This document shows, one piece after another, positions 1-64,000 of a stretch of DNA of 64,000 nucleotides (positions are counted from its first letter, which is position 1; the number at the start of each line of letters is the position of its first letter). The stretch is from a virus. A program made the position numbers and the translations under genes. The stretch lies in the UHGV virus genome UHGV-0211740. The stretch is one strand, 5' to 3'. Under the pieces are notes generated by a model, which worked only from the letters and a program-made list of their open reading frames with translations, ran no database searches and was not told where the DNA came from.

Positions 1-1810
1 ATGTAATTGTTTTATCTGCAACAATAAGGCAACTATGCAAACGAATGGCATGGCGCGACGGAGTCGCGACATAATATAAAAGCAGTAACCATCACCCCCG
101 TGATAGTTTGTCTGCAAACTATTAATCAGATCATAGTTGCCTTGTATTTAGTTAATCATGACATAACAAGCAAGGCAACTATAGATCTGCTAATAGTTGC
201 CCTGCTTTTATATTATGTCATATATTATTAACTTGTTAATTGTTTTCATGCAAACGAATGTCATGGCTGATTATTGGTGTGTAAATGGTCTATACGTGAA
301 CAGTGAGGCATGCAATAGTAACAGTCGTTATTGTGTCTAAAGTGTATAAGGTGTCAGACAAGTTTTTCTCCTCTTTGTCAAGTGCTGCATGAAAAATTTA
401 CAATCTGGTATGGTAGCATTTTTGCGGCCCTGTTTACATTCAGTAATGTATGTATAATCCTTGTTGTGTGGGCGTTTAGACGTCTAAATGGCTAGATGGC
501 TGCAGGTTAATATCTAATCTATTGGCTGCTAACTATATCCCCCACAAATAGTAAGAAATGCAATTGTTATATGCGTAAACAGTGTCACATGTTATCAATC
601 CTTGTATGTATCGCCAGTGGTGCGCATAATGGGTATTATGTTAAATTGCCAGTAGTGATAACAGTTCTCACAATGATAGGTATTCTCATTCACCCCCCAC
701 AAGATAGGTTGCAAATGTTGTGCCACTGTGTGAACGGCCTCACCTATTAATTTGCCTCACTGCCATGATATTTGAGAATCGTTATAAGAATGAGAAGTAT
801 TCCCATTCCGTCCGCCTGGCAGCACTCCTGTAGGACAAGCACAAAATCGTGGCATAACTGGACCCCCTTGGGATATTTCTGGCTGACTCTTCAGACTTGT
901 GTGGTAAAAGCCAACCCCCTCCGGCGGGGCAGGTGGTGTCTGCTGGAAAATTGCAGGTCAATTAAAAAATTTACGTGGTGTATGAAGCGCTCTTCAGGCA
1001 AGGAGTGTGTTATGGGATGAAACCCTCTTCAGGTGATGATATTTGTGGGTGTGATATTTGCTGGAAAGCCAGATATGACGGGACTCCCGGCGGGGGCAGG
1101 GGTAGTACAGGCAGGGAAAATGTGAGGATGTGGTGGGGTAATTTGATCAGACATGTAGAATATAGGATATGTTACAGGTATGTTAAATATGGAGGTTGAA
1201 TATCTGCAGGATTTGTGTGTAAAATCAAAGACTTAAGTGGTGTTGTGGTATTTTCTATAAATAATTCAGGTTTAATAGGTAATATTTGTCTCTATCCACT
1301 TTGTGTGGTAAACAGATTTAGATGAAATTGGTTTACAAGTGTATACATAATATACAAATTAAAGATACAAGAAACCCCCCTCCCCCTTCGGCTACCATTC
1401 ACCTTTTCCTCTGACTGGTACTTAAACACTTATTCAGACTCTTCAGGTTATCACCCATATACTATATGGCAGTGACTGGTGTCCTCCGGCCCCTCTTTCG
1501 TCACCCGTCCGCTTCGCCAAGCTAATGCCATAGCCAAAGGTTCGGTTGTTCACCCTGTTCACTCAGGTGTATCTCCATACCCCTTCAAACCGAAGAGAAC
1601 AGAAAACCCGAATTACTCGGTAAAAGAAAAGAGAAGAACTTAATTTTATCAGGATGGGCAAGAATGTCAAGGGATGACTGCTCACTAAACAAGCAAACAG
1701 TCATGTGTGGGAGGTAAGTGATTGTGGTGGTGGGAAATTTAGTTGGTGGGTATTATAGGTGCTTCCGGTACCTTATCTGAACAGTTAAACCTGCAAAGCA
1801 GGATTGTGTG

Positions 1811-2161
1811 TCAGTCCAGAGGTTCATCACCTATTTCACTGAAATCAATGTTCATAGTCTCTTCCCAACCATCAATTTCAGCACCTGAGTAGAGATCTTT
1901 AGGGTCTACATTAAGAGCTTCTGCAACAGCGTCCATGTTTAGCACATCTGGGAGGTAAGATTCATCAAATTCAAGGTAAATGAGGCCACGAGTGTTGTCA
2001 GCCCCACCAAATAGCTCTATCTTCATGAAATCTCCTCTGAAAATGAGAGTGTGAACAGGGTTTATACGTTCTGATATGCGTGGAATTATGCACGTTTGCC
2101 TCTTCAGGCCATGCTTTAGCATGAGAAACCTGTGTGGGCTCGGTGCTTCATAGTCTCCCAC
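1811..2161 (-). CDS. hypothetical protein
   Basis: 116-aa ORF at the distal end of the minus-strand block; no recognisable motif. Confidence 0.35.
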   Translation of the reverse strand: MGDYEAPSPHRFLMLKHGLKRQTCIIPRISERINPVHTLIFRGDFMKIELFGGADNTRGLIYLEFDESYLPDVLNMDAVAEALNVDPKDLYSGAEIDGWEETMNIDFSEIGDEPLD

Positions 2162-2534
2162 CTCTGAACCCTTCGTGATCAGGCATAACAGAGAACCGGA
2201 TATCTACGATGCCTTCCCACGTTAGGCCATCAGCCTCAGGATCACCCTGGGATTGCAGTAGGGTGGCTTCAGATATGCGTGTGTTGGTCATGCTCCGCCC
2301 GTGAGTATTCCGGCAACAGCCATTATGGACGTAATGATCATCAGGATCACCACTAAAACATCGGACAATGTTTTCATTGTGCACTCCATATTCTCCAGAC
2401 TATGTGTGGATACTATCACGGGAGGAGGAATGTGTCAACAGGAACGTCGCGAGGGTTTGGTTAAAATCCGAGCGTATGGTGATTTGGGTCAAAACGGACG
2501 TGCGTTCTCGCTACGCTCGAAATAAAAAGTATAC

Positions 2535-2756
2535 TTAAGGCTTTTTGCGGTCCAGTATCTGCTTACGCTGGATAAAGTGCATAAATGTCTCAGCCCATGA
2601 GCAATTCTGATACTCTCGGTACTTGTGCATTGCTTGACGACTCACACCGTACTCTGCAGCAAATGTAGAGACACGTAGAAAATCTGGCAGATCATCATCT
2701 TCAAAATATACCGTACTGAGAGCAATATCGTTATCGTCGTATAGAACAACTTTCAT
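2535..2756 (-). CDS. small protein, possible HTH DNA-binding
   Basis: 73-aa ORF; segment AAEYGVSRQAM resembles a helix-turn-helix recognition helix. Confidence 0.3.
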   Translation of the reverse strand: MKVVLYDDNDIALSTVYFEDDDLPDFLRVSTFAAEYGVSRQAMHKYREYQNCSWAETFMHFIQRKQILDRKKP

Positions 2757-3218
2757 AAATGATACCTCAAGATGTGGTGGTTTAGGGAAACAGTTAAATT
2801 CTTTCTAAAACGCTCTGTGATGAGATTAACTATCTAAGGTATGCAATCGTGCATCAGATAAAGAAAAGGACGCCACAGAGCGTCCTAGGTGCCTTAAATT
2901 CTATATTTTGCTATACCCATGAAGGTTTGTCCAGGTTAGAGTAGCTAAAAGGTGTCAAAAGGTGACTGTCAAAATCTTTCAAACTCTCCAGGTCTTTTTC
3001 CTCATCCTGACACCATCTGTGCCTACATTTATTGTTGTAGTGCATGGAATGCATGGCGTTCTGCAACTTAACAGGCACAAGTGATTCAGGAGCAGATAAT
3101 ACAGTAGGGTATGCCAGAACTACCTCAAACAGTGGAAACACATCAAAACTGAAGTCTATTTCTGCTGAGGTGGCTGGCATGTATGAGTATTTAGCTGTCT
3201 TTGTAGACATAATTCACC

Positions 3219-3545
3219 TCACACAGGTTTGATAATACCTTCACCGAATAGCTCTTCGTATCTAATCTTATCCGGATCCCACTCCTGGATAATTTCGAAG
3301 ACAATATCCAACCCAGGAATAATCACTTCTCCAGTGTCAAGCTTGGCAAGAACAAAACCAGAAGGCTGAATGGTTTCCCAGTTGCGACGATTGGAATAGA
3401 AGACCTCGAAAATATCACCGACCTTGATCTGTTGATCAAGATGTTCAAGATTCTCTTTCATATAGACACAGCGTATTTTTCGTGCAGGCCATAGACCACC
3501 TGCATCACGTTCATTCAATTCTTTTACAGTAATCGGCACACCCAT
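3219..3545 (-). CDS. hypothetical protein
   Basis: 108-aa ORF, tightly packed with neighbours on minus strand. Confidence 0.45.
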   Translation of the reverse strand: MGVPITVKELNERDAGGLWPARKIRCVYMKENLEHLDQQIKVGDIFEVFYSNRRNWETIQPSGFVLAKLDTGEVIIPGLDIVFEIIQEWDPDKIRYEELFGEGIIKPV

Positions 3546-3565
3546 CTCAAATCTCCTTCATAGAT

Positions 3566-3596
3566 AGTAAAAAAGAGGGGCCCAAGCCCCCCTCTT
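3566..3596 (-). terminator. putative rho-independent terminator
   Basis: GC hairpin AGAGGGG..CCCCTCT followed on the minus strand by a T-run; sits between two minus-strand genes. Confidence 0.4.
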
Positions 3597-3601
3597 TGTC
3601 A

Positions 3602-3907
3602 TTATTCTACAGAGCGTTTGAACAGAATGTCTGCCTCAGACATGTGTTCAACCTCTTCTTCGATTTTAGCTCGACGTTTTTCAGCCTCGTAGCGAATATC
3701 GAACTCGGTAGCCACCAGAGATTTGATGAATTTAGGAGAATACAGGTGATCCTGCTTCTCAACAAGGATGATATCCTTGATAGCATCTTTCAGATCTTTA
3801 ATCTGAAGCTGAAGTTCCACCAGCTCTTCAATTGTTTTACGGAGGCGATCACGCTCTGCGATGTCAGAAGGAAGAGAGGTGAACAGTTCAACTTTAGATT
3901 TAGCCAT
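3602..3907 (-). CDS. hypothetical protein (coiled-coil rich)
   Basis: 101-aa ORF, charged helical composition. Confidence 0.45.
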   Translation of the reverse strand: MAKSKVELFTSLPSDIAERDRLRKTIEELVELQLQIKDLKDAIKDIILVEKQDHLYSPKFIKSLVATEFDIRYEAEKRRAKIEEEVEHMSEADILFKRSVE

Positions 3908-3935
3908 AGTAAGGGTCTCCTTATATTGTTTTAAA

Positions 3936-4253
3936 TTAACGTTCTACAAAAATACCGTTCAGTTCGATGACCAGGAATTTCTGGTCTTCGCTATCGTCAC
4001 GTGCCAGAACCTCACAGACGTAGCGGTCATCCCCATCATCATCACAGTCAAATACAAGACTAAGGACTTTATCATGATAAATCTTCGCCACTACTGCCTC
4101 GTAAGTATTGCCGATTGTGAATCCAAGATAGTCCCCGATGCATTTGACAACAACATGGTCGCCAGCATTTAAGTCAATCTTCGTCATTACTGCGCTCCTT
4201 GGGTAATAATATGGTATGTAAAACTTTAACCAGAGATGTGAATAACGCCCCAA
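3936..4253 (-). CDS. hypothetical protein
   Basis: 105-aa ORF. Confidence 0.45.
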   Translation of the reverse strand: MGRYSHLWLKFYIPYYYPRSAVMTKIDLNAGDHVVVKCIGDYLGFTIGNTYEAVVAKIYHDKVLSLVFDCDDDGDDRYVCEVLARDDSEDQKFLVIELNGIFVER

Positions 4254-4342
4254 AACACACCGATAGCGCTAAAACAGACAAGGTCATCATTAAAGCTTCA
4301 GTAAAATCGGTCATTCCTCACCTCTTGTTAGTCACTATACTA

Positions 4343-4606
4343 TCATTTATCTTTGCCGTCAAGAACTTTTTTAAATCTTTCAGGGATATCCCCAGTTCTC
4401 AGGTAGTTCATGACCTCCCAAGGTTCCCACTTAAACTTCTTGCAGAGCAGGGCGGCTGAGATTGTTTCCTTGCGAAAAGAAAGGATATTGATATCCCACT
4501 CCGAGAACCCCAGCTTCCGAAGAGTAGCTATAGAAATCCTCACAGCAACCCAGCAAGAAAAACATGCAACAAACGCTACTGCTACAACCCACATCAGGAT
4601 GTTCAT
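4343..4606 (-). CDS. putative membrane protein
   Basis: 87-aa ORF with hydrophobic N-terminal segment WVVAVAFVACFSCWVAV. Confidence 0.4.
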   Translation of the reverse strand: MNILMWVVAVAFVACFSCWVAVRISIATLRKLGFSEWDINILSFRKETISAALLCKKFKWEPWEVMNYLRTGDIPERFKKVLDGKDK

Positions 4607-4695
4607 ACAAGCACCTTATTGAAATACGAGACACAGTGCCAAGGTTGCTGACCAGCAAATAATTAACAAGGCGGTTGCAACCTTGGCAAGATTTA

Positions 4696-4983
4696 TCATA
4701 GTGTCTCTAGGATTTCATATCCTTCTGGTCGGAAGACAAGCCACTCCGCTGATCCGTTAGGGCGATATGCTTTATACAGAACAACCTGATCTCGGCACAT
4801 GCACATGGCTACATAGTTTTCATCCACACCTGCAGCCTGCATTGCATCTTCTTCTCCGGCAACAGCTTTGCTTACAACTTCCTTGGTAGGCAGGTGTGCG
4901 ATCAGCTCGTCACCATCATTAATTCCAAAATGGCGAAGTTCTCCGTTTGTATCTTTGATCTTAATCTTAACCAGATCTTTCAT
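4696..4983 (-). CDS. hypothetical protein
   Basis: 95-aa ORF. Confidence 0.4.
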   Translation of the reverse strand: MKDLVKIKIKDTNGELRHFGINDGDELIAHLPTKEVVSKAVAGEEDAMQAAGVDENYVAMCMCRDQVVLYKAYRPNGSAEWLVFRPEGYEILETL

Positions 4984-5312
4984 TAATCTTTCTCCAAGTT
5001 CAAAGGCCCTAAGATCTCATAGCCCAGATTTGAAGTTACCAGAGGATCTTCCGCATCTTTTGTATTGTACCACCCGTGGATAACCAGAGTTCCACTACGT
5101 TTCATGTCTAACTGAAACTGTTCTGCCATTTCCTCATCCATCTCTAAGATCTCCATCAGGTATTTGATGTTAGGAAGGTAGGCAGCTGTTACAGTCCCCT
5201 CTACCAGGCCTTCGGGCCAACCTACATCTGGATGACAAGTAGGAACTAAAGAGGTCAGTTTAATGGTGTATGCTTTTTCTGCACGGGCTTTCAGTAACGG
5301 ATCAATCTTCAT
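4983..5312 (-). CDS. hypothetical protein
   Basis: 109-aa ORF, start overlaps upstream stop (translational coupling). Confidence 0.4.
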   Translation of the reverse strand: MKIDPLLKARAEKAYTIKLTSLVPTCHPDVGWPEGLVEGTVTAAYLPNIKYLMEILEMDEEMAEQFQLDMKRSGTLVIHGWYNTKDAEDPLVTSNLGYEILGPLNLEKD

Positions 5313-5662
5313 TATTCGTCCTCCTCTTCGGTGCCTGCTTCCAGGAGCAGGTTAAGAATATCTTCTGCACAAGGTTCATAGAAAGCTTGGCCTTCATAAT
5401 CTACGACTTGGTAGTCATCTCCACGAATAATCAGTGGATCACTCTCAAAATTATCAAGACCTTTAACAACTACAACACGGTCGATTGCCATCATCGTAAG
5501 AACTTTATCTACATTTTCCTCTGCCACACCATACTGCAGCAGGATGTCTTTGGTAGGAGGAACAGCATCAACCACAACACCGTTACCAAAACCTTCCGGC
5601 AATTTAGCTAAAATATCTTCCGGAACAGCATTCATATCAAAACCTGTGATTTCTACTTTCAT
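5312..5662 (-). CDS. hypothetical acidic small protein (paralog family B)
   Basis: 116-aa ORF; MKVEITG N-terminus and acidic C-terminus shared with 5663..5923 and 7087..7356. Confidence 0.45.
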   Translation of the reverse strand: MKVEITGFDMNAVPEDILAKLPEGFGNGVVVDAVPPTKDILLQYGVAEENVDKVLTMMAIDRVVVVKGLDNFESDPLIIRGDDYQVVDYEGQAFYEPCAEDILNLLLEAGTEEEDE

Positions 5663-5923
5663 TTACAGCACCTCTTCGTTAACTACTTCATAAAAATGGC
5701 TTGGGATTGCAATGGCGTTCTCGCCTTCACCTAAGAACACTGTCCCACTAACAATCAACATTAGAAGAACGTCTGCGATACCTTCCTCGGGGACGTTGCC
5801 AAAACCTTTAATCAGCTCGTAGGTTGGAATATTTACCTCTAAGATGTCGCCATCTTTAGAGCGGAAATCAACACCGTCCTGAATCTCTGCCGTTTCAAGG
5901 TTTTTCAATTTAATCTTCATCAA
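5663..5923 (-). CDS. hypothetical small protein (paralog family B)
   Basis: 86-aa ORF; MKIKL start and C-terminal YEVVNEE motif. Confidence 0.45.
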   Translation of the reverse strand: MMKIKLKNLETAEIQDGVDFRSKDGDILEVNIPTYELIKGFGNVPEEGIADVLLMLIVSGTVFLGEGENAIAIPSHFYEVVNEEVL

Positions 5924-5999
5924 TCAGTCTCCTATCTTGTTAAGATGAAGGTATTATTGCACACAGGGTTGGTGTTGTCAACACCTGTGTGGCATAAAA

Positions 6000-6395
6000 T
6001 TACTGAAACAGTGCAGATAAATTACCCTCTGGTGGGAACTTATCTGCCAAGAACGGTGTTAGAACAGTGGCCTTCTGAATATCTGGGGTCCACTCGTTGT
6101 TCAGAACATCCCAGTAGTACGCAATGTTGCTGTGTGGGTGCCGCATTACGAACTTTTTCCCCTCGTAGTCAGTTGAAACCTCTACAGAAGAAATAACAAC
6201 AGAATCTTCAAGGGTTTCTTCGTAGAAAGATCCTCCCTCAAATTTCCAACGAGATGCAAGAGATCCTGCCTTAAACGCTGCAGATAGTGGACTGTCGGCA
6301 AGAACATACATTTCTTGCACTCTGTCACTGCGATCTTTGCTTCTTACGTTGTATACAGTATCTGAGCTATACTCAACACGGTATAGACTTACCAT
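6000..6395 (-). CDS. hypothetical protein
   Basis: 131-aa ORF. Confidence 0.45.
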   Translation of the reverse strand: MVSLYRVEYSSDTVYNVRSKDRSDRVQEMYVLADSPLSAAFKAGSLASRWKFEGGSFYEETLEDSVVISSVEVSTDYEGKKFVMRHPHSNIAYYWDVLNNEWTPDIQKATVLTPFLADKFPPEGNLSALFQ

Positions 6396-6754
6396 TACCG
6401 CACCTCCTCGATAACTTCCACATCTGAGCCTACCACAAATGCAAAAGGGCAGGTTTCCTTAAAGATATCCGGATCACCGCCAAGTTTGCTAACTATCTCT
6501 CCACCATTAATAAATACAAGCTCACCGATATTCATCAGATTGCTGAAATAGTATCCATAATGGTTAAAGAATGCGGCGGGGTCAGGAAGACTGGTAGCCT
6601 CAAGCTCTACATCAGTTGAGGTTACTTTCTTATCATAACCTCTCGCCTTTTGAGATGCAAGATCTGCAGAATCTTCAGGAGACCGGAGATGTATAGGAAT
6701 TGTTTCACCAATAAAACGTACTTTCATATTCTCACCCAACAACCATAGCTTCAA
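6395..6754 (-). CDS. hypothetical small protein (paralog family A)
   Basis: 119-aa ORF; internal MKVRFIGE start and C-terminal GSDVEVIEE motif. Confidence 0.45.
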   Translation of the reverse strand: MKLWLLGENMKVRFIGETIPIHLRSPEDSADLASQKARGYDKKVTSTDVELEATSLPDPAAFFNHYGYYFSNLMNIGELVFINGGEIVSKLGGDPDIFKETCPFAFVVGSDVEVIEEVR

Positions 6755-7052
6755 AAGGTGTCATAAACGAATAAACGGCATCATCATCTGCTTCAGGGAA
6801 TGCTCCCAAAGACTTTATATCTGAGCCTTTGACAAACACAAGGTTCTGATCAAAAGCCTCTTGAGGATCAATCCGATACATATCTCGTAGGGTATCGCTT
6901 ACCTCCTCATCAAGAGGTGAGTATGCTGTGCACGTTTTTCCGATCAAGCTTTGAGAATCGGGGTATCCCCCTGAAGTTTTAAAATAGACAATCATATGGT
7001 ATAACCTCTGGTAAGGGATGGGGACTCCTTTCCCACAAATAATTACAAACAT
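6732..7052 (-). CDS. hypothetical protein
   Basis: 106-aa ORF. Confidence 0.4.
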   Translation of the reverse strand: MFVIICGKGVPIPYQRLYHMIVYFKTSGGYPDSQSLIGKTCTAYSPLDEEVSDTLRDMYRIDPQEAFDQNLVFVKGSDIKSLGAFPEADDDAVYSFMTPFEAMVVG

Positions 7053-7086
7053 TTCCTATAGAGGGAGTATGCTAACCCAAGTAGTA

Positions 7087-7356
7087 TTACTCTTCTACAA
7101 CCTCATACACATCCGGAGTTACAATCAGCTCTTCTCCGTTACCCGGCGCAACAAACACCACCAAACCTTCAGGAGTGTGCTTTTTAGCCATCTCGATAAC
7201 ATCTTCTCGTAAAGCTGGCTCCATCAGATCAAAACCCTCACCTAGGGCATCACGAACAACCTTCATGTAGTCCACTGGTTGTGCTTCAACGATCATGCCT
7301 TCAACCAGTCCACAGTTTTTGTCTGCCAGCTCAGTTTGGAATAATTTAATTTTCAT
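7087..7356 (-). CDS. hypothetical small protein (paralog family B)
   Basis: 89-aa ORF; MKIKLF start, C-terminal YEVVEE. Confidence 0.45.
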   Translation of the reverse strand: MKIKLFQTELADKNCGLVEGMIVEAQPVDYMKVVRDALGEGFDLMEPALREDVIEMAKKHTPEGLVVFVAPGNGEELIVTPDVYEVVEE

Positions 7357-7493
7357 TTAGAGGTCTCCTCAATTATTTGATATTAATAGCCGTAACCTAA
7401 CACATTAACTACAACTGCGATTGCAAACATAATTTCAAAGCATGCAATCTCTACACTTGGAACTAATTTCTTAATCACACCCATTGTAGCACC

Positions 7494-7811
7494 TCATTCT
7501 CCAAAGTCAATCTTTACTTTGCCTTTCCCCTTACCTTTCTTTCCACCACATTTAGCCAACTGACGTGCTGCAACATCTACCATACGATCAGTTGCCTCGT
7601 AAGCATCACTGCCTTTGGCTTTGGCAATAATCTCCTTCCCAGAAATGTCAAAGATGAATGCCCTCACTTCTTGGTGGTCATTTTCAACTTTTACACTTAC
7701 ACGTGCATGATTCACAGAAGGATGTAGACGCTCCAGTTTTGACATTTTGTGGGAAATGAAAGACACCATACCTTCAGTGATTTCTACGTTGCCAGTGATT
7801 TCAATTTGCAT
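7494..7811 (-). CDS. hpf: ribosome hibernation promoting factor (HPF/RaiA family) homolog
   Basis: 105 aa; N-terminus MQIEITGNVEITE and the overall pattern align with bacterial HPF/YfiA, including the RQLxK motif near the C-terminus. Confidence 0.75.
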   Translation of the reverse strand: MQIEITGNVEITEGMVSFISHKMSKLERLHPSVNHARVSVKVENDHQEVRAFIFDISGKEIIAKAKGSDAYEATDRMVDVAARQLAKCGGKKGKGKGKVKIDFGE

Positions 7812-7894
7812 AATGTGCTCCTTTTAAAGAAGGGGGAACCAACCCCCTCTTTGAAAACAATGATACTAAATCTGAAGCGTTGTGTCAACAGTTT

Positions 7895-8185
7895 TTACAA
7901 CTTGTTGTCGATAGTTTTTAAAATATCTACTGCAAGATCTGCCATTTTACGAACATACTCTGCAAACTCAACAGGATCCTTGATCAATGAGTTCACAGGG
8001 TCATACCCTAAAGCGTTTAAAATGGCTACAGCATCCACGACCTTCTCATCATTTGCGAAGATCTCACCGTCAAACTTGTAGGTCCATTTTGAGTCAATCT
8101 TGGCAGGGAAGGATTGGTCAATGCTTATTGCACCATCCTTTTTAAACGCTCCGGTGTTATCAGTGTCCAGAACTAAATCCATCAT
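7895..8185 (-). CDS. hypothetical protein
   Basis: 96-aa ORF. Confidence 0.45.
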   Translation of the reverse strand: MMDLVLDTDNTGAFKKDGAISIDQSFPAKIDSKWTYKFDGEIFANDEKVVDAVAILNALGYDPVNSLIKDPVEFAEYVRKMADLAVDILKTIDNKL

Positions 8186-8202
8186 GTTGGTACCTCACTA
8201 TT

Positions 8203-8616
8203 TCAGTTTAGCTTTTCTTCAACAACCCCGTAGCTTGGAGCAGAGTCAAGAGCTTTCTGGCTTAAAAGTGGTGTAGCAGAATCTGCAAACGGTGTCCAAG
8301 TTTTTGTTCTGGCATTCCAGTAATGCTTCACTCTAGAATCTGGATGCACTATAACAAAAACTTTTTCACTTGTCAACACATTAATTTCTTCCACACCCTT
8401 GCTAACAATTTCCCCATCATAGCCTCCAGTCTGGTAACCTTCGTACCAGGTCCTTGCATAAGCATATCCAGCCTGCCAGCATGCAGCCTCTTTAGAGGTG
8501 GAGACTACGTAGAAATCTTTCTCAAATTCAGGGATACGCCCTTGCTTTACGCTCCAGGCTCCGCGAATTTTCATGGTGACTTTGAAAAGTTTGTTCTTCA
8601 CACTACCGCTCCACAA
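8203..8616 (-). CDS. hypothetical protein
   Basis: 137-aa ORF. Confidence 0.45.
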   Translation of the reverse strand: MWSGSVKNKLFKVTMKIRGAWSVKQGRIPEFEKDFYVVSTSKEAACWQAGYAYARTWYEGYQTGGYDGEIVSKGVEEINVLTSEKVFVIVHPDSRVKHYWNARTKTWTPFADSATPLLSQKALDSAPSYGVVEEKLN

Positions 8617-8893
8617 TCTCTGCGTCTGTTCCTACACCAAAGGCATAGTAAGACTCTTCCCCAAAGTAATACTCTGGTGCACCTGCCTTAATTAAGTCTG
8701 AGCCGTAGATAAATACCACACTGTGGGATACAGTGGATTGCAGTGTGGAGTGCAGCTGACGAATAGGATCATCCTCAGGCAACTCTTCGAAGTATACAGC
8801 AGGTACTACCTTTCCCTTCAGAAAGGATTGCCCCAAGTAGAGGTTAGAGTCAAGAATTTTAACCTTCACAGTCGTCCTCCACGATCTCAACAT
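8603..8893 (-). CDS. hypothetical small protein (paralog family A)
   Basis: KVKILDSNLYLGQ N-terminus and GSDLIKAGA..AEIVE motifs shared with 8859..9083 and 12420..12683. Confidence 0.45.
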   Translation of the reverse strand: MLRSWRTTVKVKILDSNLYLGQSFLKGKVVPAVYFEELPEDDPIRQLHSTLQSTVSHSVVFIYGSDLIKAGAPEYYFGEESYYAFGVGTDAEIVER

Positions 8894-9083
8894 CTTCCCC
8901 TAAGGCAAAGTTGTAAGTCCACTGACTGTCAAAGCATTCCTGAGATGCGCCAGCGGCAATAAGATCTGACCCTTTTATTTTTAAAAGGTCAGGGTAATCT
9001 TCATTAGGAACAGCGGTAAACACTTTTCCAACTAAAGGCTCTTGACCAATATAGAAGTTTGAATCTAAAACTTTAACTTTCAT
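8859..9083 (-). CDS. hypothetical small protein (paralog family A)
   Basis: 74-aa ORF; MKVKVLDSNFYIGQ, GSDLIAAGA, VEIVED. Confidence 0.45.
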   Translation of the reverse strand: MKVKVLDSNFYIGQEPLVGKVFTAVPNEDYPDLLKIKGSDLIAAGASQECFDSQWTYNFALGEDVEIVEDDCEG

Positions 9084-9367
9084 CAGCGGTCTCCATCGGG
9101 CGGCTGTGGAACGTAAACACTGTTACGAATCTCGTCAGCAGTGTAGTAACAAGTTTTCCCCTCTCTGTCTCTGGCAGCAATGTATTCAGCTATACCAATA
9201 AGTGCCATAGACTTGGTGGCGTATCTTTTAAGCTCGTTAGCTCCCCAGCAAAATCTCTGCCAAAACGGTATGAAACCGAATAGGTACACTTTCTGTTTCA
9301 CTATCCAATAAGTGCCTTTACAGATCACTTTAAACTCTGCAGCACTGTTGCTAACACCATTGCTCAT
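9083..9367 (-). CDS. hypothetical protein
   Basis: 94-aa ORF. Confidence 0.4.
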   Translation of the reverse strand: MSNGVSNSAAEFKVICKGTYWIVKQKVYLFGFIPFWQRFCWGANELKRYATKSMALIGIAEYIAARDREGKTCYYTADEIRNSVYVPQPPDGDR

Positions 9368-9379
9368 TATTTTCTCCTT

Positions 9380-9664
9380 CTATTTTTCTGAATTTGGCAA
9401 GTATTGCACATTGGCAGGAGGAACACCGGATAGCTCCCAAACAACCAGAGTGCTGTACCCTGGCACACTTCTAACATTTAAAAGAGTAGGGGCACCAACA
9501 CATTTAAACTTCCTTTTCCCAAATCCGTTCTCCATCATAACCCAGTATCCGGTATCCTGATCACCGGGAATTTGTGTTCCATCATTGTCCACCCAGCGGA
9601 CGGTCCATTTCGACACAGCAACAGCTCTATACTTAAACTTTTTAAACCACTCAAAGAGTTTCAT
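9380..9664 (-). CDS. hypothetical protein
   Basis: 94-aa ORF. Confidence 0.4.
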   Translation of the reverse strand: MKLFEWFKKFKYRAVAVSKWTVRWVDNDGTQIPGDQDTGYWVMMENGFGKRKFKCVGAPTLLNVRSVPGYSTLVVWELSGVPPANVQYLPNSEK

Positions 9665-9849
9665 AATTCAGCCTCACTTGGCAACTCTTCCACCTTAACA
9701 TGCCGAAAAGTGTTACCGTAATGGTTGATCCATGCCATCAGCTCACTTTCTTGCTCTTCCTCTGGGATGAACTCTCGAATGCTGACAAGTTTTAAGAAAA
9801 CCCAATCACAATCTGCACCCATTCTACCGGACAGACAGTAGTGCTTCAT
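9661..9849 (-). CDS. hypothetical protein
   Basis: 62-aa ORF overlapping upstream stop. Confidence 0.35.
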   Translation of the reverse strand: MKHYCLSGRMGADCDWVFLKLVSIREFIPEEEQESELMAWINHYGNTFRHVKVEELPSEAEL

Positions 9850-9867
9850 AGAACCCTCCCCACCAGT

Positions 9868-10068
9868 TTAAAATACTGCCTCTTTTAGCGATCCAAGTAG
9901 CAGCAGGCGTGAAATCTGATCCACATTCATGTAAGATTCAATCTCCTCTCCTTTGAAAGGCTCTCGACAAAACAGTACTGCATTTGGGTTTTCGCTACGC
10001 ACTATATAATACAGATCGTTCAAATCATTCTCATAGTATGTATTAAATTTAAGAATTTTGTCACTCAT
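9868..10068 (-). CDS. hypothetical protein
   Basis: 66-aa ORF. Confidence 0.35.
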   Translation of the reverse strand: MSDKILKFNTYYENDLNDLYYIVRSENPNAVLFCREPFKGEEIESYMNVDQISRLLLLGSLKEAVF

Positions 10069-10352
10069 TTTCTGGTCCTCTTCTTGGATTTTTGTGGAGA
10101 AACGCTTTCTGCAATACGAGACAAACGTTCTTCCGAAGCCTTGCCTATTCCAGGTTTTTTGAGGGGATTATCTTTACGACCGCAATCCAATTGGATATCG
10201 GACACCTCTCCCGCTTTGTAAGTCAATTCTAACAAAAGGTTGTCGTCCTTGTCAAATGTTTTTACGGTAAATTTTTTATCGTCTTCCTTAACCTCATACC
10301 GTGTTCCTGCAGTGTATAGCATAGTTCCATCAGCATAGGATATCCAGATCAT
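10065..10352 (-). CDS. hypothetical protein
   Basis: 95-aa ORF. Confidence 0.4.
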   Translation of the reverse strand: MIWISYADGTMLYTAGTRYEVKEDDKKFTVKTFDKDDNLLLELTYKAGEVSDIQLDCGRKDNPLKKPGIGKASEERLSRIAESVSPQKSKKRTRK

Positions 10353-10696
10353 TGGGCCTTCTCCTGTTGCAACAGCATTAATTCCTTGTTGGATATTTTT
10401 ACTGCAGTTTTTATTGTACCATCTTCACGGAACCACGACCAGAACTCCACGGTGTCGCCACTATCAAGCAAAGCATGCCCGTGATAAAAGTCTTTGTCTT
10501 TCGATAGTTTCTTATCTATATCTGCATCAACACATTCGTGATCCATAGCATTCTGTCTGAATGCATCGGTTATGCCAACACATGCCTTGTTCTCAAGGCT
10601 GGTATATCCTACATCTTTTAATTCAGTTTCCCAAGTCCAGTAGCCTATAAAAGCTACAACAGCTACCCACATTAATAATGTTTTAATCTTTGGCAT
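10349..10696 (-). CDS. putative secreted or membrane-anchored protein
   Basis: 115-aa ORF with N-terminal hydrophobic segment LLMWVAVVAFIGYWTW. Confidence 0.4.
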   Translation of the reverse strand: MPKIKTLLMWVAVVAFIGYWTWETELKDVGYTSLENKACVGITDAFRQNAMDHECVDADIDKKLSKDKDFYHGHALLDSGDTVEFWSWFREDGTIKTAVKISNKELMLLQQEKAQ

Positions 10697-10758
10697 TCTC
10701 TCTACCTCTTTCTTAGTTTATTTCACTATGGCACATCCTTTGTGCCATATTTCACCCA

Positions 10759-11220
10759 CTACTTAAATAGTAGTTCAAAATAGTGCAAAATTAGCAGAAG
10801 TTGAACTACACCCAGTGCAACGGCGAGTATGTTAATCTTAGAATCGAAAAACTTCTTAACTTTTACTCTAAAGGGTTCCTTAATATCCTTTACGATTCTA
10901 TTTATAGATGATCTCACATCCCTGATTGCCATCCTAAACATGGGAGAAGGATCTTCCTTCTCTGTAACGGAATCGAAAACATACTCTCTTCGGTCATAAG
11001 GACCGCCAGCTCTGCGTATTAACCTCTCCACAGAGACCTCGAACGACACACCTGTAACGTAATCGTCTATAACAAGTAATGACGGGTCTTCACCATCAAG
11101 AGGTATCAAAGTTATCTTCCCAGATTTTGTTGAAATCTCTCCTTTTTCAAGCAAGGTGTACCAATGCTCTCTACCAAGACTGTTGAGGCACGTTTTTACA
11201 TATTTAACAAACATCGTCAC
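10759..11220 (-). CDS. hypothetical protein with C-terminal transmembrane segment
   Basis: 153-aa ORF ending ILAVALGVVQLLLILHYF. Confidence 0.4.
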   Translation of the reverse strand: MTMFVKYVKTCLNSLGREHWYTLLEKGEISTKSGKITLIPLDGEDPSLLVIDDYVTGVSFEVSVERLIRRAGGPYDRREYVFDSVTEKEDPSPMFRMAIRDVRSSINRIVKDIKEPFRVKVKKFFDSKINILAVALGVVQLLLILHYFELLFK

Positions 11221-11420
11221 CCCTCATCGCACGTCTGATATAACCATTCTATAAAATCTTGATACCACTCTCCCTCTGAGCGCTCCGTAGGCCAATAATC
11301 CTCACCTTCTCTTGCATTAAAATCTGAGTATTCAACTTTCCACTCTTTTACCAGCTTGTGGAGAAGGTTTTCAGCCTGTTCTAAAGATTTATTTTCTGTC
11401 ATTACTGTCCCCTTTTTCAA
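11217..11420 (-). CDS. hypothetical protein
   Basis: 67-aa ORF. Confidence 0.35.
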   Translation of the reverse strand: MKKGTVMTENKSLEQAENLLHKLVKEWKVEYSDFNAREGEDYWPTERSEGEWYQDFIEWLYQTCDEG

Positions 11421-11622
11421 GATAACTGTACATCAGCGCCGCGCCACCTAAAATGGCTACCAGCAGTAATACCCCCGAGAGCATTTCAATAAACATGGCT
11501 TGAAACACTAGAAGGCCTCCTCTAATTTAACGCACCATTTTAAATACATGTTCTTTTCCCACAAAGGTGCCTGGCTAAGATCTGCGTAGAATGCAATCTC
11601 TTTAAGAACAGTATAAACAGTT

Positions 11623-11859
11623 TTAGGTGAGGTCTCCATTCCTACTCTCCTTTTTCTCCTTACGGAGATTCTTGTAGTAGTCAACCAGGCACATTATCAC
11701 AATGAAGACAACAACAGGCCAAAAAGGTGCAGCAGTAATGATGGTGATAAAATCATCAAACTTCACCCTTCGTGTAGACACGACGCATATACCTGTCAAG
11801 ATTACTGCTGTTATAACGGCTATTACTAGGTAACCCATCAGTACAGCATCTATACTCAT
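11623..11859 (-). CDS. small two-TM membrane protein (holin-like topology)
   Basis: 78 aa; two hydrophobic helices followed by a charged C-terminal tail. Confidence 0.4.
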   Translation of the reverse strand: MSIDAVLMGYLVIAVITAVILTGICVVSTRRVKFDDFITIITAAPFWPVVVFIVIMCLVDYYKNLRKEKKESRNGDLT

Positions 11860-11889
11860 TGGATCCTCCTTTACAGGTTAAATTGTATA

Positions 11890-12423
11890 CTACAGATTGT
11901 TGCTGAGGGTGTCAAGAAAATTATCCCGTTCTTTCTCAGAGTTTTCATGGGTGTAGCTGAAAAACATATCGAGAATAACCTTATTGATATATTCCAGCTC
12001 CTCTGTATTCAGATACTTATCAGGATCTACAATGACTTCCCAAATATCGTACAGACCGCACTCATGATATCCCCAACGCCACTCAATTGTTAAACTGAGC
12101 GGCAAAGCTTTACCGTCACAAACAACCTTCCATCTACAGATGTTGGTATCTGGACGCACCTGTGCACGGTATACCTGTACAAAATCCAATTTGAATTTGA
12201 GGTACTCGTCATACAATTTAAGTACAAAGCTCTCGATTTGTGGAGACACTTTTGCAGCAAACTGTGCGTATTTGTACTTGCACTGGATGATCTTTCTGCG
12301 TTTTGCAGTTAAATTTTTTGCAGACAGTTGTTCTTCAGTGTACCTCCACCTACGGTCAACAAACGCAACAGGGTCTTTGTCCCCATAGAGGTCTTCCCAG
12401 TTAATCAGAAGCATACCTGTCAC
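11890..12423 (-). CDS. hypothetical protein
   Basis: 177-aa ORF. Confidence 0.45.
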   Translation of the reverse strand: MTGMLLINWEDLYGDKDPVAFVDRRWRYTEEQLSAKNLTAKRRKIIQCKYKYAQFAAKVSPQIESFVLKLYDEYLKFKLDFVQVYRAQVRPDTNICRWKVVCDGKALPLSLTIEWRWGYHECGLYDIWEVIVDPDKYLNTEELEYINKVILDMFFSYTHENSEKERDNFLDTLSNNL

Positions 12424-12683
12424 TCCTCCACAACTTCAAGGCCTTTACCGCCCCTCTCTGGAAGATTGCCGAGGGATAGGTAGTAAGTATAGTCTGGTGA
12501 GATTCTACCCGCTTGTGCCCCTGCAGCGATCAAATCTTTTCCAGTGATCATAACAACGTTTTTGTTTGCCGTCAACCGTTTTGCTACTACAATTTTACCG
12601 ACGCAATCGATCAGTGATGGATACCCTAAATCTGTAAGAAATTTAACTTTCATGCTACCTCCTACTTCTACCGTCCCTGGCAA
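12420..12683 (-). CDS. hypothetical small protein (paralog family A)
   Basis: Internal MKVKFL start and ITGKDLIAAGA..LEVVEE motifs. Confidence 0.45.
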   Translation of the reverse strand: MPGTVEVGGSMKVKFLTDLGYPSLIDCVGKIVVAKRLTANKNVVMITGKDLIAAGAQAGRISPDYTYYLSLGNLPERGGKGLEVVEE

Positions 12684-12692
12684 GATAAATTA

Positions 12693-13091
12693 TTACTGAA
12701 CAGAACGCGGAGCTGGGAAGGATAACTCTTCTAAAGAGAAGATTTCATTTCCTACCACCCAAGTTGCTGGATCATCTGGATCAACAGGTTGGATAATCAT
12801 TACCTCATCAACCTTGCACACACGTTTCCCACCTATGGTAGCGTCAGCCACTAACATACGCGGCTCTTCAGAAATGCACAGGTAGCCACCTCGGCCCACT
12901 GTTCCTTCTACAGGATCCTGCCCTTTGACAACGATGAATACCTTTTCTCCTGTGGCGATATTACTTTGCACACGGACAGTTTGACCAACTTTAGAGGTAC
13001 CTACCTTGGTGGCTTCAAACATTAAATCCCGAATTACTGTTGCATAGTTGCCGGAAACTTTCTTACCTTCTTTGGTGATCTCAATCTTCAT
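12693..13091 (-). CDS. hypothetical protein
   Basis: 132-aa ORF. Confidence 0.45.
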   Translation of the reverse strand: MKIEITKEGKKVSGNYATVIRDLMFEATKVGTSKVGQTVRVQSNIATGEKVFIVVKGQDPVEGTVGRGGYLCISEEPRMLVADATIGGKRVCKVDEVMIIQPVDPDDPATWVVGNEIFSLEELSFPAPRSVQ

Positions 13092-13360
13092 AATTTAGGC
13101 TCCTTAAATGAATCTATGTAGTCAATTAAATCCCAAGCATCGCGATGGGCTGTCAGAGGATATACTTCTCCGAGAGGGATCATAGCGGCAAGTCTATCAA
13201 AAACCCAGTCTGGACGCAACATTTTATGGTGATATTCCCACTCACCTTCTACAGACTTTTTCTGAGTGATCAGGATCTCTGTGTAGTGTTTAGCCTGTCT
13301 TGAGTAGATTGAAAATGACTTGTACATAAATGGCCCCTCTTGTTGAAAACAAGAATACAT
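13088..13360 (-). CDS. hypothetical protein
   Basis: 90-aa ORF. Confidence 0.4.
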   Translation of the reverse strand: MYSCFQQEGPFMYKSFSIYSRQAKHYTEILITQKKSVEGEWEYHHKMLRPDWVFDRLAAMIPLGEVYPLTAHRDAWDLIDYIDSFKEPKL

Positions 13361-13362
13361 AA

Positions 13363-13677
13363 CTACCAGGTCACTGTCAAGTAGGCAACTGTGTTATTTT
13401 TCTCTGGCGATATGCCAACAACATCCACTTGCAGACCCCCTGCCCTTAAATCTCCGACGATGTGTGGGAAGTAATCAGAGAGATGTGATGGAAGATTTAT
13501 CGAAAATCCGCACCCCAGAAAGCCTGCTAACGCTTTATTTTGTATCTCCCCTACAATCGCATCGTAAATAGCGTTAAGCTCGTCAGGAAGCGTCACAGGG
13601 CGTTTTAGCGCTAACCGGTGTAATTTGTCCTTAGCACTCATTTTCATTTCAGATCTACCTCTGGTGGTGCCAACCAC
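13363..13677 (-). CDS. hypothetical protein
   Basis: 104-aa ORF. Confidence 0.4.
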   Translation of the reverse strand: MVGTTRGRSEMKMSAKDKLHRLALKRPVTLPDELNAIYDAIVGEIQNKALAGFLGCGFSINLPSHLSDYFPHIVGDLRAGGLQVDVVGISPEKNNTVAYLTVTW

Positions 13678-14177
13678 ATAAATGGCGGCAAATCTAAGCG
13701 GTTTTTCTTATCCCACACAAAATATGCATATGCTTGCCCGTCAGTTCTGCCATTGGACTGGAATGATGGGCGCTTAGATATTGTAATCACTGTGGTAGGG
13801 GCATTTTCAAGCCACCACTCAAAACGTGCTTTACTTTCCAGGAAGTTGAGACGCAAAAGCATAATAACTACGTCAGCATCTTTCAACGCCTTTTCTACAA
13901 ACTCACGGGCCAGGCTGTAGGGAGGGTTGGTTATAATGCAGTCAACATGGTTGTATTCTGTATTCAAGTAGTCCACACCTTCTTGAATCTCTCCCCATGC
14001 AGATCCTAACGGCATACGGGAGTAGAATACCCCGTTAACACTGTTTCGGCACGGCTCCAGATAAGTCCAGTTCTCCGGGAAATCAATTAAGTTATATAGG
14101 CCTTCTGCACACCAATCTGGTGTAACATATTCATCATAAGCATTACGTTGTTCGTCAGGTTTTCTAGCGCAAGTCAT
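13644..14177 (-). CDS. phage-type DNA N6-adenine methyltransferase (small Dam-like)
   Basis: 177 aa with catalytic motif IV ITNPPY; size and motif fit the small phage Dam family. Confidence 0.65.
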   Translation of the reverse strand: MTCARKPDEQRNAYDEYVTPDWCAEGLYNLIDFPENWTYLEPCRNSVNGVFYSRMPLGSAWGEIQEGVDYLNTEYNHVDCIITNPPYSLAREFVEKALKDADVVIMLLRLNFLESKARFEWWLENAPTTVITISKRPSFQSNGRTDGQAYAYFVWDKKNRLDLPPFMWLAPPEVDLK

Positions 14178-14228
14178 GCAAATCTCCAGATCATAAAAGC
14201 CCTCCGAAGAGGGCTTTAAGATTAATAT

Positions 14229-15275
14229 TTAAGCTTCTTCGACAATTCCTGCACCCAGGATTTTTTCATTAAGCTCTTTTGCGGTTTTAATAATATTATC
14301 CACCAGACGCTTACGGGTCTTGTCTTTCACCTGAACCTCTTCGCCACCGTTCAGAGTAGTCTTCAATTGAGACAGAATATCCTGAAGTTCAACGACAGAG
14401 AATCGCTGCAGATCTTCTGAGGTAATCTCGCCGAGAGCGATCCGGACGGTCTCACCACTTTCCATCTGCAGATTCAGGAACACGGTGTGAACATCATCTT
14501 TCACACCATTTGCTTTTGCAGACTCGACAGCATGAACCAGTTCGTCCAGGGAGGTGCACTGGTGAATCTCTGGCAGACCTGCTTCACCTAGTACCCCTTC
14601 ATCACCTTTTGCCAGAAGCTTTTTCGGTTTCTGCCCGTTCTGGATACGCTGAATGTTTTCATCGTCCAGAATGATAGCTCCAGTTCTAGATGCCAGCTCC
14701 TCTCCGTCCAACCATACTTCTCCACCAGCTGTGATGGAGGCGATCTCATCTTCTGTCAGCACTCCACCGTAGTATTTTTCGATCAGACGTTCGAAACGTT
14801 TTTTCCAGTAGCTGACCTGAGTATTCATGTTCACACCGTTGCCATAAGTGCCACCTTGGTAGTAGTGGAACATAAATTCAGTATCTGGAGCCACAGTGCG
14901 TTCTTTGCAACCTAGCCATAAGATTGTTCCAGCAGAGCAGCACATCCCTTCAGCATGTACAACAACGCTTGCCTGAGACTCGCGGAATGCCTGCAGATAT
15001 GCCATTGCAATGTGCACGCAACCACCAGGGCTATTGATGATCACCCGAATGCTTTCTTCCGGCTGAGCCATACGGATCGTCTGCAGACGAGACATATGGT
15101 CTTGTAGGTCTTCCAAGTCGTCGATATAAAGAACGTGGTCAACAACAGGTGTTGGGTAGCTGTATGTTTCCATAATACCACCCGGCATACCAAACATTTT
15201 ATTACTCATCGGTTCGAAGCCGTTCTGTTTTTCTTTCATGCCGTGTACCATGGTGCTGCGAGGTGTTAAATTCAT
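14229..15275 (-). CDS. ClpP-like serine protease with C-terminal helical extension (possible prohead protease-scaffold fusion)
   Basis: INSPGG and MCCSAGT serine motif plus MFHYY histidine region match the ClpP/S14 fold; about 150 aa helical C-terminal tail. Confidence 0.7.
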   Translation of the reverse strand: MNLTPRSTMVHGMKEKQNGFEPMSNKMFGMPGGIMETYSYPTPVVDHVLYIDDLEDLQDHMSRLQTIRMAQPEESIRVIINSPGGCVHIAMAYLQAFRESQASVVVHAEGMCCSAGTILWLGCKERTVAPDTEFMFHYYQGGTYGNGVNMNTQVSYWKKRFERLIEKYYGGVLTEDEIASITAGGEVWLDGEELASRTGAIILDDENIQRIQNGQKPKKLLAKGDEGVLGEAGLPEIHQCTSLDELVHAVESAKANGVKDDVHTVFLNLQMESGETVRIALGEITSEDLQRFSVVELQDILSQLKTTLNGGEEVQVKDKTRKRLVDNIIKTAKELNEKILGAGIVEEA

Positions 15276-15336
15276 GTGAGGTCCTTAATGTTGGAAAATT
15301 AAAAGCGATTTATTTAAACCTGATTCTCATTTGCCT

Positions 15337-15648
15337 TTATTTGGCAATTACCATGGAATACTTGCAATTGTCAGAAGCATCACAGGTCAACGATTGCCAG
15401 TCTACCACATACCACGTGTCATTGTCAACAATTACTTTATCACCTGTTCTGTAAAAGGTGTTGCTTTCAATAACACGAGACTCAGTGAAGAATCGGTGTC
15501 TTCGCTCACGTAGTAGAGCCAAGTTGATTATATTACCACCGCTGTCCTTAATCCACACATTCTTGTATCCTTTATTTGCCAAAATTGTCTCGCCGTTATA
15601 GACAAACAGGCAGTAGATTTTATTCAATCTCTCTTGTATCGTAGCCAT
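15337..15648 (-). CDS. hypothetical protein
   Basis: 103-aa ORF. Confidence 0.4.
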   Translation of the reverse strand: MATIQERLNKIYCLFVYNGETILANKGYKNVWIKDSGGNIINLALLRERRHRFFTESRVIESNTFYRTGDKVIVDNDTWYVVDWQSLTCDASDNCKYSMVIAK

Positions 15649-15749
15649 ACTGTTCTTCTCCTCGTTTTGTCAGGCAATAATACCTAAAGCTTGTCTGTTT
15701 GTCAACAAGTGTTTTAGATATTCAAGGGTGGAATAACCACCCTTATATG

Positions 15750-16538
15750 TTACTCGGAAACAGGAGTCCAAATACGGTTTGCACGGTCCTCAATAAGATT
15801 GAGTGCAATCTGACGACCCAGCCCAGAACGAACAACATCGTCAGGACTATCAAAGCTAATCATCCCAACTTCAGGATCTGGATGGCGTGTAAAGAAATCT
15901 GTCACCCATGCAAGGCCAGATTTACCAGGGATGTCTCGTTGGCTATTGTCCCCCATAATTACAAGGGTGGCCTGATCGGAGATCCTTGTGATAATTGACA
16001 ACATTTCTTCAGGGTTAGTTTGCTGTGCCTCGTCAATTAGGACAAAGCATCGTTCATCGAAACTACGACCACGAATACTTTCAACTTCACAAATCTCTAT
16101 ACGGCTGTTCTGACCGTCTCCCAGCATTGCTGCAAAAGCACCTTTGCCAACACGACGACAAATCGTGTCCATCATACTCCGGAGATAGGGCCACAGTTTC
16201 TGCATTGCATTCCCGGGTTTAAATCCTGAAGTCTTTCCTGTCTGAACGTAAGGGCGTGCAACAATGATCTTATCAATCTCGTTTTTACGTAACAGATCTC
16301 CTGCATAGGCAGATGCCATAAATGTCTTACCAGACCCAAACACACCGTTTACGATAATAATCTTACGTGACCCTAAATAATCAAGATACTTTTGCTGCTT
16401 CTTATTCATCGGTCGGAGAGCTGGAGCTGTGTGCTCTCGTTCTTCAGAAAATTTCTCAGCAGCCTTACGCAAACGATCAGATTTACGAGCCTCTCTGGCT
16501 TCATCACGCATGCGTTTTGTTTCTTTAGCTCGACCCAT
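15750..16538 (-). CDS. phoH: PhoH-like ATPase
   Basis: Walker A GVFGSGKT and LIDEAQ motifs; 262 aa. Confidence 0.8.
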   Translation of the reverse strand: MGRAKETKRMRDEAREARKSDRLRKAAEKFSEEREHTAPALRPMNKKQQKYLDYLGSRKIIIVNGVFGSGKTFMASAYAGDLLRKNEIDKIIVARPYVQTGKTSGFKPGNAMQKLWPYLRSMMDTICRRVGKGAFAAMLGDGQNSRIEICEVESIRGRSFDERCFVLIDEAQQTNPEEMLSIITRISDQATLVIMGDNSQRDIPGKSGLAWVTDFFTRHPDPEVGMISFDSPDDVVRSGLGRQIALNLIEDRANRIWTPVSE

Positions 16539-16576
16539 GGTGGGACTCCTTTCAGATTGAGATGTGTCTGGAACTT

Positions 16577-16927
16577 TTATTGCAACAGTTTTTCGATAGC
16601 CGCTTCCATGCTGCTTGCAACAGCCTGAACTCGGATATTCATCTCTTCTTGGTGGATCAGTTCCTTAAGCTCTTTAACGGTAAATTCTTTAGAGAAACCT
16701 TCCACCATAATATTGTGTAAGGCTTCTTGCGTGTCTACTTGCAAGAACTTTTCCAGTTTGTTGGCAGAGGCTTCTAAATCGGCCCGAATACGAGGGTCAT
16801 CTGTGCGATTCAGCATTAGGCGTAAGCCATCGAGATTAGTAGAGATAGCGTCAGCATGTTGAGTAACTAACCGTGGCAAAATGAGATCTACAAACTTATT
16901 AGCCAAATCAATACGTTCTTGTGTCAC
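16577..16927 (-). CDS. hypothetical protein
   Basis: 116-aa ORF. Confidence 0.4.
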   Translation of the reverse strand: MTQERIDLANKFVDLILPRLVTQHADAISTNLDGLRLMLNRTDDPRIRADLEASANKLEKFLQVDTQEALHNIMVEGFSKEFTVKELKELIHQEEMNIRVQAVASSMEAAIEKLLQ

Positions 16928-17068
16928 TGTTGTACCCCCTCTTCATCCTCATGATGTTTCTTTTCACGCTTGTGTTTTTTCTTAAGCTCAAGCGCAATCT
17001 CTTTTTTGTACGCCTTCTTCAAGGCCTTTTTAGCCATTTGGCACCTCCTCTGCTTTCATTTTACGATA

Positions 17069-17098
17069 ATTATATCTGTCTAAACAAAGCTTTGTCAA
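17069..17098 (-). promoter_or_regulatory. putative sigma70-like promoter (minus strand)
   Basis: Minus-strand TTGACA (plus-strand TGTCAA) and TATAAT-like element separated by about 18 bp, upstream of 16577..16927. Confidence 0.35.
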
Positions 17099-17101
17099 CA
17101 A

Positions 17102-17593
17102 TTAATCTACCTGAACCCATCCGCCTGCTACCTTTTTAAACATTCTTTGGTTATCACTGCCTCGGAACGGTTTCTTGGTTGGCAAATCTTTTATATACTT
17201 ACCATCAATGATGATATCAGCCAGTTTAAGAACATCACTAGAGATATGGTCAAATGTGAACCCAGTATACACAAGAATAGTTTTCTTGTCACCGAATTTT
17301 TCCTTAATTTTCTCCATCAGGCTAATAATACCTGGCTCATTATAGTATGCCAAGGGTTCTCCACCCAGCAGAGAGATACCGCACACAGACGGGTTGTCCA
17401 AATCTGACAAGATTTTTTGCAAGTCTTCCTCGGTGAACTCTCTTCCCTTATCTTTTGACCAAAATGCCTGATTAAAGCAACTAGGGCAAGCGTGTGGGCA
17501 CCCAGATACCCACAAGGCAGTTCTAATACCTGGCCCTTCGGTGTAAGATATTTCTGTGTATCCGGCAATGTTCATAGATACTCCGCACCACAT
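17102..17593 (-). CDS. nrdG: anaerobic ribonucleotide reductase activating protein (radical SAM)
   Basis: CPHACPSC radical-SAM cysteine cluster; located immediately downstream of nrdD. Confidence 0.8.
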   Translation of the reverse strand: MWCGVSMNIAGYTEISYTEGPGIRTALWVSGCPHACPSCFNQAFWSKDKGREFTEEDLQKILSDLDNPSVCGISLLGGEPLAYYNEPGIISLMEKIKEKFGDKKTILVYTGFTFDHISSDVLKLADIIIDGKYIKDLPTKKPFRGSDNQRMFKKVAGGWVQVD

Positions 17594-17751
17594 TCAGGGC
17601 AATACCAAATAAAATCATCCAGCGCCTTGCACCAACGAAGATTACAATGGCAACCGCACTTGCAAATTTTATAAATACCTGTAGACATATTGCACCTCCT
17701 AGTTTACTGTGTACCAACAATATGCCACATCCTTGTGGCTTTTGTCAAGTA

Positions 17752-19875
17752 TCAGCAACCACAACTTCCGTAGTGCTTAACTCGCTCGATAACTTCAGCT
17801 TGCTTGCCTTTATTGTAAGGACGTGAGTTAGGACTGGAAAGGTATCCAGACACACGTCGAATTACACTGATCGTTCCCTCTTCGTGGTTTCCACAGTCTG
17901 GGCATACAAAGCCTTTAGCTGTTGCACTGAACTCACCAGAGAAACCGCACTTTAGACATTTATCCACTGGTTGGTTAATACCAAAATACATAATGTGTTT
18001 ATACCCGAAGTCAACAAGAGCCTCTAAAGCATCCAGGTTGTTTTTCAGGTTAGGTGTCTCTATGTATCCAATGTTGCCGCCAGAGGAGATCATAGCAAAA
18101 CCTTCTTCATACTTCCACTTATCAAAAGGTGAACTATTGATCCATACTGGTTGGTGGAAACTGTTGGTGATATATTCATGCTCGTGCTTCAATACCTCAG
18201 GATATTCACGATCCAGACAGGTTGCAGCTTTGTAGCATAAGCTTTCAGAAGGAGTGCCGTACAAGCTGAATGCCAGACCACTTTCCTTCTTATATCGCTC
18301 ACAAGCATCTTTCATGTGCTGAAGGATTCCAAGAGCTAAAGCCTTGTCTCCCTCTCTACCCAAAATCTGACAGGTTTCATACACACCAATATATCCAATA
18401 CTGATGGAAGCGTACCCGTCATAGAAGAGTTTATCAATACTCTCTTCAGGATCCAAGCGAGCAAGAGCGCCTTCACACCACATGATGGGGTTCTGACCTG
18501 CCTTAGTGCCTTTCAGACGGTTAACCCTTACAAGGTGAGCTTCATATGCCAAATCCAGATATTCGTCTAGAACTGTAAAGAAATCAACACCTTCTGTTTT
18601 AGCTTTTGCTGCAATCATTGGCAGGTTGAGGCTAACAACACCCAAGTTGAATCTGCCGAGGTATTTCTCCTCACCTGTTTCTAAGTCATTATATTTGCTA
18701 AGAAAACTCCGGCAACCCATGCTCGTTACTTTGCCATCTGTAGAACCTGTCACCTTACGATTTAGCGGAACAGAAACAAAGTCAGGATAAATTCGCTCTG
18801 CAGAGCATTCCAGAGCTAATCGTTTCAAATCATAGTTCGGATCCTCAGGGTTCATGTTGACACCCTCTTCTAAGAAGAACAGCACTTTAGGGAACACAGG
18901 TGTGATCCGTTCTTCACCAAGACCCATTTTGTGGACTTTCAGGTAGTTTTTGGTAATCATTCTACCAAATACCGAGGTATCAAGTCCTAAACTTAATGTT
19001 ATGAACGGAGTTTGCCCGTTGACAGAAGTTAACGTGTTGATTTGATAAAGCAACGTCTGCATACTGTCAAACACGTCTTTATCAGTCATCTGCATTGCAA
19101 CGCCTTCAGCATCCGGCAACCAATGCTCCTGACAAAATTTAAGGTTCTTCTCATAGGTAGCTTCAGCATACTGTGCCAGATAATGATCAATATGGCTCAT
19201 AGTCTGACCGCCGTATTGAGCACTAGCCACTGCACTAGAGATTTGGCTAAGGATTGTTGTTGCAACCCCTATTGACTTAGGCTTGCTGACATGGGCGTTA
19301 CCAATGTTGAATCCGTTTTCCAGCATATCTGGATAATTTACCAAACAACAGTTTGTTAGAGGGCTGATCAGATAGTCAAGATCATGCACATGGATGAAGC
19401 CTTTATTGTGCTCTTCGGAGACACGGTCTGGCAGGATCTGTGTTGATGCAAGGTGTTTGCTAAGGATGCCTGCAAGCAGGTCACGATGAGTGTGTACATG
19501 ATTGGTAGGCTTATTTGCATTTTCTTTTGTAAATTCATCACAAGTGCGATCCAAGAAGCCACTAATATCTGCAAGCAGTTTTCCACCTGCCTCTCTGTTA
19601 TTATCTCTTGTCTGCCTATACTGGATGTATTCTCTGGCTGCACATTTTAAACCCATATCCATGAGAGCGTCTTCAACAAGGATATGGATATTTTTTACAG
19701 AGATTGTGCACTGATTGGCTGGTAGATTGTTAGCAACAACTTCATTAACCGCGCAGGCGATCCGGTAAGCTTCTTCTTCAGTATGTCCAGACTCAAGTAA
19801 GGCGGACTCTGCCGCCTTGATCACCTTAATTCCGTTATAGACCTCTTCTCTACCGTCCCGTTTTACAACTTTCAC
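17752..19875 (-). CDS. nrdD: anaerobic ribonucleoside-triphosphate reductase
   Basis: 707 aa; N-terminal ATP-cone (KVVKRDGREE), C-terminal glycyl radical motif RRVSGYL with preceding Cys-rich Zn ribbon. Confidence 0.9.
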   Translation of the reverse strand: MKVVKRDGREEVYNGIKVIKAAESALLESGHTEEEAYRIACAVNEVVANNLPANQCTISVKNIHILVEDALMDMGLKCAAREYIQYRQTRDNNREAGGKLLADISGFLDRTCDEFTKENANKPTNHVHTHRDLLAGILSKHLASTQILPDRVSEEHNKGFIHVHDLDYLISPLTNCCLVNYPDMLENGFNIGNAHVSKPKSIGVATTILSQISSAVASAQYGGQTMSHIDHYLAQYAEATYEKNLKFCQEHWLPDAEGVAMQMTDKDVFDSMQTLLYQINTLTSVNGQTPFITLSLGLDTSVFGRMITKNYLKVHKMGLGEERITPVFPKVLFFLEEGVNMNPEDPNYDLKRLALECSAERIYPDFVSVPLNRKVTGSTDGKVTSMGCRSFLSKYNDLETGEEKYLGRFNLGVVSLNLPMIAAKAKTEGVDFFTVLDEYLDLAYEAHLVRVNRLKGTKAGQNPIMWCEGALARLDPEESIDKLFYDGYASISIGYIGVYETCQILGREGDKALALGILQHMKDACERYKKESGLAFSLYGTPSESLCYKAATCLDREYPEVLKHEHEYITNSFHQPVWINSSPFDKWKYEEGFAMISSGGNIGYIETPNLKNNLDALEALVDFGYKHIMYFGINQPVDKCLKCGFSGEFSATAKGFVCPDCGNHEEGTISVIRRVSGYLSSPNSRPYNKGKQAEVIERVKHYGSCGC

Positions 19876-20150
19876 TTTTTCTCTCCAAAACCATTCTTAA
19901 CAAAAGAAATGAAATCGTCGGCACCGCCTATATGGATACTTTCAAGATTGCCTTCTAAGAAGATCTGCGGCAACGTTCTGGGTACGATTGGACTGCACTT
20001 CTCGATAAGTTCTTCTTTTGTGTATCCCTCGCCAAGTGTCTTATATACAAAAGGCAGACCTTTACTGACTGCAAATTCTTTTGCTCTTACACAATGTGGG
20101 CAGTTATCTTTACCGTAAATGATAAAGAAAAAAGATTTTTCACAGCTCAT
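19872..20150 (-). CDS. glutaredoxin/thioredoxin-like redoxin
   Basis: 92 aa with CPHC active site; placed between nrdB and nrdD. Confidence 0.65.
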   Translation of the reverse strand: MSCEKSFFFIIYGKDNCPHCVRAKEFAVSKGLPFVYKTLGEGYTKEELIEKCSPIVPRTLPQIFLEGNLESIHIGGADDFISFVKNGFGEKK

Positions 20151-20153
20151 ATA

Positions 20154-21242
20154 TTAAAACTCCCAAATTTCTTCTTCAGCGTCGTTAACAGTTGTGTTGA
20201 CTCGGTAGTCAGTGTTCGACATTTCTTGGTTCGCCGTCTGTTGCAATGAAGGTTTCATCCACACCTGCATAAACGGTAGCGGGTCCTTTGTTGGCGGCAC
20301 AAAGTCTTTGTCGATGTCGTAGTAATCATAAATCGGTGAGCAGTTATAGTCAACCCATTCTTTAAGCAACGGTGAGTTAAGACCTATAATCGCTCTTCCT
20401 TCGCTGAAAATATAGTCACTCCAACCGTACTCCTTGGTTCGTACTTCATCAAGAATCTCTTTCAACTCCCCTTTTATCTCAAGGAAGCTTTTCTCCCACA
20501 CTGGATCATTGAGCAGGATATCAATGATGGCAAAATCACCTTTTGAATGCAGCATTTCGTCAAGCATGATTTTTTGAACAAGCTGCGCCACCTGAACAAA
20601 AATACCCTGTTCAGCTACTGCGAAAGTGCATGCAAAACTTGCAATAAACTCAATACTCTCCAGAGCTAAAAGTGCAAAAAGTGCTCTAAGAATGCATTTC
20701 CGTACAATATCTTCTTCAACACTGGAAGGATCCAGTCGGTATTTTGCACCAATAACCTCAAGCTCTTGCATATATTTGACAATAACCCCAGATCTGCTCA
20801 GCACGTTCTGGTTTTCCTGAATTTCTTCTATGATCTCGCGAGCATTAGGTAGGCACTGTCTAACAATCTCTGAGTAAGTAAGTGCGTGAAGAACTTCAAT
20901 CTCCGACTGCTTCATCAACAGAGCGAAAAGCTCACTATTAGTGATGAATGGTGAAAAGAGGCAGATGATTGATCTTGCCGCAACGCTATCAGCCTCCCAT
21001 TGCCACATCAAGGTCTGCACCATCACGTCATAAGTTGACTTTGAGCATGTTACAAAATCTGAAATAGATTGCGACAAATCCACTTCATCCTCTGCCCAAT
21101 CCTGTTCTTTTTGTTTTTTATACAGTTCAAACAGTTGTGGGTATTTTTTATTGATAGAGTCATACATCCCCATTTGCTGTCCTAGAAACAGCGGATAGTC
21201 ACCAGTTTTATGAGCGGTGTTCTCAGCATTAAATACAGCCAT
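20154..21242 (-). CDS. nrdB: ribonucleotide reductase class Ia beta subunit
   Basis: 362 aa; position downstream of nrdA, di-iron ferritin-like pattern. Confidence 0.85.
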   Translation of the reverse strand: MAVFNAENTAHKTGDYPLFLGQQMGMYDSINKKYPQLFELYKKQKEQDWAEDEVDLSQSISDFVTCSKSTYDVMVQTLMWQWEADSVAARSIICLFSPFITNSELFALLMKQSEIEVLHALTYSEIVRQCLPNAREIIEEIQENQNVLSRSGVIVKYMQELEVIGAKYRLDPSSVEEDIVRKCILRALFALLALESIEFIASFACTFAVAEQGIFVQVAQLVQKIMLDEMLHSKGDFAIIDILLNDPVWEKSFLEIKGELKEILDEVRTKEYGWSDYIFSEGRAIIGLNSPLLKEWVDYNCSPIYDYYDIDKDFVPPTKDPLPFMQVWMKPSLQQTANQEMSNTDYRVNTTVNDAEEEIWEF

Positions 21243-21281
21243 TAGTCTACCTCTAAAATGGGGCCGAAGCCCCTTTTAAAA

Positions 21282-23597
21282 TTACAGTGCACAACTTTCG
21301 CAATACGGATCTTCAACTGAACTATCTGCGATCAAAGGATAGTTCTTTCTGGTTTCATCTTCAGCATGTTTCTTGGCATGAAGTTCCTCTGCCAAGGAGT
21401 CACCAGCACCAACCCTAGAGTTTAAATAATACCATGTCTTCATCCCGAATTTAGTGGCACGGATAAGGTACCCTAGTTGCTCCTTCATTGAAATTTTACC
21501 ATCTTTCAACTTGGTGTAATCTATGTACAAATCCGCGCTGATTGCCTGACCTGTGAATTTTTGAATCACGGCATACATATCGATCATGTCGTTGGTATCA
21601 ACGTCCCAAGCCGAAGTGTAATACTCTTTCAACTCATCGTATTCAGGAACGATAAACAGCACCTGCCCTTGTGGCGACTTTTTAAAGATAATGTGCTCAC
21701 GGACAGGATAAACCCCGTTAGTGGTGTTTGTTGCCAGCGAAGAGCTTTCATTAGGCATATATGCTTCAAGAACGCTATTACGTATCCCACCATTTTCAAT
21801 GATTTGTTTACGTAACCCTTCCCAATCCTGTTTAAGAGAAGGATCTTTCACCACACTATCGACCTCTTTGTTATAGGTGTCGATTGGTAACCAACCTTCC
21901 GGGTATTTTGTTTTATGCATCCATTCGCAGACACCACGCTCTTTTGCCAATCGTAAACTTGCTTTGTGCAAGCTGTAGCTGTGAAGCTCTGCAAGATCAT
22001 GGACAAGCTGTTTACTTTCAGGAGATCCGTAAGTAACCTTGTGGCTGGCAATAAAATGTGCAACATTGGTAAGGCCAACCCCGATAGATCTGCGTTTTTT
22101 AACAGTGCTCTCCATATTTTCATACGGATATGTCATGATTTCCATAACATTGTCAATCATAAGCACCGTGTAGTATGCAACGTCCTCATACTCCTCTGTG
22201 GTAACCCTCCCAGCTACAAGAGATGATAGGAAGCACAATGCAACCTCACCATCATCAGCATCATACTTGAAGATATTACGCATATCTGAATAGCCTTTTG
22301 TCGGAAGGGCTATCTCTGCACACAGGTTGCTTGAATAGATTACATCTTTAAAAGGTGTATGTCTATTCATCTCATCTGTCCAGTATACGTACAGTCTTCC
22401 TACCTCAGTGCGCTGCGTGATAAGTTCAGCAGCAAGATCTCTAGCACGGATCCATGTTTTAGGAATACTGTCATCTTTAGCGATCCGATCAACCTCTGCA
22501 TCAAACTCTTCCATAGACATGGTGAAGATGCCTTCATGTAGCTGAGGTGCGTGCTTATAAGAAACAAGCATCCAATCTAAATTTTTAGCCACACGGTTGA
22601 TAAACGACCTATTAATACCTATGGAATAATCCATAGTGTTGATTCTTTTTGAAGCAACAGTCATAGGGTTTCTCAAACGGATTAGCTCATCAATCTGAGG
22701 ATCCAGTGCAAGGAATGACACTGTTGCCGAACCACCACGGGATTGTTGTCTATTCTCCTTAACCCCAGCATCAATACCACGATAATATGGGAGCTTGCCC
22801 ATATGCTTAATCGTGTTACCACGAACACCATCACCTGCAGATCTTGACGATAAATAGTAGCCAATGCCTGCTTGGTTAACCGTCATTGTGTACGCAACTT
22901 CACGTGCTACACCAATTGACTTTGCTGTATCGTCAGCTTTTATTACGCAACAAGATGCATACCCTGTCTTGCCTGTGCGTAGACCGTTTAAGTACGGTGT
23001 TGGGGCATTGATCTTTAAGTCTGACAGATAAGTGTATAATTTTACAACATCGTTAATACGGCGTTCTTTAGGCATATTCTTCATGACAGCCATTGCTATC
23101 CCCATAAACATCATCTGGGGAGATTCAAACAGGGTGTCTTTAAGAGTATCCTTGATCCCGTATTTGTCACGAAACTGTTTAAGGACTGCATAGCCATAAC
23201 CGAGATCTTTACTGTGATCAATAACAGTGTTTAAAGTATTTAACTCAGTAAAGCTATAACCCATATCCTCCCAATACCCTTTCTCAACCATGGTATTGTA
23301 GAATGAGGGTAAGGAAGGGATCTTTGTAAACCCTCCAAAAGCCTCTTTATAGATCTGACCAATAAGAACACGACCAGCCATACGGGAATGTGCTTCGTCT
23401 TTACGGCTAACACATGAATCTATAATAGCCTGGTTAACTTCTTTGGTTGTGCATCCATCATACAGACGTTTGTATGCATCCATTGCAATATGTGACCAAT
23501 TGCCGTTACCGTCGTCACCGAAAATAGCTGCCTTATTTAAACGTTCTGGATCGAATTCAACTTCACATCCGTTACTTTTAATTACTTTGGTGATCAA
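21282..23597 (-). CDS. nrdA: ribonucleotide reductase class Ia alpha subunit
   Basis: 771 aa; N-terminal ATP-cone, C-terminal CESC redox tail. Confidence 0.9.
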   Translation of the reverse strand: MITKVIKSNGCEVEFDPERLNKAAIFGDDGNGNWSHIAMDAYKRLYDGCTTKEVNQAIIDSCVSRKDEAHSRMAGRVLIGQIYKEAFGGFTKIPSLPSFYNTMVEKGYWEDMGYSFTELNTLNTVIDHSKDLGYGYAVLKQFRDKYGIKDTLKDTLFESPQMMFMGIAMAVMKNMPKERRINDVVKLYTYLSDLKINAPTPYLNGLRTGKTGYASCCVIKADDTAKSIGVAREVAYTMTVNQAGIGYYLSSRSAGDGVRGNTIKHMGKLPYYRGIDAGVKENRQQSRGGSATVSFLALDPQIDELIRLRNPMTVASKRINTMDYSIGINRSFINRVAKNLDWMLVSYKHAPQLHEGIFTMSMEEFDAEVDRIAKDDSIPKTWIRARDLAAELITQRTEVGRLYVYWTDEMNRHTPFKDVIYSSNLCAEIALPTKGYSDMRNIFKYDADDGEVALCFLSSLVAGRVTTEEYEDVAYYTVLMIDNVMEIMTYPYENMESTVKKRRSIGVGLTNVAHFIASHKVTYGSPESKQLVHDLAELHSYSLHKASLRLAKERGVCEWMHKTKYPEGWLPIDTYNKEVDSVVKDPSLKQDWEGLRKQIIENGGIRNSVLEAYMPNESSSLATNTTNGVYPVREHIIFKKSPQGQVLFIVPEYDELKEYYTSAWDVDTNDMIDMYAVIQKFTGQAISADLYIDYTKLKDGKISMKEQLGYLIRATKFGMKTWYYLNSRVGAGDSLAEELHAKKHAEDETRKNYPLIADSSVEDPYCESCAL

Positions 23598-23902
23598 TTT
23601 GCTTCCTCCACTTCATCAACGTATTTATCAAGGCAGGTATCAGTATCTTGCTGAGTAAAGGTATCCTCTTCTACAGAGATATTTATAATTTTACCTGTAT
23701 ACTCGTCATAATAAACATCATCATACATTTTAATATCGTTTGTCAGGCCGTTGAACCAAAGCCACCCAACATACTCTGTCCGACTTGCAAAACCAAGATC
23801 CTTCCACTTGGAATTATGACTCATCTTCACCACCTTAGCTTTCAATACCGAATAATTTTTCCAGGCGATGCAGATCTTCAAAATTGAAAGGTTCATCAAC
23901 AA
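23594..23902 (-). CDS. hypothetical protein
   Basis: 102-aa ORF. Confidence 0.4.
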   Translation of the reverse strand: MLMNLSILKICIAWKNYSVLKAKVVKMSHNSKWKDLGFASRTEYVGWLWFNGLTNDIKMYDDVYYDEYTGKIINISVEEDTFTQQDTDTCLDKYVDEVEEAN

Positions 23903-24296
23903 TATGAATATCTTCAGCCTTTTCAGATTGTTTTGTATACTTTCTTACATTAACACGATCCTCTACAGGGATATCGTATGGAAGATCTTGAACAAGCAGT
24001 GCCTCATCTGGCGTTTTATCCACATCTAAAATATCTACACCATTGTACATTTGTGGGTATCTAAAGTCAGCACGCATGACACCCGCAAATACATCTGCCT
24101 TTCGGTAATGGGTAGGCTTATTTTTGCATCTAACGTTTTTTCCACGAAGAACATCAATATTTTTTAAATCAAACCCCACAGCAAACAGTGCAGCTCGGAG
24201 ACCGTTTCGTGTACGAACGTTAAACCCAGGAACGGTAGATAGGAAATCTAAAGTAACTGAAATAAATGTCTTTTTAGGAATCATAACATCACTCAT
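23835..24296 (-). CDS. hypothetical protein
   Basis: 153-aa ORF. Confidence 0.4.
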   Translation of the reverse strand: MSDVMIPKKTFISVTLDFLSTVPGFNVRTRNGLRAALFAVGFDLKNIDVLRGKNVRCKNKPTHYRKADVFAGVMRADFRYPQMYNGVDILDVDKTPDEALLVQDLPYDIPVEDRVNVRKYTKQSEKAEDIHIVDEPFNFEDLHRLEKLFGIES

Positions 24297-24393
24297 ATCT
24301 GTCTCCTTTCTGGCTCACCAACAAAGTGAGCCATTATTATAGATCATCTGATACTGTTAGTCAACACAAAAGTTACCTATCGCTGTGATAGGA

Positions 24394-25377
24394 TTATCCT
24401 TTCATGAAGTGATTATTAAGAAGCTGTCGGTGCTGAACCCACCCACAAAAGTTGGCAGACCAGAATTTACCATCACGGTCTTGATGGGTCACACCTTCCT
24501 GCCAGACACAGCTGTCTTGTGTGATTTCACATGAAGACAGATAGTAGTTTAAACGTTCCATCACATTGTCGTGATCCATAGGAGTCGCCTGGTGCTCGTA
24601 AGGGCTTGCATGAATACGATCCCCACCAATCAATTTTTTAGCCACATTGTCTGCCTTTTCAAACGTGCTGTCAATATTGCGATAAGATACTTGTGCACAA
24701 CAGCTCGCGCTAATAGACAGAGCTTCTTCAGTATTGAGAACGCAGAGCTTTCCTTCTGCATCCCGTACAGCATAGTTAAACTCACCGTCCAAATAAATGT
24801 GCTCTACATATGGGGTGTGCCATTGACCAGGTTTAAGGATTTCAGGAGTACTATTAGCCATAGCCTCCCACATACAATTAGCCAACATCTGAATCGTAGG
24901 ATCCGCATCGTGCCAGCAACGGAGGTGGAAAAAATTATTCCACTCGGTGCTTGTTACAACTGTTTTCATGCGCTGAAACGGCTCTACTAAGCGGTTACAC
25001 ACCTGCTTATGGTATCCAGCAAGAGCAAACTTCTCAGCATGCCAGGCTGCATTTTTGGCAGCTTCTTTCCAGAACTCTTCAGGAGAGAACTCAAGATCAG
25101 TGTACTCGACACGGATCTTCTGATCGTGATCGCCACCATCCTCCATGCCTCGCTGGTTTACACCAAAACGAACTGGCATTGCAGGATTTTCCACAACCTG
25201 CTGCAGCATTTTGCTAACAGGTACTGCACGAGAGGACATTGCATTTCTGCTGAAAACTCGGTGTGTCATGAGTTCAGAGTGAATGATTCGAGGATACTCT
25301 AGCTCAAAAGTGGTGATACGCTTACCTTTCTCGGAAATGCTGTCAGCAATAATCTTTGCAGTGCACAGTTTTAGCAT
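24394..25377 (-). CDS. thyX: flavin-dependent thymidylate synthase-like protein (ThyX family)
   Basis: Segment THRVFSRNAMSSR matches the ThyX signature RHRx7-8S pattern in position and spacing. Confidence 0.6.
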   Translation of the reverse strand: MLKLCTAKIIADSISEKGKRITTFELEYPRIIHSELMTHRVFSRNAMSSRAVPVSKMLQQVVENPAMPVRFGVNQRGMEDGGDHDQKIRVEYTDLEFSPEEFWKEAAKNAAWHAEKFALAGYHKQVCNRLVEPFQRMKTVVTSTEWNNFFHLRCWHDADPTIQMLANCMWEAMANSTPEILKPGQWHTPYVEHIYLDGEFNYAVRDAEGKLCVLNTEEALSISASCCAQVSYRNIDSTFEKADNVAKKLIGGDRIHASPYEHQATPMDHDNVMERLNYYLSSCEITQDSCVWQEGVTHQDRDGKFWSANFCGWVQHRQLLNNHFMKG

Positions 25378-25577
25378 TATTTAGCTCTCCTTGTTTTAAT
25401 TTTGGAAATTTCGTCTGGGTTTATGTTGGCCTTAAATGCAAGGTACCTGTTAAACATATCAGAGCACATATCCTGGGTGATCCTGGAAGCATACACCAGC
25501 TTTCCATCCAGATTATATACCTCTAGCCAGTCTCCGTATCGGACTACAGGATCTCCCCCTTTAGAACATCTGCCCAT
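25377..25577 (-). CDS. hypothetical protein
   Basis: 66-aa ORF. Confidence 0.35.
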   Translation of the reverse strand: MGRCSKGGDPVVRYGDWLEVYNLDGKLVYASRITQDMCSDMFNRYLAFKANINPDEISKIKTRRAK

Positions 25578-25578
25578 T

Positions 25579-26172
25579 TCAAATACCTTCTAAAAACTTT
25601 CCTATTTTATACCAGCTATGAGTGGTATAGTCAACACTAACCTTTAACTCCTCGAATTGCTCATAAGGTGTGTCTTTTAAGATTTTAATAACTTCTGGTC
25701 GTGAAGCAAACTGGTTCAGGTACTCATGCCTGTCATCAATTATGACATCTACAGCCACATTCCCTTTGAAATGTGTGGCATAGAAGCCGTGTCCCTGAGA
25801 ATGATCGTCCAGATCCATAAAGTCGCTGGTCCAACGCTTTAAGAACCTTGATTTAGAAGCTAGGTGACCTTTCTTGCACACCGAGATAAATGCAAGCTTG
25901 TGACCACGGCCCACCAAGTCTTTCATAACCTCAATAGCACCCTCCTCAGGCTTAAGAAAGTCGTAAAGGAACGGGTCACTCCAGAAATCAAAAGGACCTA
26001 TGATGTTTTCTTTGGGACGGTCAGGCCAATACTTTGACAGATCGTAATACATCGTTCCGTTAGAAGGTTTATCTATTGTCTTGTTAGCTGGGCCATATAA
26101 ACGCTCTAGCCACTCCCACCATGCTGTTCCTGAGTCTACCAGTGTCAAATCTACATCAATTCCGATCAGCAT
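25579..26172 (-). CDS. HAD-superfamily phosphatase, probable 5-prime deoxyribonucleotidase
   Basis: N-terminal GIDVDLTLVD carries the HAD DxDxT motif. Confidence 0.5.
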   Translation of the reverse strand: MLIGIDVDLTLVDSGTAWWEWLERLYGPANKTIDKPSNGTMYYDLSKYWPDRPKENIIGPFDFWSDPFLYDFLKPEEGAIEVMKDLVGRGHKLAFISVCKKGHLASKSRFLKRWTSDFMDLDDHSQGHGFYATHFKGNVAVDVIIDDRHEYLNQFASRPEVIKILKDTPYEQFEELKVSVDYTTHSWYKIGKFLEGI

Positions 26173-26177
26173 TGCTC

Positions 26178-26780
26178 TCAGCCCTCTTTAGCATCAATAT
26201 ACTTGCACACAATCTCAGATGCACACTCCCAAGGTGCTCCCTCAGGGTTAACGACATCAAACTCGATACCTTTTATCCCGTTCTTCTCTAGGCTAAGGTA
26301 AGTTCTGGAATCATTTCCCCAATCATATCCTGCACGGTGTATACGGAACAATAGCAGATCTCCACCTGTGCGGTATGCGTACTCGCTAAGGCATGCCAGC
26401 TCCTCTTTGAAGCCACCATCAGAGTAAACAACAACCCCTTTACCTTCTGGGAAATCTTTCTCCAGAGAAGCAACACTGGCCTTTCCGAAAGCGTCGCTAC
26501 CGAATACAGGTTTAATAAGGGACTCGCTACAATGGATCATCCACTCGCGAGGAGAAACGTGCTTTCCATCGATCATCAAGAACGGGCACGGCTCTTCTTT
26601 GTAGCGGCGATCATAAAATGCATTCCACAACTGTGGTGAAATACCTGCTGCCTTAATTGCCACGCTGAATAGCATTTCCTTTACCTCGCGGTGATGCGAG
26701 TTTGGAATAGCTTCCAACAAAAGATCTGCGATATGGTCTTTTCCAGAGCTTGGTGGTGCATTAAGAACAATAATATCCAT
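26178..26780 (-). CDS. P-loop nucleotide kinase, probable dNMP kinase
   Basis: NAPPSSGKD P-loop resembles the T4 gp1 dNMP kinase motif. Confidence 0.45.
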   Translation of the reverse strand: MDIIVLNAPPSSGKDHIADLLLEAIPNSHHREVKEMLFSVAIKAAGISPQLWNAFYDRRYKEEPCPFLMIDGKHVSPREWMIHCSESLIKPVFGSDAFGKASVASLEKDFPEGKGVVVYSDGGFKEELACLSEYAYRTGGDLLLFRIHRAGYDWGNDSRTYLSLEKNGIKGIEFDVVNPEGAPWECASEIVCKYIDAKEG

Positions 26781-26983
26781 TAAAAACCTCCGTGATATTC
26801 TCCAACTGCATCAATAATACTTTTACACTTATCTACCAACTCGTTAGCTACTACAGCATCGTCCTCCCAAACAGCCTCCTCGATTTGATCAAGCAGTGAT
26901 CGCATCTTCTGCATCATTTCTGGGATAAAGTCTTCTGAAAAGCTATCTGGAATTATTAACTCTGGTGTCATTGCGGTCTCCAA
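26780..26983 (-). CDS. hypothetical protein
   Basis: 67-aa acidic ORF. Confidence 0.35.
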   Translation of the reverse strand: METAMTPELIIPDSFSEDFIPEMMQKMRSLLDQIEEAVWEDDAVVANELVDKCKSIIDAVGEYHGGF

Positions 26984-26998
26984 TCATACTGTGCGTTA

Positions 26999-27457
26999 TT
27001 AGAAGTTTGTTTTTACACGTCCCTTTTCATCGACTTCGTTGTTAGCTAGGAGCGTTACAAAGTCTGTAAAACGAACATGAAGAACTCTTTTCTTACCCAG
27101 GTACCCTAAAGCCACCCCTGAGAAATTTAGCATCAAAGGGGCTAAAGAAGCTCTGGCACTGAAATGCTGTTGTTCCACCCTTCCAACACCTTTAGTATAG
27201 GATGGGTTGAGATTATAAGTTCTGAATCCAAGTTTTGTTGGAGCTTTAGAGTTAAAAACAACTTTATAGCGTTTCTTACTCAGTTTATGCTCCAGGATAA
27301 GCATCCCCTTATCACCTTTGATAAGTTGAAAATCTGTAAAGTGCTCTTTTAAGACGAAAGGTAGTGCCAGCCCCATGGCCTGCCCCCTTTGAACCGCAGT
27401 CTCACCAAAAGCTTTTGCGTCAGTAAGTTCTTTAGTTAAGTCTATACTTTTGATCAT
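26999..27457 (-). CDS. hypothetical protein
   Basis: 152-aa ORF. Confidence 0.4.
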   Translation of the reverse strand: MIKSIDLTKELTDAKAFGETAVQRGQAMGLALPFVLKEHFTDFQLIKGDKGMLILEHKLSKKRYKVVFNSKAPTKLGFRTYNLNPSYTKGVGRVEQQHFSARASLAPLMLNFSGVALGYLGKKRVLHVRFTDFVTLLANNEVDEKGRVKTNF

Positions 27458-28268
27458 ACTGGGCCTCCAGAATGTATTGTAGTTCTTTCTTACCTATACT
27501 CTTCATTCCTGCGGTCTTACCCGCTTCTTCTTGAAAAGAAGAATAGCACTCGATAAACACTCTGTCAACACCATCAACCAAAGATTTTATGAAATATGTT
27601 GATTCTTTAGATTTTGGGTCATCCTCACCTAATACTTTTCCGGCATTATACCCAACACGCCTCACACAGAAGTCGTAGTCATCTGGTGTACTAAAAGAAA
27701 ATAGCTTATTCTCTCCAATCTCTACAGGACTTCTATTGCAGTCCTTTTTCTCCCAGATCTGGAAAACGCATGGCACGTCATAAGGTTTGCCACTGAGTAA
27801 AAAAGAATTCTTGGGGCACCTTTCGCTGTAAACAAGGTGCATCGACATATCCAGCTTGTTTGCAAAAAATATTTTTTCAAATGTTCGTGGTAAGATGAAG
27901 GCTATAGCCCCACCAAGCTCCAATAACGACGCACAGTGGTTAAAGAACTTGCAAGCTAAAGATGAATTCTTGCCAAATGGAGGGTTACCTATGAATACAT
28001 CTGCCTTGGGATACACCTCCAAAAAGTTTGCCTGAATGCACGGTGTTGGGCCTTCAAATTCAGGATCTGGGACCAAATCGTACGACAATATCTCTGAGAA
28101 CAGTTTTGAAAAAGAACCCTTTCCAGCAGAAGGCTCAACGTATGCACAATTTCCATACTTACCTTTTACTTTGCCAACAAGATATTTGGCATACTCGGGA
28201 TCTGTGTAATATTTGTCGTTGGACTCTTTCTTGCTCAAAGTGCCTCCAAAAAGGAAAGGGAGGCGCAA
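27432..28268 (-). CDS. DNA methyltransferase (NPPF motif, probably N6-adenine)
   Basis: Motif I-like EPSAGKGSF and motif IV FIGNPPFGK. Confidence 0.65.
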   Translation of the reverse strand: MRLPFLFGGTLSKKESNDKYYTDPEYAKYLVGKVKGKYGNCAYVEPSAGKGSFSKLFSEILSYDLVPDPEFEGPTPCIQANFLEVYPKADVFIGNPPFGKNSSLACKFFNHCASLLELGGAIAFILPRTFEKIFFANKLDMSMHLVYSERCPKNSFLLSGKPYDVPCVFQIWEKKDCNRSPVEIGENKLFSFSTPDDYDFCVRRVGYNAGKVLGEDDPKSKESTYFIKSLVDGVDRVFIECYSSFQEEAGKTAGMKSIGKKELQYILEAQYDQKYRLN

Positions 28269-28283
28269 GCCTCCCTCTAAGTG

Positions 28284-29267
28284 TTAGATTATCTGGATCA
28301 GGGTGTTTTTCATTTCTTCTCTGGTCCGGATGTTGTTACGATCACGAACAACAGACCCACAACCTTCGCAACGGTATGTTTTAAATGCACTCAGCTGAGT
28401 ATACGCCAAAGCTTCCTCTTCGTGAAGGTGTTCTCCACCGCAGCGTGGGCAACGAACTTTCGACTCCTCGTCCTGGTAGTACAGCGACATGTTGGGGTGC
28501 TGCTTAGCAAACGGGCGAGCCAGCAAGTACAGACCTTCCAGAGACAGAATATCCCCAACATTATACTCACGCATTTGTTTAAACGCCTCAAGATCACCAT
28601 GGACACACTTGATCCACATTTCAAATGTATGGTCAATCAGCTTCTGTCGGGCCAGTTGGAAGTATTTGCATGCATATTCCAAGGTGTTTGCATTCAAACG
28701 GAATGCCTTCTTAATCATCTTAAGGGTGTCAACCTCTTTGTAGGGACTTGTTGGCGGCAACCCGTGAAATGCAAATCGTTGGTTGGCCCACCCACAGTCA
28801 AAACCTGAATTGTGAGCTACTGCAACATCACATTTGTCCAGATAATACCACAGATCCTGAATCAACTCAAGATCGTTGTGAATATCCTCACCCCACATTT
28901 TGTAATCAGGAAGAGCACAGTCAACCACGCTAGGACTGTCTAACCACTTACCTGCAAAAGTTAGCATATAGGGCATAATTTCAATACCGCAGGTTTGAAT
29001 GTTGGTTTTATAGTGCCCAAAGAACCAGCCGTTTGTTGGAGATGTCTCTGTATCATACACCCAAACTTTGGCACCCTTGTGTTCCTCAAGGAAGCGCTCA
29101 GTTGCCTCTCCTACAATCTCTGACATATTTTCCTGTGCACGTTTAAGCTGTAGTCGGATCCAGCTCTCTCGTGACTCACGTCCTAAAAATTCACGAGCAA
29201 TTTGTCTATTAGTGTATCCCTGCTGCTTTAGTGTTAAAATTTGCTCAAGAGTTAACTTTGTCATCAT
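28284..29267 (-). CDS. DEDD-family 3-prime to 5-prime exonuclease with HTH and C-terminal Zn ribbon
   Basis: VYDTETS (Exo I) and AHNSGFD (Exo II) motifs; C-terminal CPRCGGEH..CEGCG; N-terminal GYTNRQIAREF. Confidence 0.6.
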   Translation of the reverse strand: MMTKLTLEQILTLKQQGYTNRQIAREFLGRESRESWIRLQLKRAQENMSEIVGEATERFLEEHKGAKVWVYDTETSPTNGWFFGHYKTNIQTCGIEIMPYMLTFAGKWLDSPSVVDCALPDYKMWGEDIHNDLELIQDLWYYLDKCDVAVAHNSGFDCGWANQRFAFHGLPPTSPYKEVDTLKMIKKAFRLNANTLEYACKYFQLARQKLIDHTFEMWIKCVHGDLEAFKQMREYNVGDILSLEGLYLLARPFAKQHPNMSLYYQDEESKVRCPRCGGEHLHEEEALAYTQLSAFKTYRCEGCGSVVRDRNNIRTREEMKNTLIQII

Positions 29268-29279
29268 CGTTAAGATTCC

Positions 29280-29501
29280 TTAGTAAAACTGAAGAATGTC
29301 TTTTAAAGCGAAGTCACGATATTCGCCCTTGTCTACATCAAAGGCATGCATCAACCACTGCTCTTCTTTATGATACTCTGTAGAACCAAACCATAAATTA
29401 GGTTCAGTAACGCAGCGATCTGCAACAACACCTTTCCAGTTACGGTATTTCATCCTGATCAGAACTGAATCGCAAGGATTGAATACCTTTTTCATCCCCA
29501 T
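29280..29501 (-). CDS. hypothetical protein
   Basis: 73-aa ORF. Confidence 0.35.
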   Translation of the reverse strand: MGMKKVFNPCDSVLIRMKYRNWKGVVADRCVTEPNLWFGSTEYHKEEQWLMHAFDVDKGEYRDFALKDILQFY

Positions 29502-30045
29502 AGAAGTCTCTCTCCTCAGTTTTCTTTATGAACTCCTGCATGTAGGCTTCAATAGCCTCATGCTTAGTGTGCTCTGGATTAATGACAAGATCGAGATCCG
29601 ATTCTGCTCGTGCAATAATTGTGGCTTTAGAGCATCTCCTCAAGAACTTTGTCATATCGTCTCTGTAGTTTTTGTGGAGCGGGAAGTCGCTGTAGTCTTT
29701 CTCCAGATAGTCAGCCATCCGGCGCAACGCCTCTGATAAACTGCAATCTGTATACTCGTTACAGTATTTCATCCAGTACTTAAGCACATACCCTTCAAAG
29801 GTATTAGTGAATTGGGACAAAACACCCCTGCAACGACCAGTCAGATGATCATGATCTAAACAAGGCTTACGAAGTGGCTCGCACAAGATCGGATCAAGGC
29901 CATCCTGCTCTTCTGACAATTCTTTCCGAAAGTTGGCTATGTCCTTAGAATCTTTTAGCCACCCGCTATGAACGGGGGCTTTGACAGCTTTCTTTCTTAT
30001 TTTACGCTTTGCGATAATCCCTCCAGATGTGCCCTGCCTATCCAA
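29440..30045 (-). CDS. Endonuclease VII-family (HNH-like) nuclease
   Basis: CLDHDHLTGRCRGVL matches the Endo VII Zn/HNH core. Confidence 0.6.
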   Translation of the reverse strand: MDRQGTSGGIIAKRKIRKKAVKAPVHSGWLKDSKDIANFRKELSEEQDGLDPILCEPLRKPCLDHDHLTGRCRGVLSQFTNTFEGYVLKYWMKYCNEYTDCSLSEALRRMADYLEKDYSDFPLHKNYRDDMTKFLRRCSKATIIARAESDLDLVINPEHTKHEAIEAYMQEFIKKTEERDFYGDEKGIQSLRFSSDQDEIP

Positions 30046-30626
30046 TAGGCATCTGCGAGATCGGCCTTACCTTGTACCAAATTGATCCCATCCAGAAACC
30101 CTGGTTCAGATACTTCACAGGCCTTAACCATTAACTTTTTATCCATCGTAACAGGTTTCTTCACAGTATGCTCTTTACCTGTCTTTTTGTCAAGCTTTTT
30201 CTTCTCCTCAAAAGCAAGTTCTTCAGGAAGATGACTACGAGCAAACTTTTTGGCGGTTGTCGGTGTTACTGTGTGGACCTTAAACAGGCCGTCATTTTCA
30301 CAATCTGCTAAAGCATCCCAAAGCATAACTTCGAGACCGTAAAACAGCCCAGCTAGTTCACGTGTGGCATCCCCGCGCGATCCAAATGAAAGACCTTCCA
30401 TAACCACCGTGTCGATGCCGTGTGTGTGGATATAATATCTGACCTGTTTGCAAATCCAGTCAATACGCTCAGCAGCTGTCGCAAAAGAAACCGTCCCTGG
30501 TTTCTTCTCTTTTGCAGATGAGCTTTGAGTGCGTAACACAACTTTATGAACAGGCTTTCCATCGTCCCATACAACGCAAGCTGTGTGTGTCAACGACTGG
30601 TCTATGGATAATAGACGCTCTCTCAT
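29997..30626 (-). CDS. RuvC-like Holliday junction resolvase
   Basis: N-terminal SIDQSLTHTACVVWDDG catalytic Asp region, MEG and ADAYWIG acidic positions typical of the RNase H-like RuvC fold. Confidence 0.6.
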   Translation of the reverse strand: MRERLLSIDQSLTHTACVVWDDGKPVHKVVLRTQSSSAKEKKPGTVSFATAAERIDWICKQVRYYIHTHGIDTVVMEGLSFGSRGDATRELAGLFYGLEVMLWDALADCENDGLFKVHTVTPTTAKKFARSHLPEELAFEEKKKLDKKTGKEHTVKKPVTMDKKLMVKACEVSEPGFLDGINLVQGKADLADAYWIGRAHLEGLSQSVK

Positions 30627-30955
30627 GCTTCCTCACCCTCCTCTCCTTCATCAGGAGCATAGGCCTTATCTTTGAACAGGACAAGAGAGCAAAGCTTGAC
30701 ATCTGTTTCCACACTGGTGAACATGCATAACCGCTCGCCCTCAATAAGCTCACAATCCTCTTTTAAAACAGCAGACCATACACGGTCATCTGCGTAATCA
30801 TCAGTATATAAGATGTATGAAATGGTGTCATCTTCATACAACCGCCACATACCTGTGGCAACAATAAATGTATTTTTTGTTTTAAGTGTCCCTGTTGTAT
30901 GATCATCCTCAAAAACAGCTTCCATAATTGCGTTATCTACAGCATTTTTAGTCAT
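30623..30955 (-). CDS. hypothetical protein
   Basis: 110-aa ORF. Confidence 0.4.
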   Translation of the reverse strand: MTKNAVDNAIMEAVFEDDHTTGTLKTKNTFIVATGMWRLYEDDTISYILYTDDYADDRVWSAVLKEDCELIEGERLCMFTSVETDVKLCSLVLFKDKAYAPDEGEEGEEA

Positions 30956-32094
30956 CAGATTGCTCCAACATTTCTAAGAACGTTAACAAGTTTTGTTTGA
31001 TCATTAAATGTCCGCTTCATATACAGACAGTCAAAAATTATACTCATCCATTGACCTACGGAAATTCTACGATCAATACCATTGAAGTCGGTATACTTAA
31101 CAACACCTTTCGGGAACCATTTCTTGTACTGATCGATAATAGCCACCCACATCTCCTTTGGAGTGTTGCACTGAGATAGCAGGTAGAATGCTGAGGCATC
31201 CCCGAATTTTCCTTTACCGATAAGTCCTTGATACGGCTTGATGTTATCAGCAGAGTCACCACACAGCATTTGGTATCCGAAGAACAGCATTCCGTAACCA
31301 CCAACTTCTCCATTAGGCTTCATGAAGATGTTCCCCATACCGTTATCGATCAGCATAGGAGTCTCTCTTACAAAATCTCCTTTATCGTTTCGCATGGGAT
31401 CGAACACAAGCCCAGGTAGTGTTCTTTGGTCCTTATCGATAGAGATAATAAACTTGTTGAACTTACCTGTTTTTTGGTAGTGGTTCCAACCTTCAAATTG
31501 CTGGATAGCTAACCAGTCGTCAGCCTCGATACCGTTGATCACTTGAGCATTATACTGCTTTTGGAGATACTGTCTTGCATCTCCAAGCAGCAGTGGTCGA
31601 AGAGTATTGTTACGGTTGGCTTTGTATCTTTCCGGCATTGGGAGATCTAGTCTGAAGTTACCTGTGCCTCCCAACACCCCGACACATCGATCTTCCGGAA
31701 TACCCAGGTAGTTAAGAACTGCATTTGCCTTACATTTGATTGTGTGCAAGCAGTTCTCTACAGGATCAGGCGTTTGGATATCCAAGACATCGAAATCTTC
31801 ACGTGTCCACGGAATAAACTCCTTACCAGACTTTTTACATGCGGCTTCACGGTTGGTATTCTCAGCTTTTAACCAACCACCAACGGTGTTCTTCTGCCGC
31901 CCCCAGAACTCTGTTCGTGTTTTAAACATCTTCTTACGTCCGGAGGCTTTGTGTGTTACCTCAATTGTCCTTTTTTCACAACTTGCCGCAGCTTGATATG
32001 CAACCTGGTCGAAGTCATAATAGACTATAGCGTCAGGTTCGAGAAGATCAGCAAGACAATCTACAGATTCAATAAGTGGATATTCTCTACTCAA
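30955..32094 (-). CDS. 5-prime to 3-prime exonuclease / flap endonuclease
   Basis: GIEADDW and GDSADNI motifs characteristic of the FEN / T5 D15 / T4 RNase H family. Confidence 0.7.
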   Translation of the reverse strand: MSREYPLIESVDCLADLLEPDAIVYYDFDQVAYQAAASCEKRTIEVTHKASGRKKMFKTRTEFWGRQKNTVGGWLKAENTNREAACKKSGKEFIPWTREDFDVLDIQTPDPVENCLHTIKCKANAVLNYLGIPEDRCVGVLGGTGNFRLDLPMPERYKANRNNTLRPLLLGDARQYLQKQYNAQVINGIEADDWLAIQQFEGWNHYQKTGKFNKFIISIDKDQRTLPGLVFDPMRNDKGDFVRETPMLIDNGMGNIFMKPNGEVGGYGMLFFGYQMLCGDSADNIKPYQGLIGKGKFGDASAFYLLSQCNTPKEMWVAIIDQYKKWFPKGVVKYTDFNGIDRRISVGQWMSIIFDCLYMKRTFNDQTKLVNVLRNVGAI

Positions 32095-32395
32095 AGCCCC
32101 TCCTGTTAGTTATTCTGCAAGATGGTTGGATGCTATAATGAAATGCATCATCACTCTCTGCGATAAGTGACTCAACATCCCAATACTTTTCAAAAAGGAA
32201 CGGATTAGAACCCCAGTGGTGTGTTATTTTCATCAGAGAGTCTGGTATAAGGTAGCCACAGATCTTAACTACATCACCAGGTTGAATTGTGTTTTCATGA
32301 AGGTTGTTTGCCTTCTTCAGAATCATACCTTTGTGATTCTCATTTGCATACAACTGGACAATATCTTTATCTTCAACAATAAAAATTTTAAGCAT
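32087..32395 (-). CDS. hypothetical protein
   Basis: 102-aa ORF. Confidence 0.4.
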   Translation of the reverse strand: MLKIFIVEDKDIVQLYANENHKGMILKKANNLHENTIQPGDVVKICGYLIPDSLMKITHHWGSNPFLFEKYWDVESLIAESDDAFHYSIQPSCRITNRRGFE

Positions 32396-32454
32396 ACCTG
32401 GTTCTCCTAGTTAATAAATAGTTAATTGATAATATCAGATTAGAGGCTCATTTG

Positions 32455-32748
32455 TCAAGACTTTTTGGTCTTTCTTGGAGAGCTTTTTGTTGATCTTTTC
32501 CTCTTGTGGTAAATTCCAAGTGCAGCATTTTCTTGGGCACACGTTTTAACAGTTTTTAGATCAGAGCTTTCAGCTCTGGACAGATTAAGCTCCCACCAAC
32601 CCAGCCAGTAAAGTTCTGATTCCGACAACTGCTCAGATTCAGCCTTCCGGTACAAGGCTTGCATCCCTCTGATGATATCGTCAAGAGGTGTATCGAATAC
32701 AAAAGCTGTCTTATCAAATTTCTCTTTTACAGGTTTCTTAGCCATCAA
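32455..32748 (-). CDS. hypothetical protein with basic C-terminus
   Basis: 97-aa ORF. Confidence 0.35.
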   Translation of the reverse strand: MMAKKPVKEKFDKTAFVFDTPLDDIIRGMQALYRKAESEQLSESELYWLGWWELNLSRAESSDLKTVKTCAQENAALGIYHKRKRSTKSSPRKTKKS

Positions 32749-33241
32749 GGTAACCCTCTATCCACGAAAAGTCAGTCTTCCATTCTGGAACTTTACTAAG
32801 CTCGCGCCACTCTGCAAAGCAGTCTCGGTAATAAGCTTCTGCCATACCCTTAGTGATTTTATTCACCTTAGCCAACTGATTAACTGCCTGAGCATACTTT
32901 CCACGAATATTTGCTAACCCTGGATGCACCGATGTGTGACAATCTGGGCACAACGCTATCAGCCCGACAAGCCGGATCACTCCATCTTCGAAAGTGTAAA
33001 GTTCATGACACTCAACTGGGTGTTTGCTGCCTTTACCGCCGCACACCTCACAAGTATAGTTGGCTTCTCTGTAGCACTTCTTACGGATCTTATCCCACTC
33101 ACTCTTCTTCACAGCGTTTCTGAGGTTATTATACCAAGCTGTTTCCGGGATCAGTTGCACAATAAGCCTGCGTTCAGACTTCATTAAACGTCCGTCTTCC
33201 ATCAGCCCTCCAATTTGACCATACAATGACCATCTTTCCAC
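32738..33241 (-). CDS. HNH endonuclease
   Basis: CEVCGGKGSKHPVECHE and CPDCH Zn/HNH motifs. Confidence 0.55.
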   Translation of the reverse strand: MERWSLYGQIGGLMEDGRLMKSERRLIVQLIPETAWYNNLRNAVKKSEWDKIRKKCYREANYTCEVCGGKGSKHPVECHELYTFEDGVIRLVGLIALCPDCHTSVHPGLANIRGKYAQAVNQLAKVNKITKGMAEAYYRDCFAEWRELSKVPEWKTDFSWIEGYLDG

Positions 33242-33420
33242 TTAGAAATCGATCTTTCGCCATTAGAGTAATAAACTTCAAGCTTAGCACGGTCATTCTT
33301 GATCTGTATGACCTTCGCTGTTTCTAGGGAACCATAACCGTAGTATACTGCAACAGTATCTCCCACATACACTGCACTCCCACGATAATCGTGAATATAA
33401 TCAGTGCCTTCTAAAGCCAT
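33202..33420 (-). CDS. hypothetical protein
   Basis: 72-aa ORF. Confidence 0.35.
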   Translation of the reverse strand: MALEGTDYIHDYRGSAVYVGDTVAVYYGYGSLETAKVIQIKNDRAKLEVYYSNGERSISKWKDGHCMVKLEG

Positions 33421-33430
33421 ATTACCACCC

Positions 33431-33637
33431 TTATTCGAAGAAGTGAGTCCGAGGACAAGATCCAGCCTCGCCTTGTTTCACAAGCTCGTAGAGCTCACCT
33501 TGGCTTGTTTCATAAAGGCAAATACGTTTACCATTGTCCCGATATACATCTACAAGATACGCTGTTTCACCTGCAAACACGACACCACAGGCAAAGCATG
33601 CTGCCATGAATAAAATTGCCAACAGAAAATCTTTCAT
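33431..33637 (-). CDS. small secreted protein or lipoprotein
   Basis: N-terminal signal-like AILFMAACFACG. Confidence 0.35.
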   Translation of the reverse strand: MKDFLLAILFMAACFACGVVFAGETAYLVDVYRDNGKRICLYETSQGELYELVKQGEAGSCPRTHFFE

Positions 33638-33700
33638 GGTTAAACTCTCCTTAACATTTTACTGGGTAACAATACCACATCCGTGTGGTCATGTCAATGA

Positions 33701-34171
33701 TTAATCCAGGACAACACCGCCTGACTTTTTAAACACCTCGATCAACTTTTCGATCTTCTGTTCGTGCTGACCATACCCTGCACCAGGAAGGCTTGCCCAT
33801 CGGGATCTGCAAAGATGGATGGCCTGATGAATACGACCTTCATCGATATCATCGAGCGCCTTGCACTCACGGATCAATTGTAGTGCGATCTTATCCTGAC
33901 TGGCAGGGCCAAAATCTGGTAATCCTAACTGTTTCATATAGTGTTTAGCAAACTTCTCCAAAACTTGGTAGCGCCCCGCAGCAGAGGAGGTAAGTTTAGC
34001 ATTTAGCTTAACGTACACACCTGGATGCTTACTGTAATCGCTAAACAGCTTGCCACCGACTATGACATCATAGCCCCGATCCTTGGTAGGTTGTCTACCA
34101 TTATCTGTACCTTCTGAATATGCGATCATATCTAAGAAAGCTTTTCGTTGAACATTTTTATCAAGTTTCAT
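33701..34171 (-). CDS. endolysin, lambda R-like lytic transglycosylase
   Basis: 156 aa near-collinear with lambda R: QRKAFLDM..SEGTDNGRQ..GYDVIVGG..WASLPGAGYGQ. Confidence 0.85.
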   Translation of the reverse strand: MKLDKNVQRKAFLDMIAYSEGTDNGRQPTKDRGYDVIVGGKLFSDYSKHPGVYVKLNAKLTSSAAGRYQVLEKFAKHYMKQLGLPDFGPASQDKIALQLIRECKALDDIDEGRIHQAIHLCRSRWASLPGAGYGQHEQKIEKLIEVFKKSGGVVLD

Positions 34172-34295
34172 TTTTCATACTCTCCAATTTACTCATAACT
34201 AACCCGATCAACAACACTGCATAATGTGGTTATGTAGGTGCCAATTGAAAAACCATCATTCAATTGGCTACCGTTACCTACTAAACCTTCCTACA

Positions 34296-35579
34296 TCATT
34301 CCAGAACCTCCCAAGTGTCAGGGTTAACATTTCGGACGCAGATGCCGACAGGGAATTGGTAGTTGTTGTCTTCTGTCCTTGCTTGATATTTGAAGGTGAC
34401 AAACTTGCCGATCATTTCCTGCATCCTGTCATAGCTACGCTCCTCGTGCGTGCCTTTCATCTTCATTTTAACAACGATACCTTCCTTGTCAACGCAGATA
34501 AGAACACCTTCATCATTCTTATCTTTCTCAACGTCAATAACTTTCACCTCAGCATCGTTGAACTTTTTCCATTTCAATGCTTCAGATGTTCGCTGACCAT
34601 ATTCATATTTACCGCAGAAGTTACGCATGATAGTACCTTCATATCCTTCTGACATGAATACACCAACAGATTCTTCGCAATGATCAACTGTGTACGCAAG
34701 CTCTGCGTCAACAACCTTGATATGGTCAAGCATCAGAGTGGTAATGGTATCTTCTGCATCCATAAGGTCCTTGCATCTTCCAGATTCTGTTTCCGGATCC
34801 CACCATACCTTGTCACTAGGGATGTCGAAAATATGATACTCTAAGTCATAGCTACAGTACCCTCCGTAACGCAAATCATCACGAACAGGCTCAACATCAA
34901 CAGGAATATCTACCTTATTGAAGTTTTTGTATGTTGATAAGCCTGCCTTAATTGCGGCATGACGGCGTTTTTTATCTGCCTCGTAGTCTTTATCTATCTC
35001 GGCCTGAATCTCTTCCTGTGTGCGCCACCGTTTAGCAAGAGACACTATTTTCTGCAGAGGCAGACCATGAATATAGATCTCTCCGTCGAGCTGTTTAATC
35101 CCGGTGGTGAAGTGGAAAGAACGAAGTTGCTCCAGAAGCTTTCCTTGAATAGGGTAGGACTTATTACCACGGGAAATAAATTTAGGCTCACCGTTTTGGA
35201 AAACAACCAGTAGACGAAGGCCATCTAACTTACGCAAGATCCAGCAAGGTAATTTAAGTGCCTTTCCACGCTTCAGGTAGTCATGCATCAGCATGGGTAA
35301 AAGGTCAACCCCCTGCTCGCAATCTTCCATATTTTCAACATACCCCAGACGGACTTGTTTTTCCCACTTACTGATCGCTTCCAGCTCAGCCTGTTGCTCA
35401 GCTGTAGTTTCATTGGCACGGCCCACGTTCTTAGGTGTGCAGATCGTCTCTTTGTATTGCAGTTTACCATCAAGCTTGCCAAACTCTACGATAACCTTAT
35501 CACCATCCGTGAATACTTTCCACTGTTGGTAGCTGCCATCTTTGTTCAGTGCGTACAGTGTTGTTTTGATCTGATGCAT
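34296..35579 (-). CDS. ATP-dependent DNA ligase
   Basis: Nucleotidyltransferase motif I KLDGLR, motif IV EGYEGTIM, motif V LKWKKF. Confidence 0.75.
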   Translation of the reverse strand: MHQIKTTLYALNKDGSYQQWKVFTDGDKVIVEFGKLDGKLQYKETICTPKNVGRANETTAEQQAELEAISKWEKQVRLGYVENMEDCEQGVDLLPMLMHDYLKRGKALKLPCWILRKLDGLRLLVVFQNGEPKFISRGNKSYPIQGKLLEQLRSFHFTTGIKQLDGEIYIHGLPLQKIVSLAKRWRTQEEIQAEIDKDYEADKKRRHAAIKAGLSTYKNFNKVDIPVDVEPVRDDLRYGGYCSYDLEYHIFDIPSDKVWWDPETESGRCKDLMDAEDTITTLMLDHIKVVDAELAYTVDHCEESVGVFMSEGYEGTIMRNFCGKYEYGQRTSEALKWKKFNDAEVKVIDVEKDKNDEGVLICVDKEGIVVKMKMKGTHEERSYDRMQEMIGKFVTFKYQARTEDNNYQFPVGICVRNVNPDTWEVLE

Positions 35580-35848
35580 TACTCAGCCTCTTCCTTAAAA
35601 ATTTTAAACATCTCTTCTTTGCTCATTACCAACCAGTCTCCCATAAAGTCAACTAACCAATCCCCTTGGTACAAGACCAGGTTACCAAACGGCTCGACAA
35701 GCTCACACATGCGAAGAATATCTCTGGTCCGAACAGGTGACGGTGTAAACACACCTGTATCAATCCACCGTTGCAGATCAGATACTGATGAAGAGCTTCC
35801 GTCAAACTGGTGTGCTTCTACAGGTTTAGCAAGATTAAATAACGGCAT
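35579..35848 (-). CDS. hypothetical protein
   Basis: 89-aa ORF. Confidence 0.4.
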   Translation of the reverse strand: MPLFNLAKPVEAHQFDGSSSSVSDLQRWIDTGVFTPSPVRTRDILRMCELVEPFGNLVLYQGDWLVDFMGDWLVMSKEEMFKIFKEEAE

Positions 35849-36143
35849 TGCAGTCCTCCTTCTCTAATAGGTCTTTTATCGGGTAAACAAGTAGGTGTGG
35901 ATCGTAATAATTTATAGTTTTATTCTGCCACACTATGAACTTAATTACAACTAAATTTACCACATCTTTATCTCCATGTAGTCCAACACACAGATTTGTC
36001 CATATTTTGTGGTTGAAGACCTTACTGTCGATGTAGATCTTAGTGTCAAACTTATCCTCTATCCTGCCTATAAGTTTAACCAATTCTTTCATCTGATCCC
36101 CAAACACAGCATCGTTTTCAAGATACCTAGAGTGCTTGTACAT
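35835..36143 (-). CDS. hypothetical protein
   Basis: 102-aa ORF. Confidence 0.4.
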   Translation of the reverse strand: MYKHSRYLENDAVFGDQMKELVKLIGRIEDKFDTKIYIDSKVFNHKIWTNLCVGLHGDKDVVNLVVIKFIVWQNKTINYYDPHLLVYPIKDLLEKEDCNAVI

Positions 36144-36206
36144 AACTAACTACCTCACTTTCCTACTTTCCACAACAGATAAAGCCGGGTGACCCCGGCT
36201 ATGTTG

Positions 36207-36920
36207 TTAAATATACTCTGTTACATCCTTGAAGCTTGAAGGCTTCATAATCTTACCTTTGCTGTCAAGGAAGATGATAACCTTATTACCGTTGTAGAAT
36301 TCTTCTTTAGCAACAAAACCTTCATATCTACCATCGAAGCGTCGCTCAAGATCTTTAATCTCTAACTCTACAAGTTGTTCAACAGGCATATCTGCACTGG
36401 CACCGTGTGAATACCGTAGATGGTTGACCCGTGCAAACTTGCTGTCATTAGATTTGAGAACCTTCCGCATCATCCCGCACACATCACCGCGAAGCTGGAA
36501 TAGCAAAGCTGTTGACAACTCCGCCAGGCGGTAAGCAGAAGCTTTTTGCTTGGAGGTGTTTTTTGCAGCGATCAGTGTGTCATAGAACTCACCGATCTTA
36601 AACTTAAGACCTCGCGGATTATCAAACAGGTTTGACCACTTTTCATGATTATCATTAACAAGATAAGCGGCATAGCTTGTAACAACATGAAGATCGCAGG
36701 CCTCTTTTAGCAGATGATCTCCACCATCACCTTTCTCCAGCTCTTCCAAAACCTCATTAAACTCTTCCTCAATGAAGCTAAGTTGTAATTCGAATGGTGT
36801 GTATGATTTTTTCACTTTAGCTGCCACACGGTTCCAGTTTTCCACCCAGTTGGCAGACCAAAGGTAGTTTTCAGGTTGGGACAGTTTTTCCAGATTGTCA
36901 ATTAACTTAGTATTCAGCAT
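36207..36920 (-). CDS. hypothetical protein, possible MazG-like nucleotide pyrophosphohydrolase
   Basis: 237 aa; acidic helix FIEEEFNEVLEELEK resembles the metal-binding EExxE motif of all-alpha NTP pyrophosphatases; weak. Confidence 0.3.
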   Translation of the reverse strand: MLNTKLIDNLEKLSQPENYLWSANWVENWNRVAAKVKKSYTPFELQLSFIEEEFNEVLEELEKGDGGDHLLKEACDLHVVTSYAAYLVNDNHEKWSNLFDNPRGLKFKIGEFYDTLIAAKNTSKQKASAYRLAELSTALLFQLRGDVCGMMRKVLKSNDSKFARVNHLRYSHGASADMPVEQLVELEIKDLERRFDGRYEGFVAKEEFYNGNKVIIFLDSKGKIMKPSSFKDVTEYI

Positions 36921-36933
36921 TAAAGGTCTCCTT

Positions 36934-37695
36934 TTAAAGTTCCATGAAGTTTTCTACAGTTTCAATCAATGTTTTATCAGAGAAAGCGTCAACCGCACCG
37001 TTAAACCAAACAGGAATGCCGCGATCCTCATACTGGTAAATGTCACTACGTGAAATGCCATTCTCCTCCAAATGCTGTGAGTCATATTTGTTAACAATCA
37101 ACAGCTTAGTTCCCTTGTTACAGGCAGGGAACAGCTCCCAGTTAAAATTGATAACTGTGTTTGAGCACCCTACAAGGATAACCATATCATTGCTTGTCAG
37201 AGAAGTCAACAGATCATACATGTCTGTATACTTTGGAGCAACTTCTCCGAAGAACACCACATTAGGCTTAACCCAAATATACTCGCCTGCATCTACCTCC
37301 GAATACCCAATGTCTTTAATGACATTGCTTCCTTCATCGTCCTCATAGACTATTTCTGGCAAATACCCGTGGACATGTAAAATATCTTCATGTTTTACAC
37401 CAGCACGCTCTAGCAAATCATCTACATTGGTGGTCAGGTTGATCACACGACCAGACCAACGAGAATACCACTCTGCGATCCGGAGATGTGCAAGATTAGG
37501 CTCAACACTGCCCAAAGCTATACGCCGTGCATTGTAAAAGTCATGCACCTTATAATAGTTCTTGGCAAAGGTGTGGATGTTACACACCTCATCGATGCTG
37601 AAATTCTCCCACATTGCAGTGCTACCAGATCGAAAGGTGGGGATACCGGATTCAGCACTCAAGCCAGCACCAGAGATAACAATCAGTCGTCGCAT
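36934..37695 (-). CDS. Sir2-family NAD-dependent protein (sirtuin-like)
   Basis: N-terminal GAGLSAESGIPTFR Rossmann motif and downstream HG catalytic dyad; no Zn-binding Cys pairs. Confidence 0.75.
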   Translation of the reverse strand: MRRLIVISGAGLSAESGIPTFRSGSTAMWENFSIDEVCNIHTFAKNYYKVHDFYNARRIALGSVEPNLAHLRIAEWYSRWSGRVINLTTNVDDLLERAGVKHEDILHVHGYLPEIVYEDDEGSNVIKDIGYSEVDAGEYIWVKPNVVFFGEVAPKYTDMYDLLTSLTSNDMVILVGCSNTVINFNWELFPACNKGTKLLIVNKYDSQHLEENGISRSDIYQYEDRGIPVWFNGAVDAFSDKTLIETVENFMEL

Positions 37696-37703
37696 AGGTG
37701 TCC

Positions 37704-38051
37704 TCAGTAAATGTTCTGTTTAATCTCTATTCCAAACTTTTTGAACGAATCTGCAGCAAGCATAAATTTACGAGCTGCCGATGGGTTAGAAGTATGCACG
37801 AAAATCTTCACGTTGTCAACCACAGGTGGCTTGCCAAATACAAATAGCTCTTCCAGTCTCAATAAAACAGCATATCCGTCTTGATCAGAGTCTTCACCCA
37901 AATCGTGGTCAAAGAACCACTCTGTCACTCTTCGATACATTTTAGCAGAATTATTAAGAAACTCCATAGCCTCTTGTGAGGTTTTAAACCAAATTGCATC
38001 TGCCTGTCCGTAGTCAGCTGGGTTACGCAAATCATCTATCCAAACTTTCAT
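37704..38051 (-). CDS. hypothetical protein
   Basis: 115-aa ORF immediately upstream of the Sir2 gene. Confidence 0.4.
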   Translation of the reverse strand: MKVWIDDLRNPADYGQADAIWFKTSQEAMEFLNNSAKMYRRVTEWFFDHDLGEDSDQDGYAVLLRLEELFVFGKPPVVDNVKIFVHTSNPSAARKFMLAADSFKKFGIEIKQNIY

Positions 38052-38059
38052 ACATACCT

Positions 38060-38668
38060 CTAAAAATTTTCTATCGGTGTTTTTGAAGATAAAGCTAAAA
38101 CTATCTTATTCTCAATTCTTCGTAATCCTAATAGCAACCTACTATCATCTACAGTTTTAATCAAGTCTCTAAGAAGTTGCAGTTTACATTCTAAGTATCT
38201 CATGTGTGCCTCAATCTGCGTGGGGAAGGTTCCAAGATAAACCTGCGTGTCCTTAACCCCATCTTTGCAATAGGCAGCAAAAGATGGGCCTTTTCTTCTT
38301 ACTCCCATCAAACACTCCCCTCTTTGCGGCATCCTTGCTACAAAGAAGTTGTTTATTTCCCGGGGAACAAAAATACACGCTTCTGGGCAGTATATAAGAT
38401 TATTCTCGAAGAGAATATCTTTATCTAAAAATTTATCCCGCCAATCTTGTTTTTCCATCCAACGCTTGAAGTTGCTGAAGATTTTCCATTCTTCACAAAC
38501 TTCTACCATAGCATAAGCTTCAAATTTCTTGTTTTTAAGGTAGCACCTCCCTAGCATATTTGACCACGTCATATAAAAAGGACACATTATTCTCTTTCCA
38601 GTATCCTTGTCCAAAACCCTGACAGGATAGTCTGCATCATTAACACCAACACCATGTACAAGTTTCAT
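38060..38668 (-). CDS. putative homing-endonuclease-like protein with AP2-type DNA-binding segment
   Basis: YLGTFPTQIEAHMRY resembles the AP2 domain found in phage HNH homing endonucleases; weak. Confidence 0.35.
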   Translation of the reverse strand: MKLVHGVGVNDADYPVRVLDKDTGKRIMCPFYMTWSNMLGRCYLKNKKFEAYAMVEVCEEWKIFSNFKRWMEKQDWRDKFLDKDILFENNLIYCPEACIFVPREINNFFVARMPQRGECLMGVRRKGPSFAAYCKDGVKDTQVYLGTFPTQIEAHMRYLECKLQLLRDLIKTVDDSRLLLGLRRIENKIVLALSSKTPIENF

Positions 38669-38712
38669 ACAGACCTCTTAAGCTGAAATGATTAAAAAGA
38701 ACTTCCCCTTCT

Positions 38713-39669
38713 TCATTGCATATAGTCCTCGTTGTGGAAATAGTAGTCAAGTATCTCACGACGTTCCTGCTCAAGGAGGCAGTTCCACACATCCTCTGTG
38801 TAGTTGTTACGAATGAAGTTTACCATGCCATAAAACTCTTCGTCAATACGTTTAAAGATATCCTCATCCCAAATCTTCCAAGCTCTCCCTCTCATTACGG
38901 CCTTCCGTGCCAGGTAGTATGGAGATTTGATCTTCAACTGCAGGTCATAAGGGTAGTAAGGATTACGGATCATGTACCCTTCGCCCCTTGTTTCTGCAGC
39001 TAATTCTTTTGCATAGCTGAACGGAATTTCACGCACAGTGTGAGGACGTTTTGCACCAAGATACTTGGCAATACCGTCTAAAGCCGCTTCTGGTAGCATT
39101 ATTCCAGAATCATTGTATCTACAACCTATCAAATACGCACCATGATCCTCATGAACAATATGCGGGTCTGAAGGGTGACAAATTTCAAACATAAATGTCA
39201 TGTTTTCATGGCCCATAACCTTCTTGATAAGATCTAAATTGCCACATTGCTCCTGAATGGTTTCCTTTGCAAGGTTACAATATGGAGAATCAAGAGACCC
39301 AGTCGTTGAGAATAATAGTTCACCTTTATGAGAGGATACCACGCCAAGGAACCCGTTCTTTTTCTCTACAGCCGTCACAAGCTTATTGTCAGGTAGGTTG
39401 GTTGAGTTTTCTCCCAAGTTAAACACTTTTGTGAAGGGCCATGCCACAACATTCCCCTCGTTACCGACAACAATGCCTCGGCACTCCAGTAGACGCGGAG
39501 AAAAATGCCATAAATTGTTGTAGAATACTTTTCTGGCATATTTGTAGATCTTTAATCCGAGATCTGGATAATACCGACTGGTTACAAGACCTTTATCCAC
39601 TAAATCATCTGCATTAAAATACTTCATCATGCGTTCCTCATTTGTCATTTTGTTCCACAATCTTCCCAC
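38713..39669 (-). CDS. RNA ligase, Rnl1 (T4 RnlA) family
   Basis: LLECRGIVV, KVFNLGEN, motif I VEKKNGF, motif IV EGYMIR and motif V LKIKS line up with T4 Rnl1. Confidence 0.75.
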   Translation of the reverse strand: MGRLWNKMTNEERMMKYFNADDLVDKGLVTSRYYPDLGLKIYKYARKVFYNNLWHFSPRLLECRGIVVGNEGNVVAWPFTKVFNLGENSTNLPDNKLVTAVEKKNGFLGVVSSHKGELLFSTTGSLDSPYCNLAKETIQEQCGNLDLIKKVMGHENMTFMFEICHPSDPHIVHEDHGAYLIGCRYNDSGIMLPEAALDGIAKYLGAKRPHTVREIPFSYAKELAAETRGEGYMIRNPYYPYDLQLKIKSPYYLARKAVMRGRAWKIWDEDIFKRIDEEFYGMVNFIRNNYTEDVWNCLLEQERREILDYYFHNEDYMQ

Positions 39670-39748
39670 ACAAACAGTATCATGTCAACACTTGAAATGC
39701 TCAAAAGAACACGGTATACTGTCGTTAAAATTAAAACGGAGGGTCGCT

Positions 39749-40159
39749 ATGTCTAAAATGCTATATATCGTGCGTGGTCTACCAGGGTCTGGCAAATCAA
39801 CACTGGCAAATGCGTTATCTTTAGAAGGTCTGTATCCACATTTTGAGAACGACATGTTCTGGTACGACGATGATGGAAATTACAACTGGGATGCAAGTAA
39901 AGTGACACTTGCTGCAAAATGGTGCAAAGATAATATAGAAGATATGATGCGTATGGGGTACGACCGTGTCGTGGTAAGCAACACATTCACAAAAGAAAAG
40001 CATGTGCAAGAGTATATTGACATGGCGATCCGTAATGGGTATAATTACACAGTAATCGTGGTGGAGAATCGCCACGGTAACAAAAGTATCCACAATGTTC
40101 CAGAAAAGGTTGTGGATCGTATGGAACGTGAACTGAAAAACTGTATTAAACTTAAATGA
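39749..40159 (+). CDS. P-loop kinase, putative polynucleotide 5-prime kinase
   Basis: Start refined to the ATG after a GGAGGG RBS; Walker A VRGLPGSGKST like the T4 Pnk kinase domain. Confidence 0.55.
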   Translation: MSKMLYIVRGLPGSGKSTLANALSLEGLYPHFENDMFWYDDDGNYNWDASKVTLAAKWCKDNIEDMMRMGYDRVVVSNTFTKEKHVQEYIDMAIRNGYNYTVIVVENRHGNKSIHNVPEKVVDRMERELKNCIKLK

Positions 40160-40166
40160 GGATAGT

Positions 40167-40721
40167 ATGAAATATTTTATAACAAGTGACACACACTTTC
40201 TCCACCAGCGTGTTATGGAGTTCGATTCTTGTCAAAAGCACAGATCGCAGTATAACCACGATCTTGATAGCATGAATGCAGGGATCATAGACAAGTGGAA
40301 CTCAATTGTGTCACCATGGGACACTGTGTTCCACTTGGGAGACATTGCATGCACTAAGGATAAGAATATCAACAACTTACTGCCTGAAATTCTAAATATG
40401 CTGAACGGACATATTATTCTTGTTCGTGGTAACCATGACACAAGGACGACTGTCAGAATTATGAAAGAGTTCTGTCATGAGGTTGTAGATTATTACGAGC
40501 TTCGCCACAACAAGAATCTGATCTGTATGAGCCATTACCAGTTTGCAACGTGGAACAGAAAGCCCCACGGATCAGTTCAACTGTTTGGTCATGCTCACGG
40601 AACCACACAACAGTTATTTGGCAGGCAGTTGGATGTTGGTTGGGATGTATGGGGTAGACTGTTACCACTAGAAGAGGCATACAGCCTTGCAATGAGTTTT
40701 GATATTGACAGCAGGGAGTAA
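40167..40721 (+). CDS. calcineurin-like metallophosphoesterase
   Basis: Motifs SDTHF, LGDIA, RGNHD and GHAHG of the binuclear metallophosphoesterase fold. Confidence 0.7.
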   Translation: MKYFITSDTHFLHQRVMEFDSCQKHRSQYNHDLDSMNAGIIDKWNSIVSPWDTVFHLGDIACTKDKNINNLLPEILNMLNGHIILVRGNHDTRTTVRIMKEFCHEVVDYYELRHNKNLICMSHYQFATWNRKPHGSVQLFGHAHGTTQQLFGRQLDVGWDVWGRLLPLEEAYSLAMSFDIDSRE

Positions 40722-40768
40722 TCCCTGCTATATTAAAGAAAATAGCCACACAAGGAGAATCAGGAGAT

Positions 40769-41119
40769 ATGAAAGATGAGGATAAGCTGCCCTATCTTAA
40801 AGTCCCACTTGGGATACTTTCTCTGTCGAAAGTTTTGAATACTACAACTGGAGAGGTGGTTATTCTTGATCTGTATGACAAGGTAGTATACTGCTACCTG
40901 CACAACTGGTATAAGCTTGGAGGAAATTCACGATTCACACCGAGCACAAGGAAAATTGCAGCTGATACAGGGATTAAGAAAACAAAAGCAGCAGAATGCG
41001 TTAGAACTTTAGAGTGTGCGGGGATAGTTGAAACTTCCACACAAGGGAGAGGGAAAAGATGCACATTTTCTAAAGTTTTACCACCAGAAGAAGTGATTCG
41101 CATGTCAACAACTGGTTAG
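40769..41119 (+). CDS. hypothetical protein, possible winged-helix DNA-binding protein
   Basis: 116 aa; STRKIAADTGIKKTKAAECVRTLECAGIV resembles a wHTH; lies just upstream of the palindrome array. Confidence 0.35.
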   Translation: MKDEDKLPYLKVPLGILSLSKVLNTTTGEVVILDLYDKVVYCYLHNWYKLGGNSRFTPSTRKIAADTGIKKTKAAECVRTLECAGIVETSTQGRGKRCTFSKVLPPEEVIRMSTTG

Positions 41120-41195
41120 ACCAGTAAAAACTTAAATATTTGTATTATAAAGGTATGTATGTTTTATGTCCACACCAGCACAAAGATTACAAACT

Positions 41196-41274
41196 GTCCG
41201 TGAGACGGACACTACTGTCCGCCACGCGGACACATCTGCCCGTAATACGGACACTAACTGTCCGTGATACGGAC
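41196..41274. promoter_or_regulatory. array of four 15-bp palindromic operator-like sites
   Basis: GTCCGTGAGACGGAC, GTCCGCCACGCGGAC, GCCCGTAATACGGAC and GTCCGTGATACGGAC at 41196, 41217, 41238 and 41260; 21-22 bp periodicity. Confidence 0.55.
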
Positions 41275-41779
41275 ACATAAAGAATATAACTAAAATAACT
41301 AAAGAATAAAAATAAAAAGATCTAGTACTTATTGTACTAAAGTGCATATACTTAACTTATGTAGAATATACTAGATCTAAAGTACTATGTTTTAAATTTA
41401 TTACTTACTGGTATAGTGTCGGCCCTTCATTGGCACTCGCCTATGAGGGGCGAGATGCCGGGCCTCCATAGTGCACACAATAACAGGCGTGCATACGTGC
41501 ATGGCTGTTCACATGTGTGGGAGCGAAGCTATAGCGCAGGCCAAAGGCCGAGCACTAATGTGGACCGCCGACGAAAGCTTGCCAGCGCAGTAAGGAGTCG
41601 GTTGGGAGTCTCCCGCGCGAGTTTGTTTAAAGTTTATGTGTGGAAACTGGCAAGAAGGCCTCTAAATCGCTCTACAGCTGTGTGAACTACACTGGGTAAG
41701 GCAATCACACCAGTTTGATAGAAAAGCTCGTTACAAAGCGATACAGTGAGTTTTTCTATAACCTGAAGAGGAGTCAGCT

Positions 41780-42358
41780 ATGAGCTCACGCAAACATGAC
41801 CGAGAAAAGATTGCAAAACGTTATCAGGATGAAGAACAGATGGAGAAAACTTTCAAGTGGAGGCCAGGTTTCCAGCGCAATCATTCGGACGCTCGTGATC
41901 GTAAGCATCCAGATAAGTGGTTAACACCGCCAAACGATGACATGCAAGTCGGTGATGAGAAGGAGTTGTCACCGGGGAAAGATGGCAACTACATTCGCAC
42001 TAAGGAAGCTGGTCCAAAGGATGACAGCTATCTTGTAGATAAGGTTCTTGCTAGTATTGATGTAGATGTTGATACTGTACGAGACACTTTCCTTGGTTGG
42101 TATCGCACAGGGTTTTTCGACATCAAGGCTATTCGTCGTGTTTGCGATATTAAAAAGTCTGCCTACGATGACGACTCTCTACATCGCACTCTAAGACAAT
42201 ATTCAGAGAGATACGGTCATCCAGTTATCACTCTTGACGATATTAACGAAGTGATGTATCATGTAGAGGTTGTTGCAGGTAGGTTCGGTGATGCATATCT
42301 CGGTATTCTTTCTGCAAAGGATGAGGTAATGTTAAATAAAATTTACTATGAACGCTGA
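41780..42358 (+). CDS. hypothetical protein
   Basis: 192-aa ORF, first long plus-strand ORF after the control region. Confidence 0.5.
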   Translation: MSSRKHDREKIAKRYQDEEQMEKTFKWRPGFQRNHSDARDRKHPDKWLTPPNDDMQVGDEKELSPGKDGNYIRTKEAGPKDDSYLVDKVLASIDVDVDTVRDTFLGWYRTGFFDIKAIRRVCDIKKSAYDDDSLHRTLRQYSERYGHPVITLDDINEVMYHVEVVAGRFGDAYLGILSAKDEVMLNKIYYER

Positions 42359-42557
42359 GGAGCGCTTAATGAACAACCCGGTAGCAAAGAACTGCAATAA
42401 GTTCAACAAGCCTGCAATTCACACTGACAGGAAAAAGAGCTGGTCTCCGGATATTGACGAGGAGCTTGAGGATTACTTCGAAGGCTTGGCCCTTAATGCA
42501 GATGAGATTGCGATTAAAGAGTACGCAGACAGGAAGGATAAGGCCGGAATCTGTTGA
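42348..42557 (+). CDS. hypothetical protein
   Basis: 69-aa ORF overlapping upstream stop. Confidence 0.35.
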   Translation: MNAEERLMNNPVAKNCNKFNKPAIHTDRKKSWSPDIDEELEDYFEGLALNADEIAIKEYADRKDKAGIC

Positions 42558-42582
42558 CAAAAACAGTGTTACCTGATAAGAT
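42554..42582 (+). promoter_or_regulatory. sigma70 consensus-like promoter
   Basis: TTGACA, 17-bp spacer, TAAGAT; upstream of 42634. Confidence 0.45.
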
Positions 42583-42633
42583 CTGCAATATGATGTGATG
42601 CAATTTTAACTTACGAGGTCTACAGGTAATGCT

Positions 42634-42876
42634 ATGTTTAAGGTTAAGCTCGTTTTTCGTTCCATGAATGAGGATTATTTAGAAGATGAAGGTGAATTTC
42701 GTGCGCTAGATGATGCAATAGATTTTGCCAACGACTTAGCTTGTATGAATACTGGATACGGGTTATGTTGTTGGGATGGCGGTGTTCAGATCGGTGACAG
42801 CAAGATTTTCTACTTCTACCCTGAGCCAGATAACAAACAAATTAAGTATGTTTTATTTATTTGCGCTTTACAATGA
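42634..42876 (+). CDS. hypothetical protein
   Basis: 80-aa ORF. Confidence 0.45.
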   Translation: MFKVKLVFRSMNEDYLEDEGEFRALDDAIDFANDLACMNTGYGLCCWDGGVQIGDSKIFYFYPEPDNKQIKYVLFICALQ

Positions 42877-43164
42877 GGTTGTTTTCATGTATGATGATGA
42901 ATATCCAATTTAAAGACGAATTTGATGGCTTTATCTCCGGATGCTTTGAAACAGGATTCGGAGAAGGCTGAGTTCCCCCTAGAGGGCTTGATAGTGCACC
43001 ACACTTAAAATGGTAGGGGCAGCCAGCACATGACGATGTGACCCCAGCCAACCTGTAATAAGGTCGAGCCCAAGCGCGGTAATGGGTCTCTGGTAACCCA
43101 CTTGTTGGGTCTTGCTGGTCCAGGACGCTGGACAAGTCGCAGGGAACACCACCCTGCGGCGAAC

Positions 43165-43193
43165 TTGACAATTAGTATCTGCCGTGATAAAAT
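43165..43193 (+). promoter_or_regulatory. sigma70 consensus-like promoter
   Basis: TTGACA, 17-bp spacer, TAAAAT; upstream of 43222. Confidence 0.45.
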
Positions 43194-43221
43194 CCACCTA
43201 TCACGTGATAATGGAGGAAAC

Positions 43222-43563
43222 ATGGCGGATACAACTAAAAAGCGTCGCCGTAGAGGCAGACCTCTGAAAGAGGAGTCCAACGCCATTCAGCTAGAGAAGA
43301 ACATTCTTGATATGAAGGAATCTTTTATAGCGATGGTTCCAGAAGCTCATAAAGTTCTAAGAGAGCTGATGTTGGATCCGAAAACCAAACAAAATATTCG
43401 TCAAAGCATTGCAGAGTATGTCCTTGACAAGGCAGACAGAATGCAGGAAGAATATGATGAGATGTTTGGTGAAGAGGAAGAAGAGGTGGTAGTAGAAGAG
43501 GCTGAAAAACCAGCACCTTTTATGCCGTTTACCACCGAAATACAGCCTGTTAGTAACAGTTAA
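43222..43563 (+). CDS. small DNA-binding protein with AT-hook-like motif
   Basis: Start refined to MADTTKK after a GGAGG RBS; KRRRRGRPLK AT-hook-like segment and acidic C-terminus. Confidence 0.45.
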   Translation: MADTTKKRRRRGRPLKEESNAIQLEKNILDMKESFIAMVPEAHKVLRELMLDPKTKQNIRQSIAEYVLDKADRMQEEYDEMFGEEEEEVVVEEAEKPAPFMPFTTEIQPVSNS

Positions 43564-43572
43564 AATATTTTC

Positions 43573-43601
43573 TTGACAAACTTTGCTTAACAGTGTAATA
43601 T
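43573..43601 (+). promoter_or_regulatory. sigma70 consensus promoter for the tRNA cluster
   Basis: TTGACA at 43573, 17-bp spacer, TAATAT at 43596. Confidence 0.5.
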
Positions 43602-43659
43602 TATAAATATGGTCTCCCACCTTTTCTGGCGGCTCAGGTGTAAAAGAAAGCCACCCAGT

Positions 43660-43734
43660 GCCCTGTTAGCTTAGTGGATAAAGCAGCGGCCTTCTAAGCC
43701 GTTGACACTGGTTCGAGTCCAGTACGGGGTGCCA
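43660..43734 (+). tRNA. tRNA-Arg (anticodon TCT)
   Basis: 7-bp acceptor stem, T-arm CTGGTTCGAGTCCAG, anticodon loop CTTCTAA, 3-prime CCA encoded. Confidence 0.75.
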
Positions 43735-43738
43735 AATC

Positions 43739-43825
43739 GGGGAGTTATACCGTAGAGGTAGCGGTGTAGACTGTAAATCTATTGTCATTGCGACTCGGGT
43801 GGTTCGACTCCATCACTCCCCACCA
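43739..43825 (+). tRNA. tRNA-Tyr (anticodon GTA)
   Basis: Acceptor GGGGAGT/ACTCCCC, anticodon loop CTGTAAA, long variable arm, T-loop GGTTCGACTCC, CCA encoded. Confidence 0.75.
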
Positions 43826-43936
43826 AAATCCCATATTTGTGATAAATAATATAGATAATGACATTGATGTTTATCGTCGTTTATACTAGTCCCTAACTGT
43901 TCGAAAATCAGTGTCATTATCAGTGTTGTTTATAAA

Positions 43937-44026
43937 AGAGAGTAGGGAGCATGGTGCTCAAGCGGTCTTGAAAACCGTCCCGTTGAGATATCCTCGATGA
44001 TGGTTCGATTCCATTACTCTCTGCCA
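43937..44026 (+). tRNA. tRNA-Ser (anticodon TGA)
   Basis: Perfect 7-bp acceptor AGAGAGT/ACTCTCT, anticodon loop CTTGAAA, long variable arm, T-loop TTCGATT, CCA encoded. Confidence 0.75.
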
Positions 44027-44124
44027 GATCGTGGATCATGAAATTAAGCGAGCGCCGGAAGCAGAACCGGATTAACAAATGTTACAGTCGTCATCGCCGA
44101 CTAGCAGCATGATCCACATAATAT

Positions 44125-44221
44125 GCTAGGTAAGCCCTTTGGCAAGGGCGAGGATTTTTAATCCTGAAAATAGACGAAGCAGTCGTTGAATACATAGGTG
44201 GTTCGATTCCATCGCCTAGCA
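44125..44221 (+). tRNA. atypical 97-nt tRNA-like gene (possible pseudo-tRNA or non-canonical tRNA)
   Basis: Perfect acceptor stem GCTAGGT/GCCTAGC and canonical T-arm GGTGGTTCGATTCCATC, but no clean 5-bp anticodon stem with 7-nt loop (closest is AGGA/TCCT with loop TTTTTAA) plus about 30 nt of extra internal sequence; no encoded CCA. Confidence 0.35.
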
Positions 44222-44228
44222 CCTTTTT

Positions 44229-44304
44229 GCTGATGTAGCACAATTGGTAGTGCAATTGATTTGTAATCAATAGGTTGCAGGTTCAAGTCCTGCCATCAGC
44301 ACCA
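44229..44304 (+). tRNA. tRNA-Thr (anticodon TGT)
   Basis: Acceptor GCTGATG/CATCAGC, anticodon stem-loop ATTGA-TTTGTAA-TCAAT, T-loop GGTTCAAGTCC, CCA encoded. Confidence 0.8.
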
Positions 44305-44305
44305 T

Positions 44306-44380
44306 GTCCCTGTAGCTGGAAGGTTCAAGCAAGCGACTCATAATCGCCAGACGGTGGTTCAATTCCACCCAGGGCCACCA
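44306..44380 (+). tRNA. tRNA-Met or Ile2 (anticodon CAT)
   Basis: Acceptor GTCCCTG/CAGGGCC with one mismatch, anticodon loop CTCATAA, T-arm GGTGGTTCAATTCCACC, CCA encoded. Confidence 0.7.
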
Positions 44381-44391
44381 AATTATAAATA

Positions 44392-44468
44392 CTCCGCGTA
44401 GCTCAGCTTGGTAGAGCGCCTGATTTGGGATCAGGAGGTCGAGTGTTCGAATCACTCCGTGGAGACCA
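44392..44468 (+). tRNA. tRNA-Pro (anticodon TGG)
   Basis: C1-G72 acceptor CTCCGCG/CGTGGAG, D-arm AGCTCAGCTTGGTAGAGC, anticodon loop TTTGGGA, T-loop GTTCGAATC, CCA encoded. Confidence 0.8.
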
Positions 44469-44511
44469 ATTTCACTATACCTTAAACATATATACAAAAG
44501 GAATCCTAAAA

Positions 44512-44781
44512 ATGTATACACTTAAAATTGTAGAACGTGTAAATCCAACCCATACTGTAGATTTTCGTGACGATTTCAACCCTCTTGCTGTAAATCTTCG
44601 AGAGTCGTATCATGAACTAAGCTGCGATGCAGTAGTGGTCTTCTTTGAAGACAACTCTGAAGGGGCAGTAGCTTGTGTTGTCGATAGCGAGCAGAAGTTT
44701 TATATTTACAGAGATGTGGATGCTTACTTGATGAATGAGAATGCAGTTACTGTTAGAATCATCCACCGAGTGCCTCGATAA
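44512..44781 (+). CDS. hypothetical protein
   Basis: Start refined to the internal ATG (MYTLKIV) immediately after tRNA-Pro; 89 aa. Confidence 0.45.
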   Translation: MYTLKIVERVNPTHTVDFRDDFNPLAVNLRESYHELSCDAVVVFFEDNSEGAVACVVDSEQKFYIYRDVDAYLMNENAVTVRIIHRVPR

Positions 44782-44886
44782 GTATTAGTCTCCTTTTAGT
44801 TAGTTTAGATCTATTTAGGTTACTCAATTTTAACCCGCCCCGTTAGCTGTATGGCTGCGGGGTTTTTTCGTTTCTGGAGCCGTAAA

Positions 44887-45285
44887 ATGATTTCAGTTTT
44901 AACATGGCTGGGCAGGTATAAAGGGGTCATAAAAGGTTTAGTTTTTGCAGCAACTCTTGGTATAGCCTATCTTGGTGCCGTATATTGGTTTAATTCTAAG
45001 CTTGACACTGCTTACCAGGAGGGTGTGACAGCAACAGAGTTGAAGTGGGAACGGATCCTTGATCAGCAACAAAAGCAAGCTGACAGGATTAAAATGGGCC
45101 ATGCAGAGGAGGTTAAAAACCTTGAAAAATCCCTTTCTGACCTGCAGGATAAATTAAGTATAGCTGAGAAGGCAGGTAAAGAAAAGCAGATTATTTACCT
45201 CCAATCGCCTGAAGGTAAGAAGTCAACACTTCCTGATCAGCTTATAGAGATTTATAATGAGAGTATCAATCAGGAGGGTCGATGA
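44887..45285 (+). CDS. putative i-spanin (Rz-like)
   Basis: Start refined downstream of a terminator-like hairpin; N-terminal TM VIKGLVFAATLGIAYLGAVYWF followed by a coiled-coil periplasmic domain. Confidence 0.5.
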   Translation: MISVLTWLGRYKGVIKGLVFAATLGIAYLGAVYWFNSKLDTAYQEGVTATELKWERILDQQQKQADRIKMGHAEEVKNLEKSLSDLQDKLSIAEKAGKEKQIIYLQSPEGKKSTLPDQLIEIYNESINQEGR

Positions 45286-45569
45286 GAGTTGCTGCACTAC
45301 TTATTATGTGCTTGTTATTATGTGGGTGTACAACCAGCGTTGAGAGAGAATACAAGATTGACCCTCCGGATGTAGGGAGGTTGATTGTTAAACCACCAGA
45401 GGGTGCCATGAAACCACCTGCTAAAGCCGTGCCTTTGAAGAAGGGTGCCCCGGATGCGGTGAATTCTGGCATTATGAGGGATAATAACCTATCTTGCAGT
45501 AATGATAGAGCTAAATTAATCATTTTGCAAGACTATATTAGAACACTGTTTCCAAAGGAGAGAGGTTAA
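45282..45569 (+). CDS. putative o-spanin (Rz1-like lipoprotein)
   Basis: Lipobox LLLCGC near the N-terminus, proline-rich mature region, overlaps i-spanin stop. Confidence 0.55.
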   Translation: MRVAALLIMCLLLCGCTTSVEREYKIDPPDVGRLIVKPPEGAMKPPAKAVPLKKGAPDAVNSGIMRDNNLSCSNDRAKLIILQDYIRTLFPKERG

Positions 45570-45994
45570 TGTCTAAGATTTACGGACCGTGTTCTGAAAA
45601 GCAGAAGATGATCCTGGAAAATGATGCAGATATTTTGGTAATTGGCGGGGCTGCAGGATCTGGCAAGTCATTCCTCTTGCAGCTAATGCCGCTTAAAATT
45701 ATTGATGACCCGCACAGCTCTGTGGTTATGTTCCGAAGAACAACCCCACAGTTGGAAGGTGAGGGGGGACTATGGCCTAAAGCAGTAGCTATTTATAGTG
45801 ATCTGCCAGAAAACATTAAGCCAAAGTTTAGAGAGAAGGATCATAAGTTCATTTTTCCACGGTTTGATCCGAGCACTGGCAAGTGGGACAGGAGCAAAAA
45901 GGGAGCTGTTGTAAAATACTGCCACATGGAATATGTCCAAGATAAGCTTAACCATCAGGGTTTGGAATACACCATGGTTTGCTTCGATGAGGGT
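45569..45994 (+). CDS. terL: terminase large subunit, exon 1 (ATPase N-terminal part)
   Basis: Walker A GGAAGSGKS and Walker B MVCFDE; reading frame terminates at a TAA that begins the intron. Confidence 0.75.
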
Positions 45995-46877
45995 TAATTT
46001 GTAGCTCTCGTAAAACCTCCCTAATTGCGGGGAAATCTTTATTATTGACACCACCAATCTGTCATGGTAACATGATAGAGGCTTCGAAGAGAGATCGAAG
46101 GTATGGTAACAGTGTGTTAATTTAGATAATCCGCAGCGAAGCATCCGAGAGGATGAACGTTCAACGACTAGTCGAAAGACGTAGAATCAAGCGATTCGAA
46201 ACGGGAGGGTGCATGTGTAATACTAAAAAATGTATGGATTGCCAAAGAGTTCTACCTATTGATGATTTCTTTTTATCATCTAAGAGCAAGGATGGATACT
46301 CAGGTACATGCAAGGAATGCTATATGTACTACAGGAAGGGTGGATCTCGTAAAAACAAAAATATGGTTAAGAGAGATGACGCAGCATTGTTTATTCAAGA
46401 CTTGCTGAAGAAAGGTGAACTTTTTGAATGCAAATCTTGTCATAAAAGTATGCTCGCTGATAGTTTTTACACAAAACGTGACTATGGCAAAGTATATCTG
46501 GTTACGAACAGGTGTAAGATGTGTGAAAAGTTTTATCAGATTGAGAAGAAATTTCACATAACAAAAGATGAATACTATCGTCTACTCTCAGATCAAGATC
46601 ATAAGTGTGCCATTTGTAGAATATCTCTTGATGAGTATAGGACGCAAGGGTACAGAGATTTCTTTTGTGTTGATCATGACCATAAAACTGGTGCTGTAAG
46701 AGGGTTGCTTTGTGATAAATGCAACAGAGCTTTAGGCTTCTTCCAAGAAGATGAGGAAACTATTCTTAAAGCGGCAGAATATTTACACATTCATAAGATA
46801 TAGTCTGGTCTGCATGGAGACATGCAGCTGCCTGAAAATGGCGGGGCAAGACTAGCGACCTTGCCCGAACATAAACG
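45995..46877 (+). mobile_element. group I self-splicing intron carrying a homing endonuclease ORF (3-prime boundary approximate)
   Basis: Core elements in canonical order: P AATTGCGGGGAAA (~46030), Q AATCCGCAGC (46128), R GTTCAACGACTAGTC (46159), S AAGATATAGTCTGG (46795); internal guide GCTCTC pairs with exon end GAGGGT. Confidence 0.65.
46153..46803 (+). CDS. intron-encoded homing endonuclease, Endonuclease VII/HNH-like
   Basis: Cys-rich N-terminus and CVDHDHKTGAVRGLLCDKCN Endo VII core; ORF lies between intron R and S elements; true start may be an internal ATG. Confidence 0.65.
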   Translation: MNVQRLVERRRIKRFETGGCMCNTKKCMDCQRVLPIDDFFLSSKSKDGYSGTCKECYMYYRKGGSRKNKNMVKRDDAALFIQDLLKKGELFECKSCHKSMLADSFYTKRDYGKVYLVTNRCKMCEKFYQIEKKFHITKDEYYRLLSDQDHKCAICRISLDEYRTQGYRDFFCVDHDHKTGAVRGLLCDKCNRALGFFQEDEETILKAAEYLHIHKI

Positions 46878-47999
46878 ACACAATTCGAATGGGAGCAGAT
46901 AGACTATCTGATGTCTCGTTTGCGATCTCAGTCAAAGTATCCATCAAGAATGGTTATCAGCTGTAACCCCGACTCAGAGCATATGCTTGCCAAACTGGTT
47001 AGATGGTGGCTGGACGATGAAGGGTATCCAGATCCGGAGAAATGTGGCAAGAAAAGATATTTTATCCGGCGTGACGGTGAATTTATTTGGGGAGACTCTA
47101 AAGAGGAGTTGATAGAGAAATACACCACAGTTAATGGACTGGGTGTGGAGATCAAGCCAAGACCGTTGTCATTCTCGTTTATAGGCGCAACAATATTCGA
47201 TAATCCTGTCTGCTTGAGAGACAACCCAGAATACCTTGCTTTCCTTGAAGGTCTGCCAGAACTGGAAAAAGCTCAGCTTCTTCATGGTAACTGGTTTGCC
47301 AAACCTGAGGGTGCGAACTACTTTCAAAGATCTTTCCTTCGTGATGCCGACAGCGTACCTTTAGGGTCTGTGTCTTGCAGGGCATGGGATAAAGCTGGAA
47401 CTGAAAGAACTTCAGGTAATAAATTCCCTGACTTTACTGCCAGTGTCAAGGTAAGTAAAGATAGTGATGGATTCTACTACCTGTCAGGAGATTATTGTCC
47501 GGAGAACGTGGATGACGGGAGATATTCCACAGGTCTGGAAGGCAAGTTCTGTAAAAAGGCTGGCGAACGAGATGTGATCATCAGGAAACAGGCGCAGTTT
47601 GATGGTGATGATTGTATAATCGTATTCTCTGTGGACCCCGGTCAGGCAGGTAAGAGTGAGTTCTTAACCTCATCCAGATCCTTGCTCGCCGAAGGTTTCA
47701 GGGTTGAAGAAGACCCAATGCCTTCCAACAAATCTAAACTGACAAGGTTCTCACCTTTTGCCAATCTTGCCCAACAAGGGATGGTGAGGATTGTAAAATC
47801 CAGTTTCCATCCTGATACTTTGGAAGCATTTCTGACTGAACTTGAAAAGTTCAACGGGGAAAGATCAACATTTAACAGAAAAGACGACTGGGCCGACTGT
47901 GTAGCATCTGCGATTAATTTCCTGGAGAAAGAGGAGGTAGCACTGCCTTGTGTGATCCCATCAATATCATCACCTTCTATGTTTAAGCGTTTTATCTAA
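46878..47999 (+). CDS. terL: terminase large subunit, exon 2 (ATPase C-motif and nuclease domain); exon start approximate
   Basis: In-frame continuation with no stops from 46875; contains VISCNP coupling-motif-like segment and C-terminal nuclease-like acidic residues; possible splice acceptors after G at 46877, 46892, 46895 or 46898. Confidence 0.65.
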   Translation, partial: TQFEWEQIDYLMSRLRSQSKYPSRMVISCNPDSEHMLAKLVRWWLDDEGYPDPEKCGKKRYFIRRDGEFIWGDSKEELIEKYTTVNGLGVEIKPRPLSFSFIGATIFDNPVCLRDNPEYLAFLEGLPELEKAQLLHGNWFAKPEGANYFQRSFLRDADSVPLGSVSCRAWDKAGTERTSGNKFPDFTASVKVSKDSDGFYYLSGDYCPENVDDGRYSTGLEGKFCKKAGERDVIIRKQAQFDGDDCIIVFSVDPGQAGKSEFLTSSRSLLAEGFRVEEDPMPSNKSKLTRFSPFANLAQQGMVRIVKSSFHPDTLEAFLTELEKFNGERSTFNRKDDWADCVASAINFLEKEEVALPCVIPSISSPSMFKRFI

Positions 48000-48099
48000 G
48001 TGTTGCCAATCTTGATCAGATGTGGTACAATAGAGTAATTGGAGATACTAGCCCTCTGACGAGGGCTATTTTGTTATACTGTTTTGAGGGGTAAAGCTT

Positions 48100-49656
48100 G
48101 TGTCCAAAAAGAACCGCAGGAAACACAACGCCACAGCCAAAACTGTGAATAAATCTGGGAACGCAGGCGCACCAACTCATAATGTTCGTATGAGTGAGAT
48201 CGGTTCTGGCGCACTTTCCCAAATTATGGCAGAATCGCAATCTATGATGGTTGAGGAATTGCGTTGGCCTCAGCTGATTGCCACAGTGGAGACTATGAAA
48301 TGTGATTCCACAGTTGCTACTGCCTTAGATACAAAATATGTTTTCATCACGAAAGCATTTAATGATTTTAAGATCCTTTATAATGTTAAAAGTGAAGACT
48401 CTAAGAAAGCTGCCGAGCTTATAGAGTATTCTTTGCATAATTTGGCAAACCAACAAACTCTTCGAGATATTGCAAGAAGCGCAGCTACCTTTAACGAGTA
48501 TGGTTTTTCACTGTTTGAGAAAGTATACCGCAGAGAGAAAGAAGGTAAATACGCCGGGATGCTTCTTATTGATAAAATTGCATTCCGACCTCAGGCCAGT
48601 CTGTCCAGATCAGAGCCGTTTGTCTTTGACAAGAACAGTAGAACACTGACAGGTATTTATCAGTCACCTAATGCATTTCTAAACAATCAGAATGCACGCT
48701 GGGCTGGACCTCTTGCTGCAATGCCTTCAAAAGGCTTTAATGAGCCTGAAATTTTCATTCCTGCTAAAAAGCTTATGCTCATGACCCTGTCAGGAACAGA
48801 ATCTAATCCTGCAGGTGTGTCACCGATGATAGGTTGCTACAGATCTTTCCGTGAGAAAGTTCTGATTGAAAACCTTGAGGTTGTTGGCTGCTCCAAAGAC
48901 CTTGGTGGTGTGCTTGAGCTGAAAATTCCTTCCAATATTTTGAATAAGGCCAGTATTGACCCGAATTCGATGGAAGGGAGAATGGTTGCAGATCTGATGC
49001 TTGACGCAGCAAACGCCCACAGTGGTGAGCAAAGTTTCTTTATACTTCCGTCTGATAGGGATAAATCTGGTAAAGAGCTTTACTCTATGACCCTGAAGGG
49101 GGTTGATGGTATTGGTAAGCAGTATTCCACTAAAGATCTGATTGATGCCCGTAAGAAGGCGATTCTTGACCGTTTCGGTGCTGGCTTTATTAACCTCGGT
49201 AACGATAACGTTGGATCCTTCTCTCTGTCTGAGTCAAAACAATCTATCCATGGTCATTTTGTTCAGCGTGATATAGATATTATCACCGAGGCCTTCAATA
49301 AAGATCTTATTCCACAGCTTCTGGCATTGAATGGTATCATCCTTGAAGATGATGATATGCCTAAACTGAAACCCGGTCTGATTGAAGAAGTGGACATGGA
49401 GAGCTTCTCCAAGTTTGTCCAGAGGATCGGTGCTGTAGGTTACTTGCCAAAAACTCCTGCAGTAATTAATAAGATTCTTGAAGTAGGCGGGTTTGATGAA
49501 AGATTTGACGAGGACATGGATCAGGAAGAGCTGATGAAGCTCTTGGGCCAGGATATCAGCAGGGCTGGTGATGGAATGGCTGCAGGATCCACTGGAAACG
49601 GCACTTCTAAGATGTCATCAACCAGAGATAATTCCGTATCCAACATGGAAAATTAA
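48100..49656 (+). CDS. portal protein
   Basis: 518-aa ORF (GTG start) immediately downstream of terminase; size and position typical of portal. Confidence 0.65.
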   Translation: MSKKNRRKHNATAKTVNKSGNAGAPTHNVRMSEIGSGALSQIMAESQSMMVEELRWPQLIATVETMKCDSTVATALDTKYVFITKAFNDFKILYNVKSEDSKKAAELIEYSLHNLANQQTLRDIARSAATFNEYGFSLFEKVYRREKEGKYAGMLLIDKIAFRPQASLSRSEPFVFDKNSRTLTGIYQSPNAFLNNQNARWAGPLAAMPSKGFNEPEIFIPAKKLMLMTLSGTESNPAGVSPMIGCYRSFREKVLIENLEVVGCSKDLGGVLELKIPSNILNKASIDPNSMEGRMVADLMLDAANAHSGEQSFFILPSDRDKSGKELYSMTLKGVDGIGKQYSTKDLIDARKKAILDRFGAGFINLGNDNVGSFSLSESKQSIHGHFVQRDIDIITEAFNKDLIPQLLALNGIILEDDDMPKLKPGLIEEVDMESFSKFVQRIGAVGYLPKTPAVINKILEVGGFDERFDEDMDQEELMKLLGQDISRAGDGMAAGSTGNGTSKMSSTRDNSVSNMEN

Positions 49657-49724
49657 AAAATTATCAACACAGGGGGTTGCAAAACCTCCTTTGGCGTGAT
49701 AAAATAATCCACATGGGGAATAAG

Positions 49725-50144
49725 ATGCCACAGGAAGAAATGATTTCCTACGAAATCATCTACGAACCTGACACTAAAGATGCTCACGGTGAGTGGATGA
49801 GTAAAGACACCATCAAAAAGGCTAAAGACAACTGGGACGCAGCATACGCCGCAGGACTGGTTTCTGAAAACCTCTTTCACTTGACTTCTACAGATGCTTT
49901 CACTATTGAAAAAACGTGGATTCAAGAAGAGTTTGATGTTGTAGTAATTGGCACTGAGCAGGTCATCAAGGCTGGCTCTTGGGTTGCTAAAGTTAAATAC
50001 AATAATCCTGAGTTATGGGAAGCTAAGAAGGCTGGCATTGTTGGTGGCCTAAGTATTCAGGCAACTGGTAATGTTGATGAAGAAACTGGAGAGATCACCA
50101 ACGTAAATTTCGGGATCAGTGTTGTAGAAGAGGGCAATGAGTAA
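49725..50144 (+). CDS. head-module protein of unknown function
   Basis: Start refined to MPQEEM after a GGGG RBS; located between portal and scaffold. Confidence 0.4.
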   Translation: MPQEEMISYEIIYEPDTKDAHGEWMSKDTIKKAKDNWDAAYAAGLVSENLFHLTSTDAFTIEKTWIQEEFDVVVIGTEQVIKAGSWVAKVKYNNPELWEAKKAGIVGGLSIQATGNVDEETGEITNVNFGISVVEEGNE

Positions 50145-51124
50145 TGTCTGAAAAAACAATCACTATTAAAGAGAAAGGGATTGCCCTGTGCCATAAGGCG
50201 CAAGGCTATAGCGCTAACAATCGACCTGTATCTCTTTTAATGAAGAGCGATCTTCAGCCTGAGCAGTTGACAGAGGATATTGTTAAGGCTCTTCGCCAAG
50301 TCACTGTGGAGCTTAGTTTTGAAGAATACCTGCGTCGTTTCTTCGATATGTGGTATGACGATGCTAAGGCACTGGCTCACCTGCTCGGGTTCGAGATTGA
50401 GGAAGAAGCTTGGGCAAAAGAACACCCAGATTGGGAGTGGGCGCAGGCTGATGCAGAGGCTTGTGTGCAGTGGTTAGAAGAACGTTGTGACAACGTAACC
50501 ATTCACAAAGCTGCTAAAGAAGGTAAAGATTTAAGTATTGTTGACCAATACACTCTGTTAAAAACCCAACAAGTTTTTGAGCAGATGACCGCTGATCTCT
50601 TCGATGAAGAAGGGAAACTTATTAAAGCGGCACAGGAAACCACAGAAGAGGTTGTTACTGATGCTGTGGACAATGTTGATAAATCCGCAAATACCGAGGA
50701 GAATCCGGTGGAAGACGTAACCAAGTCTCAAGAGTACCTGGACCTGCTGAAACAGTTCGAAGAACTGAAGGCTACCAATGAAAAAGCTGAAGAAATCATC
50801 AAGGCTCAGGTAGAAGTTGAAAAAGCTAAAATGCTGGAAAAAGCTCAAGCGTTAAGCTTCGCTACTGAAGAAGATCACACAACTCTGGTCGAATTCATGC
50901 TGGACAAAGCTAATGCTTCTGTTGTTGCATTGCTGGAAAAAGCCCAAGCTCGTATTGCTGAACTGGAAGCTGAAGTTGAAAAAGCTAAAGATGAGTTCGC
51001 AACTACCGAGCAAGGCAAAGATGGTGATGTCGTAGTAGATGACATTGCTAAATCTGCTGAAGATATTATTGCTGAAAACGTCGCTAAAGCTCTGGCTCGT
51101 GCACGTAAAGAATCTAATAAATAA
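50144..51124 (+). CDS. putative scaffolding protein
   Basis: 326 aa, highly acidic, long coiled-coil stretch (AELEAEVEKAKDEF); position between portal and capsid genes. Confidence 0.5.
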   Translation: MSEKTITIKEKGIALCHKAQGYSANNRPVSLLMKSDLQPEQLTEDIVKALRQVTVELSFEEYLRRFFDMWYDDAKALAHLLGFEIEEEAWAKEHPDWEWAQADAEACVQWLEERCDNVTIHKAAKEGKDLSIVDQYTLLKTQQVFEQMTADLFDEEGKLIKAAQETTEEVVTDAVDNVDKSANTEENPVEDVTKSQEYLDLLKQFEELKATNEKAEEIIKAQVEVEKAKMLEKAQALSFATEEDHTTLVEFMLDKANASVVALLEKAQARIAELEAEVEKAKDEFATTEQGKDGDVVVDDIAKSAEDIIAENVAKALARARKESNK

Positions 51125-51142
51125 TTTGCGTAATAGGGGAAA

Positions 51143-51520
51143 ATGATGATCACCACTCAATATTCTGATATCGTGCTCGGCAAAGTAGATGCAAGCGATG
51201 CAGGTTTCAACTTTAAAGAGATTGAAATTACCCTTACTGCTGATCACGTTGCTGGCGCAGTAGTTACCAAAACTGGCACTCTGGCTAATCAAGATGGCAC
51301 AGATACCTTTGGTGTACTGGTTGACCGCGCTCTTCTGCCTGACGATTCTGGTAAAGTTAATCTGGCAGAGCCTCTGAAAGTTGGCGAGAAGTATAAACTG
51401 GTTGTTGCTGTTCGTGGCGTTACTTTCGCTAAAAAACATCTGAAAGTGGCTGGCGGTACGGCTGCACCTGCTGCAGTTCTGGAAGCTCTCGAAGCCAAAG
51501 GCAACAAAGTTCAGGAATAA
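51143..51520 (+). CDS. putative head decoration protein
   Basis: 125 aa directly upstream of the major capsid gene, as for lambda gpD; host-optimised codon usage. Confidence 0.45.
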   Translation: MMITTQYSDIVLGKVDASDAGFNFKEIEITLTADHVAGAVVTKTGTLANQDGTDTFGVLVDRALLPDDSGKVNLAEPLKVGEKYKLVVAVRGVTFAKKHLKVAGGTAAPAAVLEALEAKGNKVQE

Positions 51521-51555
51521 TCCTAGATCTTTGGGAAACAAAATTTTAAAGTTAT

Positions 51556-52569
51556 TTGGAGAAAATAATGCGTAAAGATGATTTTGGTATTGTTGATTTA
51601 GGTGCTACTCTTGAACTGGTTCCGCGCCAATATCGCCTGATTACTGGTATGGATCTGTTTGAAACCCATCTCGGCACCTCAACAATTGCACAGATCGAAC
51701 GTGTTGATGAGGTGGTTGGTGATATTGCCGCTCGTCGTCGTGGTGGTGAACGTAACTACGTTGATAGCGAACGTTCACAGATCAAAAACCTGAACATCCC
51801 GTTCTTCCCACTGGATAAGGGAATCACTGCTGCGGACGTTCAGAACTTCCGTCGCTACTTCACTCCGGATGCACCGAAAACTGTGCAAGACGTGGTTACT
51901 CGTGTAGTTCGTCGTATTCGTCTGAGCCACGAAACCTTGCGTGAAAAAGCTCTTTTTGCTGCAGTTCTGGGTAAATCCTATGCACCTGGTGATGCAACCT
52001 GTCAGTATGACTATTACAAACTGTGGGGCGTTTCCCAGAAATCTATCGAAATCGATCCTAAAAATGCAGCACAGGACCCGATGGAAGTAATCGAAGATGC
52101 ACGTCTGCACATTGCTCTGCAGGCTGGTGACAACGCTGGTGCTTACAACATCATCGCGCTGTGCTCTCCGAAATTCTTCTCTGCACTGGTTCATCATCCG
52201 CTGGTAGAGCTGGCTTACACCTACTACAGCTCTTCTCAGGAACCGCTGCGTCGTCGTCTGGGTGCAGGTGGCGAACAGAGCATTTACCGTGTGTTTGAAC
52301 ACAAAGGCATGACCTTCATCGAAGACATCTCTGGCAACATTCCGGACGGTGAGGCTCGCCTGATGCCTATGGGTATTGACCAGATGTTCCAGCTGCACTT
52401 TGCTCCTGCTGACACTGTGGAAGATGCAAATACCCCAGCTCAAGAACTGTATATGTGGTATAAACACTCTGCCTACCTGAGAGAACAGAAAATCGAATCT
52501 GAAACCTCTATGCTGGCAGTTAACACCCGTCCAGAGCTGGTTGTTAAAGCAACTCTGAAAAGTGAATAA
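51556..52569 (+). CDS. major capsid protein
   Basis: 337 aa, highest GC and strongest codon bias in the window, followed by a strong terminator; position in head module. Confidence 0.6.
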   Translation: MEKIMRKDDFGIVDLGATLELVPRQYRLITGMDLFETHLGTSTIAQIERVDEVVGDIAARRRGGERNYVDSERSQIKNLNIPFFPLDKGITAADVQNFRRYFTPDAPKTVQDVVTRVVRRIRLSHETLREKALFAAVLGKSYAPGDATCQYDYYKLWGVSQKSIEIDPKNAAQDPMEVIEDARLHIALQAGDNAGAYNIIALCSPKFFSALVHHPLVELAYTYYSSSQEPLRRRLGAGGEQSIYRVFEHKGMTFIEDISGNIPDGEARLMPMGIDQMFQLHFAPADTVEDANTPAQELYMWYKHSAYLREQKIESETSMLAVNTRPELVVKATLKSE

Positions 52570-52593
52570 TCACTAAGGTGATTCATCCCATAT

Positions 52594-52624
52594 GGGGAGG
52601 GGGTTCTCCCCTCCCCTTTTTATT
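52594..52624 (+). terminator. rho-independent terminator
   Basis: GGGGAGGGGG-TTCT-CCCCTCCCC hairpin followed by TTTTTATTT. Confidence 0.6.
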
Positions 52625-52649
52625 TATTAGGGTTTAACAGGAGTGTCCC

Positions 52650-53492
52650 GTGAAGAGAGCCGTATATCCAGTCGAGTATGATCCTCTATTAAGAGTTTTC
52701 AATAACCAGTTAAGTTTTTATCAATTTTTAGCACAATATAACCCAGAAATCAATGTTGGTTTATCAGCCCTGCTGCCACCAACAGAATTCGTTATTGGCA
52801 GTGTTCATTACCCGTGCAGAACAATTGTAGACTTCTTCAAGAAGATTGCAAAACATACGGGCCTGCCAATCGATACTGGTATTTCAACTATCCGTATGGG
52901 TGTTATTCTTCTGTTCTTCACAGAGAACCTTGATGAAAGCACTTTAACACTGCAAAGCGGTGATGTCAATATCACACTCACCCCGTCAGTCTTTAAAGAA
53001 GTAGATGCTGCTTTCAAGGTTTCCGTGGCAGAAGGTTATCTGTGGGATCCTGAAGGGATGCCTAAAAAAGTGACCATAAACGATGAGCAATGCGATGTTG
53101 TTTATGCAGCTGATACCCAAACTTTCACCATTGAGTGGCCTAAGAAACGTTCTCAGGTTGTAAATCTTGGTTTGACCTCTACAGTGGCACCGGAACCAGC
53201 TCCACCTGTGCCGCCTGTAGGTCCTACTGAACCTGGTGGTGGTGAAGAATCCCAAGGTCCGACTGTACCGGAGGAAGGCACTGAGCAGGATCCTGAACAG
53301 GCACAAGAATCAAGATCTTCTCGTAGTGATGTTGATGCCGTGCTACAGCAGGCCGCAGCTCTTAACAACGAAGATGACAAAAGTGGTTCAAAAGATGCAC
53401 TCCAAACCTTCGCCAAAGAGCACGGTGTTACCTTAAGTAAGGCAAAAACTTTCCAAAATATGATGAAAGATTTTGAGGCTGCACTGGCATAA
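52650..53492 (+). CDS. hypothetical structural protein
   Basis: 280 aa with Pro/Glu-rich linker; head-tail joining region. Confidence 0.4.
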   Translation: MKRAVYPVEYDPLLRVFNNQLSFYQFLAQYNPEINVGLSALLPPTEFVIGSVHYPCRTIVDFFKKIAKHTGLPIDTGISTIRMGVILLFFTENLDESTLTLQSGDVNITLTPSVFKEVDAAFKVSVAEGYLWDPEGMPKKVTINDEQCDVVYAADTQTFTIEWPKKRSQVVNLGLTSTVAPEPAPPVPPVGPTEPGGGEESQGPTVPEEGTEQDPEQAQESRSSRSDVDAVLQQAAALNNEDDKSGSKDALQTFAKEHGVTLSKAKTFQNMMKDFEAALA

Positions 53493-53551
53493 TTTTGTTA
53501 AGGCCCCTTCCAAATCAGGAATGGGGCTTTATTTTTATGAGGTATTTTCAA

Positions 53552-54172
53552 ATGGCATGGTATGAAGATGAAGAGATTATCCCGTCCCCTCCTAACCATG
53601 ATGGTGTAGTCGATACCCCAGAAGATCCACCAAAAGAAGATCCTGTGCCTCCAGAACCTGATCCGGACCAACCTCTTATTGATATTATGAGGTTATTGCT
53701 TGGCAATGTTGATGAGGAAACACTACCCGATGAGGTAATTAAAACATTCCTCGACATGGAGAAGCTGAAACTAAATTACCCGGCAAACCCTGATAAGCTA
53801 CCTCTGCTTAAGTACAATGTGCTTGTGCAGCTTGTGCGGTGGCTGATGATGCAAGAAGTGTCCAGCGGTAATGCAAGTATAACTTCCCGTCTGGAAAAAA
53901 TAGGTGATGAGACCATAGAGATTCGTGGTGGATCTTCCTACGCCCAGTGGAAAGATTTCCTTGATTGGCTGCTGGCACACCCCGACTATGTAGATTCTGA
54001 TCTGGATGCTTATAGCAGAATGATCATTATCGGTGGTGTTCGTGTAGACGAAGGAGTTCGGGTTAAATTTAATGAAAACAGTAACGGCCCGTTCGATGTT
54101 CAGGGGATTACACCTATTAGTGGTCTAAATAATCAACCTCCTCGCCACCCAAGACGCAAACGCAGTTTTTAA
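53552..54172 (+). CDS. hypothetical structural protein
   Basis: Start refined to the internal ATG (MAWYEDEE) downstream of a hairpin. Confidence 0.4.
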   Translation: MAWYEDEEIIPSPPNHDGVVDTPEDPPKEDPVPPEPDPDQPLIDIMRLLLGNVDEETLPDEVIKTFLDMEKLKLNYPANPDKLPLLKYNVLVQLVRWLMMQEVSSGNASITSRLEKIGDETIEIRGGSSYAQWKDFLDWLLAHPDYVDSDLDAYSRMIIIGGVRVDEGVRVKFNENSNGPFDVQGITPISGLNNQPPRHPRRKRSF

Positions 54173-54226
54173 AAATTGTTGCTTTTGATGCATCTTTGTG
54201 GTAAAATACATTAGTGAGGAATAATA

Positions 54227-54691
54227 ATGCTAAAGGTTAAATGTCAAACAAGGTTCAACCTAAAGCGTTTAGATCGCTTTTACAAAGAACTTGTGAAACT
54301 TGAGAGCAAAACAATAACCTACGGCTTTTATGACGAACCTCACCCTTCGGGCTTAAATATGGCGACATTGGCAGCTATTCACAACTTCGGTTGGAACGGG
54401 CTGCCTGTTCGCAATTTTATGGAGACAGCCTTTGCATTTCACAGCACTCAGCTGCAGACCTTAACAGAAAAATTGTTGAGAGCTATGGCTAGAGGGTCAA
54501 ATGCAGAGGCCATTCTTAGGCAGATGGGGGATACAGGGGCCAAAGCTATCCAGTTTGTTATTGAGGCTGGGCAGTTTAGTAATCCTACGGTTAGTGAGCA
54601 GTGGGCACAAGAGAAGGGCTTCAACGAAGCTATGCGGCATTATGATGTGCTGCTTGAATCTGCAACCTTTAAAATTGGACAGCAAAAATAA
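54227..54691 (+). CDS. putative head-tail connector/neck protein
   Basis: 154-aa ORF in neck region. Confidence 0.4.
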   Translation: MLKVKCQTRFNLKRLDRFYKELVKLESKTITYGFYDEPHPSGLNMATLAAIHNFGWNGLPVRNFMETAFAFHSTQLQTLTEKLLRAMARGSNAEAILRQMGDTGAKAIQFVIEAGQFSNPTVSEQWAQEKGFNEAMRHYDVLLESATFKIGQQK

Positions 54692-54700
54692 GGGGGTTGA

Positions 54701-55126
54701 GTGGCAGCAGGTTATAGGCTGATAGGAAAGAACAGGCTAATACCTCGTAAAACATTCAAAGGTCGCCACAGAGTGTATAACAAAACAATTGGTGGGCCTT
54801 TTGTCAACGAGGGGTTAGAACTTGAATATGAAGAGTTTGATGTCTTAGAGTGTGTTGTGCAGCCGTTGACAGGAAGGGCAGCTAAAGATTACTCCTCTCA
54901 AATAAACCCTGAGGGTGACAGACAGTATGAGGCTTTTACAGTTTACTCATCAACCAAGTTGTATAGTCCGGATGAAGGAACGTATGCAATGGCTGATCAA
55001 ATTCAACTGCCTGACATACGTGGTGACTTGAAATGGTTTACCGTTTTAAAGTGTGATGCATATGTCACGTCTGGTGGGGGAAGATATAGATTTTTTGTGG
55101 TAGAAGAGCCTGAAGGAGAAAACTAA
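54701..55126 (+). CDS. putative neck or tail completion protein
   Basis: 141-aa ORF. Confidence 0.4.
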   Translation: MAAGYRLIGKNRLIPRKTFKGRHRVYNKTIGGPFVNEGLELEYEEFDVLECVVQPLTGRAAKDYSSQINPEGDRQYEAFTVYSSTKLYSPDEGTYAMADQIQLPDIRGDLKWFTVLKCDAYVTSGGGRYRFFVVEEPEGEN

Positions 55127-55677
55127 TGGAAGCTTTCGAAAAAGTTTTTTCTGATCTTGAAACCACTATTGCTAAACTCGTCAAGGTTGCTACAGGAAGA
55201 ACTGTGGTTCTGGCAGAAAGTTCTACCATACCGAAGCCGGAAGGTGAGTTTGTACTTTTACAAACATTGGCGATCAATCCTACCACTTGGGAAGACAATG
55301 AGTTTCAAGATGCGGAGGGTAATGCTTACGTCACCCACAGTTACACTGTTACTTATCTGTTAACAGCTTATCGTGGCAGGGCATATGCTGCACTGAGTAG
55401 AGTACTGCAAGCAATCAATCTCCCAATGTTTTATGACAAGTATTTCCCTCTGGGATCGTGCTTTGCCTACTCTAACAATTCAACAATCTCACCTCAAAGG
55501 GTGCCGTTGAATAAGCAGACGTATGAAAATAGAGCCACTGTAATGTTGACATTTAACGTAAGGTTTGTTGAGACAGACATTGGGGCTTTTGAAGATCTCC
55601 AGGGAATCAAGGCTGAAGTAACCACACATTTCCCTTCACCCGATGCTGGTCAAGCGGTTACAGACAGCGGTCAGTAA
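55126..55677 (+). CDS. putative tail terminator or completion protein
   Basis: 183-aa ORF immediately upstream of the major tail gene. Confidence 0.4.
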   Translation: MEAFEKVFSDLETTIAKLVKVATGRTVVLAESSTIPKPEGEFVLLQTLAINPTTWEDNEFQDAEGNAYVTHSYTVTYLLTAYRGRAYAALSRVLQAINLPMFYDKYFPLGSCFAYSNNSTISPQRVPLNKQTYENRATVMLTFNVRFVETDIGAFEDLQGIKAEVTTHFPSPDAGQAVTDSGQ

Positions 55678-55749
55678 TCGTTATAATTGTGTAGTGTAAT
55701 GATTACACTGCGTGTTTGATATCCGTGCACAGATATTAAGAGGAAACAA

Positions 55750-57126
55750 ATGCCATATTTAGATAAAGTGGTAGATGTTACAGTTAACCTCGGAACCCAG
55801 CCTATTGACACTGTAGGTTTCGAAACTCCCCTGTTCATCGCTATCCACAATAACTTTACTGAGCGAGCTCGCGTATATGCTGAGCTGGACCAGATGGTGG
55901 AAGATGGTTTCGCACAAGGCTCTGCAGCATATGAGTTTGCAGCAAAAGCTTTTGGTGGTGTATTCCCTCCACAATATGTTATGATCGGCAGACAAGCCAA
56001 AGAAAAAACCACTGTAGATTTTAAAGGTATTGCTGCCGCAGCCGATACCGATGTCGTAATGACTATTGCAAAAGGTGACTACAATACTGCCTTGATAGTC
56101 CCTGTTTCTGGTGGAACAGCTGCAACTCAGATTGCAGAATCAATGAAGACCAAAATTGAAGCAGATGATAGCTTGAACGATATCACTGTAGTGGCTTCTG
56201 AAGGTGTTCTCACCATCACTGGTGACTGCACTGTTGGTTATCATACTGGTAACTATACCATTAAGAATGTCCCTAATGCTGAAAAACCTTCTACAGTAAT
56301 TGACAAGATCAATGCTGAGCGAGACAATTGGTACTTCCTGTGCCATGAAGACCACACTGACATTGAAGCGTGTGCTAAGTGGGCTCAGGCTAACTACAAG
56401 TTGCATGTCTACTCTACTTCAGAAGATGTAACTGGTAAAGACAGCAACATCGCCGCTAAACTGAAAGCTGCAAAATATGACAGTGTTGGTATGTACGACC
56501 CTCGCGCCGACAAAGACTTCCCAGAGGGCGGTATTATCGGTGCTATGGCATCCAACGACCCATCTTACGGCGACAGCTTACACTTAAAACAGATGCCTGG
56601 TGTGCTTGCACCATCACTGACATTGACCCAGCGCATGGCGATTTGGGAGAACAACATTAACTTCTACAGAACAATCAACGGTGTTGGTGCTTTCTGGGAA
56701 GGTAAATGTGCCTCTGGTCAGTATGCAGATGCTATCCGCTTCGCTCACTGGATTAAGTTTAGATCTGAAGAGTCCATGTTCGGATATATGCACCGCCGCT
56801 CTAATATGGGCCTGAGCATGAAGATGTCTGATGATGATCTGCCAGTTATCAAGTCTGTTCTGATGAACAACCCGATCAATACGGGCATTAAGAACGGTGC
56901 GATCCTGACAGGTTTTGACGAAGACAATAATGTATTCTACGACCCGATCATTACAGTTCCAAAACGTGCAGAAATCCCGACCAACCAGTTGGCTGCTCGT
57001 GTTCTGGAAGGTGTGAAAGTAGAACTGGTGTATAACAACGCTCTGCACTTCGTTCGTATCCGGATCAACGTTCTTCTGGACAAAGTTGGTTCTAAATCCA
57101 CCAATGCTGTTGCAATGACTGAATAA
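55750..57126 (+). CDS. major tail protein (tail sheath likely; sipho-type tube not excluded)
   Basis: 458 aa, followed by a 157-aa tube-like protein, a frameshifted chaperone pair and the tape measure gene. Confidence 0.5.
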   Translation: MPYLDKVVDVTVNLGTQPIDTVGFETPLFIAIHNNFTERARVYAELDQMVEDGFAQGSAAYEFAAKAFGGVFPPQYVMIGRQAKEKTTVDFKGIAAAADTDVVMTIAKGDYNTALIVPVSGGTAATQIAESMKTKIEADDSLNDITVVASEGVLTITGDCTVGYHTGNYTIKNVPNAEKPSTVIDKINAERDNWYFLCHEDHTDIEACAKWAQANYKLHVYSTSEDVTGKDSNIAAKLKAAKYDSVGMYDPRADKDFPEGGIIGAMASNDPSYGDSLHLKQMPGVLAPSLTLTQRMAIWENNINFYRTINGVGAFWEGKCASGQYADAIRFAHWIKFRSEESMFGYMHRRSNMGLSMKMSDDDLPVIKSVLMNNPINTGIKNGAILTGFDEDNNVFYDPIITVPKRAEIPTNQLAARVLEGVKVELVYNNALHFVRIRINVLLDKVGSKSTNAVAMTE

Positions 57127-57136
57127 GGAATACTAG

Positions 57137-57610
57137 ATGGAAACTCAAATTTTAACTCCTTATGCGTATGACCCTAAAAAGGTCAAACTGTATCTGATGC
57201 AGCAGCGTGTCACTGGCTTCGCTGCTGACACCAAGATCGTTGTTTCAAGAAATGAAGACAACATCTACCCTCACGTCGGTGTGGATGGCGAAATGTCTGC
57301 GGCTCTGTCTCGTAACCAATCCGGTGTTATGACTGTATCTTTGCAGAACACTTCTGTATGGAACGCCTACCTTTCTGACTGGCAGAAACAGGCATCAATC
57401 ACTGGTCTGGTATTCTTCCCGGTTCTGTTGGAAGGTAGCCAGGGTCCTGGTATTGCCACAATCGGTTGGATCCAGAAACAGCCCGACCTGACTTATGGAA
57501 CCGAAGTAGGTCAGCTGGACTGGGATATCGGTATCCTGGATGCATGGCTCAACCGTGACAACATCACTGGTGCTCTCACTGGCCTCGCAGGTCTTGCAGG
57601 TATTATCTAA
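57137..57610 (+). CDS. putative tail tube protein
   Basis: 157-aa ORF between the major tail gene and the chaperone genes. Confidence 0.45.
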   Translation: METQILTPYAYDPKKVKLYLMQQRVTGFAADTKIVVSRNEDNIYPHVGVDGEMSAALSRNQSGVMTVSLQNTSVWNAYLSDWQKQASITGLVFFPVLLEGSQGPGIATIGWIQKQPDLTYGTEVGQLDWDIGILDAWLNRDNITGALTGLAGLAGII

Positions 57611-57627
57611 GAGCACACTTCAGCATA

Positions 57628-57658
57628 AGCCTCACCTTCAGGTGGGGCTTTTTGCTTT
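57628..57658 (+). terminator. rho-independent terminator
   Basis: AGCCTCACC-TTCA-GGTGGGGCT hairpin then TTTTTGCTTTT. Confidence 0.5.
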
Positions 57659-57700
57659 TATGGTTCTGACACACGTTCTTGAATTGCTTGAAAGGTTAAA

Positions 57701-57729
57701 TTGACAATGCACCATAATCATGGTAAAAT
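57701..57729 (+). promoter_or_regulatory. sigma70 consensus-like promoter
   Basis: TTGACA, 17-bp spacer, TAAAAT upstream of the tail chaperone gene. Confidence 0.45.
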
Positions 57730-57772
57730 ACACAAATATGGTGCACAACATGACTAATAAGGATGCTATAAA

Positions 57773-58246
57773 ATGGCTATAAACTTTAGACCTACAACAG
57801 AGATTGACTTAGCAGGGCACAACTTCGTGATCACCCACTGGGGGCCGATGAAGGCAATGAAAAACATGCCTAAGATTGGCAAGATTGTGGCTGTCCCGTT
57901 GGGTGCTATCGGTGGATCTATTATCTCAGGCGGTCAGAATATGGCAGAGGTCCTTCCTACTGCTCTGGCCTACCTGTTCCAGGAACTTGATGATAACTCT
58001 ATTGAAGAGTTATTTAAAATCTTGTTCGAAGATATTACTGTAGACGGTGTGGATAGGCTTAATCCCGATGTCGTGTTTGCAGGGCATCTGCTGGAAATGA
58101 TTAAACTGGCAGGTAAGGTTCTGGAGGTTAACTACGGCTGTTTTTTCACACAAGACGGTTTAGGAAGCCTTCTGGAGATGTTACAGCAGATGGGTATGAT
58201 TCAGCAGGTGAACAATCTGGATCAGACTCCGGAAGAGCAGGAATAA
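57773..58246 (+). CDS. tail assembly chaperone (upstream frame)
   Basis: 157-aa acidic protein immediately upstream of the tape measure gene; contains slippery TTTTTTC near its 3-prime end. Confidence 0.5.
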   Translation: MAINFRPTTEIDLAGHNFVITHWGPMKAMKNMPKIGKIVAVPLGAIGGSIISGGQNMAEVLPTALAYLFQELDDNSIEELFKILFEDITVDGVDRLNPDVVFAGHLLEMIKLAGKVLEVNYGCFFTQDGLGSLLEMLQQMGMIQQVNNLDQTPEEQE

Positions 58247-58506
58247 GCAAAGTTGTTGTGAGAGCCAGTGAGTGGGCAGCTAAGAATAGCTCACTTAACT
58301 GGTTCGACTTTCTTTGGTGTAGGGTGCTCAAGAACTTTAAAGGGGAAAATTTTGAATCGCTTAATCTTGCAGATATGGCGTATTTCCTCAAGCTCTGTGA
58401 GTATCTTGATATCGAAGAATTCCTAGATACCGTCCAAAACAGGGAAATGGAGCGGGAGCAGAAGGCTGCCGCAGCTGCTGCGAAAGCTAAGCGCAGGAGA
58501 GGATAA
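58141..58506 (+). CDS. tail assembly chaperone -1 frameshift extension
   Basis: The -1 frame is open from the slippery heptamer at 58141 through the annotated 58258..58506 ORF. Confidence 0.45.
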   Translation, partial: FFHTRRFRKPSGDVTADGYDSAGEQSGSDSGRAGISKVVVRASEWAAKNSSLNWFDFLWCRVLKNFKGENFESLNLADMAYFLKLCEYLDIEEFLDTVQNREMEREQKAAAAAAKAKRRRG

Positions 58507-58511
58507 TCTAA

Positions 58512-58547
58512 GGGCCGGATTCCTTTTCTGGGATCTGGCCCTTTTTA
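58512..58547 (+). terminator. putative terminator or attenuator hairpin
   Basis: GGGCCGGAT..ATCTGGCCC hairpin followed by TTTTTATT. Confidence 0.4.
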
Positions 58548-58560
58548 TTATGAGGAAAAC

Positions 58561-60900
58561 ATGGCTACAAATAAGATAGTTGCCACAACAGTCAACAAGA
58601 TTGGCTTTGAGATAGAGAACTCCTCCTACAAAAAAGCTGTAGAGAAAATTCGCAGTATCGGGAAGGAGTTCAGGAAACTGGGCGAGGATTTTAACTCAGC
58701 CAACCCCATGAGCAGATGGCAGGCAGTGGCTGTTAAAACTCAGCAGACAATGCAACGTGTTGCCAGACAGCAATCCCAAGCAAATGCTAAACTACACAGG
58801 GAGAGCGTTGCTCAGGCCAAGAAAGAGGCTGCAGTAAAGGCTGCAATAGAGCGCAGGGAGAATGCAAGACGTAAGCAAGCTGTAGGCAATCTTACCGCCA
58901 AAAACCCAGAGATGGCTAGGATGCGTAAGTTCTACCAGCAGCAAGCTAAAGAGGCCAAAAAAGCTGCCAAATCTGCACCAGTATCCTATGGTGGTTATAA
59001 GGCACCTAAGGCAAGAGTTCTTGCTAACGCCAAGTCTTTCAGATATATTCCCGGCAACCCTAACATGGGTGGGGTGGCTTCAGATCCTAATCTTGTGAAA
59101 GCCCAGACTGCTGCCATGAACCGTTATCACAGACAGCTAAGAAGGGACAGCAAGGCTGGGATGGATAATAGGCTTATGGCAGATCGTGAGGCAAGGAGAA
59201 CCCACCTCTACAACTCTGCGATAAGACTTTCTGCTAAATATGGTGCCGGATTCCGTGGCAGATTGTCTGGGTATTCGGAGTTAGAGTCCCGATTTGCTCG
59301 CGGGGAAATGAGTAAGTCAACCTTTAACGCCCACCTGTCTGCGTTGCAGTCTGGATTCAAAAGTGCCACCAGCCAAACTCTGACCCTCGGTGATGCTATG
59401 AGGGATTTGCGTAGATCTGTGATCAACGCTACAGCTGCGTATACAGCTTTTTCTGGATTTGCTGCAGTTAACAGATCCGGTCATATGATGGAGGGGGCAA
59501 GTGCTGCTCTTACTGCTGTTACTGGAGATCCAAACAAAGCCAACAGTGAAGTTGCGTTTGTCCAGCAGGAGGCTATGCGTCTTGGTTTTGACCTCAAGTC
59601 TGGTCTTCAGGGTTATTCTCAGATGGCGGTAAACGCCAAAAATCAGATGACAAACCAAGAGGTGCATGAGCTATTCTCTGCATACTCCCAATATGCTGCT
59701 GCTTACGGTGCCGATGAGGTAAAATACCAGCGCGGTATTATGGCAATCCAGCAAATGCTCGGTAAAGGGCAAGTAATGTCCGAAGAACTGAAGCAACAAC
59801 TTGCTGAAGCATTACCTGGTGCATACGAACCTTTTATCAAAGCTACCCAAGAGGCTTTTGGTCTTGCTGAGCTCTCCATGGATCAGTTCATGGACATGAT
59901 GAAAAAAGGTGAAGTTAAAACAGCCAAGATAATGAAGTATGTGGCTAAGTACATGAATGAGGCATCTGCAGCTGGTTATGAAAGAATGCAGAAGTCTAAC
60001 GTACTGGCAGAAAACAGACTGAAAACCTTCATCGAACTGTCCCGTCAGAAACTGTTCACACGTTGGGCAGATGAACTGACAGAGTTCTACTACACCCTGA
60101 TCCGCACAGGGGAAACTTTCCAGTTCCTATGGGACGCTTCTGGTGACTTTGTCAGCGGATTTGTGAGAGGTTTGAACTGGGTTGTTGGTGAACTAAACAA
60201 CACTATAGTTAAGATCCGTTTGTTTTTCCTTGAATGGGGAATTAAATGGGGGCTCATAACCGCCAAGACGAAGGAATATTCTGAAGAGATACATGACACC
60301 TTTAGCATGGCTAAATGGGCAGGGTATGCTGCTGCAATCATGCTGGTAGTGAACGCCCTTACAAAAGGGTTTGTTATGGCATCCATGCTTGTAAAAACAT
60401 TTAAGTTCCTCAGCAACCTGAGAGGTGCAGCTGGAGCTGCAGGTGCTGGTGCAGTAACCGCAGACGGCTCTGGAGGAGGAGCAGCCGGAAAAGGTGGTGG
60501 TGGCCTCAAGACACCTGGTGGCAAAGTTGGTCTGCTCGGTAAGCTGGGCATTATCGGTACAATACTAAGCGCCGGGGAATTATTTAATGACCGTTTCAAC
60601 CCGCTGAGTGAAAGAAATCAACAGCTGGATACCATCGGCGATATGATTCGTAAAGACATCATATCTGGAGGTAACGGGTTTGTTGATCCTCTAAGCACCT
60701 TGCCGGGAGGTACTCTTCCGTTACCAGGTGGCCCTGGTTTTGCTTCTCAGTTAAGAACTATGGAAATGCTACCTTTAGAGATCAGTGATGGTAAAATCAC
60801 GATTTCAATAGATGAGGGCGAGTTTAGCAAAATATTTGATGCAAAACTTGAGTGGGAGAACAGTAAAGATATCAACTTTATGTCCACAGATCTTTGGTAA
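58561..60900 (+). CDS. tail tape measure protein
   Basis: 779 aa, helical with Gly/Ala-rich segment (AAGAAGAGAVTADGSGGGAAGKGGGG), downstream of the chaperone pair. Confidence 0.75.
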   Translation: MATNKIVATTVNKIGFEIENSSYKKAVEKIRSIGKEFRKLGEDFNSANPMSRWQAVAVKTQQTMQRVARQQSQANAKLHRESVAQAKKEAAVKAAIERRENARRKQAVGNLTAKNPEMARMRKFYQQQAKEAKKAAKSAPVSYGGYKAPKARVLANAKSFRYIPGNPNMGGVASDPNLVKAQTAAMNRYHRQLRRDSKAGMDNRLMADREARRTHLYNSAIRLSAKYGAGFRGRLSGYSELESRFARGEMSKSTFNAHLSALQSGFKSATSQTLTLGDAMRDLRRSVINATAAYTAFSGFAAVNRSGHMMEGASAALTAVTGDPNKANSEVAFVQQEAMRLGFDLKSGLQGYSQMAVNAKNQMTNQEVHELFSAYSQYAAAYGADEVKYQRGIMAIQQMLGKGQVMSEELKQQLAEALPGAYEPFIKATQEAFGLAELSMDQFMDMMKKGEVKTAKIMKYVAKYMNEASAAGYERMQKSNVLAENRLKTFIELSRQKLFTRWADELTEFYYTLIRTGETFQFLWDASGDFVSGFVRGLNWVVGELNNTIVKIRLFFLEWGIKWGLITAKTKEYSEEIHDTFSMAKWAGYAAAIMLVVNALTKGFVMASMLVKTFKFLSNLRGAAGAAGAGAVTADGSGGGAAGKGGGGLKTPGGKVGLLGKLGIIGTILSAGELFNDRFNPLSERNQQLDTIGDMIRKDIISGGNGFVDPLSTLPGGTLPLPGGPGFASQLRTMEMLPLEISDGKITISIDEGEFSKIFDAKLEWENSKDINFMSTDLW

Positions 60901-60979
60901 TTAAACTATGTGGGGGGGCTCTGGCCCCCTTTATTTTATCAGTGTTGTAAAAACGGCTATTTTATGATACAATATCTAA

Positions 60980-61891
60980 ATGGTATCGGAGTGTCCTGGA
61001 GAGGTTATGCCAAGTAATATAGTTGATGAAAAAGACCTGTACAAGCCTCAAGAGGTTAAATCTCCAAAGGCTGAAAAGGCAGAGCAGCAAACTGAAAGTG
61101 ATGTAAAGTATACTATGTTTGTCAGCGGTCTTAACTACGGCGGTCGCAATATAGAGATGAAGGGTAAAAACTTCACTAACGACCTTGCCATTATCTTCGA
61201 TCAGGTTGAGAATTATTCTTTTAAACAAACGGTCGATAAGTCAGATTTTGCAGTAGAAGATAAGTCTACCCTGTCAGATCATGCAGTGGTTAAGGATGGG
61301 GTATTTTCTTTCACTGGTCGGGTAAATACATCCCCTCATATAATTTATGAGCAAAACTACATTGATAGAAACACTGACTCCAAAAACCCTGCAGCGTCTA
61401 TGCGACCTGGTGCGGCATTAGAAGCTTTGACAGAGATCATTAATAAGCGACAGTTGGTTTCTTTAGTTACCGAGGAGAGACTCCTTGAAAACTACATTAT
61501 AACCAGTCTTTCTGCCAACAAGTCTGTTGGTGAAGGTGCTGCAATGGTGTTTGATGTGGAACTTACAGAATTCCGCACATTCTACTTGAACAAGGTTGTT
61601 AATGCAACTGTATACAGCAATCCTAAGAAGGTCGGCAAGACTCAGCAAAAAGGTGCTGTCAACGATTGCAAGAATGGTAGTAACGTAGGTAACAAGAGAG
61701 ACACAGGGGCATTTGCAGACACCGCGTCCACAAATGCTGCAGAAGAGTGGCAGCCATACAAATCTATGATGTGGACAGATGAAAACGGTGTTACCCAATC
61801 GGCTGCAGATTGGTACTATCAGGAATATGGAAGACCTTCCACCATAGTCCCATCTGAGCAGGGAAACTACAACAAAGTTAACGGAAAATAA
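60980..61891 (+). CDS. putative tail/baseplate protein
   Basis: 303-aa ORF after the tape measure gene. Confidence 0.4.
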   Translation: MVSECPGEVMPSNIVDEKDLYKPQEVKSPKAEKAEQQTESDVKYTMFVSGLNYGGRNIEMKGKNFTNDLAIIFDQVENYSFKQTVDKSDFAVEDKSTLSDHAVVKDGVFSFTGRVNTSPHIIYEQNYIDRNTDSKNPAASMRPGAALEALTEIINKRQLVSLVTEERLLENYIITSLSANKSVGEGAAMVFDVELTEFRTFYLNKVVNATVYSNPKKVGKTQQKGAVNDCKNGSNVGNKRDTGAFADTASTNAAEEWQPYKSMMWTDENGVTQSAADWYYQEYGRPSTIVPSEQGNYNKVNGK

Positions 61892-61903
61892 GGGGAGCGT
61901 GTA

Positions 61904-62284
61904 ATGGAGCTTAAAGATTGGTGCGTAATCACCTTTGTGTGGGACATTGACGGCTTTCCTGATCAGACTATGCGTGTGGTTTTAGATAATGAAACCTATG
62001 AAATGCGTATGCAATGGAACGAGAGGGATGAGTCCTGGTGGTTATCTCTTGGTCCAGTAGGCGACAGTCCTTTAGTAACCAGAAAAGTAACAGCTTGTCA
62101 AGACATTTTAGACGGGCTGCATTACAGAGACGATTTACCGAAGGGTAGGCTAATGGCTCTGTCGTTTAAAGACGATCAATATTGGGGCAGGGTTGGAAGA
62201 TACAACCTTGGGGCCAGATCTGAGCTACAACTTGTATACGGCACCCCGGTTGATCTTTACAAGGAACAGCAAGGGTTAGACTAA
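61904..62284 (+). CDS. putative tail/baseplate protein
   Basis: 126-aa ORF. Confidence 0.4.
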   Translation: MELKDWCVITFVWDIDGFPDQTMRVVLDNETYEMRMQWNERDESWWLSLGPVGDSPLVTRKVTACQDILDGLHYRDDLPKGRLMALSFKDDQYWGRVGRYNLGARSELQLVYGTPVDLYKEQQGLD

Positions 62285-63288
62285 TGGCAGAGTATAGACG
62301 TAGAACATGGCGATTGTTGTTTGGTCGCCCTGTAGAACATGGCGGAAAATCAAAAACCAATATCCCAAAATCTGTTGAAAAGAAAGGAGAAAGTGATTCT
62401 GGAGTTTATGAGGTTAGCTCAGACACAGGTGCTGCCAATATAGAGTTCGACATACAAAAGGATAACACCAAAGAGCCAAACAAAGGCTATGTGATAGTTT
62501 ACAACCTGTCTGACGATACGGTTAACTATCTGGACATGCACCAAGCTGATGCTCTTGCAGTGATGTTTGAGGCTGGCTATGATAATGAGAACCAGTTGAT
62601 ATTCTCAGGAACTGTAGAGTTTGTTGAAGATAGGTGGGAAGGCCCGACTAGGAAAACTAAGTTCATCTTCGGAGACGGCACTGAGAATATCATTAAGTGC
62701 CAAAGCACCAGATCTTATCAGAAAGGCACACCTCTGGACTCTGTGCTTAATGACCTCCTGAAGGATATGAACTTACCAAAAGGTAGGGTTGTTGGTTTTG
62801 GAAACCAAACTTTGCAATACTCTATGGCTTTCTCTGGGAACACTGCAGAGAACCTCCGCAGATTTGCAAGACTGACCAACTCAACATTTAGCGTTCAGGA
62901 TGGGGCTTTGTATTGGACCAAGGTTGGGAAAAGGTTCAAGGACTCTGTATTTGAAATCAGTGCAGAGTCTGGGATGCACGGATCGCCCACCCCTAAAAAC
63001 CCAGAGCCTGCGAGAAAACGAAAAGCTAAAGCTGCTGCAAAAGGCGGTTCAACATCTAAAAAGAAAAAGAAAAACCCGAAAGAGGACGTTGGTCTTACCG
63101 TGACAACATGTCTTAACGGGGCTATCCTCCCAGAGTCAACCATCTATCTTAAGAGCAGGCAATATACAGGCTTCTACAAGGTGATCACAGTGCACCACAA
63201 GGGCACCATCGAAGGAGGTGATTACATTACAGAGCTTGGACTTGGGGAAGCTGTTGGTGGGGTTGTTGACAAAACTGAGGAGGTATAA
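62284..63288 (+). CDS. putative baseplate hub or tail protein
   Basis: 334-aa ORF, translationally coupled to neighbours. Confidence 0.4.
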   Translation: MAEYRRRTWRLLFGRPVEHGGKSKTNIPKSVEKKGESDSGVYEVSSDTGAANIEFDIQKDNTKEPNKGYVIVYNLSDDTVNYLDMHQADALAVMFEAGYDNENQLIFSGTVEFVEDRWEGPTRKTKFIFGDGTENIIKCQSTRSYQKGTPLDSVLNDLLKDMNLPKGRVVGFGNQTLQYSMAFSGNTAENLRRFARLTNSTFSVQDGALYWTKVGKRFKDSVFEISAESGMHGSPTPKNPEPARKRKAKAAAKGGSTSKKKKKNPKEDVGLTVTTCLNGAILPESTIYLKSRQYTGFYKVITVHHKGTIEGGDYITELGLGEAVGGVVDKTEEV

Positions 63289-63965
63289 TGGCAATAAACA
63301 GGAAAGATGCTGCTGTAAGATCCTTTATAGAAAAGATAATGAGGGACTACCACACCAGTATTAGAGCCAGAGTTGTCAGTGTAGATTACAGTATCCCCTC
63401 TGCAGCCGTGCAGCCAATAGCCGAAACCATGTTTGACGATGGGGATGTAGAAAGGTACCCTCTTATCTATGATGTCCCAATTCAGGTGATGTCTGCAAAT
63501 GGTGGTAAGGCAAGGTTAACACTTCCTATTAAAGCTGGTGATGTTGTAGGGCTGCAATTTTCAGAGAGAAATGAAAACAATAACGATGACCAGCAAACCC
63601 ACGGCCTGTTTCCAGGATGGGCTATCACCTCTGTTCATTCTGACTCTAATGCCTTGCAGATCGACCCTGATAATGTAGAGTTATGGAACGACAGGGTTTA
63701 TTTTAAACTAACACCTTCTGGTGATTTTGAGCTTCAAACACCGGGCGGAACATTACGGTGCGACAGTAGCGGGGAGTTTTCTTTTACTAACGGAGCTGCC
63801 AATTTACGCGCTGCCGTAGATGGGAATATTAGAATGAATGGTGCCACAATAGATCCGTCAGGTAGAATCATAACGGCTGCTGGTGTGGATTTGGATTCAT
63901 TCTATGCAGAATATAAAGGTCATACTCACTCTTGCCCTGATGGCGAGACCAGTGGACCGCACTAA
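63288..63965 (+). CDS. putative baseplate/spike assembly protein
   Basis: 225-aa ORF, translationally coupled. Confidence 0.4.
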   Translation: MAINRKDAAVRSFIEKIMRDYHTSIRARVVSVDYSIPSAAVQPIAETMFDDGDVERYPLIYDVPIQVMSANGGKARLTLPIKAGDVVGLQFSERNENNNDDQQTHGLFPGWAITSVHSDSNALQIDPDNVELWNDRVYFKLTPSGDFELQTPGGTLRCDSSGEFSFTNGAANLRAAVDGNIRMNGATIDPSGRIITAAGVDLDSFYAEYKGHTHSCPDGETSGPH

Positions 63966-64000
63966 TAGAGGGCTTGCATGGCTACGCTTTATAGTGATAT

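Follow-up and report, generated by a model that had tools for sequence, protein, structure and literature searches.

Probable genome-end region with a 460-bp direct terminal repeat in the gene-free gap of an rV5-like coliphage

The window analysed here, a stretch of viral DNA of 64,000 nucleotides (UHGV-0211740), comes from an rV5-like coliphage (Vequintavirus). Its first 1810 positions make up the rightmost three quarters of a gap of about 2.5 kb at which two transcription units converge; in relatives the gap reaches about 625 bp further left, to a total of 2531 bp, and is left empty in curated annotations. The corresponding interval of rV5 was drawn as a grey "non-coding" box, flanked by genes 163 and 164, in which no terminators were found (Kropinski et al. 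2013, PMC3606486). The GC skew in the window tracks transcription rather than replication, in agreement with the rV5 paper (PMC3606486). The features of the region are collected in Table 1.

Table 1. Features of the gap and its right border, in window coordinates. A bar within a motif marks the cut.
Feature	Position	Strand	Remarks
Gene-free region	1–1810		right part of the gap, convergent junction of two transcription units; basis: annotation of relatives, ORF conservation and codon-position test
Six half-sites xCAACTAT/ATAGTTGx	26–203		26–36 (+), 103–110 (−), 115–122 (+), 133–143 (−), 172–182 (+), 193–203 (−)
20-bp direct repeat ATGCAAACGAATGKCATGGC, left copy	35–54	+	brackets palindromic module
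Weaker terminator-like hairpin (109–87), then U-rich tract	60–112	−	faces leftward transcripts; terminator scan
Near-perfect snap-back palindrome, 152 nt	68–219		includes 11-mers; outer arms of 18 nt, 100% complementary (68–85 and 202–219)
Intrinsic-terminator-like hairpin (168–207), then UUUUAUAUUAU	163–222	+	faces rightward transcription unit
20-bp direct repeat ATGCAAACGAATGKCATGGC, right copy	248–267	+	brackets palindromic module
Hypervariable short-repeat array	268–356	+	GTRAAYRGT with ~16-bp period, then TGTCA/GTGTA with ~9–10-bp period; alignment, TRF
Left terminus motif TGTCA|GAC	352–359	+	probable cut between 356 and 357; within palindrome TGTCAGACA; invariant in 16 sequences
Direct terminal repeat (DTR), 460 bp, probable	357–816		single copy in the collapsed sequence; basis: homology to EdH4/HdK5, record breakpoints
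Right terminus motif TGCCA|GGC (minus-strand reading)	814–821	−	probable cut between 816 and 817; alignment and record breakpoints
Variable segment just outside right DTR boundary	833–886		alternative GC-rich hairpin inserts in relatives
G-rich unit A, CTCTTCAG-ACTTGTGTGG-AAAAGCCA-CCCCCTCCGGCGGGGCAGG	887–933	+	alignment
G-rich unit B, CTCTTCAGG..TTTGTGGG..GGAAAGCCA..CTCCCGGCGGGGGCAGGGG	1025–1102	+	alignment
Promoter-like site TTGAAT-18-TAAAAT	1196–1225	+	weak candidate, in a conserved stretch
Ultra-conserved non-coding block, 374 bp	1372–1745		97–99% identical in 119 phage records
C6TC5 tract at edge of conserved block	1375–1386	+	leftward transcript reads G5AG6, then a U-rich run
Near-consensus sigma-70 promoter TTGACA-16-TGaTAAAAT	1643–1670	−	11/12, extended −10; points left, toward the DTR
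First real gene right of the gap, 71 aa, phrog_12108	1811–2029	−	transcribed toward the gap

An earlier note on this sequence had described its first 1.8 kb as gene-poor, and indeed no ORF of at least 30 aa in 1–1800 is conserved with a coding signature. The variable columns of these ORFs are spread evenly across codon positions, while the 71-aa gene next to the gap has 12/6/37, and none of the ORFs has a match in PHROGs or Pfam. The flanking gene served as a positive control: it matches phrog_12108 at 1e-43 and passes the codon-position test. A distant DNA search with the whole region and with the conserved block yielded matches only in Vequintavirus (119–122 records), and just two IMG/VR contigs contain the region. 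Host origin or a mobile element was rejected, as 5,426 E. coli genomes gave only chance matches of 40 nt. At the Rfam gathering threshold the whole window contains only tRNAs, located elsewhere, and at E up to 5 there is nothing in 1–2500 beyond two matches at chance level. No transcriptome literature on rV5-like phages was found.

Comparison with related phages indicates that the region is probably the genome-end (concatemer-junction) region of a Vequintavirus, with a DTR at 357–816. A terminal redundancy of 458 bp was reported for EdH4 and HdK5 (Korf et al. 2019, PMC6563267). In the EdH4 record the first 458–459 nt are identical to the last ones, that is, the same sequence stands at both ends of the virion DNA of this homologue, as in T7-type ends. 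The start of this record maps to window position 816 and its end to 357, the identity over window 1–816 being 86%. Other records open at the same points: that of Aya starts with GACAAG.. (357) and ends with ..TGTCA (356), those of bov11CS3 and bov25_3 run from 816 round to 817, those of HdK5 and ECP2303 end at 357, and that of CM1 has a junction directly after 816. The breakpoints from several laboratories coincide between 356 and 357 (Aya, EdH4, HdK5, ECP2303) and between 816 and 817 (EdH4, bov11CS3, bov25_3, CM1), though some of them may have been taken over from older records and not been determined anew. The ends of the phage studied here are placed by homology to these records, at 86–92% identity. 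The alignments agree with this placement: many BLAST alignments begin at 351–352 and stop at 828–834, and the conserved blocks are split by indel-rich spacers that start right at the DTR boundaries.

The second line of evidence comes from KPP-1, a phage of a different genus (Mydovirus, Vequintavirinae), whose 514-bp DTR was mapped by PhageTerm and twofold coverage (PMC9862379). It is located in the same convergent, gene-poor gap, and its PhageTerm ends align to the two ends in the window within 0–1 nt, with conserved words on their flanks (TTCTC..CTTGTCAAG and GTCCG.C|T.GCA). Unique, reproducible terminal nucleotides, another mark of T7-type ends, are seen indirectly, through the record breakpoints together with the KPP-1 termini. 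Related subfamilies also have short DTRs, of 328, 342 and 1165 bp. BME3 (Stephanstirmvirinae) was considered as a third comparison and set aside, its record having internal duplications around the annotated DTR that make it unsafe to interpret.

A terminal repeat or packaging site was among the functions suggested in the earlier note, which called for a comparison with the genome ends of related phages. This option is borne out by the homologue of the EdH4/HdK5 repeat, both boundaries of which lie inside the flagged interval, and by the ends of EdH4, HdK5 and KPP-1, which map to 357/816. The motifs highlighted at the time are not the boundaries, as the 11-mers lie 150–330 bp outside the left one and the G-rich repeats 70–290 bp outside the right one. 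On the whole the features listed in the note are real, with small errors in coordinates and spacing, but the DTR (357–816) and the conserved block (1372–1745) had been missed.

The two ends resemble each other. The counterparts in KPP-1 are TGCTA|AAC on the left and TGCTA|GAC on the right, so that all four ends read TGYYA|RRC into the repeat; at the independently determined cuts the left and right ends match at 6/8 positions in the window and at 7/8 in KPP-1. The motif holds only about 12 bits and was derived post hoc from four ends, half of which are homologues of the other half. It is absent from the annotated DTR boundaries of BME3.

Outside the left boundary, a palindromic module lies between the two copies of the direct repeat. 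The earlier note had placed the 11-mer AAGGCAACTAT on this side four times in alternating orientation; the copies at 26 (+), 133 (−) and 172 (+) are exact, whereas the one at 193 (−) has a mismatch. With at most one mismatch allowed, the 64 kb contain six matches against 1.34 expected, a number reached in 0/100 shuffles. Three exact copies are found in the loci of 17/18 relatives, FV3 having one. The half-site array contains two ACTAT-N10-ATAGT units, 60 bp apart. Two copies were also claimed for TGCAAACGAATGKCATGG, and there are exactly two (36–53 and 249–266, against 0.02 expected), the actual repeat being 20 nt long. FV3 has kept one copy of this repeat and lacks everything between the two.

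As single-stranded DNA the palindrome folds with −46.5 kcal/mol (z = −11.9). It hardly varies among 15 relatives and is missing from FV3, and its apical loop tolerates a 33-nt insertion in rV5, A147 and C9. A stable GC-containing hairpin followed by a U-run, as in Rho-independent terminators, is present on both strands: the RNA fold is −19.5 kcal/mol (z = −4.2) for the rightward hairpin, the counterpart of which bears a terminator annotation in the records of Murica and Alma, and −12.8 kcal/mol (z = −2.2) for the leftward one. Judged by these folds, the palindrome looks like a bidirectional terminator. It may act as a transcription terminator or insulator shielding the junction from the rightward unit; since FV3 lacks the module, it is not essential for packaging or replication.

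A different reading of the module (55–247), possible in our opinion but improbable, is that it is not a terminator but an array of sites bound by a dimeric protein, for example the small terminase or a replication/partition factor, or a miniature mobile palindromic element. This would agree with the six half-sites and their two spaced palindromes, with an invariance that goes beyond the needs of a hairpin, with the precise presence or absence between direct repeats seen in FV3, and with KPP-1, whose counterpart of the module, on the same side, consists of TGATAAnnnTTATCA palindromes. It agrees less with the dispensability of the module in FV3 and with the terminator features on both strands, and a mobile element is further disfavoured by the single copy in the window and the absence from the 5,426 E. 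coli genomes.

The short-repeat array ends exactly at the left terminus. It has the lowest conservation and the most indels in the region, with about three copies here versus about 12 in rV5. Abutting the left cut, it may be a recognition or positioning signal for the packaging machinery.

On the right side, the two G-rich units share the arrangement CTTCAG-N0-14-TTGTGKG, which has only these two occurrences in the 64 kb; in KPP-1 it also occurs twice, on the equivalent side and in the same orientation. Unit B overlaps most of the only G-quadruplex-type motif of the window, at 1080–1116. The earlier note had CCGGCGGGGCAGG repeated at about 917 and 1087. One exact copy exists, at 921–933, but the sequence at 1087–1102 is CCGGCGGGGGCAGGGG, with an extra G and no gapless match. 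Similarly, GCTGGAAA does recur, at 942 and 1060, but at a spacing of 118 bp rather than 145, and this 8-mer by itself hardly exceeds chance (8 in the window, 3 expected). The units with their G-runs may be packaging signals of the recognition or positioning kind outside the right cut; together, the arrays that abut the left cut and the conserved motif syntax outside the right one are candidate terminase-recognition sequences. Being C-rich in leftward RNA, the G-rich units may double as Rho-loading sites. We rejected them as intrinsic terminators of the minus strand, as the folds are unstable (z about 0).

The promoter within the ultra-conserved block at 1372–1745 has the −35 and −10 hexamers at the 16–18 nt spacing of sigma-70 promoters (1670–1643, minus strand) and is conserved in relatives. 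The C-rich tracts noticed earlier near 1375 are present as C6TC5 at the block edge. The suggestion of a transcriptional hub is partly right, given the convergent junction, the terminator-like hairpins and the strongly conserved promoter. The block has no Rfam match, either at the gathering threshold or with E relaxed to 5, its RNA folds on the two strands are no better than those of shuffled sequences (z of −1.0 and −0.35), and it has too few substitutions for covariation. The promoter would produce a non-coding, G-rich transcript; our best guess is that transcription toward the junction primes replication or assists end processing.

Two further roles of this block were considered, both rather unlikely and to the same degree. 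The first, an origin having been among the functions suggested in the earlier note, is a transcription-primed replication origin of the R-loop type, formed by the block together with the AT-rich segment 1200–1371: the G-rich RNA started at 1670–1643 would stall or stay hybridised at G5AG6 and prime leftward synthesis into the 33% GC segment. The candidate elements of an origin are there, that is, a near-consensus promoter conserved in the 119 records, a G-rich transcript (GC skew of the plus strand from −0.24 to −0.31 at 1301–1600) that would end at G5AG6-UUU, and a 33–35% GC region following it. The 265 nt downstream of the promoter are non-coding, yet conserved more than the neighbouring genes. 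The layout resembles ColE1 RNA II, T4 oriF/oriG and the mitochondrial LSP-CSBII region. However, the skew follows transcription and not replication, no iterons are seen in the region, and the half-site array is dispensable in FV3. In KPP-1 only 334 bp are available on the equivalent side, with no detectable homologue of the block.

The second is that the conserved blocks are genes of non-coding RNAs, for instance regulatory or anti-defence ones, with an RNA of about 265 nt that would be transcribed leftward, starting from the promoter at 1670–1643, and a possible antisense partner from 1196–1225. A strong promoter followed by ultra-conserved non-coding sequence and the convergent promoter-like sites bracketing the block speak for such genes, and the subfamily offers a precedent in the pseudo-ToxI of phiTE. 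Against them, Rfam and the folds gave nothing, as described, and no clear terminator follows the RNA of about 265 nt. The phiTE precedent is itself located outside the equivalent gap: we ruled out that the pseudo-ToxI "escape locus" occupies this position, as its place is within a same-strand unit, close to tRNAs and to the terminase gene.

The literature on permutation in these phages is conflicting, the DTRs of EdH4, HdK5 and KPP-1 standing against permuted or headful calls. For Vequintavirus isolates in two papers, PhageTerm returned "circular permutated" (bov phages) and "headful" (BpE1AUH), and older restriction work called phiTE and PVP-SE1 permuted. The phage might have no fixed ends at all, with headful packaging of circularly permuted DNA, the gap being a convergent termination zone (a bidirectional intrinsic terminator at 60–222 plus C-rich Rho-loading tracts) and the apparent repeat a convention of assembly. 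The hairpins with their U-runs and the C>G bias of leftward RNA at 1000–1300 (plus-strand GC skew of +0.5) would suit termination. We regard this as very unlikely: breakpoints of several laboratories coincide exactly at two nucleotides, the EdH4 record contains a 459-nt exact duplication at its ends, the independently mapped termini of KPP-1 agree at the nucleotide level, and the bov11CS3 record, from a paper calling these phages permuted, itself starts exactly at 816.

Finally, real small genes overlooked by annotators are suggested by PHANOTATE-style annotations of PMBT16 and MiataMamis (10–13 ORFs here, many of them short CDS) and by ORFs within 1443–1704 that are intact in 12–15/15 relatives, but these owe their intactness solely to the near-invariance of the DNA and have no third-position excess of substitutions (4/3/3, 4/4/4), the remaining ORFs are disrupted in most relatives, the gap ORFs start with GTG, look unlike proteins in translation and have no ribosome-binding sites visible on inspection, and neither PHROG or Pfam matches nor curated annotations back them; on the substitution pattern, the disruption and the lack of family matches we rejected this reading, which has next to no chance of being correct.

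Under the terminal-repeat reading, the packaged chromosome would start at 357 and end at 816 and therefore carry the 460 bp at both ends; the virion DNA would begin with GACAAGTTTTT and end with ..CCGTCCGCC. The same short motif, TGYYA|RRC, appears to stand inverted at the two boundaries, and each 5′ end of virion DNA would therefore begin with RRC. This arrangement fits the classical scheme of the T7 type, in which the packaging nuclease would nick opposite strands at the two boundaries of a single concatemer repeat, and the 3′ ends would then be extended with strand displacement, hence a full repeat in each daughter genome. A more speculative joint proposal, which we hold with little confidence, is that one nuclease cuts the inverted motif across Vequintavirinae genera and that the conserved block yields a G-rich non-coding RNA, driven by the host RNA polymerase and aimed at the junction, that primes replication or licenses end processing and packaging. 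If true, it would be a myovirus counterpart of the transcription-dependent junction processing of T7.

The locus is of an ordinary kind, probably a concatemer junction of the T7 type. In EdH4 and HdK5 the homologous sequence has the same length (458–460 bp), the same boundary nucleotides and the same position in the non-coding gap, but in the paper describing them (PMC6563267) its length alone is given, and the boundaries, flanking arrays, palindrome and conserved block are not described. The box of rV5 is the same locus at about 88% identity, with the convergent junction, the switch of GC skew and no ORFs, but the genome was treated as having no defined ends here and no function was found for the box (PMC3606486). 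KPP-1 shares, besides the position and the terminal motif of its DTR, a large palindrome with perfect arms, located on the same side, and, on the other side, CTTCAG..TTGTGKG with G-runs. Unlike the window, it has a palindrome built from a different motif and a shorter gap on the G-rich side, and there is no overall DNA similarity between the two.

Among more distant systems, the concatemer junction of T7 and T3, phages with non-permuted ends, likewise has a short, non-coding, exact repeat, which must be duplicated during packaging. Short-repeat arrays adjoin the terminal repeat there, as here. For T7/T3, an intermediate with hairpin ends has been described, and transcription directed at the junction is given a role (see the summaries in PMC4281155 and PMC3276506). 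The differences are that phage family and terminase are not related, that our repeat is longer (460 versus 160–230 bp), that host sigma-70 promoters take the place of promoters for a phage RNA polymerase, and that in our case the transcription units on both flanks run toward the junction. The small-terminase binding arrays beside the cut in lambda cosB and in SPP1/P22 pac similarly place repeated short motifs within about 100–300 bp of a sequence-specific cut, but the ends there are cohesive or headful, while here close relatives differ about fourfold in the copy number of the array and binding is putative.

While a terminal-repeat region is a known kind of locus, the signals flanking this one have not been described before. 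More than 100 rV5-like genomes have been deposited; the majority begin at an arbitrarily chosen point, and for several a circularly permuted genome is stated. Fixing the true ends to two precise positions within the rV5 "non-coding" box would give the genus a common start coordinate and explain why assemblies break or duplicate at this region. It would also show which ends and flanking signals should be kept when these candidate therapeutic phages are rebooted or engineered. Experiments on the conserved block with its promoter and on the cut-site motif shared by the ends would be well defined and cheap, and could clarify concatemer processing in large myoviruses with short terminal repeats.

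The first 1900 nucleotides of the window match 122 phage records at 82–92% identity (megablast), nearly all of them from rV5-like phages (Vequintavirus). Nineteen of the deposited records (MG0656xx) are named 'Campylobacter phage' but are classified as Vequintavirus and are 82–92% identical to the coliphage region; those fetched are marked UNVERIFIED, and their host labels are doubtful. In curated relatives, e.g. RudolfGeigy, JohannBauhin and rV5, a gap of about 2.5 kb contains no genes. The final plus-strand gene of annotated relatives stops about 625 bp to the left of position 1 and the first minus-strand gene ends at 1811, thus two transcription units converge there. In the rV5 genome paper the gap is a grey box labelled 'non-coding', at which GC skew switches; bidirectional terminators were expected between genes 163 and 164, but none were found (PMC3606486). 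In the window, GC skew tracks gene orientation, negative in 1–40 kb and positive beyond. The sign flip of GC and AT skew at about 40000 marks the divergent junction of the minus-strand unit (1–40 kb) and a plus-strand unit.

The earlier note saw no credible ORFs in 1–1800, and ORF conservation, codon positions and PHROGs/Pfam searches bear this out. Of the ORFs of at least 30 aa, some are interrupted in the majority of 15 relatives and the others stay intact only where the DNA is near-invariant. Their variable columns are spread evenly across codon positions, compared with 12/6/37 in the flanking 71-aa gene. None of nine gap ORFs tested has a PHROGs or Pfam match, while the flanking gene matches phrog_12108. 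PMBT16 and MiataMamis have many short CDS annotated here; these are over-calls, with GTG starts and translations that do not look protein-like. Outside the gap, a 73-aa minus-strand ORF and its surroundings (2401–2800) have identity of 0.04–0.6 to close relatives versus about 0.9 on either side, as if a small gene cassette had been exchanged in this phage. ARAGORN finds six tRNAs (Arg, Tyr, Ser, Thr, Met, Pro) in a distant cluster; five reach the threshold of the Rfam tRNA model, which misses Ser at 43937–44026.

Several relatives' records begin or stop inside the gap. A terminal redundancy of 458 bp was published in 2019 for the sister phages EdH4 and HdK5 (Korf et al., PMC6563267). Comparison of both ends of the EdH4 record shows that its first 458–459 nt recur exactly at its end. 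This duplication and the breakpoints shared by other records define a direct terminal repeat (DTR) of 460 bp. Starting at 357, the virion chromosome would extend to the right round the genome and finish at 816. In the CM1 record (L015, MK962749; 1441–1500) the repeat occurs twice in tandem with the break exactly after the right terminus, probably as a result of un-collapsed linear assembly. Several deposited fragments of about 2 kb (OR844887, OR845197, OR844894) contain nothing but parts of this region, which hints that the terminal-repeat locus is a place where assemblies of these phages are prone to break.

Features of the gap region and nearby or related elements (slash, cut; rc, reverse complement)
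Feature	Window position (strand)	Details
Outer palindrome arms	68–85 and 202–219	perfect, 18 nt
Array	268–356	GTRAAYRGT repeats (period about 16 bp) followed by TGTCA repeats (period about 10 bp); ends at cut
DTR	357–816	460 bp
EdH4 record	816; 357	start; end
Aya (OX460980)	357; 356	starts GACAAGTTTTT; stops ..ATGTCA
HdK5, ECP2303	357	end
bov11CS3, bov25_3	816; 817	start ..CGTCCGCC; stop TGGCAGC..
CM1	816	un-collapsed junction: up to 816, 59 nt of pre-repeat array, then repeat again
Left end		GTGTCA/GACAAGTTTTTCTCCTCTTTGTCAAG; KPP-1 right (rc) TTGCTA/AACACAATTCTCTCTCCTTGTCAAG
Right end (rc)		GTGCTGCCA/GGCGGACGG; KPP-1 left GGTGCTA/GACGGACAG
Palindrome in DTR	475–488	TTTAGACGTCTAAA, perfect, 14 bp
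Composite units A and B	887–933 and 1025–1102	CTCTTCAG - TTGTG(T/G)G - AAAGCCA - CTCC(C)GGCGGGG(G)CAGG
CTCTTCAGG	990, 1025, 1439, 2100, 18442, 25075 (+); 41762 (-)	7 copies
C-rich tract	1375–1386	C6TC5
Predicted promoter	1670–1643 (-)	TTGACA-16-TGaTAAAAT
73-aa ORF	2535–2756 (-)	
tRNA cluster	43660–44468	

In KPP-1, a Klebsiella phage of the same subfamily (Mydovirus), twofold coverage and PhageTerm identified a DTR of 514 bp (PMC9862379). This DTR too lies within a convergent, gene-poor gap. There is no general DNA similarity between KPP-1 and the window, but their ends correspond in inverted orientation, and the cuts, determined independently, agree within 0–1 nt. All four ends, read 5'->3' into the repeat, fit TGYYA/RRC, a motif of low information content derived after the fact. 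Left and right agree with each other at 6/8 positions in the window, and in KPP-1 at 7/8. We infer that one nuclease specificity may act on opposite strands at both repeat boundaries.

The anatomy around the repeat was derived from an alignment of 16 sequences. The array on the left is its least conserved stretch, with about 3 copies in the window versus about 12 in rV5. Past the right boundary, 16 nt are still conserved, followed by alternative hairpin inserts. The G-rich repeats reported further on are two copies of one composite unit. CCGGCGGGGCAGG is exact only at 921; the copy at 1087 carries an extra G; GCTGGAAA is present at 942 and 1060, hence spaced by 118 bp and not about 145 bp, and its enrichment is marginal. 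The combination CTTCAG-N0-14-TTGTGKG occurs in the 64 kb only at these two units. It is also found twice in KPP-1, in the same orientation and on the equivalent side of the repeat, and G-runs follow there too. The sole G-quadruplex-type motif of the window (four G3+ runs, loops of at most 12 nt, both strands scanned) is at 1080–1116 (+), mostly overlapped by unit B. Folding of the units yielded no stable hairpins. They are C-rich in the leftward RNA, with plus-strand GC skew up to +0.56 at 1000–1300, a composition that would suit Rho loading. Separately, CTCTTCAGG is overrepresented (0.61 copies expected; 0/100 shuffles) and always antisense to local transcription, four copies being clustered in 990–2108.

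On the other side of the repeat, positions 1–222 are nearly invariant. They contain six half-sites xCAACTAT forming a 152-nt snap-back palindrome (-46.5 kcal/mol as ssDNA, z = -11.9). The 11-mer with this core had been listed four times in alternating orientation; it is exact at 26(+), 133(-) and 172(+), whereas the copy at 193(-) has one mismatch. No shuffle reached its count in the window. The 18-mer does have exactly two copies, as part of a 20-nt direct repeat. The plus-strand hairpin 168–207 (-19.5 kcal/mol, z = -4.2), annotated as a terminator in Murica and Alma, is followed by UUUUAUAUUAU, and the minus-strand hairpin 109–87 by a U-rich tract. With a hairpin and a U-run on each strand, the module resembles the bidirectional terminator expected by the rV5 authors, and it looks like a terminator of this kind, as predicted from sequence. 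In FV3 the whole segment between the 20-bp direct repeats is missing, hence the module is dispensable. Its absence there (L014, NC_019517; 1555–1620) reflects either natural loss through recombination between the repeats or a collapsed assembly. In rV5, A147 and C9 the apical loop has a 33-nt insertion. An analogous module flanks the KPP-1 repeat on the same side, with 21-nt perfect arms 164 nt apart and TGATAAnnnTTATCA palindromes between them. The BME3 record (L024/L025, PP239276) contains a palindromic module (15-nt arms, spaced by 117 nt) in two identical copies and internal duplicates of 789 and 415 nt around the annotated 342-bp DTR; its structure around the ends looks unreliable.

The block 1372–1745 is 97–99% identical across 119 records, a level above that of every coding bin within the adjacent 7 kb. 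A near-consensus predicted sigma-70 promoter on the minus strand is aimed at the repeat. The following 265 nt are non-coding, and their RNA would be G-rich; they end in G5AG6, then come U's and a stretch of 33% GC. The C-rich tract noted near 1375 is present, and relatives differ by ±1 C in its length. Together with the following TTCGG it appears to resemble mitochondrial CSBII, at which transcripts end and primers are formed. The block could be a transcription-primed origin or a free-standing ncRNA, both unlikely and about equally so. Rfam has no match for it, its folding stability is not unusual, substitutions are too few for covariation, and a DNA search gave no homologue outside the genus and none in E. 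coli.

The best-supported reading, which we consider highly probable, is that the phage has short exact terminal repeats and that its genome ends (the concatemer junction) lie in this region. A purely permuted genome without fixed ends is very improbable: PhageTerm gave a permuted or headful verdict for Vequintavirus isolates in two papers, and PVP-SE1 and phiTE were called permuted in older work, but the bov11CS3 record, from one of the two PhageTerm papers, begins exactly at the right terminus, and related subfamilies have short DTRs of 328, 342 and 1165 bp.

The core is known, since for sister phages the non-coding box was published in 2013 and the 458-bp redundancy in 2019. We found no prior description of their coincidence, of the exact boundary nucleotides, their cross-genus conservation and the shared end motif, of the flanking arrays, of the palindromic module and its lack in FV3, or of the ultra-conserved promoter-bearing block.

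The T7/T3 literature describes an intermediate with hairpin ends and pausing of RNA polymerase at the junction (PMC4281155, PMC3276506), and in N4 end-primed synthesis has been linked to inverted repeats near the ends; for the present region these may serve as analogies. With genome ends located here, cuts on opposite strands would provide the geometry needed for classical duplication of the terminal repeat by staggered nicks and strand displacement. The palindrome would be a dispensable element that acts as a terminator in both directions or as an insulator; the arrays and CTTCAG/G-run units would act as signals for the packaging machinery, possibly also as Rho sites, and the conserved block would give rise to a promoter-driven non-coding transcript.

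What the first reader, a model, noticed from the sequence alone, without database searches (positions are those of the whole stretch)
5312..12683. Two paralogous families of small acidic proteins in the early block
Family A (6395..6754, 8603..8893, 8859..9083, 12420..12683) shares an MKVK(V/I/F)LD start, a GSDLI(A/K)AGA core and a VEIVE-type C-terminus. Family B (5312..5662, 5663..5923, 7087..7356) shares MK(I/V)(K/E)L starts and YEVVEE-type ends. Repeated diversification of tiny proteins in an early region is typical of host-takeover or anti-defence gene sets.
Basis: seen in the sequence. Interest (0 to 1): 0.45.

Follow-up and report, generated by a model that had tools for sequence, protein, structure and literature searches.

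The report
Ten small SH3-like phage paralogs
An rV5-like E. coli phage carries two real families of five tiny, mostly acidic proteins each, both predicted to fold as SH3-like beta-barrels; they are conserved and under selection, but their targets and function are unknown.

Summary
The window is an rV5-like coliphage (genus Vequintavirus).

- **Family A** is significant by BLASTP and by profile comparison. It has a fifth member at 6732-6995.
- **Family B** is invisible to pairwise BLAST. Leave-one-out profile comparison supports it at 91-96% probability, while the best non-member reaches 27% or less. It has two extra members, at 4696-4983 and 4983-5312.
- **A third paralog pair, C** (6000-6395 and 8203-8574), follows each A-A pair, so a three-gene module was probably duplicated.

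AlphaFold models of one A member and one B member (pLDDT 90 and 88) are both five-stranded SH3-like barrels.

All ten genes:
- keep their positions in three diverged lineages;
- are under purifying selection (omega 0.04-0.27);
- are present in about 119 of 122 related genomes;
- lie on a strand with many sigma-70-like promoter matches.

Family A also occurs in T4-like phages and lambdoid prophages. Family B was found only in this clade.

No conserved catalytic residues, Pfam match or characterised relative were found. The most likely role is non-enzymatic binding of host or phage partners. The anti-defence reading is untested, and the genes' invariance across the genus weighs somewhat against it.

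The parts
8859..9083 (-). A3, family A member, 74 aa (rV5 gp135). This sequence was used for the family A structure model.
8603..8869 (-). A2, family A member, 88 aa, GTG start (rV5 gp136). It has a 14-22 residue insertion between strands 2 and 3.
   Evidence: The start is set by orthologues P0001/P0002, which begin MKVKILD.
12420..12653 (-). A4, family A member, 77 aa (rV5 gp122). It is the only basic member, pI 8.8.
   Evidence: phrog_5009 E=2.9e-33. hhalign 98.2% to A3. pI.
6395..6727 (-). A1, divergent family A member, 110 aa (rV5 gp143). It has a roughly 45-residue insertion and a degenerate core motif (GGEIVSKLGG).
   Evidence: BLASTP E=4.6e-4 to A2. hhalign 95.6% to A2. 96.6% to the rest-of-A profile. 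99.2% to the broad family A profile.
6732..6995 (-). A5, fifth family A member, 87 aa (rV5 gp142).
   Evidence: phrog_5009 E=1.6e-4. hhalign 77-80% to A2/A3/A4. 97.1% to the rest-of-A profile. Its Shigella phage CM1 orthologue matches the A3 model at TM 0.81.
5312..5662 (-). B1, family B member, 116 aa (rV5 gp146). It has a 30-residue acidic C-terminal tail and a net charge of -20.
   Evidence: hhalign 94% to B2 and to B5. 96.3% to the rest-of-B profile. Charge.
5663..5920 (-). B2, family B member, 85 aa (rV5 gp145). This sequence was used for the family B structure model.
7087..7356 (-). B3, family B member, 89 aa (rV5 gp141). It is the most divergent B and sits apart from the B tandem.
   Evidence: Only 18-20% pairwise by hhalign, but 92.6%, E=4.6e-7 and 82 columns against the profile of the other four B members.
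4696..4983 (-). B4, family B member, 95 aa (rV5 gp148/149).
   Evidence: 91.2%, E=1e-6 and 75 columns against the rest-of-B profile.
4983..5312 (-). B5, family B member, 109 aa (rV5 gp147).
   Evidence: hhalign 93.7% to B1. 95.2% to the rest-of-B profile.
6000..6395 (-). C1, 131 aa, third paralog family. It lies directly downstream of the A5-A1 pair.
   Evidence: BLASTP E=1.5e-9 to C2. hhalign 97.5%. Both C1 and C2 are in phrog_7379.
8203..8574 (-). C2, 123 aa, paralog of C1. It lies directly downstream of the A3-A2 pair. In two diverged lineages this slot holds an unrelated gene.
5953..5981 (-). Sigma-70-like promoter (TTGACA-17-AATAAT, with TG) in the gap upstream of the B2-B1-B5-B4 tandem.
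   Evidence: 11 of 12 matches. The same spot is annotated as promoter P150 in the rV5 record. This is a prediction only.
7483..7510 (-). Sigma-70-like promoter (TTGACT-16-TACAAT) upstream of a 33-codon ORF and B3.
   Evidence: 10 of 12 matches. This is a prediction only.

Best explanation
The segment from 4.7 to 12.7 kb of this rV5-like phage encodes ten small proteins (74-116 aa) that belong to two old paralogous families of five members each. Both families are predicted to fold as a five-stranded SH3-like small beta-barrel. The N-terminal MK(V/I)K(L/V/I/F) motif is strand 1, and the C-terminal (V/Y)E(V/I)VE motif is strand 5.

Family A has a short helix after strand 3, which is the G-x-(D/E)-L-I-x-x-G-A core. 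Its strand 2-3 loop varies in length. Family B carries two helices inserted at that same strand 2-3 position.

The proteins have no conserved catalytic residues and no signal peptide or membrane segment. Nine of the ten are acidic. I infer that they are non-enzymatic, stoichiometric binding modules. They would be made from host-type promoters together with the replication and nucleotide-metabolism block, and each paralog would engage a different host (or phage) macromolecule through its variable loops.

Shown here: the paralogy, the predicted fold, the conserved synteny, the purifying selection and the distribution. Inferred: the binding role, the timing of expression, and that the targets are host factors or defence proteins.

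The confidence of 0.45 is for the whole statement. Taken separately, I put the identity part (two real families with an SH3-like fold) at about 0.9 and the inferred binder mechanism at about 0.35.
For: - **Paralogy:** BLASTP, hhalign all-vs-all with 24 unrelated neighbouring genes as controls, and leave-one-out profiles.
- **Real, functional genes:** omega is 0.04-0.27 against phage AlexBoehm. All ten are syntenic in three lineages and present in about 119 of 122 related genomes.
- **No enzyme signature:** the nearly invariant residues are Gly, Tyr, Leu and hydrophobic core positions. There is no Pfam hit.
- **Variable loops on a conserved core:** in family A the strand 2-3 loop is the most variable segment (3.08 bits) and takes 0-45 residue insertions. 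Strand 1 (1.13 bits) and the helix motif (1.47 bits) are the most conserved.
- **Host-type promoters:** 13 strong sigma-70-like sites lie on the coding strand and none on the other. Shuffles give 2.05 +/- 1.5. Two of the sites coincide with promoters annotated in rV5.
- **Genomic setting of family A elsewhere:** it sits in blocks of small unannotated ORFs, both in a T4-like phage and between Q and the holin in lambdoid prophages.
Against: - No binding partner, phenotype or expression data exist.
- No characterised homologue was found by sequence or by fold.
- Only one member of each family was modelled, from shallow alignments of 27-32 sequences.
- The genes are core to the genus rather than variable, and gene-wide omega shows no positive selection. 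That fits a housekeeping role in infection at least as well as an arms-race role.
- Acidity is not distinctive here, because many neighbouring unrelated genes are equally acidic.
Confidence: 0.45

Rival explanations
1. A and B are not two families. They are two branches of one ten-member superfamily that arose from a single ancestral SH3-like gene. B-type helices and A2/A5/A1-type insertions would then be alternative elaborations of the same strand 2-3 loop.
For: - A and B are each other's best non-self hits in the leave-one-out tests.
- Merged A against merged B gives 39.7% probability, E=3e-4, over the N-terminal 35 columns.
- Both have the same first-strand and last-strand motifs, and their genes are interleaved.
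- Insertions in A1, A2 and A5 fall at the topological position of the B helices.
Against: - The sequence link never reaches significance. It drops to 27.7% when the broader A profile is used.
- It covers only about 31-35 columns.
- The SH3-like barrel is one of the commonest small folds, so convergence or independent acquisition is possible.
- The two models could not be superposed directly with the tools available.
Confidence: 0.4
2. They are accessory factors for the phage's own gene expression. They would be KOW- or ribosomal-protein-like barrels that act on the ribosome or RNA polymerase, functionally linked to the phage HPF/RaiA homologue encoded in the middle of the cluster.
For: - The HPF homologue at 7494-7811 (PF02482, E=2.4e-13) sits between the two A-A-C modules. 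It keeps that position in all lineages.
- The genes are core and under purifying selection.
Against: - There is no Pfam KOW or ribosomal-protein hit at E<=1.
- Acidic proteins are poor candidates for direct RNA binding.
- The KOW and ribosomal-protein hits score no better than generic SH3 domains.
- Family A homologues in prophages and T4-like phages are not next to HPF.
Confidence: 0.12
3. They are standalone SH3 cell-wall-binding or lysis-accessory proteins, like the DUF7244 SH3 protein encoded next to the lysis cassette of T1-like phages.
For: - SH3-like fold.
- The prophage homologue of family A lies in the Q-to-holin interval.
- A standalone SH3 protein has been proposed as a lysis-module component in Drexlerviridae (PMC13164509).
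- One BFVD hit is a DUF7244 protein (rank 30).
Against: - None of the ten has a signal peptide or membrane segment (sequences).
- There is no Pfam hit to DUF7244 or any SH3-clan family at E<=1.
- The DUF7244 structural match is weak (E=0.18, TMq 0.52).
- In this phage the genes lie among early-type small ORFs, not next to lysis genes.
- In the prophages at least three, and up to about 15, other genes separate the homologue from the holin.
Confidence: 0.05
4. The shared motifs are compositional coincidence among short, acidic, beta-rich ORFs, or the ORFs are decaying duplicates without function.
For: - Family B members show no significant pairwise BLAST hits and are split over five PHROGs.
- Acidic small ORFs are common in the region.
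Against: - In the leave-one-out profile tests each member stands far above 24 control genes of similar size and composition.
- The alignments are full length (71-83 columns), whereas chance hits cover 7-31 columns.
- The AF2 models are confident.
- Omega is 0.04-0.27.
- Synteny is conserved over lineages with saturated dS.
Confidence: 0.03

Closest known systems
PHROG families phrog_5009 (with phrog_13920 and phrog_13661), all 'unknown function'
   Same: A2, A3 and A4 match phrog_5009 at E 1e-29 to 1e-38. A5 matches it weakly (E=1.6e-4). So the paralogy of three A members is already implicit in that database.
   Different: PHROGs gives no fold or function. It splits A1 and A5 into their own families and splits family B over five unrelated-looking families (12155, 12359, 11868, 12794, 12457). 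The five-plus-five grouping and the common SH3-like fold are not recorded there.
SH3-like small beta-barrel fold (SH3 domains, Spt5/NusG KOW, PsaE, retroviral integrase C-terminal domain)
   Different: There is no sequence membership in any Pfam SH3-clan or KOW family. The canonical ALYDY and WW peptide-binding residues of eukaryotic SH3 domains are absent from the sequences. Family A has a helix directly after strand 3, and family B has a two-helix insertion.
DUF7244 standalone SH3 protein of the T1-like (Drexlerviridae) lysis module (PMC13164509)
   Same: It is a small standalone SH3-like protein of phages of Gram-negative hosts, of unknown role, found by structure-based annotation. The prophage homologue of family A also lies upstream of a lysis cassette.
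   Different: No Pfam DUF7244 hit, and only a weak structural match. Here there are ten copies in a replication-side block of small ORFs, not one copy next to the holin.
Clusters of small, fast-diverging accessory genes in plastic regions of large virulent phages (for example T4-type hyperplastic regions), as reviewed for phage small proteins (PMC11323111)
   Same: Densely packed ORFs under 120 codons behind host-type promoters, with no database function. Family A also sits in such a block of Krischvirus Phi1, where three adjacent ORFs hit the A profile.
   Different: The genes here are not variable accessory genes. They are present in essentially every genome of the genus and keep their order in three diverged lineages.

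Membership tests
phrog_5009 (phage protein family of unknown function) | Significant match to the PHROG profile HMM over most of its length | tested here: met
   A2 scores 2.8e-29, A3 2.6e-38 and A4 2.9e-33, all full length. A5 is marginal at 1.6e-4. A1 has no hit at E<=0.01 and is linked only through BLASTP and hhalign.
SH3-like small beta-barrel fold | Five antiparallel strands forming a partly open barrel, superposable on solved SH3, KOW or PsaE domains | tested here: met
Canonical SH3 / KOW domain families (Pfam SH3 clan, PF00467) | Sequence match to a curated family model above its threshold | tested here: not met
   Ten proteins scanned against Pfam-A at E<=1 gave no SH3-clan or KOW hit. 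Ten distant family A members also gave none.
DUF7244 (standalone SH3 of the Drexlerviridae lysis module) | Pfam DUF7244 match and a position adjacent to the holin/endolysin | tested here: not met
   No Pfam hit. The structural match to a DUF7244 protein has E=0.18 and TMq 0.52. No lysis genes lie next to the cluster in the window.
HPF / RaiA / S30AE ('sigma 54 modulation factor', the GenBank label of B3 orthologues) | Match to PF02482 | tested here: not met
   B3 (7087-7356) has no Pfam hit at E<=1, and B3 vs HPF is not among the top 45 of 561 hhalign pairs. The neighbouring gene 7494-7811 does match PF02482 at 2.4e-13. The label on B3 in several records is therefore unsupported.
Anti-defence / host-takeover proteins | Homology to an experimentally characterised inhibitor, or a demonstrated inhibition or toxicity phenotype | not testable with these tools
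   No library of anti-defence proteins is available here. No characterised relative was found in Pfam, PHROGs, the PDB or BFVD. No relevant paper was found.
Anti-defence / host-takeover proteins | Early expression from host-RNA-polymerase promoters | tested here: inconclusive
   There are 13 strong sigma-70-like sites on the coding strand, against 2.05 +/- 1.5 in shuffles. Two coincide with promoters predicted in rV5. No transcript data were found.
Anti-defence / host-takeover proteins | Variable presence among close relatives (accessory-island behaviour) | tested here: not met
   A3 is found in 119 related records, B1 in 119 and B3 in 118, out of 122. All ten are syntenic in three diverged lineages. 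The only variation seen is an A3::A2 fusion and replacement of the C2 slot.

The most novel reading that the evidence does not exclude
The ten genes are one diversified binder repertoire built on a single SH3-like scaffold. Each paralog would use its variable strand 2-3 loop or helical insert to neutralise a different host factor or defence protein. Recombination at the conserved core (as in the natural A3::A2 fusion, and in a possible prophage/phage chimera) would generate new specificities. That would be a modular, scaffold-based counter-defence system maintained as a core feature of a phage genus.
Probability: 0.15. Interest if true: 0.7.

Novelty: new member of a known kind. Interest (0 to 1): 0.35.

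Why it matters
About 40% of the genes between 4.7 and 12.7 kb of a widely used group of therapeutic and biocontrol coliphages are hypothetical proteins that reduce to two or three families on one simple predicted fold.

This turns about a dozen unknown ORFs into a small, testable set. One scaffold can be solved once, and its variable loops can be mutated. The whole families can be deleted in the BASEL Vequintavirus phages.

Family A also gives a handle on an uncurated domain, with no Pfam family, that is shared by virulent myoviruses, T4-like phages and lambdoid prophages of enterobacteria.

The work also corrects a propagated mis-annotation: B3 orthologues are labelled 'sigma 54 modulation factor'. 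If the proteins prove to be host-factor or defence binders, they would be a compact example of paralog expansion on a binding scaffold in a phage.

Tried and rejected
- **Pairwise BLASTP for family B** gave nothing significant. Ortholog-group profiles were needed.
- **Pfam** on all ten proteins and on ten distant family A members gave no family.
- **PDB sequence search with both family profiles** gave one marginal, probably spurious hit for A (3liu_A, E=0.005) and none for B.
- **Linking A to B by sequence** stayed at 28-40% probability over about 31-35 N-terminal columns, even with a broader A profile. I therefore keep them as two families with a common fold, not one proven superfamily.
- **Searching for family B outside the clade** found only rV5-like contigs. 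I tried two profile searches of 5.8 billion proteins and two tblastn searches of 50,697 phage records at E<=1.
- **The gene in the C2 slot of the diverged lineages** shows no similarity to C, A or B, so it is a replacement and not a diverged C2.
- **Virion association:** the main text of the rV5 proteome paper names none of these genes, and a search of its supplements for six of them under the guessed labels gp127-gp151 (rV5 ORF numbers) found no occurrence.
- **Literature searches** for rV5 early genes, paralogs or anti-defence functions found nothing that describes these families.
- **Direct superposition of the two AF2 models** was not possible, because coordinates are not exposed to the scripting tool.

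Full report
**Identity of the window.** An 8-kb stretch around the finding matches 122 phage records at 80-95% nucleotide identity. Nearly all are rV5-like E. coli myoviruses of the genus Vequintavirus; the best is OX460980 at 94%. The genes from about 2.5 to 40 kb run on the minus strand. In rV5 numbering the genes of interest are:

| Gene here | rV5 gene |
|---|---|
| A4 | gp122 |
| A3 | gp135 |
| A2 | gp136 |
| C2 | gp137 |
| HPF homologue | gp139 |
| B3 | gp141 |
| A5 | gp142 |
| A1 | gp143 |
| C1 | gp144 |
| B2 | gp145 |
| B1 | gp146 |
| B5 | gp147 |
| B4 | gp148/149 |

All are annotated as hypothetical proteins except the HPF homologue.

**Checking the observation.** Four were given as the longest possible ORF. 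Orthologues and the family N-terminus put the true starts at 6727, 8869 (GTG), 12653 and 5920.

An all-vs-all BLASTP of the 155 minus-strand ORFs of 35 aa or more in the first 40 kb confirms family A directly:
- A2 vs A3, E=5e-15;
- A3 vs A4, E=6e-7;
- A1 vs A2, E=4.6e-4.

A further ORF at 6732-7052 (true gene 6732-6995) hits only A members, weakly. A2, A3 and A4 all fall in phrog_5009, and the extra ORF matches that profile at E=1.6e-4. The same BLASTP run revealed an unreported paralog pair, 6000-6395 and 8203-8616 (E=1.5e-9). Both belong to phrog_7379.

Family B gave no significant pairwise hit, and each member has its own PHROG.

**Profile test with controls.** I collected orthologues of 34 genes of the region from several sources:
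- two annotated relatives;
- two diverged uncultured lineages, which share 30-87% protein identity with the window;
- the protein-database hits.

I then ran hhalign on all 561 pairs.
- All A-A pairs, including A5, rank among the 20 best of the 561 pairs, and 8 of the 10 reach 77-99.6%.
- C1-C2 reaches 97.5%.
- B1-B2 and B1-B5 reach 94%.
Unrelated pairs align over 7-31 columns.

In leave-one-out tests every omitted B member is the top hit of the profile built from the other four. Probabilities are 91-96%, E values run from 1e-6 to 1e-9, and 71-83 columns align. The best non-member reaches 27% or less. Omitted A members score 96.6-99.4%.

An HMM scan of every ORF of 35 aa or more on both strands of the whole 64-kb window finds exactly five A, five B and two C genes. 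The families are therefore real, and each has five members in this phage.

**Fold.**
- The AlphaFold2 model of A3, made with a 32-sequence family alignment, has pLDDT 90.2 and pTM 0.78. It has strands at 2-5, 21-26, 33-37, 56-61 and 65-69, and a short helix at 38-43.
- The model of B2, made with a 27-sequence alignment, has pLDDT 87.9 and pTM 0.74. Its strands are at 2-5, 26-28, 61-63, 70-72 and 77-79, with helices at 34-38 and 45-58 inserted between strands 2 and 3.

MKVK-L is strand 1, GSDLIAAGA is the end of strand 3 plus the helix, and VEIVE/YEVVEE is strand 5. The insertions of A1, A2 and A5 fall at the same strand 2-3 position as the B helices.

**Are A and B one family?** By sequence they are each other's best non-self hits. 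The merged A and B profiles align only over about 31-35 N-terminal columns, at 28-40% probability. A common origin is plausible but not shown.

**Distribution.**
- **Family B** was found only on rV5-like contigs. I searched 5.8 billion proteins with two different profiles, and 50,697 phage records at E<=1.
- **Family A** is wider but sparse. An exhaustive HMM search of 1.84 billion cluster representatives gives 41 clusters at E<=1e-3. They share the consensus MKVKLLNDGGY-G...vGKvv-A...I-G-ELI-AGA..F...Y-F-lG-E-EivEE. A few proteins have two or three tandem copies.

Relatives of family A occur in:
- T4-like Krischvirus phages, where three adjacent ORFs of Phi1 hit the profile, inside a block of unannotated small ORFs;
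- Moonvirus and several siphoviruses;
- lambdoid E. coli prophages and phage MagusPhagus, in the interval between the Q antiterminator and the holin.

Foldseek against BFVD finds the same fold in many uncharacterised small proteins of enterobacterial phages. None of these relatives has a Pfam family or a described function.

**Evolution.**
- All ten genes keep their positions in three lineages whose synonymous sites are saturated. The duplications are therefore old.
- Against phage AlexBoehm, omega is 0.04-0.27 for all ten. These are functional coding genes under purifying selection.
- Between lineages, family B is among the fastest-diverging sets (30-53% identity). Some neighbouring genes keep 77-92%.
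- The order A-A-C occurs twice, as A3-A2-C2 and A5-A1-C1. This suggests duplication of a three-gene module.
- In the diverged lineages the C2 slot holds an unrelated gene.
- Some phages carry a single A3::A2 fusion gene, joined within the conserved core motif and followed directly by C2. This shows unequal recombination between the tandem paralogs. It also shows that the two halves are interchangeable.

**Context and expression.** The coding strand between 2 and 17 kb carries 13 sigma-70-like sites with at least 10 of 12 consensus matches. There are none on the other strand, and dinucleotide shuffles give 2.05 +/- 1.5, with a maximum of 7. Sites lie in the gaps upstream of B2 (5953-5981) and of the HPF homologue (7860-7888). 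These coincide with promoters P150 and P144 predicted in the rV5 record.

The rV5 genome paper places these genes in the transcription unit that also holds the replication and nucleotide-metabolism genes. It does not mention paralogous families (PMC3606486). Early expression is therefore plausible but not shown. The paper's main text names none of these genes among the virion proteins, and a search of its supplements under the guessed labels gp127-gp151 found no occurrence.

**Mechanism.** The nearly invariant positions are Gly, Tyr, Leu and hydrophobic core residues, with no conserved His, Cys, Ser or Lys pattern. None of the proteins has a signal peptide or membrane segment (sequences). Nine of the ten are acidic, and A4 is basic. 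In family A the strand 2-3 loop is the most variable segment in both sequence and length, while strand 1 and the helix motif are the most conserved.

The best-supported reading is that these are non-enzymatic binding modules on an SH3-like scaffold, each with its own partner. Whether the partners are defence proteins, general host factors or phage components cannot be decided here. The invariance of the genes across the genus and the lack of gene-wide positive selection fit a core infection role at least as well as an arms-race role.

Two alternative roles were considered:
- A link to translation is suggested only by the HPF homologue in the middle of the cluster and by KOW and ribosomal-protein fold hits.
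- A lysis-accessory role like that proposed for DUF7244 of T1-like phages (PMC13164509) is unlikely. The proteins are cytoplasmic, do not match DUF7244 and are not next to lysis genes in this phage.

**Verdict.** Chance is excluded, and a common SH3-like fold is predicted with good confidence. The functional interpretation remains open. This is a tidy and useful reduction of a block of hypothetical genes, but not a new kind of system.

Noticed in passing
window 7494-7811 (-), promoter-like site 7860-7888: A phage-encoded ribosome hibernation factor (HPF/RaiA/S30AE) homologue (PF02482, E=2.4e-13) sits in the middle of the paralog cluster behind a near-consensus sigma-70-like promoter. It keeps this position in all lineages examined.
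   Followed up: partly
window 6000-6395 and 8203-8574 (-): A third paralog pair, C1 and C2 (BLASTP E=1.5e-9, both phrog_7379). Each lies directly downstream of an A-A pair, so a three-gene A-A-C module appears to have been duplicated. The C2 slot holds an unrelated 96-106 aa gene in two diverged lineages (L003 9004-9324, L010 8692-8982).
   Followed up: partly
L016 3001-3213 (also L017); proteins P0017 and P0018: A natural A3::A2 fusion gene of 70 aa, joined inside the conserved GADLIAAGA core. It replaces the two separate genes on a 133-kb phage contig. This indicates unequal recombination between tandem paralogs.
   Followed up: yes
L018 and L019 210-428; protein P0026: A gene in the A3 slot whose N-terminal half resembles the lambdoid-prophage type of family A (P0033) and whose C-terminal half is A3. 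It is seen only on short metagenome contigs, one with coverage 0.56. It may be prophage-phage recombination or an assembly chimera.
   Followed up: no
L007-L009 and L015 (about 5001-5228); L014 3084-4261: Family A homologues lie between the Q antiterminator and the holin in lambdoid E. coli prophages and in phage MagusPhagus. Three adjacent ORFs of T4-like phage Phi1 (ORF073, ORF074, ORF076) also hit the family A profile, so tandem copies occur in an unrelated phage group as well.
   Followed up: partly
window 8603-10068 and 12420-12653: Synonymous divergence from phage AlexBoehm is 1.0 to saturated for A2, g9083, g9380, g9868 and A4. It is 0.14-0.62 for the other genes compared. This suggests mosaic allele exchange in these segments.
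   Followed up: no
window 7087-7356 (B3) and its orthologues in GenBank records: B3 orthologues are annotated 'sigma 54 modulation factor' in many records (for example MK883718 and MN850642). B3 has no PF02482 match at E<=1, so the label seems to have spread from the neighbouring HPF gene.
   Followed up: yes
search results: Eighteen records named 'Campylobacter phage' (MG0656xx) are 89-96% identical to these E. coli rV5-like phages over the region. The host label looks doubtful.
   Followed up: no
L003 11389-11685, L010 11092-11388, L012 12881-13177: The diverged lineages carry an extra 98-aa gene between C1 and B2 that is absent from the window. The precomputed Pfam label is PF27050 (Phage_P22_Y8K6). 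My own Pfam scan at E<=0.1 found nothing, and it matches phrog_1273 at 6.6e-17.
   Followed up: partly
L020 9526-9796 (rV5 gp148/gp149), equivalent to window 4696-4983: In the rV5 reference sequence the B4 orthologue carries two single-base insertions and is annotated as two overlapping short ORFs. These are either sequencing errors in the 2008 record or a real disruption.
   Followed up: partly
window 2000-17000, minus strand: Thirteen sigma-70-like sites with at least 10 of 12 matches lie on the coding strand and none on the other. Shuffles give 2.05 +/- 1.5. Several lie inside genes (for example 8348-8376 in C2 and 12547-12575 in A4).
   Followed up: partly
window 3572-3597: A GC-rich 9-bp-stem hairpin (AAAGAGGGG...CCCCTCTTT). 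On the minus (coding) strand it is followed directly by a run of six T's, as in an intrinsic terminator; the plus-strand tail is only T-rich. It lies between the genes at 3219-3545 and 3602-3907. rV5 annotates a rho-independent terminator at the equivalent place.
   Followed up: no

Follow-up and report, generated by a model that had tools for sequence, protein, structure and literature searches.

Does a virulent phage carry a ribosome hibernation factor of its own, and what would such a protein do to the ribosomes of its host? The question is raised by a protein of 105 residues encoded on the minus strand of a 64,000-nucleotide stretch of viral DNA (UHGV-0211740; hereafter, the window), which a preliminary description had read as a homolog of bacterial HPF/RaiA and had linked to direct manipulation of host ribosome activity, an effect that our analysis leaves plausible. 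To our knowledge, phage genes that directly touch the ribosome are rare. This gene offers a clean natural way into the question of whether a virulent phage manipulates ribosome hibernation and, if so, how, a question relevant to phage therapy against slow-growing or stationary bacteria. The gene and the two parts of its product are the following.

7494..7811, minus strand: hpf-like coding sequence (ATG start, 105 aa plus TGA stop, from the open reading frame list and the sequence; MQIEITGNVEITEGMVSFISHKMSKLERLHPSVNHARVSVKVENDHQEVRAFIFDISGKEIIAKAKGSDAYEATDRMVDVAARQLAKCGGKKGKGKGKVKIDFGE), an orthologue of rV5 gp139 / ORF144 with 95% amino acid identity
7548..7808, minus strand: folded HPF core, residues 2-88 (AlphaFold2 pLDDT of about 78-95 per 10-residue block over residues 1-90)
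7497..7547, minus strand: Lys/Gly-rich C-terminal tail, residues 89-105 (GGKKGKGKGKVKIDFGE; pLDDT <50 over residues 90-105)

The existence of the gene is already known, because it is annotated in the rV5 reference genome (gp139; YP_002003641 and ABI79209) and in about a hundred relatives, and was reported and experimentally tested in 2019. Among these relatives, it is labelled 'ribosome hibernation factor' (in the BASEL phages), 'sigma 54 modulation factor', 'hpf', or 'RaiA'. Mizuno et al. (2019) included rV5 HPF in their list of ribosomal proteins encoded by viruses and grouped it with gammaproteobacterial HPFs (PMC6375957), and Mathieu et al. (2020) noted hpf in five rV5-type gut isolates (PMC6969025); our literature search turned up no paper later than that of Mizuno et al. 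that examines the function of a phage HPF. What is new here is the strong purifying selection on the gene, its sister lineage, the finding of no close bacterial donor, the pattern of kept and lost ribosome contacts, and a variable tail with a terminal motif. The last two, together with the weakness of the published negative result, offer points that can be tested.

Gene organization and expression signals

The 105-residue open reading frame sits exactly at 7494..7811 on the minus strand and opens with ATG. It lies, as had been described, among small minus-strand open reading frames, which form a long array and are of unknown function, in DNA whose matches to phage records confirm its phage origin. 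The genomic context gives no functional clue, because the ten neighbouring open reading frames had no Pfam match and their PHROGs matches were only to families of 'unknown function'. In some records, the label 'sigma 54 modulation factor' is placed on a neighbouring 89-aa gene, which we regard as an annotation error. The elements that surround hpf are listed below.

7818..7823, minus strand: Shine-Dalgarno sequence AAGGAG, 6 nt 5' of the hpf ATG (read from the sequence)
7826..7852, minus strand: stem-loop AAAGAGGGGG-TTGGTT-CCCCC(T)TCTTT (terminator-like match; RNAfold, -14.3 kcal/mol)
7860..7888, minus strand: sigma-70-type promoter (TTGACA, 17-nt spacer, TATCAT; 11/12 consensus matches in a consensus scan)
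7383..7484, minus strand: hydrophobic open reading frame of 33 aa (MGVIKKLVPSVEIACFEIMFAIAVVVNVLGYGY; phrog_15151, E=4e-25), annotated as rv5_gp140 / ORF145

A ribosome-binding site is annotated at the place equivalent to the Shine-Dalgarno sequence in phages Mangalyan and Murica. The promoter, which starts 7 nt past the stop codon of the upstream open reading frame, is annotated in rV5 as 'Sigma70-type promoter; P144' and is predicted by PhagePromoter in phage Gotham. Its hexamers, TTGACA and TAT[C/T]AT, are kept in all 14 of the rV5-group loci compared, and TTGACA is also present upstream of the gene in the sister lineage described below. Early expression of hpf would follow from this promoter sequence and from the position of the gene; we found no Vequintavirus transcriptome in the literature.

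The stem-loop begins 8 nt beyond the -10 hexamer, where the hpf transcript is predicted to start. An equivalent hairpin (-5 to -12.5 kcal/mol) is found in every rV5-group locus, sequence changes notwithstanding, and is absent from the sister-lineage hpf locus. The hairpin may either stabilize the 5' end of the mRNA or act as a leaky terminator or insulator against read-through from upstream. Elsewhere in the window, at 3572..3597, another hairpin of this type (AAAGAGGGG...CCCCTCTTT) is located directly 3' of a promoter-like site. At the other end of the gene, the hpf TGA stop overlaps the GAGGTG ribosome-binding site of the 33-aa open reading frame, which is probably co-transcribed with, and translationally coupled to, hpf. 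The sister lineage lacks this small open reading frame, the gap after hpf there being only 84 nt.

Family membership and predicted fold

The proposed HPF/YfiA homology was borne out by the profile searches, in which the protein exceeded the curated cutoffs of both (i) Pfam PF02482 (Ribosomal_S30AE), with 51 bits against a cutoff of 23.7 (E=2.4e-13; residues 3-88 on positions 1-83 of the 88-position profile), and (ii) TIGR00741 (HPF/YfiA), with 49.6 bits against 40.9. The best matches among PDB chains (phmmer) were E. coli HPF structures (2rql, 4v8h, and 6h4n; E of about 4e-13 to 1e-12), in which residues 1-89 aligned with residues 1-89, and the N-terminal motif that had been pointed out, MQ(L/I)xITG-N-VEITE, is indeed common to the phage protein and E. 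coli HPF. Enterobacterales HPFs are 35-43% identical to the phage protein, and its own PHROG family, phrog_12469, matched with 224 bits.

An AlphaFold2 (AF2) model built from 26 aligned sequences (mean pLDDT of 82.6) comprises β1 (residues 2-7), α1 (13-29), β2 (33-43), β3 (46-55), β4 (60-67), and α2 (70-88). In a Foldseek search of the PDB with this model, the top 36 matches were all HPF/YfiA/pY chains, the best with TM scores of 0.87-0.91, and the model superposed over 89 columns on both V. cholerae HPF (4hei_A; rmsd of 1.0 Å) and E. coli HPF from the 100S ribosome (6h4n_x; 1.1 Å). Sequence and predicted fold together thus identify the phage protein as a true member of the Ribosomal_S30AE / HPF-YfiA family, in line with the Pfam match and the structural similarity that had been anticipated. 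No second Pfam domain was found in its 105 residues, so it is not a long HPF, which carries a C-terminal dimerization domain and has about 180-230 aa.

Within the family, sequence comparison places the core with HPF rather than RaiA, because its BLASTP identity is 43% to E. coli HPF (E=2e-19) versus 23% to E. coli RaiA, and because it scored 60.3 bits with the HPF equivalog model NF007780 versus 18.6 bits with the RaiA equivalog model NF007654. Neither equivalog cutoff (125 and 158 bits, respectively) was reached. Given the low identity to RaiA and the distance from the RaiA cutoff, the product name 'RaiA' in RefSeq denotes the family and makes no statement of orthology.

Distribution, age, and selection

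When the 2.5 kb surrounding hpf was compared with phage records, 119 of them matched, with nucleotide identities of 80-95%, and almost all of these were Vequintavirus (rV5-like) coliphages. Since the best of these regional matches reached 94.8%, the window represents a distinct isolate or a species-level variant, and the gene is not of a new kind. The protein was found in 118 of these records with 91-97% identity, and every one of the roughly 118 genomes with the region has kept the gene. Three residues, R50, I56, and I61, are private to the window gene among 14 genes sampled.

A scan of IMG/VR provided only 2 loci, so we based the selection analysis on gene sequences from 10 GenBank phage records. 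Over 90 pairs of 14 rV5-group genes, the pooled dN/dS was 0.058, with dS of up to 0.7, indicating purifying selection. Beyond this group, an uncultured sister lineage, represented by contigs of 44-137 kb from metagenomes and from one E. coli assembly, carries a 103-aa copy with 65% amino acid identity. This copy was compared by amino acid identity rather than by NG86 dN/dS, synonymous sites being probably saturated at this distance. Sister-lineage hpf is syntenic, and its flanking neighbours are 58% and 47% identical to their counterparts; hpf is accordingly better conserved than its surroundings.

Relatives outside these phages are distant. Searched exhaustively with HMMER, 1.84 billion cluster representatives yielded a single cluster at E<1e-10, all other matches being ordinary HPFs with no more than 45% identity, and revealed no close bacterial donor. 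A word-indexed search of 5.8 billion proteins recovered only 5 close relatives. Two high-ranking matches of the HMMER search, P0126 (1160 aa) and P0141 (1465 aa), proved spurious, as they are repeat proteins whose 'DVDLYLYDESGNEI'-type units match a short stretch repeatedly, and P0127 is an enterobacterial HPF whose end is frameshifted, rather than a tailed relative. When E. coli HPF was searched against 50,697 phage records, homologs were found essentially only in Vequintavirus, and the few other matching records are small contigs, probably fragments of bacterial DNA. The GC content of the gene (41.8%) is close to that of the phage (43.1%).

Judged from these sequence comparisons, hpf is a hallmark of Vequintavirus that is old, has become fixed, and is maintained by selection. 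The 2019 suggestion that the gene was recently captured from the host is rejected on the basis of (i) the 43% identity to host HPF, (ii) the phage-like GC content, (iii) dS values reaching 0.7, and (iv) the syntenic sister copy. The same data make it very improbable that hpf is a functionless passenger or, as its historical name suggests, a factor for 'sigma-54 modulation'. The name 'sigma 54 modulation factor' persists in many records, and no phenotype of the gene has been reported. That name derives, though, only from the place of the bacterial gene in the rpoN operon. A dN/dS of about 0.06 at such synonymous divergence, retention in every genome carrying the region as well as in the sister lineage, and a conserved promoter and ribosome-binding site of its own all speak against a passenger, and the solved structures of the family are all ribosome complexes.

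Ribosome-contact residues

To locate the surface through which the protein would meet the ribosome, we used contact residues described in a recent cryo-EM study of HPF/YfiA (bioRxiv 10.1101/2025.10.07.680626) and in a study of the E. coli 100S ribosome (bioRxiv 10.1101/382572). In E. coli HPF, a basic track along helices 1 and 2, comprising K23, K26, position 29, K80, R83, K87, K89, and K91, contacts 16S rRNA (bioRxiv 10.1101/2025.10.07.680626). The phage protein keeps a basic residue at six of these eight positions, namely K22, K25, and R28 (equivalent to E. coli K23, K26, and Q29) on helix 1 and R83, K87, and K91 on helix 2, and it also keeps Q84. The two basic contacts that are lost are K80, replaced by Val (Thr in the sister lineage), and K89, replaced by Gly (Ser in the sister lineage). 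The eight positions hold Lys or Arg in 49-64 of 65 diverse family representatives, and the six kept ones in 51-64. Valine occupies position 80 in 8 of the 65, so that the K80V change is unusual for the family without being disqualifying.

Further contacts are not conserved, including T53 and H55 of the β-sheet, which face m2G966 and the uS9 tail (bioRxiv 10.1101/2025.10.07.680626; bioRxiv 10.1101/382572), and R33, K93, and H95, which make the E-tRNA and codon-mimic contacts; for T53 and H55, the mapping onto strand β3 is ambiguous, as it shifts by one position between alignments. These differences, like the loss of K80 and K89, count against the predicted ribosome binding. The core contact surface would hence be largely, though not fully, intact, a pattern that fits a weaker core interaction supplemented by the tail and that is also compatible with an altered function.

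The C-terminal tail

The basic Lys/Gly tail noted in the preliminary description is present: CGGKKGKGKGKVKIDFGE is the C-terminal sequence, seven of the ten residues from 91 to 100 are Lys, and the tail brings the computed pI up to 9.07, as compared with 6.5 for E. coli HPF. In the AF2 model, helix 2 stops at Cys88-Gly-Gly and gives way to a disordered tail ending in KIDFGE. The DNA encoding the tail is an (AAR GGN)n tract, which is slippage-prone; among rV5-group genomes, the length of the protein lies between 99 and 106 aa, and in two records the end is frameshifted. The tail of the sister lineage, YSKSKGIDKRTAKWDY, is without the K/G repeat, but it is still basic and ends in KWDY, so that a terminal K-[I/W]-D-[F/Y] motif is common to both groups.

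Two observations on bacterial proteins bear on where such a tail could lie. His95 of E. coli HPF stacks on G693 and thereby mimics an E-site codon (bioRxiv 10.1101/382572), and the C-terminal extension of RaiA protrudes into the RMF site, which is thought to prevent 100S formation (PMC7913689).

The published test of ribosome association

The one direct test of ribosome association is that of Mizuno et al., who expressed rV5 HPF from pBAD24 in E. coli NM522 and detected its peptides, including the C-terminal VKIDFGE, by mass spectrometry in the crude extract; none were detected in the 70S/100S fractions, and the 100S peak was unchanged (PMC6375957). The cells had been harvested at the end of exponential growth, at an OD600 of 1, and the ribosomes passed through a sucrose cushion containing 500 mM NH4Cl; as possible reasons for the result, the authors named growth phase, salt, and a genuine loss of ribosome binding (PMC6375957). 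Hibernation factors sit in the tRNA/mRNA channel of ribosomes that are not translating and build up in stationary phase; at the end-exponential stage, there is hardly any expression of RMF, and host hibernation factors are scarce in growing cells (PMC7913689).

The combination of 500 mM NH4Cl and late-exponential cells makes this a weak test of binding, and the near absence of RMF at that growth stage makes it a weak test of 100S formation. High-salt washing, moreover, strips hibernation factors from ribosomes. We therefore take the 2019 result to lower the confidence in ribosome binding, without refuting it.

A genuine loss of binding would suit a protein in which the HPF/dsRBD-like fold has been repurposed away from the ribosome, either to bind phage or host RNA or to serve as a sponge for a nucleotide signal. 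A precedent of fold exists, in that the phage sponge Acb4 structurally resembles V. cholerae HPF 4HEI (PMC11722364), and the failure to find rV5 HPF on ribosomes (PMC6375957), the scores below both equivalog cutoffs, and the isolation of the clade, with no representative from outside the phage lineage above about 45% identity, all lean the same way. The resemblance of the phage protein to HPF extends, however, beyond fold to true sequence homology along 89 residues; the rRNA-contacting residues R83, K87, K91, K22, and K25, as well as Q84, have been kept under purifying selection; and nothing in the AF2 model points to an oligomer or to a pocket for a ligand. On balance, we consider a role of this kind improbable.

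A proposed role on idle ribosomes

The reading that we favour, and hold to be moderately probable, is that the phage protein occupies the decoding channel of host ribosomes that stand idle, much as RaiA does, and would preserve and shield them in slow-growing or starving cells. Host RNA polymerase would transcribe hpf early from the sigma-70 promoter, and the product would bind, as HPF and RaiA do, in the tRNA/mRNA channel between the head and the body of vacant host 30S or 70S particles, using the kept basic residues of helix 1 (K22, K25, and R28) and helix 2 (R83, K87, and K91). From there, the lysine-rich tail would continue towards the platform and the anti-Shine-Dalgarno region, where RMF binds. 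We propose this path because His95 of HPF already reaches G693 and the phage C-terminus is 10 residues longer, flexible, and lysine-rich; the path is conjectural, the tail being disordered in the AF2 model.

In a RaiA-like manner, idle ribosomes would be parked and shielded as 70S monomers, and 100S dimers would not be promoted; the unchanged 100S peak observed with rV5 HPF (PMC6375957) fits this mode better than an HPF-like one. The benefit to the phage would be a host ribosome pool preserved during infection of slow-growing or starving cells. The shielding might, for instance, act against YbeY/RNase R, whose attack on the 16S rRNA 3' end and decoding region is one that hibernation factors are known to prevent (PMC7913689). 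Preservation of ribosomes would also be in keeping with the translation-upkeep genes of the phage, which comprise six tRNAs and a set of RNA ligase (RNA_lig_T4_1), kinase, and metallophosphoesterase. Against the proposed occupancy count the negative outcome of the only direct association test (PMC6375957) and, for the role as a whole, scores far below the HPF and RaiA equivalog cutoffs. Nor is the benefit obvious, because an early global inhibitor of ribosomes would also hit phage translation.

In a different proposal, that of Mizuno et al. (PMC6375957), the phage protein would be an anti-hibernation decoy, that is, a weak and reversible competitor of host HPF/RaiA (and, via its tail, of RMF) that prevents the ribosomes of a stationary-phase or stressed host from entering stable 100S/70S hibernation, or frees them from it, and so leaves them to phage mRNAs. 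The loss of K80, K89, and the β-sheet contacts would weaken binding as a decoy demands, rV5 HPF was absent from salt-washed ribosomes and caused no rise in 100S (PMC6375957), and a tail that reached the RMF region, as that of RaiA does, would block dimerization. Any occupant of the A/P-site channel, however, blocks the binding of tRNA and mRNA, making occupancy itself inhibitory; the lysine-rich tail and high pI argue for more RNA affinity rather than less. Host hibernation factors are furthermore scarce in growing cells (PMC7913689), and yet the sigma-70 promoter of the gene is of a constitutive type. We regard a decoy as possible but doubtful.

A further reading, which we advance as an unlikely but specific idea, is that the Vequintavirus proteins constitute a viral functional subclass of hibernation factor with an HPF-type core, in which weakened core contacts (K80V and K89G) are compensated by the flexible poly-Lys/Gly tail with its K-[I/W]-D-[F/Y] anchor, the tail threading the E-site mRNA path to the anti-Shine-Dalgarno/RMF pocket. 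If this were true, the phage would both block the formation of 100S particles by host RMF/HPF and shield the 16S 3' end and decoding centre against nucleases of the host or defence toxins directed at ribosomes, so that starved gut E. coli could be infected productively.

Comparison with known systems

The closest known system is rV5 gp139 with its Vequintavirus orthologues, which resemble the window gene in their neighbours, promoter P144, 5' hairpin, and downstream 33-aa open reading frame, and differ from it by only a few substitutions. With E. coli HPF (YhbH, 95 aa; 2rql, 4v8h, and 6h4n), the phage protein has in common 43% identity over residues 1-87 and a fold that agrees to within 1.1 Å. 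It differs from this host protein in that (i) it is, at 105 aa, 10 residues longer; (ii) it lacks one residue, at N8, a deletion that only some members of the genus share; (iii) its helix 2 breaks at Cys-Gly-Gly and is followed by a 17-residue Lys/Gly tail, whereas helix 2 of E. coli HPF runs to the C-terminus (HKDKLKQH); and (iv) its expression, in the case of rV5 HPF, had no discernible effect on 100S particles (PMC6375957), whereas E. coli HPF converts RMF-induced 90S dimers into 100S.

E. coli RaiA (YfiA / protein Y, 113 aa; 4v8i and 1n3g) shares the family and the fold, and both proteins extend past the length of HPF, RaiA by 18 residues and the phage protein by 10. The two extensions are nevertheless unrelated in sequence and charge, that of RaiA having an acidic end (EEVEEE) and that of the phage protein being poly-Lys/Gly. 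Phage-borne PF02482 proteins are also known from Cronobacter phage GAP32 (PMC6375957) and from phrog_8990; the match to phrog_8990 is weak (E=1.5e-6), however, and GAP32 HPF was reported on another branch of the HPF tree (PMC6375957). These are independent acquisitions, and phages have captured the HPF family more than once.

Gene neighborhood of hpf

Paralogous small genes, recognized through their PHROG matches, form an array that flanks hpf, the 105-aa HPF/RaiA-family gene, between positions 6000 and 9083 of the window. Two phrog families recur in it, phrog_7379 with a copy on each side of hpf and phrog_5009 with two to three copies:

6000..6395, phrog_7379
6732..7052, phrog_5009, weak match (possible third copy)
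8203..8616, phrog_7379
8603..8893, phrog_5009
8859..9083, phrog_5009

The distribution of these copies around hpf suggests that a cassette was duplicated in tandem around the hpf insertion point.

We compared this neighborhood with that of loci L002-L005, which lie on contigs of 44-137 kb (ERR6997038, ERZ16268152, ERR13959479, and GCA_012894635.1) and represent an uncultured relative of Vequintavirus; the lineage was not found in the 2025 phage collection. These loci share with rV5-type phages the order of genes on either side of hpf, and just 10-13% of a 12-kb early region is alignable by megablast, at 81-88% identity.

Downstream of hpf lies a conserved hydrophobic ORF:

7383-7484, minus strand, 33-aa ORF (phrog_15151; rv5_gp140)

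The stop codon of hpf and the ribosome-binding site of this ORF overlap, and the ORF probably encodes a small membrane peptide, the translation of which is coupled to that of hpf. This ORF is absent near hpf in the sister lineage (L002-L005).

Promoter-hairpin elements

Two hairpins in the early region share one architecture, AAAGAGGGG-loop-CCCCTCTTT with symmetric A/T flanks:

3572-3597, minus strand, hairpin
7826-7852, minus strand, hairpin preceding hpf

A promoter-like site precedes each of them, and the hairpin starts 7-8 nt past its -10 hexamer. Such an order, with the promoter followed by the hairpin, is unusual. The two elements may serve either as (i) 5'-terminal stabilizing stem-loops or as (ii) transcription insulators; no 5' hairpin of hpf occurs at the four sister-lineage loci.

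ORF-poor left end

In a genome that is otherwise tightly packed, positions 1-1800 (to about 2000) of the window contain few ORFs, the longest in 1-1800 comprising 82 aa with a TTG start. The stretch matches by position a 2.6-kb region of rV5 (104013-106618) that was termed non-coding in the rV5 paper (PMC3606486), and its nucleotide identity is about 91% across >100 genomes. The following elements were located in and near it:

68-85 / 202-219, perfect inverted repeat of 18 nt, within the ORF-poor stretch
1670..1643, minus strand, near-consensus promoter
2438..2410, minus strand, near-consensus promoter

Further, the GC skew switches sign near 2.5-3 kb, and an Rfam scan of the stretch returned no family at gathering score. 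We consider this stretch a candidate for a replication origin or for a region of non-coding RNA.

Translation-related genes

Additional genes related to translation are found elsewhere in the window:

38713..39669, minus strand, T4 Rnl1-type RNA ligase
39629..40159, plus strand, P-loop kinase
40167..40721, plus strand, metallophosphoesterase
43660-44468, plus strand, six-tRNA cluster (Arg-tct, Tyr-gta, Ser-tga, Thr-tgt, Met-cat, and Pro-tgg)

The ligase is arranged divergently from the kinase and the metallophosphoesterase, and together these genes (38713-40721) constitute a tRNA-repair-type set, which gives a second indication of upkeep of the host's translation machinery by the phage. The tRNA-Ser (43937..44026; 90 nt, ARAGORN) had no Rfam match at gathering score. 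At its position, phage DrSchubert carries an annotated 97-nt 'tRNA-Lys', and the CAT-anticodon tRNA that is called Met-cat in the window is labelled Ile (ATA) in that phage.

Public annotations and hpf codon 8

In GenBank, 18-19 MG0656xx records (A142, C12, C14, D1, and others) are named 'Campylobacter phage', with C. jejuni as host. Across the hpf region, however, their proteins are 92-96% identical to those of rV5-like coliphages and the DNA matches as well; judged from these sequences, the records are probably mislabelled or contaminant assemblies. Moreover, MT884008-11 and the OR0625xx records list hpf as 'ATP-dependent protease La type I', and 'sigma 54 modulation factor' is assigned in APCEc02 and several MN850xxx records to an unrelated 89-aa neighbor of hpf (7087..7356), for which a Pfam search gave no match. 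Both labels are annotation errors.

Codon 8 of hpf is subject to a one-codon indel polymorphism across genomes (loci L011, L014, and L016). In some bacterial HPFs, position 8 (His8) contacts the ribosome (bioRxiv 10.1101/2025.10.07.680626). Phages V18, nomo, and Murica encode GNNVEITE, as does E. coli HPF, whereas hpf in the window, like that of most other genomes, encodes GNVEITE.
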